64,000 bases of DNA from contig JAUPSS010000009.1 of the NCBI GenBank assembly GCA_040285825.1, positions 496,001-560,000 on the forward strand. Direction: 5' to 3'. Source of the stretch: Eukaryota sp. TZLM1-RC (taxonomy: Eukaryota; Protista; Metamonada: BaSk clade). Within the stretch, counting starts at the first letter, position 1. The number at the start of each line of letters is the position of its first letter. The notes under the pieces are model-generated. The model ran no database searches. It was not told where the DNA came from and saw nothing but the letters and a program-made list of their open reading frames with translations. The position numbers were made by a program, and so were the translations under genes. Of the stretch, positions 1 to 64,000 are shown one piece after another.

Positions 1-529
1 GACAGGCGAAAAGGTGAGGGGGTCGTCTGGGAAGTGTAGGCGATGGCCATTAGTGAAAAAGATCTGAGAGAGAAACAACATAGAAAGAGGAATAAAAAGA
101 GGGCGACAGATCAACCAAGCAGAGAATTGGAGCAATTTAGTAAAGAACGTAGGAGAAGAGAAGGGGGTAAGGGACTGTCCAACAATAAAGGAAAGATAGA
201 TGATTGTACCACACAAAATGGCACACAGAAAGATCAGAAACGAAGCAAGGGATAGGTTGGAGCTCCAGATATCCTGTAGTAACGAATAACGAAGGTATTT
301 GAGGAAGTTAAAGGGATAAAGAGAGTCATTCTGTGAATTGAGTAGTACAGCATGGGGAACAATTACAAAGAATAAGAGTTGAGCACATTCAAGAAGGGTG
401 AATATCGTCTGTCTTTTATTGAGGCGAAGTGGATTGTTCGAAAGTAGCTCACAGACTGAAAAGACAGGCTGTAGTGCCCCTGAAACCGACATTCAGGCCG
501 TGGATCACACTCAAAATGAAAGATGAATT

Positions 530-1500
530 TGTGAATTCTCCCAATTATTTCTGAATTAATTTTAGATTTATTCAAAACCTATAAATCAACATCTAAAAAA
601 TCCGTCTCAGAAATATTTAATGTTTTTGAAAACTTGGATTTTACTGTACGTCTTAGCTTGGGTAAGAAAAAAAATCCCGTTTTTGGGAACTTTCTAATTG
701 ATCTTATTGAAAATAGCACAAGTTGTCTCATTGCCCAGATTCCAAGTGCTTATAGTTTATTGTAAAATGATCATCAATGGACATCTGCCTTAAGAATGAG
801 GTGTTGATTTGGCCGTGCAGTGTGACAAAATGATTTGATTTGTCGTTGTGCTATCAATCTGAATCATTTATTGAATTGCAAATTTAATAATAGATATCGC
901 TCAGTTGTTCACGATGCTGTCATAGATCAACTATTTGCTATGTGCAAAAAATCATCACATTGAAGCTCTTGTTAAGCCATTTGTAAGTAAGTTGTCACCC
1001 AAAAATGAAGATGAAAATACTTTTGGGAAACGCCGTGCTGATTTAATTACTCCTGGATCTCATGATGTGATCAAAGTGGCTGTTGTTGCCAATGTTGATG
1101 TTTTTAAGGATTCAGCAATTGATTTTGCTAAAAAAGACGAAATTCCGCTTTGCTTGGTTGGAAAGACCAAAATGAACAAATTCAATGAACCCTTATCTCA
1201 GCTAGAACGTGTTGAGCATGTAAAGTATCAGCTTGTTCCATTTGCTGTTTCTCTTTTTGGGAACATTGCACTATCTTGCATTAAATTTCTCCAAGGTTTC
1301 CGAAGTTTAATAAAAGAAAGAGCAGCAAAAGAACTGAACTTCAATTTCTAGCACAATATAATTGTTTTCAGTATTCTCAAAGCAATTCCAGAAATTTTGA
1401 CCAAAGCACTGTTACAATTAGGAATAGAGTATGAAAATCGCGCATTGAAGAGATTTGATGATGTTGATGCGTGTATTGAGGATATTGAGTTCTAGTTTTT
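530..1500 (+). mobile_element. 3' fragment of RLE-type (CRE/R2-like) non-LTR retrotransposon, local family A, degenerate
   Basis: CCHC knuckle remnant, HD motif, RADL...DV restriction-like endonuclease motif; ends RFDDVDACIEDIEF*; homologous to 60506-61210; stops and frameshifts. Confidence 0.8.
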
Positions 1501-1604
1501 TGTGGAATGTATTGTCACAGTTAGATATAAATACTGTTTTTCAAAACGGACAGTTTTTTGAATGATTTTTAAATAATGGTTCAAGAAAAAAAATGAAAAT
1601 ATTT

Positions 1605-1930
1605 AAGATCGTAAGAGAGATAAATATACTGAGATATTAAATGATTTAAATAAGAACCTTTATTCGAAGTTTTCGTTTGTTCCTTTTGCCTTTTCGATTT
1701 TTGGCAACATTGGACAATCCGCAATGAATTTCATCAATGATTTTGGTAATTTATGTCGTTCAAGTGGTAAGAATTTTGCAGAGAATTTATGGAAAAATCG
1801 TATCATTTTCGCTTTGTACAGAAGTGTTCCCAAGTACTTGAGTTTAATGATGTCTAAACTTTATAAGGATTCATCAAGAGTTGGCGTGGAGAATTTAGTT
1901 TCTTATGTGTTTTAGTTTGTTTTGTTTTTA
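1605..1930 (+). mobile_element. 3' fragment of RLE non-LTR retrotransposon, local family B
   Basis: K..KY, FVPFAFSIFG, LWKNRIIF, ends GVENLVSYVF*; homologous to 27110-27597 and 43741-44010. Confidence 0.75.
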
Positions 1931-1982
1931 TTTGATTCTTTATATAAAATATTTAATTACTTATTTTGACGATTTATTATTG

Positions 1983-2075
1983 TATTTATTGAATTTGGAC
2001 ACTTAATTAAATTACCTCAATACTAATGGGACGACTATCATTGAACCAAGATTTCCTCTACAAAATCTTGATCTA
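1983..2075 (-). mobile_element. Extreme 3' end and UTR of non-LTR family C
   Basis: Nearly identical to 32485-32575 and 48125-48215 (QDFVEEILVQ* plus UTR). Confidence 0.75.
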
Positions 2076-2094
2076 TTATTATATAGTATTATGA

Positions 2095-2262
2095 CGCTCT
2101 TGAATTCAATTTTCCATAAAACATAAATTACCTCGGTTTTTCAATCGAATTAGAGAAGCTTCAGCTAAACAGCATGCATATCAAGATTTTTTAGAGGAAA
2201 TCTTGGTTCAATGATTTTAGTCCCATTAGTTATGAAATAATTTAATTGTGTATGTTCAATAA
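2095..2262 (+). mobile_element. Diverged 3' end of non-LTR family C, inverted relative to 1983-2075
   Basis: caagattt...gaggaaatcttggttcaatga...gtcccattag is the reverse complement of the adjacent copy. Confidence 0.7.
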
Positions 2263-2314
2263 GTATTCTTTTTGATAAAAAACCCACCTAGCAATCTTTT
2301 CGTTATCCTTTTTC

Positions 2315-3365
2315 ATGCCATCTTCTTCGTCCTCTAAGCGGATTGGATCATATGTCTTAGGTCCTAAACTTGGTGAGGGTACCTTTGGTTGTGTTCGAAA
2401 GGCCGTCCATCAACCTACAAATTCTAAAGTGGCCATCAAGTTCTTGGAGAAGTCCAAGATTGTTGATAAAGCTGATGTTAAAAGGATAACGCGAGAGATA
2501 CATATTCTACACTCTCTCAGCCATCCACATGTAGTACGATTACTTGAAGTTATTGACTCTACTAGCCATCTTTACTTAGTTACAGAATACTGCAGTGGCG
2601 GAGAACTGTTTGACTATATAGCAATTAAACGTCGTCTCGATGAAGCGGAGGCATGTAAATTGTTTCGTCAGTTAGTTGAGGGTGTGGACTACTGTCATCG
2701 CAAAAAGGTCTATCACCGAGACTTAAATTTGGAGTATGTTGCATTATTTCGGCACTAATCACATAAACGTCCTGGTGGATTCTGAGAGGAACATTAGGAT
2801 AATCAACTTTGGTCTATCCAACAGTATTAACACTATTAACGGTAATGAGATGCTTAAAACTGCTTGTGGATCACCTTGCTATGCTAGCCCTGAGATGATT
2901 GCCGGATCACGGCATCATGGGAAATCTATTGATATTTGGTCTTGTGGCATCATTCTCTTTAGTATGTTGTGTGGTTATCTTCCTTTTGAAAATCCTTCCA
3001 TTCCCAATTTGTATTCAAAGATTCTCTCTGGCACCTTCACAATTCCGTCATTTGTGTCATCTGAAGCCAGTGATCTTATTAGGAAACTCTTAACCGTGGA
3101 CCCTCAACGCCGTTGCACTATTGATGGAATTCGAAATCACCCTTGGCTTAACAAATTTAACCAAGTCTTTGTTCCTCAAGAAGACGATCCTGATGAAGTC
3201 TTGGATGAAGATATTCTGAGAGAATTAACCTCAATAGGTATAGACTCTGAACACGTCGTTTCTTCTCTTGAAAGCAAACAGTTCAACTCTGCAACTACTG
3301 CCTATATGCTCTTGAGTGCAAAGAAAAGAAAAGGGCAAAGTATATCGCTTTCCAAAGTAAAGTAG
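2315..3365 (+). pseudogene. SNF1/AMPK-alpha family Ser/Thr kinase with UBA-like tail; degenerate (pseudogene or pseudokinase); intron 2734-2764
   Basis: GEGTFG, VAIK, HRDLNLEN (K lost), NFG for DFG, LKTACGSPCYASPE; removing the 31-nt GTATGT...CTAATCACAT joins both ORFs in frame but the acceptor is AT; no C-terminal regulatory domain. Confidence 0.75.
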
Positions 3366-4559
3366 GTTTTAGTCTATGTATTAATTTTTTTATGTTTTGT
3401 ATATATGTTTAAATTTAGATGGTTCTGTGAACTGGTATTTTATTCAATTTGGATTGAGACAGAAATCATTACATTCAAACTTGCAGTTAGAAAAACAGTA
3501 GGTGATCTCACATTATATGGTAATATTATTTGGAGTGACTGGCAAAACAAAATTCAAATAAAATTACAACTCAAGTTCGGTTTAGTTTTTTGATGTTTTT
3601 GAATGCAATTCATGAATATACCAAACTGTTACAATGACATTCACATTCAAACTGTTGCAATGAAGTAAGCAGAGCGCGCTTTAGTCAAATGGGACATGTA
3701 CAAACATTGAGTCCAACTTTTTGGCATTTGGAGCATTTTGGAAAAATTTGGAGTTTGAAGAACAATTTGGTTGGGAAACTTTGAATGCAATAATGAAGTA
3801 GAATAAGGTGGCAAGGAGCAGTGGAAAGGGTACTAAAGACAGATGACAACACTTGCTTCTGTCTTTGAATTCCTTTGGAATCAGAGTTAGATTTAGATTT
3901 CACTAGTGCTGAGTATCGAGATCAGAGGTGGCTATGAGGAAGAAGTTTCAAAAATGAAAAAAAAAGGATTCTACTTTGCCAAATTTAACTCCATATTAAG
4001 TTCGATTGCCCTCGATGTCAGACCAACCGGTCGTGATGTTCTCAGTTTTGGACAGAGTAGAAAGTAGCAAAACAAGCAGTTGTTCAGGTCCCATCAAAAC
4101 AGAGAGGGAGAGGATAAGGGAGAATTATTCAGATAGCTGATTGGGAAGCGAACATGAGGTAAAAAGGAGAAGGAAACTACAAAAAAACATAGAGTTTAGA
4201 CGGAGTAACAACGACTAGAACAACTAGGCGGTATATCGAGCTGATGTTGATGACCAGTAATAGAGATATAGTGGATATGTATTTGATCCCATTGTGGAAA
4301 TTTGCATTCAAATTGAAATTGCTATAAGCATGTCAAACATCATGATAGACAGCGAGATTATCTTAACTCTTCCCATTCTTCTATCATCATGCAGCAAAAA
4401 AAGAAAAAGGATAACGAGGCTACAGACTCAGTTGCCACCTTCCCCACCAATCTGTTCAAAAAAACAACAACAAAAGAACAGCAGAATTCTTCTTCCCGAA
4501 CTCTTCAGTCGGAAACAGTCATCCTGCTTTACATGAATAAACGGATGGCCGGAGCCTCG

Positions 4560-4910
4560 ATTTCCTATCGGAATCGTCGTTCTGATCCTTCCATAGGAAG
4601 AGAGTATTGCACTTTTTTCAGTCATTATGTGAGTCATGATGTGGATGCTACTGAATTAGCCATGGTGACAATAACCTTGGATGTGGGATGTTGTTCTTGT
4701 TTGTATTTTGTTTTACATTGTTGTTACTTTGATGGTTTTCATTTTGTTGATTTATTTGGTTTGAGTACTTGTACTTTGAATATCAGATGCTTTTCCTGTT
4801 TATGTTTTGCTTTGAATTGTTGTCTTGAGTACTTTTACGATACCATTGTGGGTATCGCATCTCCTGCTGCCGATAAATGTGGAAATGCTGAAAAAAATAC
4901 TGAAGAAATG
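4560..4910 (+). repeat. Truncated copy of the hairpin / 2A-like element leader
   Basis: Clear nucleotide homology to the reverse complement of about 45460-45845; ends at GNAEKNTE, matching GNVEANPGP of the other copy. Confidence 0.7.
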
Positions 4911-7511
4911 TAATACTTATGTTGAAAGTTGTTAGTATAGTCTTGGGACCATTAGCATTTGAACACCAAAGAGTCGATAGTACGCAGGTAAAATCTATGA
5001 AGGGGGCTTGATCTCGTTTTTGTCTTTTTCTTTTTGTGCCGACTGTCGTTACTGTTTGTATTGCTGTTATTGTATCGAATTTACTTTTTTTTAATTCTGT
5101 AGCATTTACGCAGACAGTGATTCCGGAGCCTGACACAATGGAAGTCAAAATTGTTTTCACATTTTCAGCGATTTAAGAGAACTTGAAAATGCTCTTAATT
5201 GTTATGCCCCGTAAGTAAGTGCATTCCCGATAATGTACATGGAATACCAGCCAAAACGTTAGTTAATTTGAGGTGTTATGCGAAAAAGTTGCTACAAATA
5301 TTAGCAATGGTTTTTGATGGTCAGGATTTCAATGTTCGTCCAGGTTTAGCCAAAAAGATAATTCTCATTTCGCAAATTTTATAACTTGATTTGCAAATAT
5401 GGATAAATAATTTCTCCAAATCAATTGTTCAATTTTGAACCGTTTATTAATGTCCCAACAAACGTTCATGATGCAGTAAGTAATCAAATCCATTGTATGT
5501 CACAGTCACACAGAATTGTTTCCTTTTTAGTACCATTTCTTCTTGTGTGGTTGATAAAAATGCATTGATTTCATTTGGTCGACATAGAGGTACTTCAATG
5601 CTTGAATGTCTTGACGGGATGACTATCATTGCTGATATGAGATCAACTGATGTGTGTAATAATTCATTTACACCAAGACAAATTGACACCTGTGAAGCAA
5701 AATTGATATCCTTTATTGGCGTATCGCATACTCAATATATCCTTTGTCTACCCAATCATTTCATACATGGCTCGCGTTGACCACTTGCTTTATCTGTCTT
5801 GGATCATTGTGTCGAAATTGTAAAATAACCTTCAGTAAGAATTTTTGACAAACTGTATAGGCAGAACAGTATTGTATATTCAATTTTAAAAGGTGATGTA
5901 CTTTTGATATTTTCCGCTTTATTATTTCTAGGTTGTTTTTGCGAAGAAGAAAGCTCCAGCCAATTTTTCCTGACTGGGTTGGGATATAAAGATTGAGATT
6001 TTCAATATTTGTTGTTTAATTATTCGTTGGAATAAGTTAAATTCAGTCAAAAAATGTTTTCATATAAATAGATAAATAAAAATTCTGAATATAATGCAGC
6101 ACGTCTAAGCCATTGGGGGTTTGCCGTTCTAATACGCCCTTTGCAAAAGATCGAATTTAGAAATGTCAAAATGTTTTCCATATTTTTGAACAGTTTATAC
6201 AAAAGAGACTAACAGAAGTAAATGAATAATCCAAGCAAATGACTAAAATGATGAATTCTTTCTACAAGACATTAATCAGTGCTAATTGAACCCATATGTA
6301 ATCCGTAACAGGATTGTTGATCTTGCTGAACCACGAAACTTACCAAATTACGAAACTCTTTGGTAATCAGTACTATCAATTATGGAGTCTTCAAGAAATA
6401 ATTTTGATAGAAATTGTTCTAAAAAAGAAGCGTCTCGATAAGATTTCCACATAACAGTAAGGAAAATGATCAATTACAGCATTATGTAGAGTATTTCCAA
6501 ATATAAAGAATGTTCAAAGTGCAAAATATACGTGGATAGAAGAAATTTTCCATATTGAGAAATCAAATGATTAGTTATTTCATTTGGCCACAAAATCCAA
6601 CGGAAGTGTAATAGTTATTCATTATTCTGCTGAGGCAATATATTCATCTCGACAATTTGAGTCCTAATATGATTAAACATAAAGAAGTAGTTCTATAATT
6701 TTTTCATGGAAAATGTTTAACTGTTTCCTGTTGAAAAAATCAAAGAGTAAACAAAAAATTAACAATGCACAATCAGTTGAAATTGAATCTGCTGGTGAAA
6801 TTTTAAAGAAATTAAATTTATTATTTGTTTTACTATTACATGCAGACTGTGTTCCGTGCAATAGTTAATGGATTCTTGCTGGCATTCATGAGTGTTCTTG
6901 AATCATTTGAAAATAATTTCAAAAACCCGATGGAAATCATTAGTGTTTTTGGACACCTCGTTTAACGCACTTCTTTTTGAGGAATGGAAAAAAGTGATTT
7001 ATCAGAAACAAAATGAACCACAATGAATTCCCATACAATTCCGTATTGGGTGTCGCATTCGAATATGCATTTATTCCAAGAACAAATATTAATGATTAAG
7101 CTATAATTATGGAGATGTTTGGAGTGTTTTTCTTGGCATGGTTCAAAAAATATATTATCAAAGAACTGTATAGTTACGAGGGATTAGGAAGTACAGACTG
7201 TCCTGGTTGGGCAATTGGTTTCAGACATGGACAAACACAAGGATATTTCAAAGAGACTGTTAAATAAACAATTAAAAAAAGAAAAAATATGCACTGTAAT
7301 TTCATTTGATGAATTGTTCTTATGAATAATTTGACAAATTGAAGATCTTTCAAATAATTTTTGAAAGCAAAAATTATGGTTTTTGCCAGGCCAAGGCTTT
7401 CATTCATTTTAACAAGATGATGTTGCAGCTTTTTCAAGTAAAAAGGTACCAAAACTGAAAGAAGTTTCAACAGAAACAATTTATAGAAGGACAATAATAA
7501 AAAAATACCGG

Positions 7512-10500
7512 CTACTCATACTTTGGCTGATACAGATGGTCTCTACCTTCGAAAACATGCAGATACGAAGCTGGTATCTTTGATAGACAAACCCAGCCTT
7601 TCTTTAAGCGTCTTTTAAGTCTATATAGCTGATTGGGATTTTTTTCTAAATTATAGTAAAACACAAATTCTTGGTTCATTACATGGGAAATGACTGTTGA
7701 AAGGTCTGTGTTCCAAGAAGCATCAGGTTCTTTAAATGACAAATAATTAGTTCGGCACAGTTGGAGATTGGAAACATCTGCTTCTACAAAAGGAGGAGAC
7801 GCCCCTTCAATTTTTCGAGAAGCTCCAGGAGCAGTAAAGTCGACCTCCATGTCATAGTTTCCTACCTTGAATTTGAGCCGTTGACACAGAGCATTGACCT
7901 TATCAAAGCTAGTGATGTTGTATATAAGTTTGGAGTTCTGAAGACTCTTCAGAAATTTATCTGCAGTCGCTTTAACATCAGTCGTTGGGCATGTACAATC
8001 AATATCATTGGCAGTTTGGTTCCCGATTACCCAGTCTCGGACATAGCCACCATATATTTTGCAATCACATTCCCACAGCAAGATATGGCATAAATACTCT
8101 TGAAGACTTTCCCTACAGAGATTATCCAGTAGTGGTCTTTCGCCGGACAACAATCTACTTAATCTAGGATTCTGATTAACACAGTTGGCATTTTGATCTA
8201 CAGCAGAACAACCAGGCATCTTTACAATAACCAAATTTTCCTTCAATTTTCGATAAATTACGGCAGTCAAGATAGACACTAAATTTTGAAGACCAGCTGA
8301 GAGCCTCAAAACAAACTGATTGTTGACATCGTCATGAGCAAAATTAAAAGCGGCTGAGATCTCGACACGAGATACTGAAACTGCTTTCCGAATCATAACT
8401 TTAATATCAAGTCTTACAGAATTGATCAGAGTTGATTGAATTGTAAGTTGTGGATTCGTGATTGCAAAGTTACAAACAACATCTTCTCGTATGTTGTCAT
8501 CATCCAGCCTACGAATTTTACGAACTTTTTGAGACTCCATATTTACTTGGATGGCTTTAGCAAAGTTGATTTGGTACTTTTCTGGTCTCCCAGGGATAGA
8601 GAGATCTATAACTGAATGTCCAGATGATCCACAATAGTCTTTGTACGCATTTTCCAAGGTTTGACGTAGGTAAATATCGAAATTTTTCCACAAATCCCCT
8701 TCTTTGAACTGCCAAATCCCCTTTCCAGAAACATTAACTTTAACCGTCTTCCTTTGAATACGTCGCCGATAGCAAGTTTTAATATTCTTCTGTGTCATAC
8801 TTTCAAAACTGATTAAATAGTCTTGAGTCAAATCATCACGGAGACGAACAATATTAGAGGCAATGAAAGACTTTTTCGCTTCTTTTAAAACATAAAGTGA
8901 CCACTGTGATTCAATAAGTCTAGATAAATTCTCTGTGTAAGCCTTCCACTGCCCACCATCGTCCTGCCAATACCATCTCGCCACTAATTCAAGAGAATGG
9001 TCAGGGTCATAATCACTGACAGAATGCGATTCGAAATGAAAAGGGACCGGAACATTGATGGGTTTGAAAGTAATTTCTCCTTTGGGTATGTCTACCCTGT
9101 CCATTTCTAGAAATAGAAGAGGTAAACAATAGGAAGTTTTAAAGTCTATCGGATTATTCACAACATAACAATAATTGGTAACTTCCTTGAAAATACCACA
9201 AATAGGAAGAATAGCAGCAACAATCATGAATCGACAACCTTTAGCATAGCCCACGGAAATCTCAGGGTTTTCTGAAACTCCAAAATACTAGAATAAGTTG
9301 GAATAAATTACCACAAACCTCGCCAGGTCCATGAACTTGACCCGTTCTGTACCTGGGATCAAAACCATCATAAGCTATCGAACCAACAGATTTGTGTTTA
9401 GTTCCATGCCAAGCAAATTTGACACTTTCAAGACAAGATATTCCTTGCTTCAATACAACTTTGGAAAACCGCTGAATGGCTGGACAACCCAAAGCAAGAC
9501 TTGGATTCCTCATTTTGCGGATTAAGTCTGGTTTAATATTCCACAGCTTTTTGACAAATTCTTCAGCTTTTAAAAACAATTTCTCCAAATGATTATCACT
9601 GGTTTTCTTTAACAAGCCGTATTCGTGGCAAGAAATTCCAGAATGCAAATAATCATTCAAAGCTCCGCAGAAGTGACATTGTCCCAGACCACAAACTTCA
9701 CAGAAACAATATTCATCCATTTTACACATAAGAGATCTGCAATCAAAACTACGGCAAGCAGTGACAGAAGGAAACTTATTAGGAGAGGAAAGAACACACT
9801 GTGCTGTGATTTTGGATATAAGAGATAAGAAATCTTGTCGTTTGCTGAATGTTTTGCGAATGTCGGATAGTGAAACAACTTCATTGCATTTCGGACACTT
9901 AATTGATTGACTAACTGATTGATTGAACTCTAAATGACAGCTGGTCGTTGATTGAACATGATCTAGTAAGCACTGAGTGCAGTGTAGGTGACCACAATGG
10001 AAAAAACGACTGGAGCTGGGACCACGGCAGAAAACACAAAGTTGAGTGGCGAGGTTAGAATCTACTTGGTTGCTGTTGATGAATTCTCTAATGAATTGTT
10101 TCAAACATGTGATAGTGACTTCATTGCGCTTATGCCTTGGCACAAATAGTTCCAAGACGGATTTTAAATAATTAAACTTAATGCATTGTGAGAAATCAGT
10201 ATATCTTGAATTTTCAGTAATAAACATTTCAAATAGACTGAGTGTACCTTTTTTAGAGGAAAACAACGATTTTTGTTTTGGATTGAGTCCAACCAATTCA
10301 AACCTAGTAGCACATTCGGCACTATATTCATTCAGGGTTGACATGAAATGTCCTTGATTAACTTTGTGTCCAAAAATGGAAACCAGTATTTTAAACTTGA
10401 GCTGAGATACTTCAACTTTGACGTTTGCTTCAGACGACCATTTTTGAATAAGACCAGTATCTTTTGCTTCACGAATGAAGTACATTTGAAACACATCTTG

Positions 10501-13500
10501 GAAAGTTAACTTGAGAGGTTCTAAAATTGACAACAATGCCAAAGATGCCTTAAAATACTGCTGAGGACTTGAAGACTTGACTGAGATTTTTGTATTATTG
10601 GCCACTGCAGAAACCTCAACACCATAGAGATTCCCCAGATGCTGGGAAACAGTGGCTAGAGAGAAGATATTCAAATCAACGGGACGTTCATAGTTGAAAG
10701 ATACTTGTTCCTCCATGGCCCGAAGACGATCAAAGGCGGACGTGCAGACATCTTTATCAGAAAAAGAAAGCCGGTATAAGTGCATCTTCTTGAACTGCTT
10801 AATCAAAAAAACAGAACATTCTGGAACCACTACCTTGACCTGGAATTCTTTCAACTTCGTAAATAATGTAAACTGTGGTTGAATGCGAGAACGTTCTGCA
10901 GAAGTGGAAATCCTAACATCATTAAATTTTTGCAACTTCTCCATGGCTCTTTTGAACAAATCATTTGAGACTCCCGAAAATGTAACAAAACCACGCTGAA
11001 ATTGTCGTATTCCCTTTGCTAAATCTTCTCTGCTGGGAGGTGCAAGATTGAAAGATAGAGGAAATTTGCCAAAATTAGTGAGCTTGTTGAGCAATTCACC
11101 CCCAAGAGCTGAATTACACATTTCCATAAAATGCGCAATACTTTCTTGCTTTGGCCTAGTAATAACAACAGCTTGACAACCACCAATTACCTCATACAAT
11201 TGACAACCTTCACCCAACTGAACAGAATAATTGTTAAACTCTAACATGTTACAAGTTGAAGTTTTCTCGGCTTTAAGCTGATGTACAAATGCCTGACACT
11301 CATGTTTGAGCGTCAAGAACAAGGTTTCAGGAGCCGCAAGATGAATATTGTTATCAATGTAGAAAAGATCAACTAACCAATAAAAAGAATCTCTTGACGG
11401 TTTCCCTTTTGACAACATAATGTGCTTCATGCACTTTTGGAAATAGAATGCGCCAACATTTGGAATGATCAGTTCAGACTTGAGCTTGATTTGGTGGGTT
11501 TTGATGTATTTGCTGACAGATTGTGGAAGATCGGTTGTTGTAACAGGATGTAACCTATCCACAAAGGTCATAAAATCAGTATCAGTGATATTCAGAGCTA
11601 CACAGAATTCACTATTCTTAGTGTTCTGAGAAAAGACAGAGTTACGGTTGACAGATCCTTTGACTTGACTCTCAAGCAAGAATAAGAGTGGTCCCGAGCT
11701 GATTGGTGAATTAATAAATTGACAAATCATTTCAGGAAAGACCGAAATGAGAATTTTCCCAAGAATTTGAGAAAAAGTAGTAATGTTGTTGTTTGAGTCA
11801 GAAAAGGTCCCCAGTTTTTTGAAATCACGAATAATACCAAAAGATTGGGTGCAAACTCCTGCACAGATCTTATTGTTAAGAAAATTTCGTTTGGCATAAA
11901 CCTTGACGAGACGAAATTTCCGTCGATAGAATTCTTCATATTGAATAACCTCATCCAGCATCATTATCAAATCTGAGTCAAATTTCGATTGTAATAACTG
12001 TTGTCGTTGTTTTGCGTCCTCCTTTTCTTTCTCGGTTAAGTGAAATTGAAAATAAATCGTGCCAGGTGCTGCCAAAATAGCTGCAAGCTTGGCTCCAAGT
12101 TGAAGAAATCCTTGTTGGGCACATTGTAAAACAAGAAAGGATAAACGAACATCTAACTGTTGAGTAAAGAAAAACTTTCCCAGTTTAGTAACTTTTCCTG
12201 AATAATCGATACAGCCAAACTTTGAAAGTAATTCGACAGAATTATTCATAATCTTCAAGTCTGGTTTATCCAATAGGTCTACATCAAGAGGATTTTGATT
12301 GAGAGAAACTAACTTCAAAACCACAAAATCTAAGGAAGATCTCAATATTTCAGGTTCAATTGATTCACGTTCAAGGTCCTTTTCAAAGTTGAACAAGCGA
12401 ATACATTTACCTTGAGAAAGTCTTCCCGCTCTCCCTTTGCGTTGGTTGGCTGAAGACTTACTGATGTAGCATTCACGGAGAATGGTCATTCGCCTTATGG
12501 GACAATACCGAGCAACTTTCTCTAAACCTGTGTCAATGACGAGCTTGATCCCCGGAACCGTTAAGGAAGTTTCCGCGACATTGGTGCAAAAGCAAATCAT
12601 TCGAAGAGTTTCAGAAGTGTTTTCATTTTGATCAAACTCCAAAACTTCCCGTTGTTGATCTGCCATCAGTTTTCCGTGAAGAGGTTTAACAATGAATTGG
12701 TCAAAACCCTGCTCTTGACATAACAGTCTCGTTCTCGTCACACATTGCTCAATTTCCTTACTTCCAGAAACAAAGACTAACACATGGCCAGATGGAATAG
12801 AATCTTCATAGTTGAAACCAGAATTCATTTCATCAATGACAATTTCTGGTAAATCTTGAATTAAAGTTTGGGGCTCAGTGTTTTTTCTTCAACTTCTACC
12901 CTAAACAGACGACCTGGAACTCGGAGAGGAGTGTAGTGAGGAGCCGAAGATTTATAGAAGTATGTGAGAAAAACGAAAGGGTCAATTGTTGCAGAGGCGA
13001 TTATGACTTTAAAGTCGCTTCTTCTTGCACATACCAACTTTGCGATGGCCATTACTATATCGGTATCCAGGCTGCGCTCATGAGCCTCATCGATAATTAA
13101 AACATTTACATCGGTCAATAACATATTGCTTGAAGCTTTTCTAATCAAACACCCATCAGTCATTAAAACAATCTCTCTTCCAGTAATTTGTTTCCCCCCA
13201 ACCTCAAAACCAACATTTTCACCAGGATCTACTCCATCGTACTCGTGAGCAATACGGTCAGCTAAAGATAACGCGGCTATTGCTCTCGGTTGAGTACAAA
13301 CTACTTTGAAAGGACGGTTCCCCACCTTCTTTTTACAATATTCAGCTGCATATTGTGGCAACTGCGTGGTCTTTCCAGATCCCGTTTCAGCGATACAAAC
13401 AGTAACTTGTTGAGAATCAAGGCGTTCATGGAATTCAGAATAAGCAGCAAGGATTGGGAGTGAAGCAGTCTGACGGTCTTGAAAACGTTCTGCAAGTGAC

Positions 13501-14722
13501 TTGGTGTAGGAGAGTGGAGGCTGTGTTTGGTGGGAAGCATCTGCTTCAGTGAACGTTTTTTTCCAGGGACGTACCAAATAGTGTTTACCATTGAAGACAA
13601 TGGATCCTTGGGAAAGAAGATAGAGTGCATCGACTGAAGAATGAAAGCAGATTTCAGCTCGCACACAGTTCTGTTTGTGTTGAGCAACAAAGGAAGAGAC
13701 ACTGCACCCATTGAAAGCAAGATGTTGAATAAGAGGAAAAAGATCCTCAGTGTGCGATAATGGAAAAATTATCACTTTTCGACGAAGGAGGTCCCTACCA
13801 GGCTTGACTGACGTATTGATGCGTTTAATACCCTTTTCCAAATCTGCAGTGATGACTGAACTGTTTTCTGCAGCATCAACCAACAATTCTGCGTTCAGCG
13901 TAACATTGTACTTGTTCGCCAGCTTCTTCAAAAGGTTGAACTCAAGGATATAGTGAAAGGGGACCCAATTGTTATTCTCAGAGGCTTTGGTATACAAAAA
14001 ATCGCCTGAAGAACCTTCGTCATCTGGCTTGAAATAATTATCATCACCAAAATAATAGTCCAATTGAAAGCCGAAAGCTTCATTCATAGATATACCTTGA
14101 AAGCTATCAATCTGATTGACCAGAGGCATATCAATCACGTTAATTGAGTTGACAGTGACACCACCTTCAGTGAAGATGGAGGGATATAAGTTATTCACAA
14201 ATGGTTTCTGATTTGCGAGAAAGTACAGATAATAATGTCCGTGATAGATGTAAGTTTTTGCTACAAAATACTGGTTTTGTTCTTGCCAAACAAATTTGGA
14301 TGTTTTTGCCAGATCGAGTGGTTGGTTCTGAATGGATTTGGTTATGTGTACAAGAATTTCTGTGTCACGAGGGAATGTCTTATCCACGAAAAGGTAAAAG
14401 GCCTGCTTCGGACTGCCTGGAAGGTGAGAATGATTGGATAGTTTTAGTGGTTGATGGGAATCACATCCTCCTCTTCTACGAATTCTGCTTCTGAGGCTAA
14501 AACTTGCGATAATACATACTGTCTTTCGAAAGTTCTTTCTGCAGTTCCACATTGACTTCTATTAGTTCCGGGGGGACACCATCTTGGGTTACCTGAGGAT
14601 TTGTTTGGTGTGTCTCTGTGGATCGCCCTACCTCTCCCCCTGCCTCTAGCATTGCTGTGGTGAGTATTGTTGGTGTCAATCCTGTATGATTTCCTGTTAT
14701 AGCAATCTTCAGAATTGCCCAT
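7512..14722 (-). CDS. Giant multidomain protein (about 2380 aa): CBM48/Ig-like, RRM-like, DEAH RNA helicase + HA2, RING + IBR-like, PARP-type ADP-ribosyltransferase, 2x WWE, class II nucleotidyltransferase
   Basis: GSGKTTQLPQY, TQPR, DEAHERSLDTD, SAT, TNVAETSLT, QRKGRAGR; CVFC..CGHLHCTQC..CPKC; AWHGT..GFD..GPGEYFG..GYAKG (formed by the 31-nt intron 9288-9318); WYWQDDGGQWKAY and WQFKEGDLWKNF; GGYVRDW..NDID. Joins: probable GTATGT intron from 14519, one missing A in the A6 run near 12885, intron 9288-9318. Confidence 0.8.
9288..9318 (-). other. 31-nt spliceosomal intron inside the PARP domain
   Basis: GTTTGT...ACTTATTCTAG; removal gives HGPGE|YFGVSENPEISVGYAKG, fusing ORF 9262-12828 to ORF 7512-9254. 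Confidence 0.9.
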
Positions 14723-15734
14723 TGAACAATGAAAAAATTTGGGAAATTTTCTCAGTCCAGCTTAATCAAATCAAATGAATAAATTTTCCAGTGGTTTTCT
14801 CCTCTTATCATAAAATTTGTATCGCACCAATCATTCACCACTCCAAACATGCCATTCTTAAATGCCAATAAACCAGAGCATTTCCTCACATCCCTCAAAG
14901 TATACCTAACTTATACTTCTTCAAAGCAGGAAAAACTTATGTCAACTCTACCAAAATTTTCTTCTACGATTCAACACACATCATAGCACTGTTGTGATCC
15001 CCGTTGATTTGATCCAGTTCTTTTCCCCAATTGATGAGTCTTCGTCTACTTTCAAAGAAGAGAGACATTCCACTGCTGATTGTATCACCTGTATGTAGCG
15101 ACTCGAATGATCAAAATGGTTGCTGCTTGTGGCTGCTTTAGAAAGATCATTTGGTGTTCTGAGAATGGAGTTCCTTCGTGATTTAAACAGTTTTATTTAA
15201 CCATTTGTACAGTCTCCTAGAAAAACTAAATTAAGTGCTGTATCAACAGCTAATTTCAAAAAAAGAGTCATTTCAGTTCTCCCTGATACGTATTTATCTG
15301 TAGTATTTAGTTTAATTAGTTACTGCCTAATAAACATTAAAGTAAGCTTTATTTTTATCAACGAATTTTTGAAAAAGACAATGACGTTCACCGTTAATAT
15401 ATGGAGAAGCATGAAGTCTTTGAAACCAACAAAGTAAAGCAATTGATCTTTTGCTATGAATTTCTGTCCCTGAAAACATTGACCTCAGAACAATTTAAAA
15501 GTTTGAAACAACATTCAGTAAAGTATTCTTGTTTTTGTGTTTGCATTGCGAATTTTTCTTAAACAAATTTCGTCTAACGATAACACAACTTGTAGGTGTT
15601 GTAAAGCTTGGTGTAACGATTTGTTAAATTTTTTATTAATTAGTATTTATTCAACCGTCTTGAGACACGTATCAACTTGGTCTTTTAAAATTGTAAATGA
15701 AAACATTGAATTTCAACCAAATTTTCCTTCTTCA

Positions 15735-18700
15735 ATGGACCCGACTCTCAAAAGACAACTTCTTGACGATCTCAACATAGAAGAACAATATGTGTCGACT
15801 CTTGAAAAGGAAAAGGTGAAGTCTGTTGACGATCTCTGTGAGTTGATCTCCGAAGATTGTCTTCCTGACCAGAACCTTCGGGCTTTAGACAAAGCGCGTC
15901 TCAAAAAATTTGTGAGAACTCGTCGGTCATCATCCGCTGCCACTAAGGTAGAGTCTCACAATGGTCACAAAGGATTTACCCCCGAACGGAAAGTTCCAAA
16001 TACTTCAAGTCCAGTTTCTTCACCTACATCTCATCGAAACGCACCTAATGAAGATCATTCTGCTAACGCAACTCCCTCTCATTTCGTTCCACTCAACATG
16101 ACCGCAAATATTGTGACGACTACTAGTCGAGGTGAAATCAAGTCTGCTGGTGTTCTCCCTGTTCGTCAGTTTGGCTCTTCACTACAGCTCCTCCTTGGCT
16201 ATGAACACCCTAAACGGGGAATTAATTTCTTGGGTGGAAGTTTGGAAGCTCGTGAATCGCCTAAAGATGGTGGGATCCGAGAATTTATGGAAGAAACCGA
16301 CCTCCTCAAAATACCTCATTTATCGGCAACCTTGAAACGTACCAAAATGCTTGAGGTTCATCTTCCACATGGGAAGTACAACTTGTACATTCTCAACATC
16401 CATGATCTACCACATTGTTTTTCCAAATTACTTTCAAACCTTCCTCAACACTTCAAAGGTAGCAATGAGGTCTCGGAATTGTTTTGGGTTGATGTCAGTG
16501 ACTTCATTAATGGAACTAGATTTCACAATGTTCCGTTTTATGAATTGATCATCAAAAGCACAGCATATGTTTCCCCAGAGCTGTTCAAATTTCTACCCAC
16601 ATCAGAACCAAGCACTCGGTCCCAGAACTTTGTTAATGTCGATAGTATAGATGAGGACGAGGATACCACACCTCCTAATGAGAATGAATATCTCAACTTT
16701 GAGAAAGTCATGACAGATGAGGTGAAAAGGGCAAAAGAACTGCGATCCAAAAGAAGCTTACTATCGTTTTTGCTGCCGTCAAACTGGGGATTGAAAAAGT
16801 TCATGACTGATATTTGGAAGCTTGACCCTGGAGATTTGTCTCCAATAGTGAGTCTTGACAAGAATGACGCAGAGTACACTCGGCTAGCACAGACTTTACC
16901 ACCTGACATTGTTCAATCACTTGCTGCAATTCGAAAGGTAAATGTAGATAATCGAAAGAAGGCATTTGACAAACAGTTGAATGATAATCAAAACAAGCGT
17001 CCGCAACGACACATTGTCTTCCATGGAACACCAGATCCTTGGAGAGCCACCGCGATTGCATTGAATGGTTTTGACCTTTCCATCAAACTTGTTGGCCGAG
17101 CACTCGGTGACGGCGTCTATTCTACAGATAATGTAGCAACAGCAATGAGCTATTCAAAGGGGACAGGTTCAGTCATTCGCCTTGATTCCTTCATTAATCA
17201 GGACAAGTCGAATTTGACCAGTTTAAGTAGACCACCTGTTTATGTCTTCCCAAACAAAGACCATGTATTACCAATAACACTGTTTGATTTTGCAGTTGAT
17301 GCAAATGATCCAGGAAGAAAGCAGAGCGAACAAAAAAAGGACGCAGAAAAACGTTTCAAAACGATGCAAAAGGAAATGGCCAAAGAAGAAAAGAAACATG
17401 AAAAAGAAGTTGAAAGGCGCTTTCGAATAATGGTTACGGCATACCTCAACCGACTTTCCCACCTCAATGAAATTCATAAACAACACCTCGACAAAAGGCC
17501 TTTGATTTACAAATTGCTGGCTAGAGAAAAAAATTACTTTGATAGTAAACTTCCTCTGTACCACCACAAGTCAGATATTGTGGATTGTTTGAAGAAAAAC
17601 AACGTGATACTTGTACACTGTGATACTGGTTCGGGAAAATCAACTGGTCTGTGCCAATATATTGATGATTATTTTTCAGAGCTTTCTCTGACTGATGAAA
17701 AACTTGTCAATGACAAAAGAAAAATTGCAGTACTACAACCGCGTAGAGACAACGCCATTCAGCTGTCCCAGAAAGTGGCACGTGACAGAAACGTTGCTTG
17801 GGGCGATGAGGTTGGGTTCTCCATTGGTTTAGGAACATGTAAAACATCTGAAAACACAAGGATAGAATTCATGACGCATGGGAAATTTGAGCAAATTGCC
17901 TGCAATGCCAATAGAGTACTTGAAAAATTTAAAGTTGTTATTGTGGACGAAGCACATTTCAGAAGCATTCAGATTGATTTTGTTATCAGTTTGTTGAAAT
18001 TGGTTATAGTTGCTGCACATCAGAATCACGTTCTTGACTTTAAAGTCATAATCGCAACCGCAACATTTGAGCAATCTTTTTTTGAAAAATTAACAAGCTT
18101 CTTCTCCCCTGTCTCAACGATTGGTCACCTCAAATTTGAAATTCCTTCTTACCCTGTTCATATACAGTATTATGATCCTTTTGGGGAGGACTACGCTCAA
18201 GCATGCTCAAAGTTCAGTTTTGACTATTTTTCCAATGCAATTATCAACGCAGCTATTGAGATGACTGCCAAATTGCTGAACTGCACCGATTCGGGTGCGA
18301 TTTTGGTTTTCCTACCATCCAAAAGCTCCATAGACTGTGCCATCTCCGCATTTGCTTCCAAGTATGTCTCGGACCCAAACCAATCGTCAGGAATGGCAGG
18401 AAACTTGCAGAATAATCACTTGTCTATCACCATAAAAAAGGGAACAAATAGCTATAATGTTGGAATTTACGCTTTCCATGGACGTCTATCCAAAGCTGAA
18501 CGAAGTGGAGCCTTAGAATCACGACATGATCGTCGAGTCTATTTTAGTACTGATCTAGCTGAGACGGGACTTACAATTCCTGATGTTCGTTATGTTATTG
18601 ATTCAGGATTTTGTCAAACCGTTCGTTGGAATTCTCAAACCAATGTTGAGGAAATGAGCCGGGAACTCATTTCTCAGGCTTCTGCCACTCAACGCACAGG

Positions 18701-20973
18701 CAGAGCTGGAAGAACAAATTCTGGTATCTGTATTCGACTTTACCCCGAAAGTGTGTTCAAGCAGATGAATGATGCCTTAGTGCCAGAGGTAAAATCTGGT
18801 TATATTCTTAAATCAGTCTTGGCGTTTCTACATCATCAATCTTCTTCCAGTGATTTTGAACTTTTTGAGCCGTTCGACCAGCAAGACTTCGAACATTCTG
18901 TTGATTTATTAGAGAAAATAGCGGCCGTCAAACGCAATGGATCTTCATTAGAAGTAACCCAAATAGGACGACTTGTGTTACAGTTAGGAGTTTCATTTGA
19001 AAATGCATTATTCCTTATTAATGCCATTAACAATAAGTGTGTTGACTCTGCTGCGAAAATCTGTGCGTTAATGGTTGTTAATGGTGATACTTTGCTTTCA
19101 AATCTTTCTTCAAGTAGTCCTTTTATCCATAATCGTGGGGAACACTCAACATTGCTCAACATTTTCAATGAGTTTTTGAAGCAGCCGCATGACCAAAGAA
19201 GTCAGTGGTGTAAGAATCAGGGTTTAGATAGATATGTTTTGGAAGATGCCAATACTGCTTTCAATCATCTTACTGATACTTTGACGAAACAAAAAATTGA
19301 CTTTTCTGATCAAATTGATGAAGCTAAAGGAGATATCCATGATCACATTGTTAGAACTCTTTGTTGCACTTTTTTCAACAATCTCGGAGCATTTAAAGAA
19401 CCTGGCAATGTATCAAAAAAGTTTACCTTGTTTGAAGAAAATGATCTTGCTTCATTTGAATCAATAGATGTGGACAAGGATAATTCGACTACTTTATCCT
19501 TGGGGTCTACTTCGCGCAAACTTTGGACTGGAAGAGACTTGCCTGAAGATTACAATTTTATTGTATTCTCGTCGTTGATGTCAAATGTTACTCAAAATCC
19601 TGAGACTGGGGAAAAAACCTTTAGAAAATCACTTTCCTTTGTTTCATTTTGCACAACGCAAGATCTTAAAGATAGCAGTCCAAGCTGGAGAGTCAAAACT
19701 CTTGAGAATCAGCTTAACCGCTATAAGCGGACTAAATTTGAAGTTCCCATCAGCCGAGAGCAACGACGGTTACTTCTAAATAACAAAGGGGAACGATTGA
19801 GAGATTTGAGGCAGCAAATTAAGACCGCTGAAATCAATTTACCACAAAAGAATGATTCTCTCATTGTTTTCTGTCCAGAAAGCATTGAATCTCATATAAA
19901 ACGCCGAGTTGGAGAATTTTTGGAATCACACAAACCAGAAATTATTCGATTTGAAAACCTGGATGGCATCAACTTTGGAAAATTCTTGGGGAAAAACCGA
20001 TCTAATGCAAATGATCTTCAGCAAAAGCTGACTGATGTCTTGAAGTCAGTATCGCCAAATCCACATAATGTTAAATTAATTGTAGATTCTACCAAAAAAA
20101 AGCGTAGAAGTTATTGTACCTCCTGTTCCGTACCAGTTTGTTTCAGTAATACTTGGTCTCGTACAAACTAGTTTGAGCTCATGTAGTGATCAGAACATGA
20201 CTGCCGATCTGAGTAAAATTAGTTCATCTGGAAATTTTGGTGCTTTTCACAACAAAAATCCTCGCTTGGCAAAACTTGTGTCCTCCTTAGTCCCCAAGCC
20301 CACCACCAACAATAGGGATGATTGGGTTTTACTGGTCGCTCATTCTGCCATTTGGACTGCAGGGCTTGAACTTTATGGAGGATTTGTAAGAGACTATGTG
20401 TTGCGTAATGTTAGTGCCAATGATATTGATACACTAGTTCCTGACGGCATTAACATCAACGCAGCCTCTAATCTATTGTCCCAAGCGTTGGGCAAATACA
20501 AAATTGTGTGCCAGCCTATCACACAAAAAGGTAGAGCTCAATGCATGGCTGTTTCATTTCCAGGTGGTTCTGGTGTAGAAATTGACTTTACGCCAGCATC
20601 ACTGAAAGCAACCTCCCCTTTTGTTGATGCAGACATCAACAACTTCAAAGTCAACAAGAGTGGACTAGTTCAAAAAGTCAAAGGTGCGGGAGGGACTCTT
20701 TGTAATCTAGACATCGCCATTAATCATTGTTTGAATCAACAATTTGTATTTTTTTACCGTATACCATCAAATACCAACGCTGCTACAGATAAGGAACAGT
20801 TTGACATGTGCTTTAGGAGGTTGAGGAAAATGATGTCCAAAGGCTTCACATGCATTTCTCCATTAAACAGTAGGATTACCAATCAACTTTCTCAATACAA
20901 AGCACTAATCAAGCCAGATCCTAAATATGATGTACCTTTTCACAATCTTCCTCTACAGTTTCAATCAGCGTAA
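15735..20973 (+). CDS. Giant multidomain protein (about 1745 aa): SAM-like, Nudix hydrolase, PARP-type ADP-ribosyltransferase, DEAH RNA helicase + HA2, KH-like repeats, class II nucleotidyltransferase
   Basis: ATG 15735; Nudix box GSLEARESPKDGGIREFMEET; VFHGT..GFD..GDGVYST..SYSKG; GSGKST, QPRR, DEAH, TAT, STDLAETGLT, QRTGRAGR; GGFVRDY..NDID; deleting one A from the A8 run at 20094-20101 fuses the frame to ORF 20173-20973 with no stop. Confidence 0.82.
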
Positions 20974-21537
20974 TTTTTTAGTTGTATTCAAAGAATAAAT
21001 TATTTGTATTTAGTTAAAACAGTTGGACTGAATAGTCCATCATTGACAGAATTCAATATATTATCGCCACTATTGTTCTTTCAAAGTCTATTGATTGGAT
21101 GTACTGAATGCAATGTTCAGTGGGAATTAAGAAAAGATAGTGTAAAATGGGACTAGTTCAAGTGCTTTTAATCAAAGTGCAATGGTATCAGGTAACTAAA
21201 CTGAAACTAAAACCAAGAAATGTATGACAAATTATCATGATGATCATAAAAAATCCTGATTCAGTATTTGTGCACCGGTTCAATTCAATTCACAACTTTG
21301 GTAGTTAGTAAATAAAATGAAAAAATGATGTTCTAGTTCAGAACGTCAGAAAAGAGATGAAAAGCAAACTGTTGATGACGTCTTCGCTGAACTTGTTGGC
21401 TGTAAACGTAGGTATCCAGGAAGGAACGAATAGAAATCACCTGTGATATTGACTACGGAGCAACATGACCAACTCACTGTCGTAGAAGCTGAAGTATGTA
21501 GTTACCTGAACTCAGCTGTTGTTGATGTAAGAGATAC

Positions 21538-23945
21538 TTGAAACTCTGTTCTGTTTTCCAATCTGAAGTGTGTCCTTTTTGGATTGAAAATCCTATTACT
21601 TCAATTGAAGTTCTTAAAGCTATTCAAAAATTACCAAAGGGGAAAGCAGCAGGCCCATCTGGAATTTCTTTTGATCTGTTAAAAATAGCGTGTTCCAGTG
21701 CTCCCGAAATTGCTGATGATCTAGCCCATTATTTTCAACAATTAGTTGTTTTGAAAATTAATCCTCCTTTTGAATTACTTGCAGCACGTCTGATTGCTTT
21801 GGTAAAGCCTGGTAATGGAATTAAACCTGATGGAATACGCCCAATTGCCGTTGGTGAATCTCTATCTCGTTTGCTGGCATCAATTGTCTTCGATCGTGTC
21901 AAACACAAAGCTTCTACATTTTTGAATCCTCATCAATTTGGAATCAAAACAATTGATGGTGCTTCTGTTGCTGCTGTTGCCTCAGATACTTTTTTTAATG
22001 CAGAGGAAAATAATTATATTTTTAATCTTGACTTTAAAAATGCTTTTAATTCTGTAAAGCGAGAAGCAATTTTTGAAGTAATTAAATCTGATTTTCTTGA
22101 GCTATCGAGTTTTTTCTATCATTTTTATGGGAAAGAATCAGATTAAATTTATAATTCATTTGGTCTTAAATCATCTTCTGGTGTGAAGCAAGGTGATCCT
22201 TTAGGCCCATTATTGTTGTGTTTAGCTATTCACAAAACTTTAAATATCATTAATCAAAATACCCTTCTATAAAAATAGTTGCTTATATGGATGATATATC
22301 CTTGATTGGTTCATTTGATTTACTGGAATTGGTTGCTCAAGAAATTGCCGATTCATATGAAAATATTGGGCTTTATCATAATGCGAGCAAATGCCTTCTG
22401 ATTGGCTCTTCTGCTCAAGATCTTGTGATAAACGATTCTATTGTGCCTTTTACTAATTATAGTAGTGATGCTTTTAAGTTCCTTGGTTGTTGGTTAGGAA
22501 ATGTGCCTCAAATTCAGAATGAATTACATGTTATTTTGGAAAAAATGAAAATTGAACTTGATTCAATTTCTTCTTTAGATATAGAAAAACATATTAAATT
22601 TTTCATGCTTAAAATTTGCTACACTGGGAGAATAACCCACATTTTGAGATCTTGTGCTCCTTCCATAGCATTAGATTTTTGTCGTTCATTTAATTCATTG
22701 AGAACAGAATTTTTTGCTGATTTATTGGATGTAGAACCAGGAATGTTGAAAAGTCACTTATTTTCTTCAGCAAATTTGGGTAGTATTGGATTTACTAAAT
22801 TTTCAATTTTGTGTCAATCAGCATTCTTGGGTGGTGGCAAAAATTTTATTCATGAATTTTCTCGTAGATTTCCTGATGATTCTCATCTGTTAGTTCCCAT
22901 TTGCAGTCCCTATTTGTATGAGTTATCTTGTGAACTTGAAAAATTGCCGCCACAAATTTGGACCAAATGTTTTCCTCAATCAATTCAAGAAATTCCAAAC
23001 CGATCTCTTTTTAATTTACAGTTTTGCTGTAAAAAGCTTCAACAAAAATTGTCAATGATTTTTGAAAGCTTGGATTTTGATGTCAGACTTCGCTTGGCCA
23101 AGAAAAGGAATCCCGCTTTTGCAAATCTTTTACAAGATATGTGTGACGGTACTTCTTCTGCTTTAGTAACAACAATTCCCCAAGTTTATGGTACTCTCTT
23201 AACCGATTCTGCTTGGACTCTAAATATGAGATTTCTTTCCTTTATCTAGCCTGATAATTTACCTCATAATTTAATTTGTAAATGTTCTCGAGAAATTACA
23301 ACTACTCATTTGTCAACATTTTATTACTTTTAGAAGCAGAGTTCATGATGCTGTAAGAGACCAGTTATATTGTATGTGTAAATCTCATAGAATTGAATCC
23401 TTCTTGGAACCTCTGTTGTCAAGTCTGTGTGATGCTGAAGATGATTTTCATAAGAATAATAGAGGTGATGTTATATTACCTGGATTGGATGGAAGTTTCA
23501 TTTTATTGGATGTAATGTCTGTTGATCCTTGTAATGCCTCAAATGAAAGGCTAGTTAATTCTGAAATTCATAATCCCCTTTCAAATGCTGAAAATTTTAA
23601 ATTCAAAAAAATACAATGAACCTTTGTCCAAATTGGCCAGTCTACAGCATGCAAAATACAATTTGTATCCATTTGTATTTTCCCTTTGTGGTTCACCTGC
23701 ACCAAGTGCTTTACGTTTTTTGGATGATTTTGAAATGATTGTAAAGAGAAGAACTGGCAGAAATTTCAACAGATTGTTTTGGCAAAATAGAATTGTGTTT
23801 TCTATTTTAAAGGGGATGTTGAAGATGGTTTCTGATGCTTTGCTTTCTCTTGGATCTCACTATGAGAGAGTTGCATCTAGTGTATTTGTTCTGGGAGAAA
23901 TGGATTTTTTAGATGCTGATTTATAGGTTTTGAATAAAATTAAAA
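21538..23945 (+). mobile_element. 5'-truncated RLE non-LTR retrotransposon, local family D (RT + CCHC + RLE), degenerate
   Basis: KAAGPSG, RPIAVGE, DFKNAFNS, GVKQGDPLGPLL, AYMDD, RVHDAVRD, RGDV..DV, KKY; several stops and frameshifts. Confidence 0.9.
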
Positions 23946-25624
23946 TTTTGGTCAAAAATTTTTTTTCCAATCACTAATATTTAAAATTTTATCACTATAA
24001 GTATCACGTCTTATGGATTTCGTAATGCTTTCGGTTAACGAAATATCAGTGTAGTAGGATTACTTACTTGAAGATTTATTTGATGTTTTAAGGTTTTGCA
24101 TTGATAATTAAGTATTTTCACAGGCAAAATCTTTGAAAAATGTATATTGAAAAATATGCTCATAAATGATTCTGAATTGTACAAATAAAAGGAACATGCA
24201 AAAACCATGAAGGAGAACAAACACGTTCCACACGTAGCTTTATAAGTTTGCCCATTTGTTTTATTTTTTGTATGGATGTCTGGGAACACTTTGTCCTCTT
24301 TTCTTGCAATGACTGTGGGGAAAATGTTGAACTAAATGAATAAGTCTTTTGATCCTCATTAGCGATTAAATCAAATTCTTTTTTCAAGTTTCAAAACATT
24401 TTCTAAAATTCACTCAAGATCTTGGATGTTTGTAAGTGCACCTCACAAAAACACAGTGGATGAGATGTTCTATTGTTTGGAAGTTTTGATGACACTGAAT
24501 TTCCGAATTTTGTTCGATAATAGTATACATTAATGAACAACAATATCATCAACAAAAGGAAACATTAACTTAACCATTAGAATATGAATTATGTAAACTT
24601 CACTTCAAGTTTTGAATTGATAGTCGCAAGTATCACCAGATTTCAAGTCTTATATGATATCTTGGCATTGAGGTTGAGATTTTTATAAGTTAATCCGTTT
24701 GTTATTACATTTAAACTTTCAGCTATGAGGAAATACTGGTTCAAAATCGTCACATAATTCCTAGTAATTTCTATACAATAATGACGAGGACCATTATCAC
24801 GAAATCAATCGGCAGTATGTCAGTTTGCAGCATTGAACTACATGGTGCAACTAAATTATTGTAGAAGGTTTACAATAACAGTAGTATCATGAGGAAAAGT
24901 ATTCGGAAGTTCAACATCATGTTGATTGTGAACGCACAATCGCTGAAATTGAAGCCAGCTTTCTGGCATTATTGGGTTAGTTCGATGAGTACTACTCATC
25001 ATAATGTTTAGGCTTGGTTAACAATTGAAGTATTTAATTCTGTCTTTTTACTTTTCATAAAAGTTTTGATAACCCTAAATTGAAATGTTAAATTGAAATT
25101 TTGCCGAAAAGTTATGAAAGTTTCGCTACTGAACAAAATTGAAACCAGCACTACTTTAATATTGTTATTGGTAAATTTTTGGTTGACCATTCACCAAGTC
25201 GCTGCAAATTAAACCATTTGGTGTACGGTCTTGTCACGATCTCGATCTATGAAATACAATAGCTAACACATTTATTGCTTCTACAAAGGAAATTCTGTTT
25301 ATCCAAACAAAATTTATGTTTTTTTTTGCGTAAATATAGTAGCACATGAGTTTCAGAGTGTATTAATTTATTAACATTTATTTTCATTTGATGAAATAGA
25401 AATAAGGTCTATGAATGGAAGGTTGTGCTCTTGTCAATTTTGTTTTAAACTATTTCAGATTTCACCATCGTCCTCTTTGCTTTAGGCTTTGGAAAACCAA
25501 AAAATTTGTGAAATAATTGTACTACGCCCAGGGATGTGACAACTGCGGTGGGGGAACAAAGATATAAAAGATAAATAAATACAACAGTGATTTACTCCCA
25601 AAATAACTCTATAAACAAAACAGT

Positions 25625-26053
25625 CTACTCTCTTTCTAGTTCTTGCATTCTCGCTAGCACAGCAACTTGAGATAGTTCCAAGATTTCACCACCTAGGATC
25701 ATTTCATCAACAACGGCGTAGACTCTATGAAAACCAAACACCAAGTCCAGTTCACAGACATTCTGGAAGAGACCATCAAGCACTTCAACAAAGAAGTGAA
25801 TGTATTCGAGATAAGCAAGTTCATTATCGTCGTGGTCTATACAAAAGGTAAAATATAGTCCTTGATACCGTCTATAGATGATTTTGTGGGTCTTATACTC
25901 AAAGAAGTTAGTGTGTCGTGTATCTCGGGAAAGAATGGCCCGTAACACCTCCTGTTCAATAACACGCTTTTCGTTAGGTGGTATAGGTGTATACCACTTA
26001 CTGAATCTGGTTTTGCCTTGTCTGTTCTGAAGAAGTATAAAGTTGATGGCCAT
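25625..26053 (-). CDS. AP2S1: Clathrin adaptor AP-2 complex small (sigma) subunit
   Basis: FILLQNRQGKTRFSKWY, IIYRRY, DNELAYLEYIHFFVEVLD, NVCELDLVF; 142 aa, intact. Confidence 0.92.
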   Translation of the reverse strand: MAINFILLQNRQGKTRFSKWYTPIPPNEKRVIEQEVLRAILSRDTRHTNFFEYKTHKIIYRRYQGLYFTFCIDHDDNELAYLEYIHFFVEVLDGLFQNVCELDLVFGFHRVYAVVDEMILGGEILELSQVAVLARMQELERE

Positions 26054-26230
26054 GTTTAAGGTTTAAAATCTGTGATTTTCATTTGAAATGTATATTTTCT
26101 TCTTCTCAAACTTATTCCAAGAACTTTCATCCTTGGTGAGATCGTCCACAGACATTCTAGAATCCTCGAATAATTGGCCACCAATCTCAGTGAACCCATT
26201 TCTCCTCTAGAACAATACGTAGCTTTGAAG

Positions 26231-26965
26231 CTAGTTTCTTTGTGGTCTTTGGAACGCTTCTGCTCTTGTTCTATAGTGGTGCTCACTAATTGCAATTTCT
26301 AGCTGATTTAGTGATGCAGAAATGTCTCTAGAACATATCTGATTACATTCCAGACAACTGAAATAGGCGTTGTGAACTTTATTTTCACCATCACCTCCCG
26401 ATAGATCTTTTGGTGTAGCGTCTTGCAGCAGTTCACCTTTGCAGATGTCATATATTCATCTCCGATCTTCACATTAGCAAATGAACATTGTAACAACTTG
26501 AGAAACGTCTTGCGTGGTGTTTTCACTTTTTACGTGATGTACTACCACCTCCATTGCCAAACCACACCTTTGCTTCTCGGCCGTCTGCAAATTTTTTCAT
26601 TTTGTTGATAATTGAGCTAATTCTTTTCTGTTTTCTTATAAAGAATTCAAATGTGTTTTTCTCTCAATGCTTTTCGAGCACTCAAATATAATTGCTGCTT
26701 TAGCAATGATCGTGTTACGTTATTACCTTCATAGTCCTTATAGTCACCGATAGTTGATACTTCAACCAGATAATGGTTCAATTTCTGCACGTCATAAACA
26801 TCTATTGATGAGTGGGTCAGTGAAGCGGAGTGATTGATTTTCGTTGCTTTGGCGCCAAGAAGATATTGGATACGAGAGTACCTGAACATATTCACCCTTG
26901 CACCTCTGGTATCGTTTGTTCACTCTCTACGAATCAACTCACTCCAATCTTAATCTACTCCTGAT
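26231..26965 (-). mobile_element. Fanzor/TnpB-like nuclease remnant, lineage X
   Basis: Across frameshifts: GVD (RuvC-I), VWFGNGGG, DEYMTS..CC, CLEC..SRDISASLN (RuvC-III). Confidence 0.7.
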
Positions 26966-27109
26966 ATTAATTTTAATTTTGAAATTAAAAAATTCATTTC
27001 AATAACATTTATTTGCTATAATTATATATGTAAAGATTTATTATATTTTATGTTATTATTATTAATTAATTTGTTTTTATAATATTTATTATTTTCTACA
27101 AAGAAACAA

Positions 27110-27597
27110 AACAAAACAAATTGAAACACATAAGAAACAAAATTCTCCACGCCAACTCTTGATGAATCCTTATACAGCTTGGACTTCATTAAATTTAAGT
27201 ACTGGGGAACACTTCTGTACAAAGCAAAAATGATACGATTCTTCCATAAATTCATTGAAAAATTCTTACCACTTGAACAACATAAATTACCAAAATTATT
27301 GAGAAAATTCAAGGCAGACTGACCAATGTTGCCAAAAATCGAGAAGGCAAAAGGAACAAACGAAAACTTCGAGCAAAGGTTCTTATTTAAATCATTTAAT
27401 ATTTCAGTATATTTGTCTCGTTTACGAACCTCAGCCTTGTTCAAGTGACCATTAGAACTAACTACAACATCACGATAAATAAGAGCAAAGGGGTCAACTG
27501 TAGTAAAATCCACAACAACTTGAGAGGAATCCACAAAAGGAGCAATTGAATCACAACGTAAATCAAACAAATTATTATCGCTATAATGCTTCAACAA
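27110..27597 (-). mobile_element. 3' fragment of non-LTR family B
   Basis: RCD..VVDFTTVDP, KRDKY, FVPFAFSIFG, GVENFVSYVF. Confidence 0.8.
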
Positions 27598-27829
27598 CGG
27601 TTCTACTTTGACGTTCTTGCTAATTTTTTAATTGATTTTAAGGAAAGTAGCTCAGGTTGTCTCATTTCCCAAACTCCCAATGTCTATAGTTTATTGTTGA
27701 ATGATCATCAATGGACAACTGCTCTAAGGATGAGGTGTTTTCTGTGCCATGCAGTGTGCCAAATGATTTGATTTGTTGCTGTGGTCAGCTCATCAATCTG
27801 AATCATTTATTCAATTGTAAATTTAATAT

Positions 27830-27984
27830 TGTTAGCCTTGGATAATATTTATAATAGTTTATTTATAGTTTATTAATAGTATTTGTATTATTGCGCCCAT
27901 GCGCTTAAGCTTGAGGAAATCCTTATTTCCTTGTAATAAATTACTCTACATCTAGGTATAATGTCTAACCCCCGCAGATCATCA
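27830..27984 (+). repeat. 5' LTR
   Basis: tgttagccttgg...gatcatca; appears identical to 31775-31929; preceded by ATAT. Confidence 0.92.
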
Positions 27985-28566
27985 ATACGTATTGGATCAC
28001 CTGGGGGTGGTTCCAATGACAACTCCGAGACTGTTAGGACTGATCCTCCTACGTCTCACCCTTCGAGTTCTTCCTCCCGAACTCCTCAGTCGGGACCAGA
28101 ACAACCCTTGACAACTGGGTCCGAGGGAAGCAATGCTTCTCCTCCTCCTGTGTTAACTCCTCCTTCCGGAGATTCTGTTACACAACCCAATGCTTCAAGT
28201 TCTTCCTCCCAAACTCCTCAGTTGGGAACAGAACAACCCTCTGGTGGCGAGAGAAGTGATACTTCCTCTCAACCCTCGGGTCAAGGTTCCACTCCATCTA
28301 CGGATGACGTTCCTGTGGTTCCTATCAGTCTTATTGTTCCTTCCGCTAATGTGGAAAATTTTGTACCTCTTTCTCCTCCCCCTGGTTCTAAAGGAGAGGT
28401 TGAAGATTCCCTTTTAGGTCCTGAACAGTTCAGTACTTTAGATGAATATCTGAAGTATATCATCAACCAGACTGACCCTGACTCGGCCAGCAACAAGATA
28501 TCTGAGCTGTTGAAGCTCAAGAGGGTAGAACCTCCCTCTTCACCTATTGTCTGCGCTCCTGTCGCT

Positions 28567-28728
28567 CCTTCCACTTCTTCTACGGAAGCTCCTGGGGAAG
28601 GACAACAAGTTCCTTCCACTTCTTCTACGGAAGCTCCTGGGGAAGGACAACAAGTTCCTTCTACTTCTTCTACGGAAGCTTTTGGGGAAGGACAACAAGC
28701 TCCTTCTATTCCTTCTTCGGAAGTTCCT
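28567..28728 (+). repeat. 45-bp tandem repeat (about 3.5 copies) in the gag-like ORF
   Basis: PSTSSTEAPGEGQQV repeated. Confidence 0.9.
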
Positions 28729-31700
28729 ATGGAAAGCAGCCCTCCGCAACAACCAGCTCCTCCTGCAGTCCCTGCTGGTAACTCTAATCCTACTACTCCT
28801 TCTCGAGAAGTTCCTGTAGCAGGTCCTCCTAATACTTCTATTCCTACTACGGTAGCTCCTACAGAAGTCCATTCAACTCCATCTGTTCCTCCTTCGGGAG
28901 TTCCTACTAGAGGAGTAATTCATATTCCCCCAACCTCTGGCCAGACTCCTCAGCAAGGTCACGTTGTTTCTTCTGTTCCTGCTGCTTGGCAGGTGCTTAG
29001 TGCTGCACAGCCTAACACCTATCAAGCCCCAAGCCAGCCCAAGGAATCAGATTCTCCTTTCATCTCTACTCAGCAGAGGACTGAAGCTCAAACTTTAGTT
29101 CTCAATGCTGGTATTGAGTTAATGCAAGGAGATCCTGCATCGATTCCTCCCAACGAACTCATTGCTGCTTTACCCCCATTTTGGGGTCCTAATGATCATG
29201 GCTTTAGGATACGCAGAAGAATTGGCCCCTACTTCCCAACGGAGGAAGTAGACAATCTTATGGTTCGTTGTGACCCTCCTCCAAATTATCCTCAACGGGA
29301 TACTGTTGGAGGGTTCAGAACTTCTCGTGAAGGTGTACAGAGGATCTTCGCTGGTGATGAGCTGAATCTCTTCCTCAACCGATGTAACCCATGTCCTTTC
29401 CCCAGGTTTAGCCCTGGATACAATGCTTCTCTTGATATTTATATCAATAGAGACTTCAGGACTGGATGGTGGTACATTTGATTAGTCCTAATTAATTAAT
29501 TAATTTATTTAGTCCATTTAGCCGAAATCAAACGCCTGATCGCGGAGCATATGCCTCTAAACTTACCTCCGGTGGATAACCAAGTACTAATTAGTTGCGA
29601 TGCCTCTGATATAGCAGTTGGCGGCGTGATTTGGGAACAAATAGAACCCACTAAGGACCCTGGTACTTCCTTACTCAATAGGAAATGTAGACCAATTAGC
29701 TTCTTCAGCAGATTGTTGACTAACTCCCAGCAGAACTGGCCCACGGTACAGAAAGAGCTTTATGCTATCCTTCTCATGCTTACTGAAAGTGGCTTCGAGA
29801 ACTACCTCAAAGGAAGGCGTCTGATCATTTTCACAGATCACCAAAACCTTATTTACATGCTTACCGCTCCGAACAAAAACAGAATAGTCAGAAGGTGGCT
29901 TCCCATCTTTTCTGAGTTCCTATTCGACATCGTTCATACAAAAGGGGAAGAGAACCATTGGACAGACATGCTATCTAGGATAGTACCGCCCCAAGACAAT
30001 CATACCATCAACCATCTGGTCCATTCCAACGACCAAGAGTTTCACCCTATCTACTACACAAATAGGATTGATGAAACTGAGTCAGAGAGATGCTTCGTTG
30101 AAGATCTCCATACATTCGAGAAGGTGCTTATCCTTCAAGATAAATGCTCCAATGACCTTCCACTCTTCGAGCCATGGCTCTGCAAGATCAGGTCCGAACA
30201 AAAGCGAGCCCTCGCTAACCAGGACACCTCGTTTAACAACTGTACTTTGGATAGTCGTCTAGATTTTTATCTGACTCCAGAGCACAAGATCGTGATTCCT
30301 CAATCACTGGTTAAGGATATGCTTAACCTTCTACATGGACTCCCGCAAGGTGGCCACCCCAGTAAGGCAGAAAGTCTCCTCAGACTCAAGAACAGCGACT
30401 ACTGGTGGCCTAACATGCTTTCAGACATGACCAAGCACGTCCAAGAATGCCCCTCCTGTCAGAAGACGCCCGCAGTCCCCAAACTGCATGTCCCTACAAC
30501 TGGTTCCTTGTGGGCTGACAGACCATTCGCAAGAGTAAACGTCGACGTCATTGGTCCTCTTCCAGAAGATCAAGACGGCCACAGATAAATTCTCGTATTT
30601 GTGGATAGCTTCACGAGGTTCACTATCATAGTCCCTCTCAAAGAACTCAACGCCAACCTTACCGCCGACGCTCTCATATGGAAGGTATGTGCGATATTTG
30701 GGATCCCGTTCATAGTCCATAGTGACAACGGTCCTGAGTTCTCAAAAGCTGTCTTCGACGCGCTAAGTGAGTTTTTGGGCATAGAGGTCTCAAAGTCCGT
30801 CCCTCACTTCTCTCAGTCCAACGGTTTAGTCGAATGCCGTCACCGTGACATTTTGCAGAATTTGAGGAAGCTGCTCGTAGATTTTAACGCCTACGATGCA
30901 TGGTCAGAGTACATACCCTATGTACAATTGTTAATCAACTCATCCAAGAGTTCGATTACAGGTTACTCTCCATACGAGCTCATGTTTGGTTCAGATTTTA
31001 GCCCAAGAGCTGACCCTGGCAAAATCATAGAGACCCTCGAAAGCTCAACGTCTGAGTCAACCTACATCAACGACATTCAATCCAAATTTGCCAGATTGAA
31101 GAAGAAACAGGAGGAAGCAGAGCTCCGTCAAGCTTCCAAGGCTCCTCCTCGTGATTCCCAAATCGAAGCCAACCCTTTCTCTCCTGGCCAATTGGTCAAA
31201 CGAGCTTCGTCTTCCACTGCTAAGTTACATGGTAATTACAAAGGACCATTCTTAGTTATTGACACACCCTCTACCTCCACAGCTGATATCAAGAATCTGT
31301 GTACTGGTATAGTTGTTAAAGCCAGTGTGAAGCACCTCCAACCTTGGCATTCCAGTTTACCAGCTGATGATGAATTTCACTCCTTTATTTTGCCCTTATT
31401 CTGTTTAAGCCTAAAGGCGCCAACACTACTTCTTCCCTTTTACAAAATTAATTAACTTTAAACTGATAACTAAACTATAAATATACAAAATACTAATAAC
31501 TAAATTAAATTGCTGCTGGTGATGCAGAAGAGCACGTGATCCAGAAAGTCCTCAGTCAGGATGGTGATTACTGTCAAGTCCAATGGCCTGGCAATCATAT
31601 TACCACTGAGCTGGTTTCGACTGTTCAAAACACCTCTGCCTATAAAGAATTCTCCAAGTCTGTTTCTAATACTCGCTCTCGTCCTTCACGCCGTAAACGT

Positions 31701-31774
31701 CGTTCTGATAATATTAACAATAGTGTTAATCCAACTCCTATCAGGCCTCGACGCTCGAAAAGAAGAAAGGGCAG

Positions 31775-31929
31775 TGTTAGCCTTGGATAATATTTATAAT
31801 AGTTTATTTATAGTTTATTAATAGTATTTGTATTATTGCGCCCATGCGCTTAAGCTTGAGGAAATCCTTATTTCCTTGTAATAAATTACTCTACATCTAG
31901 GTATAATGTCTAACCCCCGCAGATCATCA
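31775..31929 (+). repeat. 3' LTR
   Basis: Follows purine tract aaaagaagaaagggcag; followed by ATAT. Confidence 0.92.
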
Positions 31930-32482
31930 ATATTACATATCGCTCCGTTGTTCACGATGTTGATAGAGTCCAACTATACGCTATGTGCAAAAGTGATCAC
32001 ATTGAAGCTGCTGTTGAACCTCTTGTGCGTAAGTTGTCACCTAAAAACGAAGATGAAAATACTTTTGGGAAACGGCGTGCTGATTTAATTACACCAGGGT
32101 CTGATGATGTGATAAAAGTTGTTGATGTTGTCACTGTTGATGTTTGTAAGGATTCAGCAATTGATTTTGCCAATAAAGATGCAACTTCACTCTGCTTTGC
32201 TGAAAAGTGCAAAATCATAAAGTACAATGAGCCTTTATCTTAGCTAGGAGGTGTTGAGCATGTCAACTATCAGCTGGTTCCATTTGCTGTTTCTCTTTTT
32301 GGTAACATTGGAGTATCTGGAATTAAATTTCTCAACGGTTGCAGAAGTTTAATAAAAGAAAGAGGGGGAAGATGTTGTTGATACGTTTATTGAGAATATT
32401 GAGTTCTAGTTTTTTTGTTTTGTTTGTTTTGTTTACGTTTTAAAACAAAAGAAAACAAAAAAATACTTTGCAACTAAAACTT

Positions 32483-34535
32483 GTATTTATTGAATTTGCA
32501 CACTTAATTAAATTAACTCATAACTAATGGGACGACTATCATTGAACCAAGATTTCCTCTACAAAATCTTGATCTGCTTGCTGTCTAGCTAAAGCTGCTC
32601 TTATTCGATTGAAAAACCGAGGTAATCTATTAATAATGGCAAATTGAATCCGTGAACGCCATAAACAAATATCAAATCTTTTGATTCTTTTTTTCTTGCA
32701 CCATTTATTGGAAGTCATTCAAAACAGTTTCTGCTTCAACTGATAATCTTCCATTTATCGAAAATGGGAAAGTAATAAAAACCAGCTGTGTAGTTCTATC
32801 GGCATTAGCCTCTTCAATATCTTTATCATATTTTCTATGTTTATCTTTTGCTTCAAAATCAAGAGCAGTCACAGGATTAAGTTTTCTTCTGTGAACCAAA
32901 GTATCACATTACATGTGACAAAGTCAACAATAGCTTCAGAATTATGAATCCAAACACAGTATACATCACCTCTATCATCAGAACCAAAATTATTCAGAGA
33001 AAGTGTTTCCTTCAGCAGGAGCTCTTTGATACACGGTATTCTTGCAGTTTGTGCCATATTGAAAACAGTGTCTCTAACAGCATCATGTAATGAAGAACGA
33101 TAAGTTATCAATTTAGGACAATTCAGAGCATGGAGCAAAGTGAGTTGAGGTGAATTCGACCAAATACATTTTTCTTTTGATAATAATTGATTAATGGGGA
33201 TGTTCAAATATAATCTCATTTTTGTTACAAATGCTTCATTAGTGGCACACAATCCAAATCTTCGTGGTACAATGGTTACAAAAAGTGAAGAATCTGATGA
33301 CTTGTTTTCACAAACACCCTTTTCCAACAACAATGAGTGAAGATCTTGATTTAAAACAGCCGAGCTGCATATATTATTATAAAGATCTTTTTCATAAATT
33401 CCAGTCAATCGTTTCTGTAATGTTCGAAAAGTGTACTTCAAATTTAAAACATTTTTTTCTGGAATATTGCCATTGAATGATTGGGGAAAACATCGACCCC
33501 ATTTTTCTACATCAATTTTTGAAATTTCTTCATTTAATGCAAAAACAGTGGAACTTTGCGTTGTCATCAATAAATCTTCCCAATCTGCAAATCTTTCGGA
33601 AAACTTAAAGATTGCATTTCTGCATCCACCAACAAAAGCACACGAGGTAAGAATAGAAGCCTTCGTCCACCCTAAACCGCCATAATGTGGACTAAGGTAA
33701 GCATGGTCTGGAATTTGGAACATTTTACATCCCAGTAATTGAGACAGAACTTCTGCACGTAATTCATTAGACTTCTGAGCCAAAGGGCTAGTGACAAGAG
33801 GATTTGTAGATCGAAATATATGATTAAAGTTGGAACTAAAACATAGTCTTATAATGGTAAATTTGATGTGTTTTTGTATATCTAAATTCATTATTCGGTC
33901 AATTTTTTCAGAAATTGAGTTCAACTTTTCAAACAATTTTTTGGTAATTTCATCATTATTTCCTAAAAACGAACCCAAATGACGAATAGCATCAATTGAA
34001 TATAATTTGGCTTGAATTTCAATACCATCAAATATTGTTGAAACTGGAGAATTCGATAACAAAACACATTTAAGTAAATTAAGTCGGAGACCAATTTTGG
34101 TAAATAATTCTTCAAAACATACAGTTGCTTGTTTCACAATATATAAATAACCAATAAGCACAACATCATCCATATATGCAATCATCTGTAGCGAAGGAAA
34201 CATCTCTTGAATTTGCAATAAAATAGGATGAATGGCCAAACAAAACAAAAGTGGTCCTAACGGATCTCCTTGCTTTACTTGATGAACTCAAAATGCAATT
34301 ACCAAAATGTAAATTAGAATATGTGCTATATGTTGATTGAAAATACGGTATTAATTCCGGCATATATTGCAATAGAGACATGGATACTGCGACGACTTAG
34401 TGAATTGAAAGCATTACTAAAATTCAATGACATACAAACATTGGATTCATTTTGGCGAAATAAAACATCAGTAGCAAATATCGCTGAAGAGACTCCATCA
34501 GTGGTATTTATACCATATTGAAAGGGTAATGAAAT
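32483..34535 (-). mobile_element. 5'-truncated RLE non-LTR retrotransposon, family C
   Basis: QYGINT, FSNAFNS, QGDPLGPLLF, AYMDD, GGLG, LHDAVRD, RGDV, KHRKY, conserved 3' UTR. Confidence 0.9.
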
Positions 34536-35759
34536 CTTCTATTTACAACTAAAACTGTAACACTTAAACATTATTATTTATTATTTATTTTTATTATTAT
34601 TTTATAGGTGTATTTAGTTCCAATTTTGGTTAGTAAAGGTATATGAATACTTTTCCCTAATTTTGATCATTTGTCCAACAAACTGAGCAACAGACCATTT
34701 GGAACTCATTCTGTCTAGTTTGGTTTAGCTTCATGAACTGGGGGTGCAAGTCAAAACAAGATTAACCGAACCCAATCCCTCCGCTGAATCAGAAGTCATA
34801 CGAAGTCTATGTGAGTTTGATTCAAAGATGATGTTTACATGTTTTTCAAGAAGAAAATTCTCTGATGGAAATGAGCAGATTGTGGACAGTTCGCACCATT
34901 CCAATCTTGATCCAATGAATTGAATTACCTCTCCACAAAGATCAATTGATTGACAAAATAAGTTGACTGATTTTTATTGGTTCAAAATGAATTTGAATTT
35001 TTTCCTTTGTGATCAAACAAATGTTTTCTGAAGCAAAGTCAAGGTCACCCTCGTGACCTTAAATCATTCTTCACCTCGCACAACTGTTTTAAAAATCAAC
35101 AGTTTCAGTAATTGTAAATTTGATATTGACCCTCTAAATCTGAAATTCACTCAAAGTTAAATATGAAAGATATCTACGTACAGTGATGGATATTGGTAAT
35201 TATAGACGCTCTGGTGCTGCACAAGTATACAAAACACAATGGATTACTGTTTCGTTCCAGTGAAGCTTGATAACTTTGCGATTTGTGACTTCCATATATA
35301 AAAGCAATTGACAAAGACCTACAAATAATTATTATTTTGTAATTTGACCCCAAAAGCATTGGATGTGTCTGAAAGCTGTCATAGAACTCTCTCAAAATTT
35401 TTCTGTTAATGCAGTTTTTTAATATGCCAAAGGTGAATGAGGGTGACAGTTGGCAATGATGATACTACAAGTATTGATAAATAAATGTGTATGAAATAAA
35501 CATCTACCACAATCGAAATTGTACCAAATACGCGTTTTTAATGGTTTATTAGCAATCAGATTGCATTTGTACCGGTGATTACTTTGAGTTTGTCCAACAA
35601 AATGAATGGGCATGTCTCTAATTGAATATGCGTCTCAAAGATTTTTGTGAACAAAGCAAAATCGTTGGCTTGGTCATGACTTGGTACATTTCTATTCATA
35701 TAATGGAAAAATCATCAGATACTTCAATTTCTCCAGTCCTTTAGACATTGTCTGTCAAA

Positions 35760-36815
35760 ATGAACCGTGTCTTGGCTTACATTACTCTTGCCTTACTTGT
35801 TATATCCATAGGTCATGTCTTTGCGAAGCAGGGTTCTACTTGCTTAACCTACTTTTATGGCTATGGATGTCACCATTGTATACCATTAGGACCAAAGATA
35901 GACATGATTACCGATTACTTTCCTGTAGTTGTTCAAAAACATGATGTTTGGTCCAATGAAACCTCCAAATCTTTACAAAGTTCTTTATTAGACCAGTATA
36001 ATACAAGGATCTCACCATCAGTTCCTATGATTTTCTCAGCAGACACCATTCTCCAAGGACAGTCCGCTTTCTCATTCGGACTCTGGGATTCAATTAATCG
36101 CAACAGGGGTGTTGCATGTCCCACTTCTTTAAAATTCATTCACAACATTTTCCCAAAGTCTTCTCTTCCCAAAATGTTGGTGTCTGTCTTCGCTGCATTA
36201 GCTGCTGCTTCTCTGTCCCCCTCACTCTTTCATAACTTTGTGTCTGTTGGTAATGCGGCAGCACTAGCCAAGAAGAGTGTGGTGGGGAGCTGTATTTGGT
36301 TCGTTTCAGGCGGAATGGTCTTTTTTGTATTGGGTTCTCTATTTATAATGTTCTTCTTTTCGAATTTCGGGAGTTTGATTTTCTTTTTAAAATATGCACA
36401 TTTTGTTTATTTTTCCCTGGGAATTTGGCATTTGAAAACAGCTATTTTCCCAAAACGTGAGTTGAGACCTTTTTCACCCATATGGATCAGCCAAAGGATC
36501 CAAAAATCATTTGCCATTTCTGATAAATTTTTTAAAATGGGATTTTGGTCTTTTCTTTGTGAAATCTTTGCCATTGTCCCGTCCTTGCTAGTAGCTTCGT
36601 CTGTAGTCGCCTATTCGTTGTCATTTTCAATGTTGGGTTTTGGTTTAGTTTTGGTTGTACTATTTGGAAGTTCATTTATGTTATTATCAACATGGTGTTA
36701 TTGTTTTGATTTATTTTCTATTCCTTACAAATTTGTATTAAACACCCCAGTACTTTCAGTTACGCTTCAAGGAATTTTGTTCTTACTGTCTGCTTTTTTA
36801 TGGCCTATTTCCTAG
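35760..36815 (+). CDS. Signal peptide + thioredoxin/glutaredoxin-like CxxC domain + CcdA/DsbD-like multi-pass membrane region
   Basis: Hydrophobic N-terminus; FYGYGCHHC; SVPMIF cis-Pro-type motif; about six hydrophobic segments; intact ORF. Confidence 0.65.
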   Translation: MNRVLAYITLALLVISIGHVFAKQGSTCLTYFYGYGCHHCIPLGPKIDMITDYFPVVVQKHDVWSNETSKSLQSSLLDQYNTRISPSVPMIFSADTILQGQSAFSFGLWDSINRNRGVACPTSLKFIHNIFPKSSLPKMLVSVFAALAAASLSPSLFHNFVSVGNAAALAKKSVVGSCIWFVSGGMVFFVLGSLFIMFFFSNFGSLIFFLKYAHFVYFSLGIWHLKTAIFPKRELRPFSPIWISQRIQKSFAISDKFFKMGFWSFLCEIFAIVPSLLVASSVVAYSLSFSMLGFGLVLVVLFGSSFMLLSTWCYCFDLFSIPYKFVLNTPVLSVTLQGILFLLSAFLWPIS

Positions 36816-37189
36816 TTTTTTGAGTGTTGGTTAATTGTTGTAAAGTCTCATTTGTCTGTTTTTGTTTATAAACGTGATTCTGGAATAAAGCTCAACATCT
36901 CGATTCTGTCGAATTAAATTGAAGACAAATAATATCTTCCATTATAAGGTATAACTTAAATTACGATTGCAATTGGAGTGAATGACAGACAAGTTGTTTG
37001 AGGACTGATTTTGAAAGTTCTAAAATACTTGACAGAATGAAGCATTGTCAGAATGTGCTTTGACACGAAATTCCCATAATAATATTAAGAGAAGAAGAAC
37101 TGATTTATAAATAAAACCAGCTATATAAACTATAAAACCCTATAACTTATGACAAATCAATGAATGAGAAACTTATTACGATTTTTTGT

Positions 37190-39215
37190 ACATAAACTTG
37201 ATCTGCTTGTTGTCAAGCTAAATCTTTTCTATTTCGTTAGAAAAACCGAGGTAATCTATTGACAATGGTAAGTTGATTGCGAGAACGCCATAAAAAAATA
37301 TCAAATCAATTCATTCAGTTAACTAGATCCATTATTTGGAGATCATTCAAAATTCTGCTTCTACTGATAGTTTTCTTTTCACAGAACATGGGAATCCAAT
37401 AACAATAAATGGTTTATTTTCATCAGCATTAGTTTCTTCAATATCTTTGTCATATTTTCTATGATTTTCATATGCTTTTTAATCAAGTGCATTTACAGGA
37501 TTAGGTTTTCTTGTTTGAACCAAAGTGTCAATTACAACATTAGAGGAGACAAAGTCAACAAGAGCTGCAGAGTTATCAATCCAATAACAGTATATATCAA
37601 CTCTATCATCAGAACCATAATTATCCACTGACAGTTTCTCTCAGCAGAGGCTCTATAATACACAGTATTCTTGCGGTTTGTGCCATATTAAAAACAGTGT
37701 CTCTAACAGCATCATGTCATGAAGAACGATAAGTTATTAATTCTAAACAATTCAGAGCATGGCTCAAAGTGAGTTGAGGTGAATTCGAACGAATGTATTT
37801 TTCCTTTGATAATAATTGATTAATGGGGATATTCAAATATAATCTCATTTTTGATGCAAATGATTCATTAGGGGTACAAAATCAAATCTTCGTGGTACAA
37901 TGGTTACAAAAAGTGAAGAATCTAATGACTTGTTTTCACAAACACCCTATTCCAATAACAATGAGTGAAGATCATGATTCATATCAGCCGAGCTGCATAT
38001 ATTATTATGGATATCATTTTCATACAGTCAATTCAATCGTCTCTGTAATGTTCGAAGAATGTATCTTAAATTTACAAGATTCATTCCTGGAATATTGCCA
38101 TTTAATGATTCGAGAAAGAATTAGCTGCATTTTCTACATCGGTTTTTAAAATGTCTTCATTTAATACAAGATAGTAGACTCTTGTGATATCATTGAGAAA
38201 TCTTTCCAATCGGCAAATCTTTCGGAGAACTCAAAGATTGCATTTCAGCATCCAACGATGGAAGCACACGAATCAAGAAGTGAGGCCTTTGTACAACCTA
38301 AACCACCATGATGTGGACTAAAATAAGCAATGGTCAGGATATTTGGACATTTTACATCCTAGTAATAGGAGAATTTGTGGATCGACATATATGATTAAAA
38401 AAGGAGTTGAAACAAAGTCTTATAATGGTAAATTTGATATGTTTTTGTACATCCAAGTTCATCATTTGGTGAGTTTTCTCCGAATTAAAGTTCAACATTT
38501 CAAACAATTGTTTAGCAACTTCATGATTATTTTCTAAAAACGAACTCAAATGACGAATAACATCACCTATTGTTGAAAATGGAGAATTTGAAAGTGAAAC
38601 ACATTTGAGTAAGTTGAGTCGAATGTCAATATTTTTGAATAATTATTTGAAACATAAAGTTGCTTCTCTGACAATCGTTAAGTCACCTATAAGAACAACA
38701 TCATTCTTATAAGCAGCAACTATTTTCCAAGAAGAAAACATTGCTTGAATTTGTTATAAAACTGGTTGAATGGCAAGAAAAAACAAAAGACTTCCCAGCG
38801 TAAGTCCTGGTGTAACACCATTAGATCCATTTAAGATAGAATTCTGAAAAATGCAAATCGAGATTTGTGCAATATGCTGTGTAGATTGCGTAACAATTCT
38901 GGTAACTAATTCAAAAAAGCACCATAAATACTGCAACTGATGCCGTTAGGCAGAAATACCGAAGATGAAAAGAAAAAAAGAGGGCTTTATCAATAAAAAT
39001 ACTTGTTCTTGAACAAGTGCCACGTCATCATGTAAATTCCTCATCTGTCTACCAAGTTAATCAGTAACAACAACACAACGATTGGTTGAATTTAATACAT
39101 TGCTAAAGTCCTGCCACATCCAAACATTATATTCATTTTGATGAAATAGAACATCTGTAACAAATTCTGCTGATGCAACTCCCTCACTGGTATTAATTCC
39201 ATGTTGAAACGATAA
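37190..39215 (-). mobile_element. Heavily degraded non-LTR family C-like copy
   Basis: Nucleotide homology to 32570-34530 throughout; QHGINTSEGV, HDAVRD remnants. Confidence 0.8.
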
Positions 39216-39399
39216 CATGTGTTGGTCTCTTCTTTGAATCTATTTAATCAGTAAGCAAAAAACATATTGTGCAAGTTTAAGAAATTCTAATTCGAACATC
39301 CTATTTTGAGCTTCTTTCAAATTCAGTCAAACGTGGGATCTCAGTTCTTTGGAATATTTGAACTGGCCAGATAAATCACTAGTAAAAAATTTGGTTATT

Positions 39400-39558
39400 T
39401 AAATAAAACAATCTTGAAAGCGTCGGAAGAATTGATTTAGAAGAGATGAACAAATAGCGTCATTCCGATGTAGCACTCATTACATGAGAAGAAATCAGTT
39501 GAGCATAGCTAAAGAGTAGCTTCCTTTTTCAACTTTTGTAATAACTACTGCCAAATGT
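39400..39558. repeat. About 155-bp dispersed repeat, second copy at 53170-53325
   Basis: aataaaacaatcttgaaagc...actactgccaaat present at both loci; probably a transposon fragment. Confidence 0.75.
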
Positions 39559-39650
39559 GGCGGAGGACGAGTTCAGGCTTAGACGAACATAGATAAAGGA
39601 TTGCTGCTGTCAATTGACCTGAATTTCAATCACTAAAATCAATCACTTCG

Positions 39651-40904
39651 ATGTCTTCTGCTTCAAAGAAAGATCTTCAACCTGGTCAACGTATTGCACT
39701 CATAGTTAGGTTTCTTTTTGGCAACTGTATTAGTCCTAGAGCATTGTTTCTTCTACTCCTGCTCTTTTTAACATTGCTGGGAAGTGTTGCTGCAATCTAC
39801 TCACTTATCCTCAAGCACAAGCTACTCAGTTTCGTCACATTCATTTTTGGATTTGTTTTCTTTTTTGTATTCTTTGCAGTGTACGATCTGTTTCTCACAC
39901 CATTAGGTCGTGCTTACAAGGAGAATACTGCCATTGCCATTGTCATAACTGTAGCACTTTCTGTTTTTGGTTTTTACACAGCGACCCAATTGGTTTGGTT
40001 ACTCAACTGGCTTACAGGTTTTTTCGTAGGTACCTTTATCTGGCCCTATGGTGCCTTTGGTTTGGACATTTTCGGGATTCCTTGCTCTGATGGCGGTAGA
40101 TGCCACATATATCACAATGTAGATTGGGGTGAGTTCACGTTTGAATACTACATGAGCCTGGCAATGCTGTTCTCTCTTCAAATCTATGTTGTATCTGCGT
40201 TCTTTTATCTTGTTGTTATGCCAGTGATTGCTAACATTTACCTCTTCATTAAATCAATTATTGATGTTGATCATGAGAAACAATTTTTTGACTGCGATAA
40301 GCCTCCGAGCAGATTCCTCAATGCTTTTAAGCATGTTTTCTGCATCACCTTCCATGGAAAGTTGGCATGGATCGTTAATTTGTCGATACCATCGCTGTTC
40401 ATTGCATTTCATTCTATTGTTACATCCTTTACGCATCCGGTTGCTTCAGTAATTCTTCAAGGCATTTTGATTATCTCTGTTTTTGTATGTGCTGGCATTT
40501 ATTTCAATAATTATGATGTCATTGATGACTATTTTGAGGGTAGATCATGGCACCCGGTCAAAGTCCTCTTTTATATCGGCTATTACCAACTTCCTATTGT
40601 TTCGGCTCCTTTTATACTTGGTTGGCTGGGATTTGGTATATCTTTAGTGATTTTCCTTATTGATCCAAATTTAGATCAAATAGTATTTGTTAAAAGAAAA
40701 GCCGTCTCTGAGATTCCCAACTTCGTCACACTGCTTTTATGTATTCTGAATTGTGTAGTTTATCTTGTACTTTTGGCTCTTGTATTTGGGCTTGTGTTTT
40801 GGATTGTGCGGTCAATATCAGGTATGGTGAAGAGTTACAAGCAGTTTGAGGAACAGTATCTTTTAGAGAGAGGTAAAGAGGCTGAAAAACCTGTATATTG
40901 TTGA
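39651..40904 (+). CDS. Hypothetical multi-pass membrane protein (417 aa)
   Basis: Long intact ORF with many hydrophobic segments; no family recognised. Confidence 0.75.
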   Translation: MSSASKKDLQPGQRIALIVRFLFGNCISPRALFLLLLLFLTLLGSVAAIYSLILKHKLLSFVTFIFGFVFFFVFFAVYDLFLTPLGRAYKENTAIAIVITVALSVFGFYTATQLVWLLNWLTGFFVGTFIWPYGAFGLDIFGIPCSDGGRCHIYHNVDWGEFTFEYYMSLAMLFSLQIYVVSAFFYLVVMPVIANIYLFIKSIIDVDHEKQFFDCDKPPSRFLNAFKHVFCITFHGKLAWIVNLSIPSLFIAFHSIVTSFTHPVASVILQGILIISVFVCAGIYFNNYDVIDDYFEGRSWHPVKVLFYIGYYQLPIVSAPFILGWLGFGISLVIFLIDPNLDQIVFVKRKAVSEIPNFVTLLLCILNCVVYLVLLALVFGLVFWIVRSISGMVKSYKQFEEQYLLERGKEAEKPVYC

Positions 40905-41214
40905 ATAAATTGTGTTTATAATTATTCACCATGTCACGCTTTGCTACATCGTATTTTTTGCACATAGGCACAATCACACTTTTAGGGACACTCAAAGTGT
41001 GTGAGAGGGGTGCAGTGAGAATATGAAGATCGCATAATGAAGGTTACATTTAGAATTAGCCTGGTGATCAGCTGAAACCAAAAATAGAACAAAAAATACA
41101 TTGAAAGAAAATATACAAAAACAGTGAGGCAAATACAACATAAACTTAGAATTGCAAAACCACAAAAAACTAAAACTAAAGAAGCAAAAAACTAAAACAA
41201 AAAAACTGTACACT

Positions 41215-41892
41215 TTACTTGGAACGTTCCTTGTCCCATTTATAGACTGGGAGATCATAAGGTCCTTTAACTTTCTTCTTTGCCTTGGAATTTTTCATCA
41301 ATTCTCGTTGAAGATGGAGCTCTCGAGCCATTAACTTCAACTTACGGACAGATTCTTCTAGTTCCAACAGTTCTTGTTTTTTGTGGTCAATGGGGTTTAC
41401 AGATATCTCATCCAATGAATCCTCGGTAGAATTTGTTTGACTGGGAGTAGTATCTTCATCTCGAGTTTCACTATGACCTGATTCATCATCGCTGCTATCA
41501 ATAAAGTGTATTTTGGATGGTTGGGTTTTCTGAAATAAACCGAGTTCTTCCCGCAATGAGTGAAGTTTACGTTGTTCTACAGCTAATTTCCGGAGAACAT
41601 ATGGAAGATCGACCTCCTTCATAGCGAGAACTTCTTCATTAGTGAATACATGACGAGGAGTGTGATGTACTCCGTTTATGGTCTTGGATTTGATCATACC
41701 GAACGCAAATTCATCAGGGTTGCGATCTCGTGCTTTCCGTTGTAGTTCAACGAGTTGCTTCTTTTTCCTGTTGTAGTCTTTGGCACGTAAGACATAGTCT
41801 TTGTGCTTTTCGAGGAGACCATGGCGAGCTCGTCTTGCTGGTTGATGTCGTTCCTTATGAGTGCGGCGTTTTACAACATTTTTAAGAGACAT
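41215..41892 (-). CDS. UTP11: U3 snoRNA-associated protein 11 (SSU processome)
   Basis: RTHKERHQP..R..GLLEKHKDYVLRAKDY, RNPDEF.FGM, C-terminal YKWDKER. Confidence 0.95.
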   Translation of the reverse strand: MSLKNVVKRRTHKERHQPARRARHGLLEKHKDYVLRAKDYNRKKKQLVELQRKARDRNPDEFAFGMIKSKTINGVHHTPRHVFTNEEVLAMKEVDLPYVLRKLAVEQRKLHSLREELGLFQKTQPSKIHFIDSSDDESGHSETRDEDTTPSQTNSTEDSLDEISVNPIDHKKQELLELEESVRKLKLMARELHLQRELMKNSKAKKKVKGPYDLPVYKWDKERSK

Positions 41893-41969
41893 AAAGTGCT
41901 TAAAGAAGACTAAATGGGAATTTCCCTCAAGTACACAATCAATTTTCGTGCGGAATAATTACAAAAACT

Positions 41970-43730
41970 ATCTACTGCACGGATGCTGAGGTCTTTGATT
42001 ACCACGCATTTCAGCTTCAGTAATTGCAAACATATTCAGATAAGTCAGCTTATTTCTATTGAAAAGCTTTGTTGAGCCTTTGTTACTGAGTTTGCAACTG
42101 TCACTGTTACAAGCTAATCAACCATGACATGTAGTAACAGGAGTCTTTTCTCTTCTACAGAATCTGGGATTTGTTACTCTCAAAAACGTAGCAACCTTTT
42201 CAAAACAAACAGGACATTTTGTTGAAGTGAAAGCTTCATAAATCATCAATACTTCAAATCCATTCCATTTCAGAAATTGAATCCATCCAATGCCACGAGT
42301 AGGCCTTTGATGTTTTAAGTTCTTAGCACCTTTTTTACCATAATCACCCATTAGTATTAATGTGTTTTTTGGATTGCCAAACTGCTGAACAAGGCTTCTT
42401 AACAACCAACTTTCAGTTTTTTGCTTGTGAATACAAACTTGCATTTTATGAATGTTCCACAAATCAAGACTATAAAAGTCAATTGTCAAACAAACTTGCC
42501 GAAGTTTGGCAACCACACAGTCGGAAAACTCTATAAAAGTTGCTGAATTGGCAGCAAATGCGGATAATTCGGTGTTTGCACCCTCGATTGTCATTTCGTT
42601 AGACTCTATCATTTGGTTCCTGTCGTAATCTACCTCATTATACTTTGTCGCCCATCGTTTTTGTTTTTCATTCATCCTATTTGTCATAGACCAGGATATC
42701 CGAGTCAGTCTCAACCATTTGAGTTTCTTGTCTTGATTCATCATCCGATTTTTTCTTTGCTGTTCAGTTTCATGTTCAGGCACCATGGATAATTCTTGAT
42801 CCGTTTTTTTACTGTCAAAATATAATAAATCACGTTTTCCAGGATCACATACAACAATTCGTTTATCTGGAAAAATATCAACATTATCAATATATAAATC
42901 AGAAATACTAGCCTTGTTGTCTAGCTTACATTTTTGACCTTGTAAATCCCGACAAACAAATTGAATTTTGTCAAATTCTACTGCAATATTAAATTAAACT
43001 GTATGGATAATGTTGTTGAATTTATAGCTCTTCTGTTTGAACATTGGTTGCTTTCAATCGAGAATATTAGACCAAAAGTCAAATTGTTCAGGTGGTTTGA
43101 ATCTATGAACTTGTGCTTGTGCATTGACCATTTTTAATCTCTGATCAGGCAACAAATCGTCCATCAATGTTTGTCTAATAATTGTTTATATTGTTCATGT
43201 ATCAATAGAAGAATATCCAGGGCCTACAGAGGTTGAAGCAGGAGAAATATGATAAGGTTTTCTCTCTCTACTGGAAATATATTGGGCAATTGTAATTGCT
43301 GGTTTAAGGAATATTTGACGATATTTTTCTACAGCGTCTACAAGAAAATGTATTTCCACTGAAAATATGGTATCAACTTTATTCTCCTCAGTGACCAAAT
43401 TCTTAATTTGACAAGTAAATGGTTCAATAAGACCTTCAAAGATGTCTGTAAGTTCATTATTTCTTATATCATGTTGCTCACATAAATCGAAAAATTCATC
43501 ATTCAGAAGGTCTGAAATCTTTTCTGGATGATGAAGCAAAGAATTCACGCAATCTCTATCATCAACTAAACACAAGTTTTTGAATTGATCAAGCCTGAAT
43601 CTATATAGTGAAATAATTGTTGGCAATGGCGTTGTCTACCCACCCAGTTTGTGCATTTCTGCTAACAAATTTTCACACCTGGTTTGTCAAAATACACATT
43701 AATAAGTCCATTAATATGTTTTTCATAATT
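41970..43730 (-). mobile_element. Fanzor-like nuclease remnant, lineage Y
   Basis: P..TSVGPGYSSIDT, IVVCDPGKRDLL (RuvC-I, about 42830-42860), LMGDYG, EAFTSTKCPVC, HG..AC..C, FNR; stops and frameshifts. Confidence 0.8.
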
Positions 43731-43740
43731 TAATTTCAAA

Positions 43741-44010
43741 TCGAAGTTTTCGTTTGTTCCTTTTGTCTTCTCTATTTTTGGCATCAATGGTCAGTCTGCC
43801 TTGAATTTTCTCAATGATTTTGATTATTTGTGTCGTTCAAATGGTAAGAATTTTGCAGGGAATTTGTGGAAGAATCGCATCATTTTCGCTTTGTACAGAA
43901 GTGTTCCCAAGTACTTAAATTTAATGATGTCCAAGCTGTATAAAGATTCATCAAGAGTTGGCCCGCAGAATTTTGTTTCTCATGTATTTTAATTTGTTGT
44001 GTTTTGTTGT
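43741..44010 (+). mobile_element. 3' fragment of non-LTR family B
   Basis: LWKNRIIFALYRSVPKY...VGPQNFVSHVF*. Confidence 0.78.
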
Positions 44011-44071
44011 GTTTGTTGGTAGAAAATACAATCTTTATTTAATTTCAAATTATTCTCAAAATTGACAAACA

Positions 44072-45845
44072 TTACTGTGGCCATTTACTCGTGAAATTTA
44101 CTGAAGCCATCAGTTGAAAATCGTGGAAACTGTTCAGGCTTGTTGGTTTTACCAGTGTTTGCTCATAATACTCAGCTGAATTATAACGAATTCTGGCCAT
44201 TAATGATTCATCTAATTTGGCAAATATTTGTGGTAGTAGTAAATTACGTTCAACTCGGGACTGTAAATACAGCTTCAAGCAACATGTTGTAGGAATTCGT
44301 AATTGTTGAAATTTTGAAACAGTTTCTTTTAATTTGAGTATCACATTTGAATGTTTAACCAGTGAGTTGACGGTTGCACGAATGGTGTAATGAAGATGGC
44401 AAAATAAACTCATGTATTTGAAACAATACAAAGTTTGAGACATAATACACAATCATGAAGCCCATATTGAATCAAATTTTGTCTAAGTGAATCAGTGGCT
44501 AAATAAACAACAGGCAAAATACTTGTAAATTCATGATGAAGTTTGATTTTCTTTTCACTATTGTATACGACAGATTGCCTAAACCAAAACCATATTGAAT
44601 TTTGATGAATTTTTTTGGCAAATACCAGTGTGTCTAAAAGAAAAAAGCCATTTTCCCTGATGACAACTTCCCTCCATCTTGGTGAAAGTTGATTGAGTAC
44701 AACAATTGCTGTATCATCTGGAACAGTGGGAAATGGTAAATCAAAATAATTGAATCTATTCTTTAAAACCTGTAAATCAAACTGCATTAAATTGTGATTA
44801 AGAAAACAATGAGGTTGATAATTACCAATAATGTTTAAAAACCTACGAAGCAAAGTTATTTCGTCAGAGAATATTTCTGCCTGACTATCCATATCAATGT
44901 TTGGTAATCTGCTAATTTGAGGACTCTTTTTCAATCTAAGTGAATGATTACTTTTCAAAAAGAAAATATGGCGGTCAAACCTTCCAACAACAATGGAAAT
45001 TAGAAAGATGTTCGGATTTGAAATCTACTCATCCATTTCCTTTTCAGTTTTCCTTTTCAAACGGGTTGCACCCTCTTTTCTCTTTTTGTTGATAATCTCG
45101 TCAGGAGGGAAAAATTGGTTATCATAATTTTGGTAAAGATGACCATGCTTATAGCTTTCAAGATCAAAGCACATAACAGTGAAATGATTTTGAGTTGGGG
45201 TCATTTCTTTGAATTGAATCAATGAATCAGGTTTGAAGCCACTAAGACTTGGCTCAATTTTTTTTGACCATACTCGGTTTCAATGGTTTTTTTGTCAAAA
45301 TCTTTCTGTTCTCGATATTCAACAGTGTATTTTCAATACAAATTTCTCGGATCAGTGCTTCTTGTTGTTTTTTAGCTTATGCTTTGATGTTTGTTGGTCA
45401 AAAATCGCTTTTCTAATAATTTTTCATGGAAGAGTTGATTTACAATTGGATCTTCTCTTTTTCGGACCAGGATTTGCTTCAACATTTCCATACATTGTTA
45501 AATCAACAGAAAATGAATTTGTTGAAAGAAGATGTTGGCAGCTACAAGATTGAAAACATAAATTATGAACATAATCATCAAACTCAACATTATCAAAATA
45601 ACAATTTAAGACACAACATCCCATATCTACAGTACAAGTACCTTAACCACAAAAAACAACAAACTCAAAAACATCAAAATAACAATCCAAAACAGAACAT
45701 AAACAAGAAAAACATCACATATCCAAGGTGGTTATTACCATGGCTAATTCAACAGCACCCATATCATGACTCACATGATGACTGAAAAAAGTGTAAAACT
45801 CTACCCCCACGGAAGGATCAGAACGACGATTACCATAGAAGTAGG
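44072..45845 (-). mobile_element. Degenerate unclassified element: 5' hairpin, 2A-like peptide, PolB-type 3'-5' exonuclease
   Basis: GNVEANPGP at 45463-45489; VMCFDLESY (ExoI-like); EITLLRRFLNII..QP..NHNLMQFDLQVLKNR (ExoII-like); leader repeated at 4560-4910. Confidence 0.6.
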
Positions 45846-46179
45846 TCTTTTAAATTGTCTCTATCAGACTTGTAACTCCTGATGATCTTCTCTTAGTTCA
45901 AGATTGTCATCTTCATTGTCTACCTCAAAACTATAATCTTAACTATTACTTACATCACATACTTATGGGTTGCAGAGGTTTGTGGACGTTATCTCCAAAA
46001 TGTATCTAACTTTAGGGAGGAAAATGCTCAAGTTCCACATGGTCACATAACTTCTTTTTTGAAATGAAATATATTTCATTTCAACTTTTGAGCATCTCAC
46101 TCATTTTCGACAAATTCCAGATTGCTAATCATGTTTATCACAGTCCATACTATCTTGGATCTTCTGGCTGAAACAATGA

Positions 46180-46372
46180 AGAGATTTGACGTCTTTTTTG
46201 TGGCGCTCACGAATTCAATTCACCATAATTAGTAGACTGCCTCGGCCCTTTCATTGAATAAGAGAAGCAAAGACAAGAAAACAAGTAGATCAGGATTTTG
46301 TAGAGGAAATCTTGGTTCATTGAATTTAGTGCCATTAGTTTTGATTCAATTTGATTAATTGTTGTCAATAAA
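46180..46372 (+). mobile_element. Diverged 3' end of non-LTR family C
   Basis: tggcgctcacgaattcaattc...caggattttgtagaggaaatcttggttca. Confidence 0.7.
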
Positions 46373-46877
46373 TCATGGTTTTTTGATTAATATTTATTTA
46401 TCAAACAACTTGTATATCAACACCTAAATAATCCATCTCTGCAAAAACAAAGCAACTAACTGCAACTCTCTCATAGTGAGGTCTAAGAGAAAGCAGCATC
46501 ATGGTAGTAAAACAACTTTGAGAACAAAAGAAGATGACATTACATTGTTCTAATGTACAAGGTTTGTTGATCATTTCAGATGACAGTCACTGTCTCAAAC
46601 CATGTATCCATCAGTTTTGTTCATTATACAGGTTAGACTTACGCAGAATGACACTATCAAATGATCTGTTCTTTTGACATATATGAAATAGTTGAGTGTT
46701 AGTCAAGTGACCGAGATAATCAGTTGCTGTGATAATGAATGACAATTAAGGATTTTGACAGAATAGATGGATCAATGAAAACATATAGATTAAAGTAGAA
46801 GGGAAATGGTAATTTATAAACAAATTCTTGTGATTAAATAATATAATGTACAAATAAATGATTCACAGTAACAAAAA

Positions 46878-48049
46878 TTAAAGTTCCAAATCCATTTCAG
46901 TATTCAAAGCCACAGAACACCTTGATTGCTGATCCTCTCTACTAGTCTCATCTACCACTAATGTTACCTTTTTGTTTAGCTTAGAAGCAATAGGATTAAA
47001 CTGTGGTATTTGAATCAAAAGATAGAAAAGTTCAGCAATTCGAGCTCTCAAACCTTCGAGAGACATACCGGGACGGTCACGATTTAAAAGATCTGCTTCT
47101 CGATCAATCAAATCACATAATTCGACTGTCAAATCACAATCAAAATCACGTACACAGTTTTTAACTCTCAACAGAAGCTCCAAACGGGCATCAACATTTC
47201 TACTATTCTCAAGTAATTCTTTATAAATTAATACGAAAATTTGAGATTGTTGAATTTCAGGAGTGACAACCTCAATAGACTCTCCAAATGAATTAGTCTC
47301 GGACAATGACAAGATATTAGGTCTAGATAAAATATCCAAAGTCTTTGAGATTCTGCTTGACTTTGCTGATTTTTGGGCCTTGACACGTAGCTTCTCTATA
47401 TTTTGAAGATGTTCAATTTCTTTTAAGTACAGATTTTTTAATAACTGTTTCTTCTCAGTTTCATTGATATTTTTACAATTGATGGTATTCATTTCATTTT
47501 GTTTCCATTCTAGAATAAGTTAAATTTAAAATCAAAAATACCTTTTAGTTCGGCCAATAAGAGATCAAAATCTTGCTTTTTGAGCGGATTCTGTTTTCTT
47601 TTTAATAACTCCAACTGTTTTGTTTCCAGAAATGATTCCTTTTGGAATTGAAGTTCTTTTATAGTCTCCAACTTTGACGTAACTGCTTGCTGAAGAACTC
47701 TATACAGCTTACGAGCAAGATAACCCCGGAAGTACCGTTGAATAGTGATGGTAGCTCTCAACTTGCATTCATTAAATTCTTCAGAAGTCACGTATGGTCG
47801 CGGTATGACATGCTTATCCATTGGATCTGTGATATTCATGTTGGGTGTAGCAGTTTGAGTTCCAGACTCACGTTCTGTTTGAATAACAGACTTCCGAGTG
47901 TTTTTGGTCTGTGTTTCCCTTGTAAGAGGACGATTTTCTTCTGTGAAAGTTTTCACAGGATGGGGGGTTTGAGTGGTAGCGTTGAGGTAAAGAACATTAG
48001 TGTGTTTGTGTCGGAACCCGCCTAAGGCTGGAGACTGACTCCGAGACAT
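46878..48049 (-). CDS. IQUB: IQ and ubiquitin-like domain protein homologue (flagellar radial spoke); intron 47510-47541
   Basis: LGGFRHK, TRETQT, PRPYVT, IQRYFRGYLAR (IQ motif), DFDCDLT.EL.DLIDREADLLNR; the 32-nt GT...ACTTATTCTAG intron joins both ORFs; start codon uncertain. Confidence 0.82.
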
Positions 48050-48121
48050 TGGTTTATAGTACAAAGATGTTGAATAGGATTGCTGTCTGTGGTTTTCACT
48101 GGAAATGCATTCTTTATAATG

Positions 48122-49005
48122 TTATTTATTGAATTTGCACACTTAATTAAATTAGCTCAATACTAATGGGACGACTATCATTGAACCAAGATTTCCTCTA
48201 CAAAATCTTGGTCTGCTTGCTGTCTAGCTAAAGCTTCTCTTAATCGATTGAAAAACCGTGGTGATCTATTAATAATGGCAAATTGAATCCGTGAACGCCA
48301 TAAAAATATATCAAATCTTTTCATTGTTTTTTCTTGCACCATTTTTTGGAAGTCATACAAAAAAGTTTCTGCTTCAACTGATAATCTTCCATTTATCGAA
48401 AATGGGAAAGCAATAAAAACCAGCTATCGACATTAGCCTCTTCAATATCTTTATCATATTTTCTATGTTTCTCTTTTTGCTTTAAAATCAAGAGCAGTCA
48501 CAGGATTAAGTTTTCTTCTGTGAACCAAAGTATCATTTGCAATTGCATGAGACAAAGTCAACAATAGCTTCAGAATTATCAATCCAATCACAGTATACAT
48601 CACCTCTATCATCAGAACCAAAATTATTCAGAGAAAGTGTTTCCTTCAGCAGGGGCTCTTTGATACATGATATTCTTGCAGTTTGTGCCATATTGAAAAC
48701 AGTGTCTCCAACAGCATCAAGTAATGAAGAACGATAAGTTATCAATTTAGAGCAATTCAGAGCATGGCGCAAAGTGAGTTGAGGTGAATTCGAACAAATA
48801 CATTTTTCATTTGATAATAATTGATTAATGGGGATGTTCAAATATAATCTCATTTTTGTTACAAATGCTTCATTAGTGGCACACAATCCAAATCTTCGTG
48901 GTACAATAGTTACAAAAAGTGAAGAATTTGGCGACTTGTTTTCACAAACACCCTTTTCCAATAACAATGAGTGAAGATCTTGATTTAAAACAGCCGAGCT
49001 GCATT
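48122..49005 (-). mobile_element. 3' fragment of non-LTR family C
   Basis: Near-identical to 32485-33370. Confidence 0.88.
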
Positions 49006-49112
49006 CTTTATCTGAAATGTCAATTTCCAATACTTCAATCACATCCACATGTCTAAACTTAACCATCCGGAGATGATTGGCTTAGATCAACATACGTTGG
49101 ATTTGAAGACTC

Positions 49113-49620
49113 TTATTGAGATTTTCTAAAAACTAGGGGTCTAGTGTTCAAAAAGTACTCGCTTATTGCAATCTCCCACTGGTGTCTCGATGCAGAGATA
49201 TTCCTTGACCAAACTATTCCACATTCTGGACATGCGAAATAGGCTTTAGAGCTTTTCCTTTCTCCATTCTCTATGAAGTAAAGGTATTCATGGAAAACTT
49301 CGCACAGTTCACATTGGCAGATGTATAGTATTCATCGCCGTCCTTCACGGTTGGAAATCGAGCCTTGAGGTACTTCAGAAAACGCTTTCTTGGTTTTTTC
49401 ACTCTTTGACGGGATGGTCCATCACCTCTTTTCCCAAACCAATCAATCACTTCACGATTTTCAGCAATGTTGTTGATTCTCTGGACAAAATGGCTGAATC
49501 TCTTTTGGCGACGGATCAAAAAAGTCGAAGCGATTACGGCGAATAACTTTTCTTTTTCCTTGATGTAGATGGTGGTCCAATAAACTTTGTCTTTCAGTGT
49601 TGTCTCTTTGAGGATTCACA
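49113..49620 (-). mobile_element. Fanzor/TnpB-like remnant, lineage X (second copy)
   Basis: WFGKRG, KPRKRFLKYL, DEYYTSANVNC, CPECG..WSRNISAS; homologous to 26231-26965. Confidence 0.7.
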
Positions 49621-50662
49621 TTTAAGCCACTGTTCAATTTCAGTAGGTTGAGTAACATCGACCAACTCTGCGGCCATTGCAATCTGATACTGATAATAAA
49701 TCCCTCATCATCACCCAAATTATCATTGAGTCAAAATTAAATTAAATTAATTGAATTGAATTAAATTAAATTAAGTCATTGTACCGATTCATTCTCTGAT
49801 GGCGTGTGAGCTTGATAAGATAAACAGTTTAATAAATAGTTTTTTGACCCTAAAGCCGAATCGCATAAGATTATAAGTTTGGGAAAGAAAGTGTCTTCAA
49901 AGAACTGGATCAGGACTGTGGATATCAGCTATCTTCGGGAACATGCTCAAAATAAAACAACCATTTGGATGGCAGTAGATGTTCTTTTTTTGATAAAGGA
50001 ATTACTTTTCAGAAATATGATGGTTCGAAATACCACTGTTTTGAGAAAAATCACACTGTTTTTCAAGTCACACTCAATATTAAACAATTGAAGCAATTGT
50101 AATTAATCTCTGATGTGATGAGGTGTGTCCACGTCTTTTCACCTAGTTATGATGTCATCAATTAATGATATTTTCCTAGCAAGTAATAATGATGAACAAT
50201 GACATATAAACAAAACAAAGTAAATTGCTACTGAAAGCGGCGGAGAACAATTCTCAATTCATTTATAAACTGTGTAATCCAAGTTCATGAACAACTTGAA
50301 GAAATTTGTTTATTCCTGGAGCAGACACATTTTGAACCTCAACGGAAAACCTTAACTAATGGGAAACTTATGAGGGAAAAAACTTGAAGAAATAAAAGCA
50401 ACATTTAAGGTGTTGAAGGTCAGAGGGACAGTAGATTTCTTGCAGTATCACTATAACTTTGATCAGTTCAGTGACGTACTTAAAAAAAGACTCCTGCTTT
50501 TGCTTTGGAAGGTTTTATTGATATCCATTTTTAAATGAGGGTCTTGAAATACATTTTAAACGTGAATTTCAAAAGAACCAATCATTTCATAAAAACGAAA
50601 ATTAAATAGAAACTTTATTTTGTGTATTAGAAAACTAACAAATATTGAATTCCTTCGAAAAA

Positions 50663-52947
50663 CTAACTGAAGTCCTCCTTTCTTTTCATTATAAATGAAC
50701 ATAATTCATTGGTTTCAGTGTATAAAGTTTTGTTGTAGGGCTCATACATGAAAACATCCTTTTTTTGCCCTTTTTGAATAATATTCCACGTTGTACACCC
50801 CTGATCTATAATTTCAAACTGAAACAAATCTTTCATTTCATTTCTCGAAAAATTTCTATCATCTGAATTCAAAAGATCAACAACAGCATTCGACAGGCTC
50901 TGCTTGAATTGATGCCGTTGAAAGATCTTTTCCTCAATAGTTCCAGTAGTAACCAACCTATATAGCTTTGTTTCTTTTGTTTGACCATAGCGATAAACCC
51001 GAGCCAAAGCTTGTGCATCATCTGAAGGATTGAAGCTAGAATCAATCAAAACTAAATGATTAGCAGCAACCAACGTGAGCCCAACACCTCCTGATTTTGA
51101 ACTCAATATGAACACATTATACGTTGAACTCTTGCTATTGAAATTAGAAACTATTTCATCTCTCTTATCGGAAGCCGTGGATCCGTCTAGCCGTAGAAAA
51201 GGAACTTCGATTTCGTTTAGCCCAAGTTCAACTAAATCCAAAGTGGATGTGAAATTTGAAACAAAAACTACTTTCTCTCCAACAGCGAGAGCAGTTTCTA
51301 AAATTCTCTTTATAACTGCAAATTTTGGTAATTCAAATAGTTGAATTGATTCCAGTTGCTTCTTGTCATCTTCTGAAAAAATTTCATTCATTGATCCTTC
51401 TAACAGTAATTTAGGGTGTGTAGAACATTTTCTAAGCGCCATTATAAGAGACAGTGGATCTGAGGACAATTCTGAATTATATTCCTTAAATGTCTCGATA
51501 AGCCCTGCATAGAATTCTAATTGTAAGGGTGAAGGACGTAAAAACAACACATATTCGCTTTTCTGTGGCAAAATTGCCTTTAAAACCTCAGAAGTTCTTC
51601 TGATAATGAATTTTTCCAATCTAGAAGTCAGAGCCGAACATCTGTCCGCCGCCAAAGAAAGCTCTGCAGAAGTTGCTGATGCATCTTGACCACGAGAAAT
51701 AACAGCTCCATAAACACGGTTGAAAGTGGAGGCATTACCTAATATTCCTGGATTAACAAAGTCAACAACAGCAAAGAATTCAGATAAATTATTTTGAACA
51801 GGAGTTCCAGTAATGACAATTCTCCTTTTGGTTCTTAAACTATTCAATAATTGATTTGTTTGAGAGTTACAGTTTTTCAAGCGATGACCTTCGTCACAGC
51901 AAATTAATCCAATGTCAGGACAGCTTTTGAGAGATTCATAAAGATCCTTTTGGCGAAGAGTTTCATAGGAAAGAATTAAGACAGAATTTCGGGTATTTTG
52001 GTAAAAATCATTCAAAACGGCTATTCGTTTTTCTTTCGACACAGTGGAGGTTAATATCAAAGGTTTCAACCGCTCTCTCCCGACCCATTTTAGAAATTCT
52101 TTCTCCCATGTTTTAATTAAAGACACTGGGACGAAAACCAGAACCTAGAGTAAGAGTGAATATTAAGAATACATAAATACCTTGCCTATGAGAGGAAGTT
52201 TTCTTCCAACACGATGAGTTAAAGTCCATATTAAACTGATCACTGACAAAGTTTTTCCTATAGTTAGAGAAAATACAATTGACAAACCAAGACCCATTTG
52301 ATCAGCAAGTATACAACCATAATAGTCGTTATCAAAGCCTCGGAGACAATCATACATAAACTGTATGGCGTCAAGTTGATGAGGCTTTAAAACCCTGCTC
52401 AAGAAAGAGTCTACTTGAGCAAGTTCAGGCCACACTGAAGCTACTTTGGACTTTGCTTTGGGAATGTGTGGTGCTTTAGACGTAATCCTGGTACCAGTTT
52501 CTTCAGTAAAAACACTCCCTGATCGCCATTCTTCCGGAGAAACGGGTTGCATGAGTTCAATGCTTTTGTTTGCAAACTCAACAAACTGACCTTCTTTCAT
52601 CTCTCGATCTGCTGCCTGAGATGAGCTGAATAGGCGGTAATCCACACTTTGAGAAACAATGTTTGTGAAGACAGCTTTTTATGCTCCATATCGTACAAAG
52701 TGAATACACGACCAACAATACTGAGAAGTCCATCACAGAGCTTCTTCTTATCCTTGCCTGTCATTTTCCTCCACATAACCCTCCAATACTCTGACTCAGA
52801 AGAATCTGATTTTAATGGTGTATTGACAGGCATGACTTTGTTGGATGTTTTGGGATTAGCGGGTAAGCAAGGGCCATTGACAGAAGGACGTTCAATTGGC
52901 TTGCGTTTCGTCTTTATCAAGGGAGAAATGAAAGCGTGTCTCTTCAT
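50663..52947 (-). CDS. RAD54B: RAD54B/Rdh54-like SNF2 ATPase; introns 52616-52647, 52258-52287, 52145-52180
   Basis: YWRVMWRK N-terminal motif, ILADQMGLGKT after splicing, CDEGHRLKN, TGTPVQNNL, LSSKSGGVGL, QALARVYRYGQ; three GT-AG introns of 32, 30 and 36 nt restore one frame. Confidence 0.88.
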
Positions 52948-53169
52948 GAGTGGAGATGCAGGGAAAGATTGATATTTTTGAGAGATTTAGATGGGCTTCT
53001 TGATTTCACATTATACATTTGAAATTGATTAGAATAATTTATTTCAATAATTGCGTTCATTTCTGGTACAAGACCATCAATTGATCGAGGAAAACATTCA
53101 CTCCATTTTCTGGGTGATTCCTTCTAACATTTTCTCAACTAATACACAACATGATACTATTTGTTTATA

Positions 53170-53325
53170 CAATAAAACAATCTTGAAAGCTTCGGAGGAA
53201 TTGATTTAGAAGAGATGAACAAATAGTGTCATTCTGATGTAGCACTCATTACATAAGAAGGAGTCAATTTAGCATACCTGAAGAGTAACTTCCTTTTCCA
53301 ACTTTTGTAATGACTACTGCCAAAT
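53170..53325. repeat. Second copy of the 39400-39558 repeat
   Basis: Direct nucleotide homology. Confidence 0.75.
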
Positions 53326-53419
53326 TTAAAGTGGCACAGTAAACAAATGAGAAAATCTATAATTATAGATTGGTAATTAATAATGATAATTACAAAATCA
53401 CAGTCTTTATAATTTTCAC

Positions 53420-55296
53420 CAGTGGTTAGAAGTGACTTCAATTATCAACATTCCCTATTTATCATTGCCATCTTTTGTTCCAAAAGTTTCATCAAAAAAA
53501 GGACTAAATTATGTTTTGTGTTACACAATTGACAAACTGATTGTGAATTTCAAAAAAAAACATCCAGGAGCATTACTTTGATAAATTGGATCGGTTTGTC
53601 GATGTTTTTTATGATGTTAAGAGAAACAACAATGTCCTGAAAAAGCAAAATAAGAAAAACTTATCATTCATCAACAAAAATAAATCTCTCCTTCTAGAAA
53701 GATGTAGAGATATTGATGAGAAACAAAGTTTCATCAATTAATTCGCTTTTCATTAATGACCGGACTTCTCTTACTTCCCAGTGATTGTAAAAGGGAAAAA
53801 TATTCAAAATTTGATTTTTCATCACAAAATCAAATTACTATTTGAGGGCAATGTTTTATATTAATAATTATTGAGAACATGAGGAGGGCAAACTCTTTCA
53901 TGCTCTGCCGTTGAAGAATTCTTGTATTCCCTCGTATATCAGAATTGACAAGAACTTGTTCATTGTCGAATTCAACGACGTCCTTGGTCAAAGGGCGGCC
54001 TACCAATGCAATAATCAAGCTGCTGATTTGGTTTTATGGTATACCTTCTTGAAAATGGATAAGATCAAAAACACTAAACTCTATTCAGAAAATTCCAAGT
54101 ACATCATGTCTAGTATCGAGACTGATGGAAAAGCAGTAAGTTTCATTCAATCTAGAATGGACTTGAAAAAGTACAAAGTAACTGCAAAAGAATTAAAAGA
54201 TAAAGAAAAATATATTGATGACCCCAACATCAATCCTTCTGAATTCCAAGATATGACCCTTGCTGCTACTGATCCAGGGAAATCTGATCTACTCTGTTTT
54301 TTGCCAATTTAGCTACTGGAATGACTCATTCAAAAAAACCTGAGAGAGATAAATATGTTCATTTCAGGTACACTCAAAATCAACGAAGATTTGAGTCGAA
54401 AAGTTGCAAATTCAAAAGAATAAGAGACAGCATACGGAATGACACTCTTATCACAATAAGTAACTCCACTGGTAGAGTGATTGATCTATCCAATTATGAA
54501 CCATCTGAAGAGCAGCAACAAAGGATGGATTTAAACAGCAGTATAATTAATCAAATGACGGAAAGAACAATTAGTTTATTAAGAGGTGAAGTACCTCAAG
54601 AAATCAATATTCCCCACGAAATTGATTACTCATTCAATTTGAGAAATGATGATCACACGACTAAATCTGTAGCAGAATGGGAAGCAACTTTATCCCAATT
54701 CAATTTCAAAAGCTGCAGGTTTGATAGATTTATGGCATATATTAAACAAAAGAATTTTGTGAATAGTATTGTTGGTGAAGTCTATCATCAAAAAATATTT
54801 AGGAAACGTAGATGGTGGGCTGTTTAATCGCACAAGATCTGAGGCGAAGATGATCCAGAGATTCAAATCAGTATCTGGTGATTCAGCTCAAGTACTTGCC
54901 GGAATCGGAGACTGGGAACAGCGAAAACACATGAAATTCAAAGAACCTACCAAAGGAAAAGGTTTGAGAATTCTATTTAAAAGGCTGGTCTTTTTGAATG
55001 ATGAATTTCGAAACCAGTTACTGTTGTCTCAACTGTAAAAAGCGGAGAAAACAGTTGAAACATTCCGATGGTGCAGAAGTCCTAGGCCATGGAAGAGGCA
55101 TGAGATGTCTATTCGTCACGGGCTTTCCATGTGTAAATCATGTGAATGTTTGTGGAATAGAAATCGAAATGGTTGTTGAATATGTTGGCAGTGATGGAAG
55201 TACATGCAAATGGTGAAGATAGACCGGAATACCGGCAGAGATCCAAGGTTGATGAAGGTTCACAGAAGAAGGCCTTAAAAAAGGAGAAAATATAAA
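53420..55296 (+). mobile_element. Fanzor-like nuclease pseudogene, lineage Z
   Basis: PLKNSCIPSYIRID, IETDGKAVS, ATDPGKSDL (RuvC-I), YTQNQRR, GIGDWE..HMKFKEPTKGKG, DEFR, CLNC, HG..C..C..WNR; 5' boundary approximate. Confidence 0.85.
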
Positions 55297-55335
55297 AAGG
55301 ACACTTATTCCATTGTTATAGACATTATCTGAACC

Positions 55336-57549
55336 TAAGTTACCGAGTGCGACCTCGGCATCGCACTCACTTTGATTAAGACTATTCTGTGTGAAAAAAC
55401 GTTTACATTGTTGTGTTGTTCATATTCATATGAGGTTTACGTCGTATCCAAAACAATTTTTACAGTAATTTTAACACTAATTCAAAAAAATACTATCACT
55501 TATACTATCAAAACAATCACGAGAACAATCAAGTTCACGACAATGAAACACAACAGTTTCTTCTTCAATCACATCAGCTTCAACAAACATCTTTTCAACT
55601 TGAATTTCCGCTGCCAAAAACTGTTCAGCTGACAAGAACTCAACTGGCTGATGCTCCTCATTGTCATCTACTTGGTTTTCTTGTTGTAATTCTATGAAAT
55701 AGTGGTCTTTCAGGCTAAAAATGGGATTAGGCTCATTGGGAGTGTTCAAAGCGTTGACTAGAGACTCATTGCTTTTACAGAAGACGATTTTTCTGTCCGT
55801 TTTACATGCATTCTTGACCGTTTTTTTGTATGAATACCCTCATAAACACTCCAATTTCGTTCACAAGCAGACGCTGATAACACCTGCGCAAGGACTCTTA
55901 CAGCAAATTGTTGCAACAATGGAGTCTTGGAACCATAAACCATCCACCATTTGTAGGCAGGCATTTTCTGTACTGCTGCAAGAACTTAAAAAATCATTTG
56001 TTGTTTGACTTAGTTCAGATAAAATTTGTTGAGTTGCATTCCAAATGCGACCTGTGGTTGGAGCATCTTGGTCAACAAATCGCAGCAACTTAATAAAAGG
56101 ATAAAACAACTGGAGACAACAGGAACAATTTTGCCAAAAGGAGTTATCATCTTGCAACACAAGTTCTCGTATCCACATGGCTTGATCTTTGAGTTTTAAA
56201 GGCTTGTTCATGAGCCAATGCTTCCAAGACTCGCTGATTACAGTCGATTGAACTGCATCTTTGACTCTTACCAATCTCTCCAGCATTATGAAATTGGTAG
56301 CAAACCTTGTCTCACCAGGGCTCAAGAGAACAAGATCATTAGAATAATTTGGAAAAGTGTAATTTGAAATAGGGTGATTTCTGATGAAAAACACCACTTT
56401 GAAAGTAAAAGATAACAGGTTTTAAATGAAATCTTGTTTTGAAATCCAAAAAATGGTGAGATCAACATGATGTACTGCACAGCCTGCAAAAGAGACTCTT
56501 GGCAGAACTGGTGCCAATTTTTTAAAGGCTTCTGTGCAAGCTGGAGCATTGTCCATAATCATGTTAACAATGTGAGAAGTATCAATGACAGGCCCTAACT
56601 GTTTTGAGTCTGGTAAAGAAAGATGATTCATGATGGCGTCAGCGATAAAGACCCCAGATTTTTCAGATCCTGAAGTATCAATTGTACCTATAAACATGAC
56701 CTACTGCCCTTTGGGGCAGTACTTAACAAATGGATGAGCGGACGCTTTCTACGATTGTTTCCATCCATCAGAAACTATAGTTGTACCACTTCTTGTAAAA
56801 GAATCGACAAATGTCTGCAGTTTTTTCGAAATATCTTCAACCAGACTTGACAATAGATGGGTCGAAACACTATCAACAGTGTAAGGTATAAAGACGAGTC
56901 TGTTTTGTTGATGGCACTGACCATATGCTTAAAGGCCGGTTTTCGAACAATAGAGAGTGGCAAGTTACTGGATACAATGAGTTTCATTATGGATTCATCT
57001 GCGGTCCTATGTCGTTGGACACTTGTAGCTCTGTATAAGGTAGTTTGTTTGGTTCTTTTCTTCACCGCTGGTTCCTCGTGGGACATTGTGAACCGTTTTT
57101 GTGACTTCCTGTTCTTTTTGTCTGTCAGTTTCGCTTTAAGTTAACCCAGAAGATTAGCGGGTGGATTAGGACATTTTTTAATCTGATAAGAATCTGATAT
57201 ATGTAGTTCAAGATGGGATTTAGAAGCAGTAAAGGTATGTTGACAGCTTTTGCTACGTTCCATGACGTGGACTTCCTTTGTCGTTTCTGGTGGGATGGCT
57301 TACTACATCATAGCAGTCCAATATGTCCAACTCCGGAGAGGAGTCTATTTGTTGAATGTTACTCATTTGTGGTGGAGAGTGAACAATGGTGTTGGTGGAT
57401 GAGAAGAATTAATGTACTATTCTACTACTATTTTTATACATTGTGCTCTCTAATACTGACATTAATAATTAATATTATTAATTTAATAATAATAGTAAAA
57501 ATTAATTCGAAAAATCGTCGCACTCAAAATCGTCGCACTCAGTACCCTA
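55336..57549 (-). mobile_element. hAT DNA transposon with degenerate transposase and imperfect TIRs
   Basis: BED-finger remnant, SDGW, MDNA, CAVH, TRF, WW...SASACERNWS dimerisation motif; TIRs taagttaccgagtgcgac / gtcgcactcagtacccta; subterminal tcgcactc repeats. Confidence 0.9.
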
Positions 57550-58521
57550 GTCTGTAACTAATGGATTTTCTTGATTTTCGTCAGTTGTATCAAATCAATT
57601 TTCAATAAGTAAGCGTCTGACCACACTTCGCAAATCATTTTCTTGATATTTATGAACTGATACAACATTGAGCAATACCTATGTCGCCATATGTAATTGG
57701 TTATTGCTTCACAATTTCACCTACAAAGGGAGGCTATATAGAAGTCAAAGGCCTCTTTGTTTTGGAACATTAAGCAACTCTATTTTTTTGTGATTAGTGA
57801 ATGTGAAAGTAGGGCACCTTTTGGTTTTTATTGTACTGTGGATTGGTAATAGCCTTTCTAACATGAAAACTGGGGAAAAATACGACAATTATCACAATGA
57901 CCAAGCATGTTTTGGGTTGGCTGACTTTGAAGTTCAAAATCACCCTTTTCCTCCTGTGAAGTGATATCAGATTTCTTGACCAATAATATCCAAGAGCTTC
58001 TGTTGTTTGAGTCTAAAACCATTTTTTGCAGCCATAGTGCTTGAAAAAGAAAAGATAATGTATTTAAGTAATTCAATTCATAATAATACTAAAATTCCCT
58101 CAAGGTCCTTTTTGGGAAGGGAAACCCATGTGGATATCTTGAGTTCTTGAATTGGACTAGCTCACCAGCAAGCTTGCTACACCTAATGGTAAAAGACGGT
58201 GTAAGTGTGAAAAAGAGAAATCTTACGTGGAAAGACAAAAGATTTCATATTGCTTTTACTAGGACCGGAGGTGTAAAATTTTTGGCACTGTTCTCAAGCA
58301 AGCTTTTCCCTATCCTCTAAGCAAAATTCCTAGTGCTATTGTCCAATAGTGAAGGGCAAAAAAATAATCAGGGTAGTATTGTTGATCAATTTAGTAAAGA
58401 GTATTAAGAAAACACACACACTGGAGGTACCCTATGACTGGAAAGAACAGTTTTGTTGAGTTGAGAAGGTGGAGGATCCAGTAAATTTGAAAATTTGATT
58501 GATTTTCAAGACATTATTATT

Positions 58522-60068
58522 ATGCAACATAATGCACCTTTGAATAAGTATCGCGCCATTTCTCCTGCGTATGATTCAATTCTTCTGACATCAGTTGTGA
58601 CAGACTTACCAGACCTATTGGATATGAACGTACTAAGAGGGAAATAGAAAGACGCACTGTTCGTCATACAACTTCATTGTCTTCCATCTGCTCTAAGGGG
58701 ATTGTACATCGCAGCAAGCTGATAGACCAGTCTTTGTCCAATGAAAGTCTTATCGAAACACTGTATGTGATCAATCGACTCTTTAATATCAGAGCTCGTA
58801 AACGCAAGGCTTCTATTGTAGACCTCCCTACAAAAAGAGGCAATAGCTCTCACTTTCATCACTACAAACCACAGTACTGTTTATTTGTTGACGATATCTT
58901 CCCACATGACACTGAAATCCTCGTCCATGTTTCTCAAAATAGTACCAAACATCCGATAGATTTTAAGAACACATCCAAATTTGAATGGAGTGACCAGTTC
59001 AAATTGTTTGTATCCAAAACTCATCTTCCAGAAGGAAAGGTTTATCTCTACTTCTTCGTCAATAAGCAGCCCTACATTAATGAATTGTATTACTCAACTG
59101 TAGCAGCAGATGGTGTCACTGCTAATATTGTCAATGCTAAACATATGCCAACTTTCTCCAAACGTAGCTCTTTCGGTGCACATCACAATATTGAACCTAC
59201 AAAACGAAAGTTATATACTATTCGGAACAAGGCACCAAGCCTATTATTGAAGCGTTCAAGAGCATTACAACCTATAGATTCATTAAATCATTGTCAAACC
59301 AATGAGCTGTCCTGGTTACAGGGTCTGTCAAAAAGAATGATGAAGGAATATGGAGTTCAGATCAACTTACATGATTGTGCACTGTCAAATCAAAATCCTA
59401 GATTAAGAAGGTTATTATCCGACGAAAGACTGTCACTAGACGATCTCTGCAGGGATAATCTCTGTAGGGAAACTTTTCAAGAGTATTTATGCCATATCTT
59501 GCTGTGGGAATGTGATTGCAAAATATATGGTGGCTATGTCCGAGACTGGGTAGTTGGGAACCAAACTGCCAATGATATTGATTGTACATGTCCAACGACT
59601 GATGTTAAAGCGACGATTGCTCAGTTTCTTAAGAGTATTCAAAAATCCAGGTTCACGTGTGAGAAAATCAGTGTGAAGAGAGTCAATGCTCTGTGTCAAC
59701 GGCTTAAATTCAAAGTTGGAAATTATGACATGGAGGTCGACTTTACTGCTCCTGGAGCTTCTCGAAAAATTGAAGGGGCGTCTCCTCCTTTTGTAGAAGC
59801 AGATGTTTCCAATCTCCAACTGTGCCGAACTAATTATTTGTCATTTAAAGAACCTGATGCTTCTTGGAACACAGACCTTTCAACAGTCATTTCCCATGTA
59901 ATGAACCAAGAATTTGTATTTTACTACAATTTAGAAAAAAATCCCAATCAGCTATATAGACTTGAAAGACGCTTAAAGAAAGGCTGGGTTTGTCTATCTA
60001 AGATACCAGCTTCGTATCTGCATGTTTTCGATGGGAGAAGCCATCTGTATCAACCAAGGTATGAGTAG
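58522..60068 (+). CDS. Short paralogue: CBM48/Ig-like domain + class II nucleotidyltransferase; intron 58569-58594
   Basis: ATG 58522 joins ORF 58677 in frame via the 26-nt GTATGA...CTGACATCAG intron; LFVD..FP.DTEILVH shared with the 14722 gene; GGYVRDW..NDID domain near-identical to 7512-8170. Confidence 0.82.
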
Positions 60069-60484
60069 CAGGCCTTGTGTTTATTTTTAAAAGTATGTGA
60101 ATAAACCAATAAATATTGTATAATAAATTTTCTTTTATCAAAAATTGAATTTCATTGTGGTGAATGATATCAGCAAAAAATGTTCCATAATTAATTACTC
60201 GGTGTCGTAAAATTAAGATTAAAAATGGCACAAGACTTGAATCTAAACGACAAAAGAAAAAAAACAAGAGGAAGGAACAGCGATTTTATAACCAATTTAT
60301 AAATTACAAAATGTAAAACGACAAAACTAAGTTTAAAAAAACCATAAACTAAATAACAATTAATTTTGAGTAATAAAGCCAAATTCAAATCCTTTCAGCT
60401 CCCTTTTGGAACATAGACTGAAGAAACACATTCTTAATACCGAAACTTGTGCAGCTTAAGACAAGGATATTTATTTTCAACGCT

Positions 60485-61425
60485 AACAAAACATTAAACA
60501 AAAAACTAGAACTCAATATCCTCAATACACGCATCAACATCATCAAATCTTTTAAGCGCGCGATTTTCATTTTCTATTCCTAATTGTAACAGTGCTTTGG
60601 TCAACATTTCTGGAATTGCTTTAAGAATACTGAAAAGAATTCTATTGTGCCAGAAATTGAAGTTCAATTCTTTTCCTGCTCTTTCTTTTATTAAACTTCT
60701 GAAACCTTCAAGAAATTTAATGCCAGATATTCGAATGTTACCAAAAAGAGAAACAGCAAATGGAACCAACTGATACTTGACATGCTCAACACGTCCTAGC
60801 TGAGATAAGGGTTCATTGTACTTTTTGATTTTGCTCTTTTCAGCAAAGCAAAGTGGCGTTTCATCTCTTTTAGCAAAATCAATTGCTGAATCCTTACAAA
60901 CATCAACAGTGACAACATCAACAACTTTTATTACACCATCAGACCCAGGGGTAATTAAATCAGCACGGCGTTTCCCAAAAGTATTTTCATCTTCATTTTT
61001 AGGTGACAACCGACGCACAAGTGGTTCAACAAAAGCTTCAATGTGATGACTTTTGCACATAGCGTATAGTTGGTCTCTAACAGCATCGTGAACAACTGAG
61101 CGATATGTAATATTAAATTTGCAATTAAATAAATGATTCAGATTAATGAGCTGACCACAACGACAAATCAAATCATTTGGCACACTACATGGCCACAGAA
61201 AACACCTCATCCTGAAGGCAGTTGTCCATTGATGATCATTTAATAATAGACCATATACATTTGGAATCTGGGAAATAAGACAACTTGAGCTACTATCCTT
61301 AAGGTCAATTAAAAAGTTTGCAAAAACGGGATCTTTTCTTTAGCCAAGCTAAGACGAACAGTGAAATCCAAGTTTTCAAAAACTTTTAATATCCTTTTCT
61401 GCAATTTAGCATATGCAAATTTCAA
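60485..61425 (-). mobile_element. 3' fragment of non-LTR family A with intact CCHC/RLE reading frame
   Basis: CRCG..HLFNC, VHDAVRD, RRADL..DV, KIKKY, CIEDIEF*. Confidence 0.88.
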
Positions 61426-61724
61426 GACAAGGATCGTCAGCTCATAAAGACAACCCAATGAAGCAGAATATTACGATCACTACCATGCCTTGAAACACTT
61501 AACATTTCTATGATCTCGTCCACAATTTGTGAATAATGCAAAAGTGTCATGTCATCAGAGGAGAGGATACAGTTTCTATTCTAAGAGAATTGCGTCGACT
61601 TTCTAAAAAATACAGTCTAAAAATCAGTGTCTTCAAAACAAGTTTAAACACCATCAAACCGTACAACAGCAAGGTTTTCGTAATGTGCAGTGACAGACAT
61701 CAGAGCTTTCGTAATCATTTTAGG

Positions 61725-62500
61725 AATTGCTTAGAAAATAGTAAAAACAATACGATACAACGACAAAAGGCGATCAAAAGACTTATTCATTTTTCTTTTA
61801 GCAAGATTTTCAAAATCATCAATAGAATTCATTGCAGTTTTTCCAAGACGTCCATACAAAGAAATACCAAATGGGCAAATTTGGTAATCCACATGGTGAA
61901 CATATTTCAATTCTTTCAAAAAATTTGCATATATTTTTTTCCGTTTGTATCAAGAGAAGATTTTTCGGATTGTACATTGCTCAAAACATTTTTCTTGCAA
62001 GCATCTACTGTTATAACATCAATAACATTCAAAACATTTTCAAATGATTTAACAACATCATCATCACGTCGTTTTCCATATTTGGAATCTCTTTAATTTT
62101 CATTTATATAAAAAAACCTCAACAACGGTTTTACAAATGATTCAATATGATAGGAATTGCAATGGCATAGATTTGATTTCTGACAGCGTCATGCAAAGTG
62201 GAACGATTAGCAATAAGTCTGTTGCAATTTAACAAATGTGACAATGTTAATCCAGTTCCACATTTGCACAACAGATCATGAGGCAAATTACAGGGCCATA
62301 GATAACAGAAATTCGTCGTTATTTAAAAACAAAAGTCGGGGGAATTTGGTTCAGCGAACCTGCAGATGAGCTGTCCTTTAAAACAATCACAAATTTTGCA
62401 AAAGCAAGACTTTCTTGCATAGCCGTGCTAAGTCGAACAATAAAATTATAACATTCAAATTTTTTCAAAAGAGGTTTTTGAATTGTTTCAGTCGAAATTT
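61725..62500 (-). mobile_element. Degraded 3' fragment of another RLE non-LTR family
   Basis: CKCG..HLLNC, LHDAVRNQ, CPFGISLYGRLG. Confidence 0.7.
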
Positions 62501-62519
62501 CAATGAAAAAAAACTTCTT

Positions 62520-63103
62520 TCTGCATAGTGTTATTGGGCAAGTCTATCATCAAAACAATATTTAGGAAACTTAGATGGTGGATTGAGATCTCAGGCTAAG
62601 ATGATCCACCAATTCAAACCAGGAATTCAGGAATCCAGGCCAAGTTGTTATCGGAATTGCAGATCAGGAACAACGAAACACATGAAATTCAAAAACCTAC
62701 CAAAGAAAAAGGTTTGAGAATTTTGTTTAAAAAGACTGGTTATAAAGTCTTTTTAATTGATGAGTTTCGAACCATTTGCTGTTGTCTCAACTGCAAGAAA
62801 GCGGAGAAAACAGTAGAAACAGTCCGATGGTGCAGAAATCCAAGGCCAGAAAAGAGGCATGAGATGTGTAATCGTCACGGGTTAAACACGTGTACATCAT
62901 GCGAAAGTTTATGGAACAGAGATCGAAATGCTTCGCTGAATACATTGGCAGTGATGAAATTACATGTAAAAGGTGGAGATAGATTTGGAATCTTTGTAGA
63001 GAGTCAAGGTTCACAAAGGTTCAATGAAAAAGGATTCAAGAAGAAAATCTTCCTGGAATTTTCTTGTGGAGTGCATACTGTGCTTTGCACCCCAGGCCCT
63101 TAG
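62520..63103 (+). mobile_element. 3' fragment of Fanzor lineage Z
   Basis: PTKEKGLRILFKK.GYKVFLIDEFRT, CLNC, HGL.TC..CESLWNRDRNASLN; nucleotide homology to 54765-55290. Confidence 0.85.
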
Positions 63104-64000
63104 TTGTTTTCATTTCACTCACACTCAAATTAATGACCTCTAAAAAGATTTTTTCGTCTCCCCAGACACCCATATTGTTCCCCTAAGCATCCATATTGTC
63201 CCCAAAATTTTTTCCAAAACACAATCAATGGAGAATGCCTGGCTTCTAACAAAATTAGACAAAAAATAATGTCTCTTGGAGATACGCCTAGCAATCCTAA
63301 AGAGCTTAAAGACTTGGTGTCTTTTTTTTCGTATAAGTACCAAACGTTTAAAACATTGCACATTTTTAGAGCAATAGATTTATTTATTTTTAACCCAAAC
63401 ACTACAAAACAATTGAATAAAAACTTATGAACGCTGCGTCTGTCAAAACACATCTTGAAACTGTTGATTTATTATTGGGTTCAAAAAATCATATACCAGC
63501 TTCGGAATTGTCGTTTGGTGAACCTAAAACAGTTGACCAACTTTGGTTTGGGTTCGGCCAAAAAAACCCTTTATAAAGTGCCCTAACTCGAGTATCTTCA
63601 TTCGTATGATATCTAAAGGACGAAAGAGCTGATGATTGAAATTTTTCCATAAATATAAATGCACTAGGTAGAGAAGGAAGATTGTCATAAGATAAAAGAA
63701 GATCGAAGGTGTATGGCATTGATGGGGAAGCGTGAGAGGAGTTTGGTTGTGAACTGAGTGGTTGGGTGTTGCGAATTTGAAGATAAGCACCCGAGTTGCA
63801 AAGTGCCCTTTCTTTTTGTGGCAAAGAAGATAACCATGAACTGTGATGGCTACAACAAAACCAACAAGCCCATCTTCAAATTGAAGCCGTAATTGTGAGG
63901 AACCAATATGGTTGTAAAGACGTAGAAGAGGGGAAAAATTTGGCGGCGGGACTATTGGCGGTGGAAGGAATTTCAGAAATTAATAAGTACTGTAATTACA

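Follow-up and report, generated by a model that had tools for sequence, protein, structure and literature searches.

Two giant, divergently transcribed genes of Skoliomonas litria, an anaerobic protist, here called genes A and B, each join a DEAH helicase, a PARP catalytic domain and a C-terminal nucleotidyltransferase (NTase), the last of which belongs to an unannotated, previously unrecognised Pol-β NTase clade nearest to the heads of class II CCA-adding enzymes and poly(A) polymerases. Both are genuine multi-domain genes, distinct from each other. The best explanation overall, which we regard as somewhat probable, places them in an ADP-ribose-coupled pathway that acts on RNA, the functional part being our inference. 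All coordinates refer to the window, the whole 64,000-nucleotide stretch analyzed, which derives from S. litria TZLM1-RC (GCA_040285825.1).

7512–14722, minus strand: gene A coding span, ~2,380 aa if read through
14723–15734, no strand: intergenic region between the divergent starts, 1012 bp, putative bidirectional promoter
15735–20973, plus strand: gene B coding span, ~1,745 aa if read through
58677–60068, plus strand: third member of the system within this window, a truncated gene A paralogue with a CBM48-like N-terminus and an NTase

The first-pass annotation of this DNA had proposed a divergent pair with starts at 14722 (minus strand) and 15735 (plus strand), and both starts agree with the public annotation of the contig, in which gene A appears as two genes (610 and 1761 aa) and gene B as two products (1478 and 258 aa). 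It had also put forward the combination of helicase, PARP and NTase as a candidate undescribed system, and no description of this architecture was found in the searchable literature. The surroundings of the locus are rich in retroelements.

The reading frames are fragmented, as noted in the first pass, and the genes are not plainly continuous: gene A has two ~30-nt introns, and in each gene the frame breaks once, by a single base, at a homopolymer.

14491–14519, minus strand: gene A 5′ intron, 29 nt (GTATGT...CAG), whose excision yields the annotated 610-aa product
9288–9318, minus strand: gene A second intron, 31 nt (GTTTGT...CTAG), within the PARP G-x-G-x-YF motif
12881–12886, minus strand: gene A frame break of one base in an A6 run (coding strand)
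20094–20101, plus strand: gene B frame break of one base in an A8 run, the longest homopolymer of the gene

Excision of the 31-nt intron restores GPGE|YFG, a motif that is uninterrupted in the orthologue. Skoliomonas sp. RCL has uninterrupted, collinear orthologues (2476 aa for A and 1709 aa for B); gene A aligns collinearly with the former at 43–51% identity (tblastn), and the C-terminus of gene B shares 45–50% identity with those of P0002 and P0003, which are in frame. The A-runs at both frame breaks are missing from the orthologue, which at the A6 site aligns gap-free across the run. Beyond the breaks, ~1,770 codons of gene A and 266 of gene B continue without further stops or indels, are 50% identical to the orthologue and are conserved at least as well as the upstream parts, which argues against the rather unlikely reading that one or both genes are recent pseudogenes or truncated alleles, leaving S. 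litria with a La-helicase fragment of 610 aa and an NTase-less protein of 1478 aa, or with no product at all. The breaks may nonetheless be real, because polishing of this nanopore R9.4-based assembly with 206× Illumina reads should have fixed most homopolymer errors and the breaks are still present in the deposited sequence, and because the 17 other A/T runs of at least six bases within the two genes are all in frame. Public annotation of the pieces as separate genes, the abundance of retroelements at the locus and a continuous paralogue elsewhere in the genome (P0003) that could compensate also fit pseudogenes. Yet each break falls in a homopolymer, which in gene B is the longest of the gene, as is typical of R9.4 consensus errors, and the nanopore-based annotation of GEM-RC1 likewise splits the orthologue, though at another position. 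We consider residual nanopore errors more likely than real lesions.

Domain mapping bears out the differing order first proposed for the two proteins: CBM48-like, La motif, DEAH helicase, RING1-IBR, PARP, two WWE and NTase in gene A, and Nudix, PARP, DEAH helicase, KH-like and NTase in gene B. The shared core is supported by Pfam DEAD and Helicase_C hits for the helicases of both genes, family-profile hits for the PARPs and a common NTase fold.

14136–14405, minus strand: gene A CBM48/AMPK-beta-like β-sandwich (model pLDDT 70–85; Foldseek match 4yee)
13887–14078, minus strand: gene A La motif (Pfam La, 2e-6, below cutoff)
13572–13784, minus strand: gene A possible, weak RRM after the La motif (β-α-β-β-α-β pattern, pLDDT <60)
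12418–13415, minus strand: gene A DEAH helicase core, DEAD and Helicase_C (GSGKT and DEAH motifs; Pfam)
9628–10038, minus strand: gene A RING1 and IBR zinc fingers (profile match to RNF31/HOIP RING1-IBR, E = 2.8e-7)
9078–9576, minus strand: gene A PARP catalytic domain with the 31-nt intron inside it, H-Y-C triad (PARP10 profile match)
8505–8978, minus strand: two gene A WWE domains (PF02825, 2.1e-24, two stretches)
7515–8222, minus strand: gene A C-terminal, class II-like NTase (sequence comparison and predicted structure)
16143–16523, plus strand: gene B Nudix domain (Pfam, 28.3 bits against a cutoff of 21.1)
16848–17309, plus strand: gene B PARP catalytic domain, H-Y-V triad (profile match to PARP12 over the whole domain, E = 2.1e-10)
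17577–18716, plus strand: gene B DEAH helicase core (GSGKS and DEAH motifs; Pfam)
19737–19925, plus strand: gene B weak KH-like domain (KH_SLS1_1 9e-4 and KH_1 0.019, below cutoff)
20212–20970, plus strand: gene B C-terminal, class II-like NTase (identity to the P0002 and P0003 C-termini and predicted structure)

The PARP, La, KH and NTase head (PolyA_pol model) assignments lie below curated Pfam cutoffs. The RING-IBR, two WWE and Nudix modules hold as previously listed, the last with an intact Nudix box (GX5EX7REX2EE). The earlier RRM and KH calls are each weak: the RRM is a low-confidence pattern for which no Pfam match was found, and the KH-like segment of gene B is accompanied by KH_1 matches at 1e-4 to 1e-3 in its oomycete relatives. 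A SAM domain, also listed, is unsupported. The La motif (PDB matches to human La only, E = 5e-4) and the CBM48-like domain (target-normalised TM-score of 0.84 to 4yee, rmsd 2.5, E = 4e-4, Foldseek) are additions to that list. Gene A thus resembles genuine La and LARP proteins in its match to human La and the possible RRM next to it, and differs from them in that its La motif is below the Pfam cutoff, its RRM is weak and both sit within a 2,400-aa multi-enzyme protein.

The NTase copies of genes A and B share 30% identity (E = 6e-29). The domain adopts a predicted Pol-β nucleotidyltransferase fold (AF2 pLDDT 93.6), and class II CCA-adding enzymes are its best structural match (VIA Z = 11.1), with 171 residues aligned to the head plus neck of the T. 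maritima enzyme. Every top Foldseek match is an RNA NTase (TENT5, CCA-adding enzymes, OAS1 and URT1), and MenT3 and aminoglycoside NTases are also among the structural matches. Across 50 sequences, G56 is invariant and Y55, G57, R60, D61, D71, D73 and D125 are kept in at least 90%, so that the hGG..DxD motif is nearly invariant, as is the third aspartate; PF01743 matches below threshold in half of these members (25/50), no unrelated family recurs, and the C-terminal half overlaps Pfam DUF5769. As in class II CCA-adding enzymes and PcnB (PF01743 head), GGxVRD is followed 12 residues on by DxD and a conserved third aspartate. Unlike them, the domain comprises only ~235 aa, lacks the body and tail tRNA-binding domains as well as PolyA_pol_RNAbd and HD domains, falls below the Pfam cutoff and is always the C-terminal module of ADP-ribose-related proteins. 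The fold and conserved carboxylates uphold the GGxVRD..NDID NTase head initially recognized in both genes, and by its sequence the domain looks catalytically competent. TENT5/FAM46, TUT4/7, URT1 and Cid1 also match structurally and share the proposed logic of untemplated 3′ tails that mark RNA for decay or stabilisation, but the A/B domain comes from a different NTase subfamily, and we know of no fusion of these surveillance enzymes to PARP, WWE or helicase.

In 40 NTase-carrying proteins, the partners are WWE (19), helicase (13) and PARP (9), with Nudix, Macro and PARG also present, so that the domain mostly travels with ADP-ribose-related modules. It is doubtful, but conceivable, that the C-terminal domain does not tail RNA and instead modifies another acceptor, such as ADP-ribose or poly(ADP-ribose), a protein (NMPylation) or a small molecule (yielding a signalling nucleotide, in the manner of OAS and cGAS), or serves mainly as an ADP-ribose-regulated adaptor. 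Its commonest partner is WWE rather than an RNA-binding domain, there are minimal proteins made up of WWE-WWE-NTase, and other fusions involve PARG, a kinase and Ulp1 protease; the missing CCA-enzyme body and tail and the matches to OAS1, MenT3 and aminoglycoside NTases point the same way. However, the best and fullest structural matches and the GGxVRD..DxD signature are those of class II tRNA NTases and poly(A) polymerases, enzymes that extend RNA 3′ ends, and in the window genes the NTase is accompanied by La, KH and helicase modules.

Both PARP domains score under the Pfam cutoff (22–24 bits against 26.7) and were assigned with family profiles, that of gene A matching PARP10 (E = 2e-7). Both lack the polymerising glutamate and are therefore of the mono-ART type as judged from their motifs; in gene A, the cysteine of FCYVVNNP is kept in at least 90% of members. 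Their nearest relatives by PDB profile matching are the vertebrate antiviral mono-ARTs PARP10, PARP12, PARP14, PARP15 and ZAP (PARP13), which likewise lack that glutamate and combine PARP with WWE and RNA-binding modules. In contrast to these, the A/B proteins have H-Y-C or H-Y-V triads and no CCCH fingers, the WWE domains follow rather than precede PARP, and PARP shares its polypeptide with DEAH helicase, RING1-IBR, Nudix and NTase domains. All 16 Cys/His zinc ligands of the gene A RING1-IBR are invariant, as in HOIP/RNF31, and its position C-terminal to the helicase recalls plant DEAH11 and DEAH12, which are helicase-RBR proteins. No RING2 with its catalytic cysteine (Rcat) was found in gene A, where PARP follows the IBR instead, so this is not a canonical RBR ligase. 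DTX3L-PARP9 and Deltex ligases couple ubiquitin and ADP-ribose, and gene A similarly unites a RING-type module, PARP and WWE ADP-ribose readers; it differs in its RBR RING1-type RING, and Pfam detected no DTC in A or B.

We propose that the pair tails or surveys RNA in a manner coupled to ADP-ribose, possibly as a defence. The helicase and La/KH modules would engage RNA, the La motif suggesting 3′ ends; PARP may attach mono-ADP-ribose either to a protein or to an RNA end that carries a phosphate. The WWE domains would recognise this mark and either position the NTase or activate it, and the NTase would put untemplated nucleotides on the RNA 3′ end. RING1-IBR might recruit a charged E2, and ADP-ribose could be removed or processed by Nudix in cis and by PARG or Macro from neighbouring genes or relatives. 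The pathway probably surveys foreign or retroelement RNA and, less probably, general RNA quality.

Both are old, widespread protist families, found in metamonads, oomycetes, chrysophytes and Paulinella (Rhizaria), and the NTase additionally occurs in Pharyngomonas and one giant-virus MAG; no animals, fungi or plants are named among the matches listed. Several paralogues and truncated derivatives exist per genome. Given the age and wide distribution of the two families, they may be conserved RNA-processing or quality-control enzymes with no defence role, for instance in structured-RNA turnover or stress-granule-type regulation through ADP-ribose, their adjacency reflecting shared regulation only; we regard this as unlikely, though deserving of some weight. 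The conserved catalytic motifs, which imply purifying selection, fit such a role, as do the La, KH and DEAH/RHA modules, which typify core RNA metabolism, whereas the patchy distribution, the multiplicity and truncation of paralogues, the shuffling with PARG, Macro, kinase and Ulp1, the giant-virus homologues and the kinship with antiviral PARPs speak against it. Paralogue number, the viral homologue and the retroelement-rich setting lend the system a flavour of conflict.

The RCL orthologues of A and B are also head-to-head, and five genomes have a B-family gene next to an A-family or WWE-NTase gene: three Skoliomonas genomes, including RCL and GEM-RC1, and two unrelated contigs of metagenomic eukaryotes, with protein identities to Skoliomonas of only ~30%. 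Orientations vary (head-to-head, tandem and tail-to-tail) and PARG lies nearby in two neighbourhoods, observations that speak against a meaningless arrangement produced by local duplication and rearrangement, which we hold to be distinctly unlikely. Favouring it, the families are multi-copy, no sequence conservation was found between the window and RCL intergenic regions, and no A/B linkage within 10 kb was found in Aphanomyces, Lagenidium, Carpediemonas, contig L008 or at P0003. The recurrent, though not universal, adjacency adds support to the functional link initially proposed and suggests a single pathway shared by A-type and B-type proteins. Co-location in several distant protists points to an unstudied pathway joining ADP-ribose signalling and RNA tailing. 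In Pedospumella, consecutive gene numbers hint at the same adjacency.

Genes A (14722-7512, minus strand) and B (15735-20973, plus strand) are divergent neighbours that each combine a DEAH helicase, a PARP and a C-terminal nucleotidyltransferase (NTase) domain, yet the public annotation presents their region as four separate genes. The isolate TZLM1-RC was published under the name Skoliomonas litria and is an anaerobic, free-living metamonad from soda lakes. Its assembly is based on nanopore R9.4 reads (41x) corrected with Illumina reads (206x), and genes were called by GeneMark/AUGUSTUS trained on RNA-seq; the Illumina reads of the genome and the poly(A) RNA-seq data come from Williams et al. 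2024 (PMC11316075). The 1478-aa ORF of gene B exactly matches a public protein on JAUPSS010000009.1 of assembly GCA_040285825.1 ('Eukaryota sp. TZLM1-RC'). The first-pass annotation was right that the ORF track splits both genes into pieces, but these are not plain continuous ORFs, being interrupted by two introns and two single-base frame changes.

Gene models of genes A and B, and an RCL intron
12861-14722, minus strand: annotated piece of gene A, 610 aa
7512-12828, minus strand: annotated piece of gene A, 1761 aa
15735-20171, plus strand: annotated piece of gene B, 1478 aa
20197-20973, plus strand: annotated piece of gene B, 258 aa
14491-14519, minus strand: 29-nt spliceosomal intron of gene A, GTATGT...CAG
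9288-9318, minus strand: 31-nt spliceosomal intron of gene A, GTTTGT...CTAG, inside the PARP G-x-G-x-YF motif
12881-12886, minus strand: single-base frame change of gene A in an A6 run (A6 on the coding strand)
20094-20101, plus strand: single-base frame change of gene B in an A8 run, the longest homopolymer of the gene
L001 10466-10496: intron of Skoliomonas sp. TZLM3-RCL (RCL)

The first intron was located by removing candidate introns in a script until the annotated 610-aa product was reproduced. Splicing out 9288-9318 joins GPGE to YFGVSENPEISVGY, a stretch that is unbroken in the orthologue from RCL. Genes of RCL contain 31-nt introns of like type at other sites, one of them in the Nudix box of its B orthologue; the RCL orthologue minus its annotated 31-nt intron served as local tblastn query, and protein P0002 was likewise compared after removal of its annotated 31-nt intron. 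The Skoliomonas introns seen here measure 29-31 nt, begin with GT[AT]TGT and carry a branch motif resembling CTAAC/CCAAC; such introns can readily be taken for frameshifts, and vice versa.

Both frame-break sites are spanned without gaps by the RCL orthologues and by P0003, an S. litria paralogue with an in-frame C-terminus, none of which has an A-run at either site; the breaks are therefore neither introns, which the gapless alignment rules out, nor conserved sites of programmed slippage, which the in-frame relatives without A-runs rule out. The sequence 3′ of the breaks stays free of stops for about 1,770 (gene A) and 266 (gene B) codons, with 43–51% and 50% identity to the orthologues, respectively, and is conserved at least as well as the upstream parts. 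Leftover homopolymer error is the probable cause; a real recent frameshift is a good deal less likely, and any other cause is improbable. A search for public runs found three low-coverage DNA contig sets of one sample and no RNA, and the contigs miss 12881-12886 and 9288-9318. The pieces on either side of the breaks were searched separately, never as a joined reading; wherever a search or alignment called for a spliced or continuous sequence, the public products P0122 and P0263 were taken. Annotation likewise divides the gene B orthologue of Skoliomonas sp. GEM-RC1 (L011 10001-15129) into P0004 (1030 aa) and P0125 (628 aa), at a position other than in S. litria, which fits a general frame-break problem of these nanopore-based assemblies. 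Because the public annotation splits both genes, their architecture is invisible in protein databases for S. litria, and the locus serves as a practical warning on split gene annotation.

The shared C-terminal domain had been proposed to be a head of the CCA/poly(A)-polymerase type, and motif and predicted structure together bear this out, with the signature motif, a third carboxylate and the head and neck fold all found. The copies in genes A and B are 30% identical (E=6e-29); the signature of the domain reads YGGFVRD, 12 residues, DID, corresponding to the motif hG[GS]-x9-13-Dh[DE]h. Across 50 diverse NTase-domain sequences, G56 is invariant and G57, D71 and D73 are kept in at least 90%; Y55, R60, D61, D125, D141, N144, H172 and R203 likewise belong to the invariant or nearly invariant set. 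D125 ('VEIDF' / 'VDL'), present in at least 90% of the 50 and located on model strand E121-128, is by its motif the putative third catalytic carboxylate of the active site. By sequence, the match to PF01743 (PolyA_pol head) reached 17–18 bits, under the cutoff of 23; sub-threshold matches to this head occurred in half of the 50 members (best E-value 0.0031); DUF5769 was matched by 12 of them (best E=3.8e-6), and no unrelated Pfam family recurred. The NTase profile retrieved only CCA2 from the PDB, non-significantly (E=0.46), so that structure was needed to place the domain. The AlphaFold2 model (pLDDT 93.6) gave top Foldseek matches that are all RNA-specific NTases, namely TENT5/FAM46, class II CCA-adding and A-adding enzymes, bacterial poly(A) polymerase, OAS1 and URT1, and the best VIA alignment covered head and neck of the Thermotoga maritima CCA-adding enzyme (3h3a_B; Z 11.1, rmsd 3.8, 171 residues). 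Whereas tRNA NTases among the class II CCA/PAP enzymes possess body and tail RNA-binding domains, the Skoliomonas NTase has neither: it is about 235 aa long and ends at the C-terminus of the protein, with no PolyA_pol_RNAbd match. On sequence and model, we conclude that the domain represents a class II-like NTase clade that so far lacks annotation, keeps the catalytic residues and dispenses with the tRNA-NTase body and tail. Complex prediction for the two NTase domains scored 0.00, which counts neither for nor against pairing.

Domain order of the two genes, N- to C-terminus
Gene A: CBM48-like domain, La motif, possible RRM, DEAH helicase, stretch of about 750 aa, RING1-IBR, PARP, two WWE, NTase
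Gene B: 60-aa helical N-terminus, Nudix, PARP, DEAH helicase, weak KH-like domain, NTase

The domain lists agree with the earlier observation that the PARP follows the helicase in gene A and precedes it in gene B. The gene A protein begins with a β-sandwich resembling the AMPK-β/CBM48 carbohydrate-binding module (model pLDDT 70–85; best match 4yee, target-normalised TM-score 0.84, E=4e-4). The La motif scored 27.9 bits in Pfam against a cutoff of 37.1, and its PDB matches are exclusively human La (E=5e-4); the possible RRM behind it shows a fitting secondary-structure pattern at pLDDT <60 and no Pfam match. The helicase core contains GSGKT and DEAH motifs and that of gene B GSGKS and DEAH, each with a Pfam Helicase_C domain; the two helicases are 27% identical, indicating that genes A and B are not recent duplicates. 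HrpA, HrpB and DHX37 are the nearest outgroups of these DEAH/RHA helicases. HA2 and OB domains gave no Pfam match in the window proteins; HA2_N was matched in oomycete relatives and WHD_HA2, weakly, in protein P0143. The roughly 750 aa between Helicase_C and RING had no Pfam match in any piece or orthologue, and residues 430–900 of P0122 (470 aa of this interval), probed separately, yielded neither a Pfam match nor an Atlas lead.

A RING-IBR unit had been claimed for gene A; RING1 and IBR are there, but the RING2 (Rcat) domain with its catalytic cysteine is not. The family profile (alignment A6) matches the RING1-IBR of RNF31/HOIP at E=2.8e-7 with all Cys/His zinc ligands invariant, while no third zinc-finger block lies between IBR and PARP in this alignment and the second HOIP stretch scored negative. 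The DTC domain of Deltex/DTX3L-type ligases is, by Pfam, absent from every piece and orthologue. The two WWE domains named earlier are secure (PF02825 above cutoff, 86 bits, 2e-24, two copies).

A PARP-like catalytic domain in both genes was recovered by family profiles, with triads of the mono-ART type; by Pfam (PF00644) both domains reach 22.3–24.1 bits, under the cutoff of 26.7. The gene A profile finds PARP10 (E=2e-7), followed by PARP12, 15, 14 and ZAP. Its triad is H-Y-C, with invariant His (HGT) and Tyr (GxGxY) and a Cys ('FCYVVNNP') kept in at least 90% of family members; judged by its motif, this Cys is probably the equivalent of the third triad position. The gene B profile matches PARP12 across the whole domain (E=2e-10), with a triad H-Y-V whose His and Tyr are invariant and whose Val aligns with the triad Ile of PARP12. 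The Nudix assignment in gene B also stands (Pfam 28–30 bits, cutoff 21.1; REx2EE box intact): the Nudix box GX5EX7REUXEEXGU with its catalytic Glu residues reads GSLEARESPKDGGIREFMEE at residue 168 of protein P0001, and the best subfamily match, RppH, is not significant (E=0.048). A SAM domain suggested for the N-terminus of gene B finds no support, as Pfam gave no match and a profile of four N-termini found no SAM in the PDB. The KH-like region stays below cutoff (KH_SLS1_1 19.7 bits against 24.1; KH_1 15.1 against 21.5); relatives score 19–22 bits.

Searching 1.84 billion representative proteins with the NTase profile returned 310 proteins at E<=1e-3 and 81 at E<=1e-30, with the domain almost always at the C-terminus. 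Among 40 full-length NTase-bearing proteins, 19 contain WWE, 13 a helicase and 9 a PARP; further partners are Nudix, Macro, microbial-type PARG, RRM, kinase and Ulp1 protease, and minimal WWE-WWE-NTase proteins are known from genomes such as that of Pharyngomonas. Relatives of gene A with helicase, RING-IBR, PARP, WWE and NTase (the A-family) are represented in Aphanomyces, Lagenidium, Paulinella, Pedospumella, Carpediemonas, Chilomastix and Skoliomonas; those of gene B (the B-family), which frequently carry a Macro domain at the N-terminus, in Skoliomonas, Phytophthora, Pythium, Kipferlia and Chlorochromonas. One B-family protein, P0012 of Pythium oligandrum (2061 aa), ends in an inosine-uridine nucleoside hydrolase domain and is not among the best 150 of the 310 NTase-domain matches; this sequence hints that the C-terminal slot may accept alternative nucleotide- or ribose-processing effectors.

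Further NTase-domain ORFs
58677-60068, plus strand: third member in the window, 463-aa ORF, CBM48-like N-terminus fused directly to the NTase
L007 4719-7304, plus strand: NTase-like ORF of a giant-virus MAG (IMG/VR GVMAG-M-3300024327-2), 861 aa

The NTase of the third member is near-identical to that of gene A over long stretches. A sister copy elsewhere on the same contig, P0124, is 88% identical to the third member, and its NTase shares about 75% identity with that of gene A; the comparison suggests that these 'mini' copies of gene A may have arisen by recent duplication or gene conversion. The giant-virus ORF matches the NTase in one half by tblastn (E=4e-7) and in the other by hhalign (97.8% probability, E=7.5e-13), and has GGFIRDY..NDID and GPGVTSDVE motifs, one insertion and a long low-complexity tail. 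Atlas shape matches to rotifer PARP(+helicase) clusters (TM 0.68) and several Nucleocytoviricota clusters are leads only.

Arrangement of the genes in other genomes and in the window
S. litria (the window): A and B head-to-head
Skoliomonas sp. RCL: A and B head-to-head, with a PARG-WWE-NTase gene directly downstream
L001 15536-18968: this RCL gene, P0126, PARG_cat_microb-WWE-NTase, 1134 aa
Skoliomonas sp. GEM-RC1: B, then a WWE-WWE-NTase gene in tandem
Metagenomic eukaryote contig L009: Macro-bearing B-family gene (P0016) tail-to-tail with, and 330 bp from, an A-family gene without NTase (16871-22546, minus strand)
Metagenomic eukaryote contig L010: B-family gene flanked by a WWE-WWE-NTase gene, head-to-head with it, and by a PARG gene 5.5 kb off (flanking genes at 3885-5348 and 18706-19494, both minus strand)

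Between the L009 and L010 proteins and those of Skoliomonas, identity is no more than about 30%, and consecutive gene numbers of both families hint at the same arrangement in Pedospumella. In Aphanomyces, Carpediemonas and Lagenidium, on contig L008 and around the paralogue P0003, the nearest 10 kb contain no partner gene. Immediate adjacency, seen in three independent lineages or more, is judged far above chance for single-copy genes, and for families of a handful of copies would still be unlikely to arise by chance. No conservation was found in the intergenic region between S. litria and RCL. About 4 kb past P0126 in RCL (L001 22858 onward) lies a 2807-aa gene with a DNA_pol_A_exo1 3′-5′ exonuclease and a DEAD helicase, and this stretch may form an extended island of nucleic-acid enzymes.

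The architecture of helicase, PARP and NTase, like that of WWE and NTase, was undescribed in the searchable literature, as first supposed, within a coverage to which the Aravind 2015 ADP-ribosylation review does not belong; nor did that literature yield a paper describing the NTase clade. Database names of the family proteins are 'hypothetical protein', 'RNA helicase' and 'Pre-mRNA splicing factor RNA helicase'. We classify multi-domain mono-ART PARPs and terminal NTases as known kinds, and the NTase clade and the conserved neighbourhood as new. RNA ADP-ribosylation and the roles of the antiviral mono-ART PARPs are active questions, and we know of no effector established directly downstream of an ADP-ribose mark on RNA. 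Here, an NTase family of 310 representative proteins, covered in part by DUF5769, retains its catalytic residues and is fused mostly to domains that write, read or erase ADP-ribose. Two ancient protist architectures place it on one polypeptide with a DEAH helicase and a PARP, and the genes cluster recurrently in eukaryotes that are only distantly related, an unusual feature of a eukaryotic genome.

Retroelement features around the locus
27961-31455, plus strand: pol of a Ty3/gypsy-type LTR retrotransposon (RT_RNaseH, Integrase_H2C2, rve), three ORFs
21538-22146, plus strand: reverse-transcriptase fragment directly downstream of gene B
32869-34248, minus strand: reverse-transcriptase fragment further on

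The locus is set in retroelement-rich DNA; the pol region has a GC content of 44–47% against about 35% around it, and the S. litria genome is reported to be 55% repetitive. Domain content, conserved catalytic residues and gene neighbourhood are established here, and from them we infer a mechanism. The La, KH and helicase modules would engage RNA, and the mono-ART PARP would mark either a protein or an RNA end that bears a phosphate; in vitro, RNA ends can be modified by human PARP10, 11 and 15. WWE domains could read the ADP-ribose mark and recruit or activate the NTase for RNA 3′ tailing, with Nudix, Macro and PARG domains resetting the mark. RING1-IBR would bring in a charged E2, and, with RING2 missing, the adjacent PARP with its conserved Cys may, speculatively, take part.

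As for function, a housekeeping role in RNA processing is a serious rival. We lean towards a role in defence or against retroelements, given that the families are distributed patchily, have expanded into paralogues including truncated ones, shuffle their domains, have homologues in viruses and sit in a retroelement-rich setting. Its fullest form would be an ancient eukaryotic immune-type neighbourhood, shared or exchanged with giant viruses, in which foreign or retroelement RNA, or proteins bound to it, would be mono-ADP-ribosylated and the mark read by WWE, switching on the dedicated NTase family so that RNA is tailed or ADP-ribose itself extended; RING1-IBR-PARP, with a near-invariant Cys at the catalytic-Glu position, would couple ubiquitin to ADP-ribose, and Nudix, Macro and PARG would reset the mark. 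Taken jointly, this whole chain is doubtful. The NTase family, the two architectures and the recurrent clustering together yield a concrete, testable hypothesis, that of a mechanistic coupling between ADP-ribose signalling and the addition of untemplated nucleotides, and the compact domains are suited to expression and assay.

Elsewhere in the window, the ORF at 2736-3365 (plus strand) encodes the C-lobe of a protein kinase alone (Pkinase positions 128–263), the N-lobe of which has to be encoded further upstream, in a different frame or exon.
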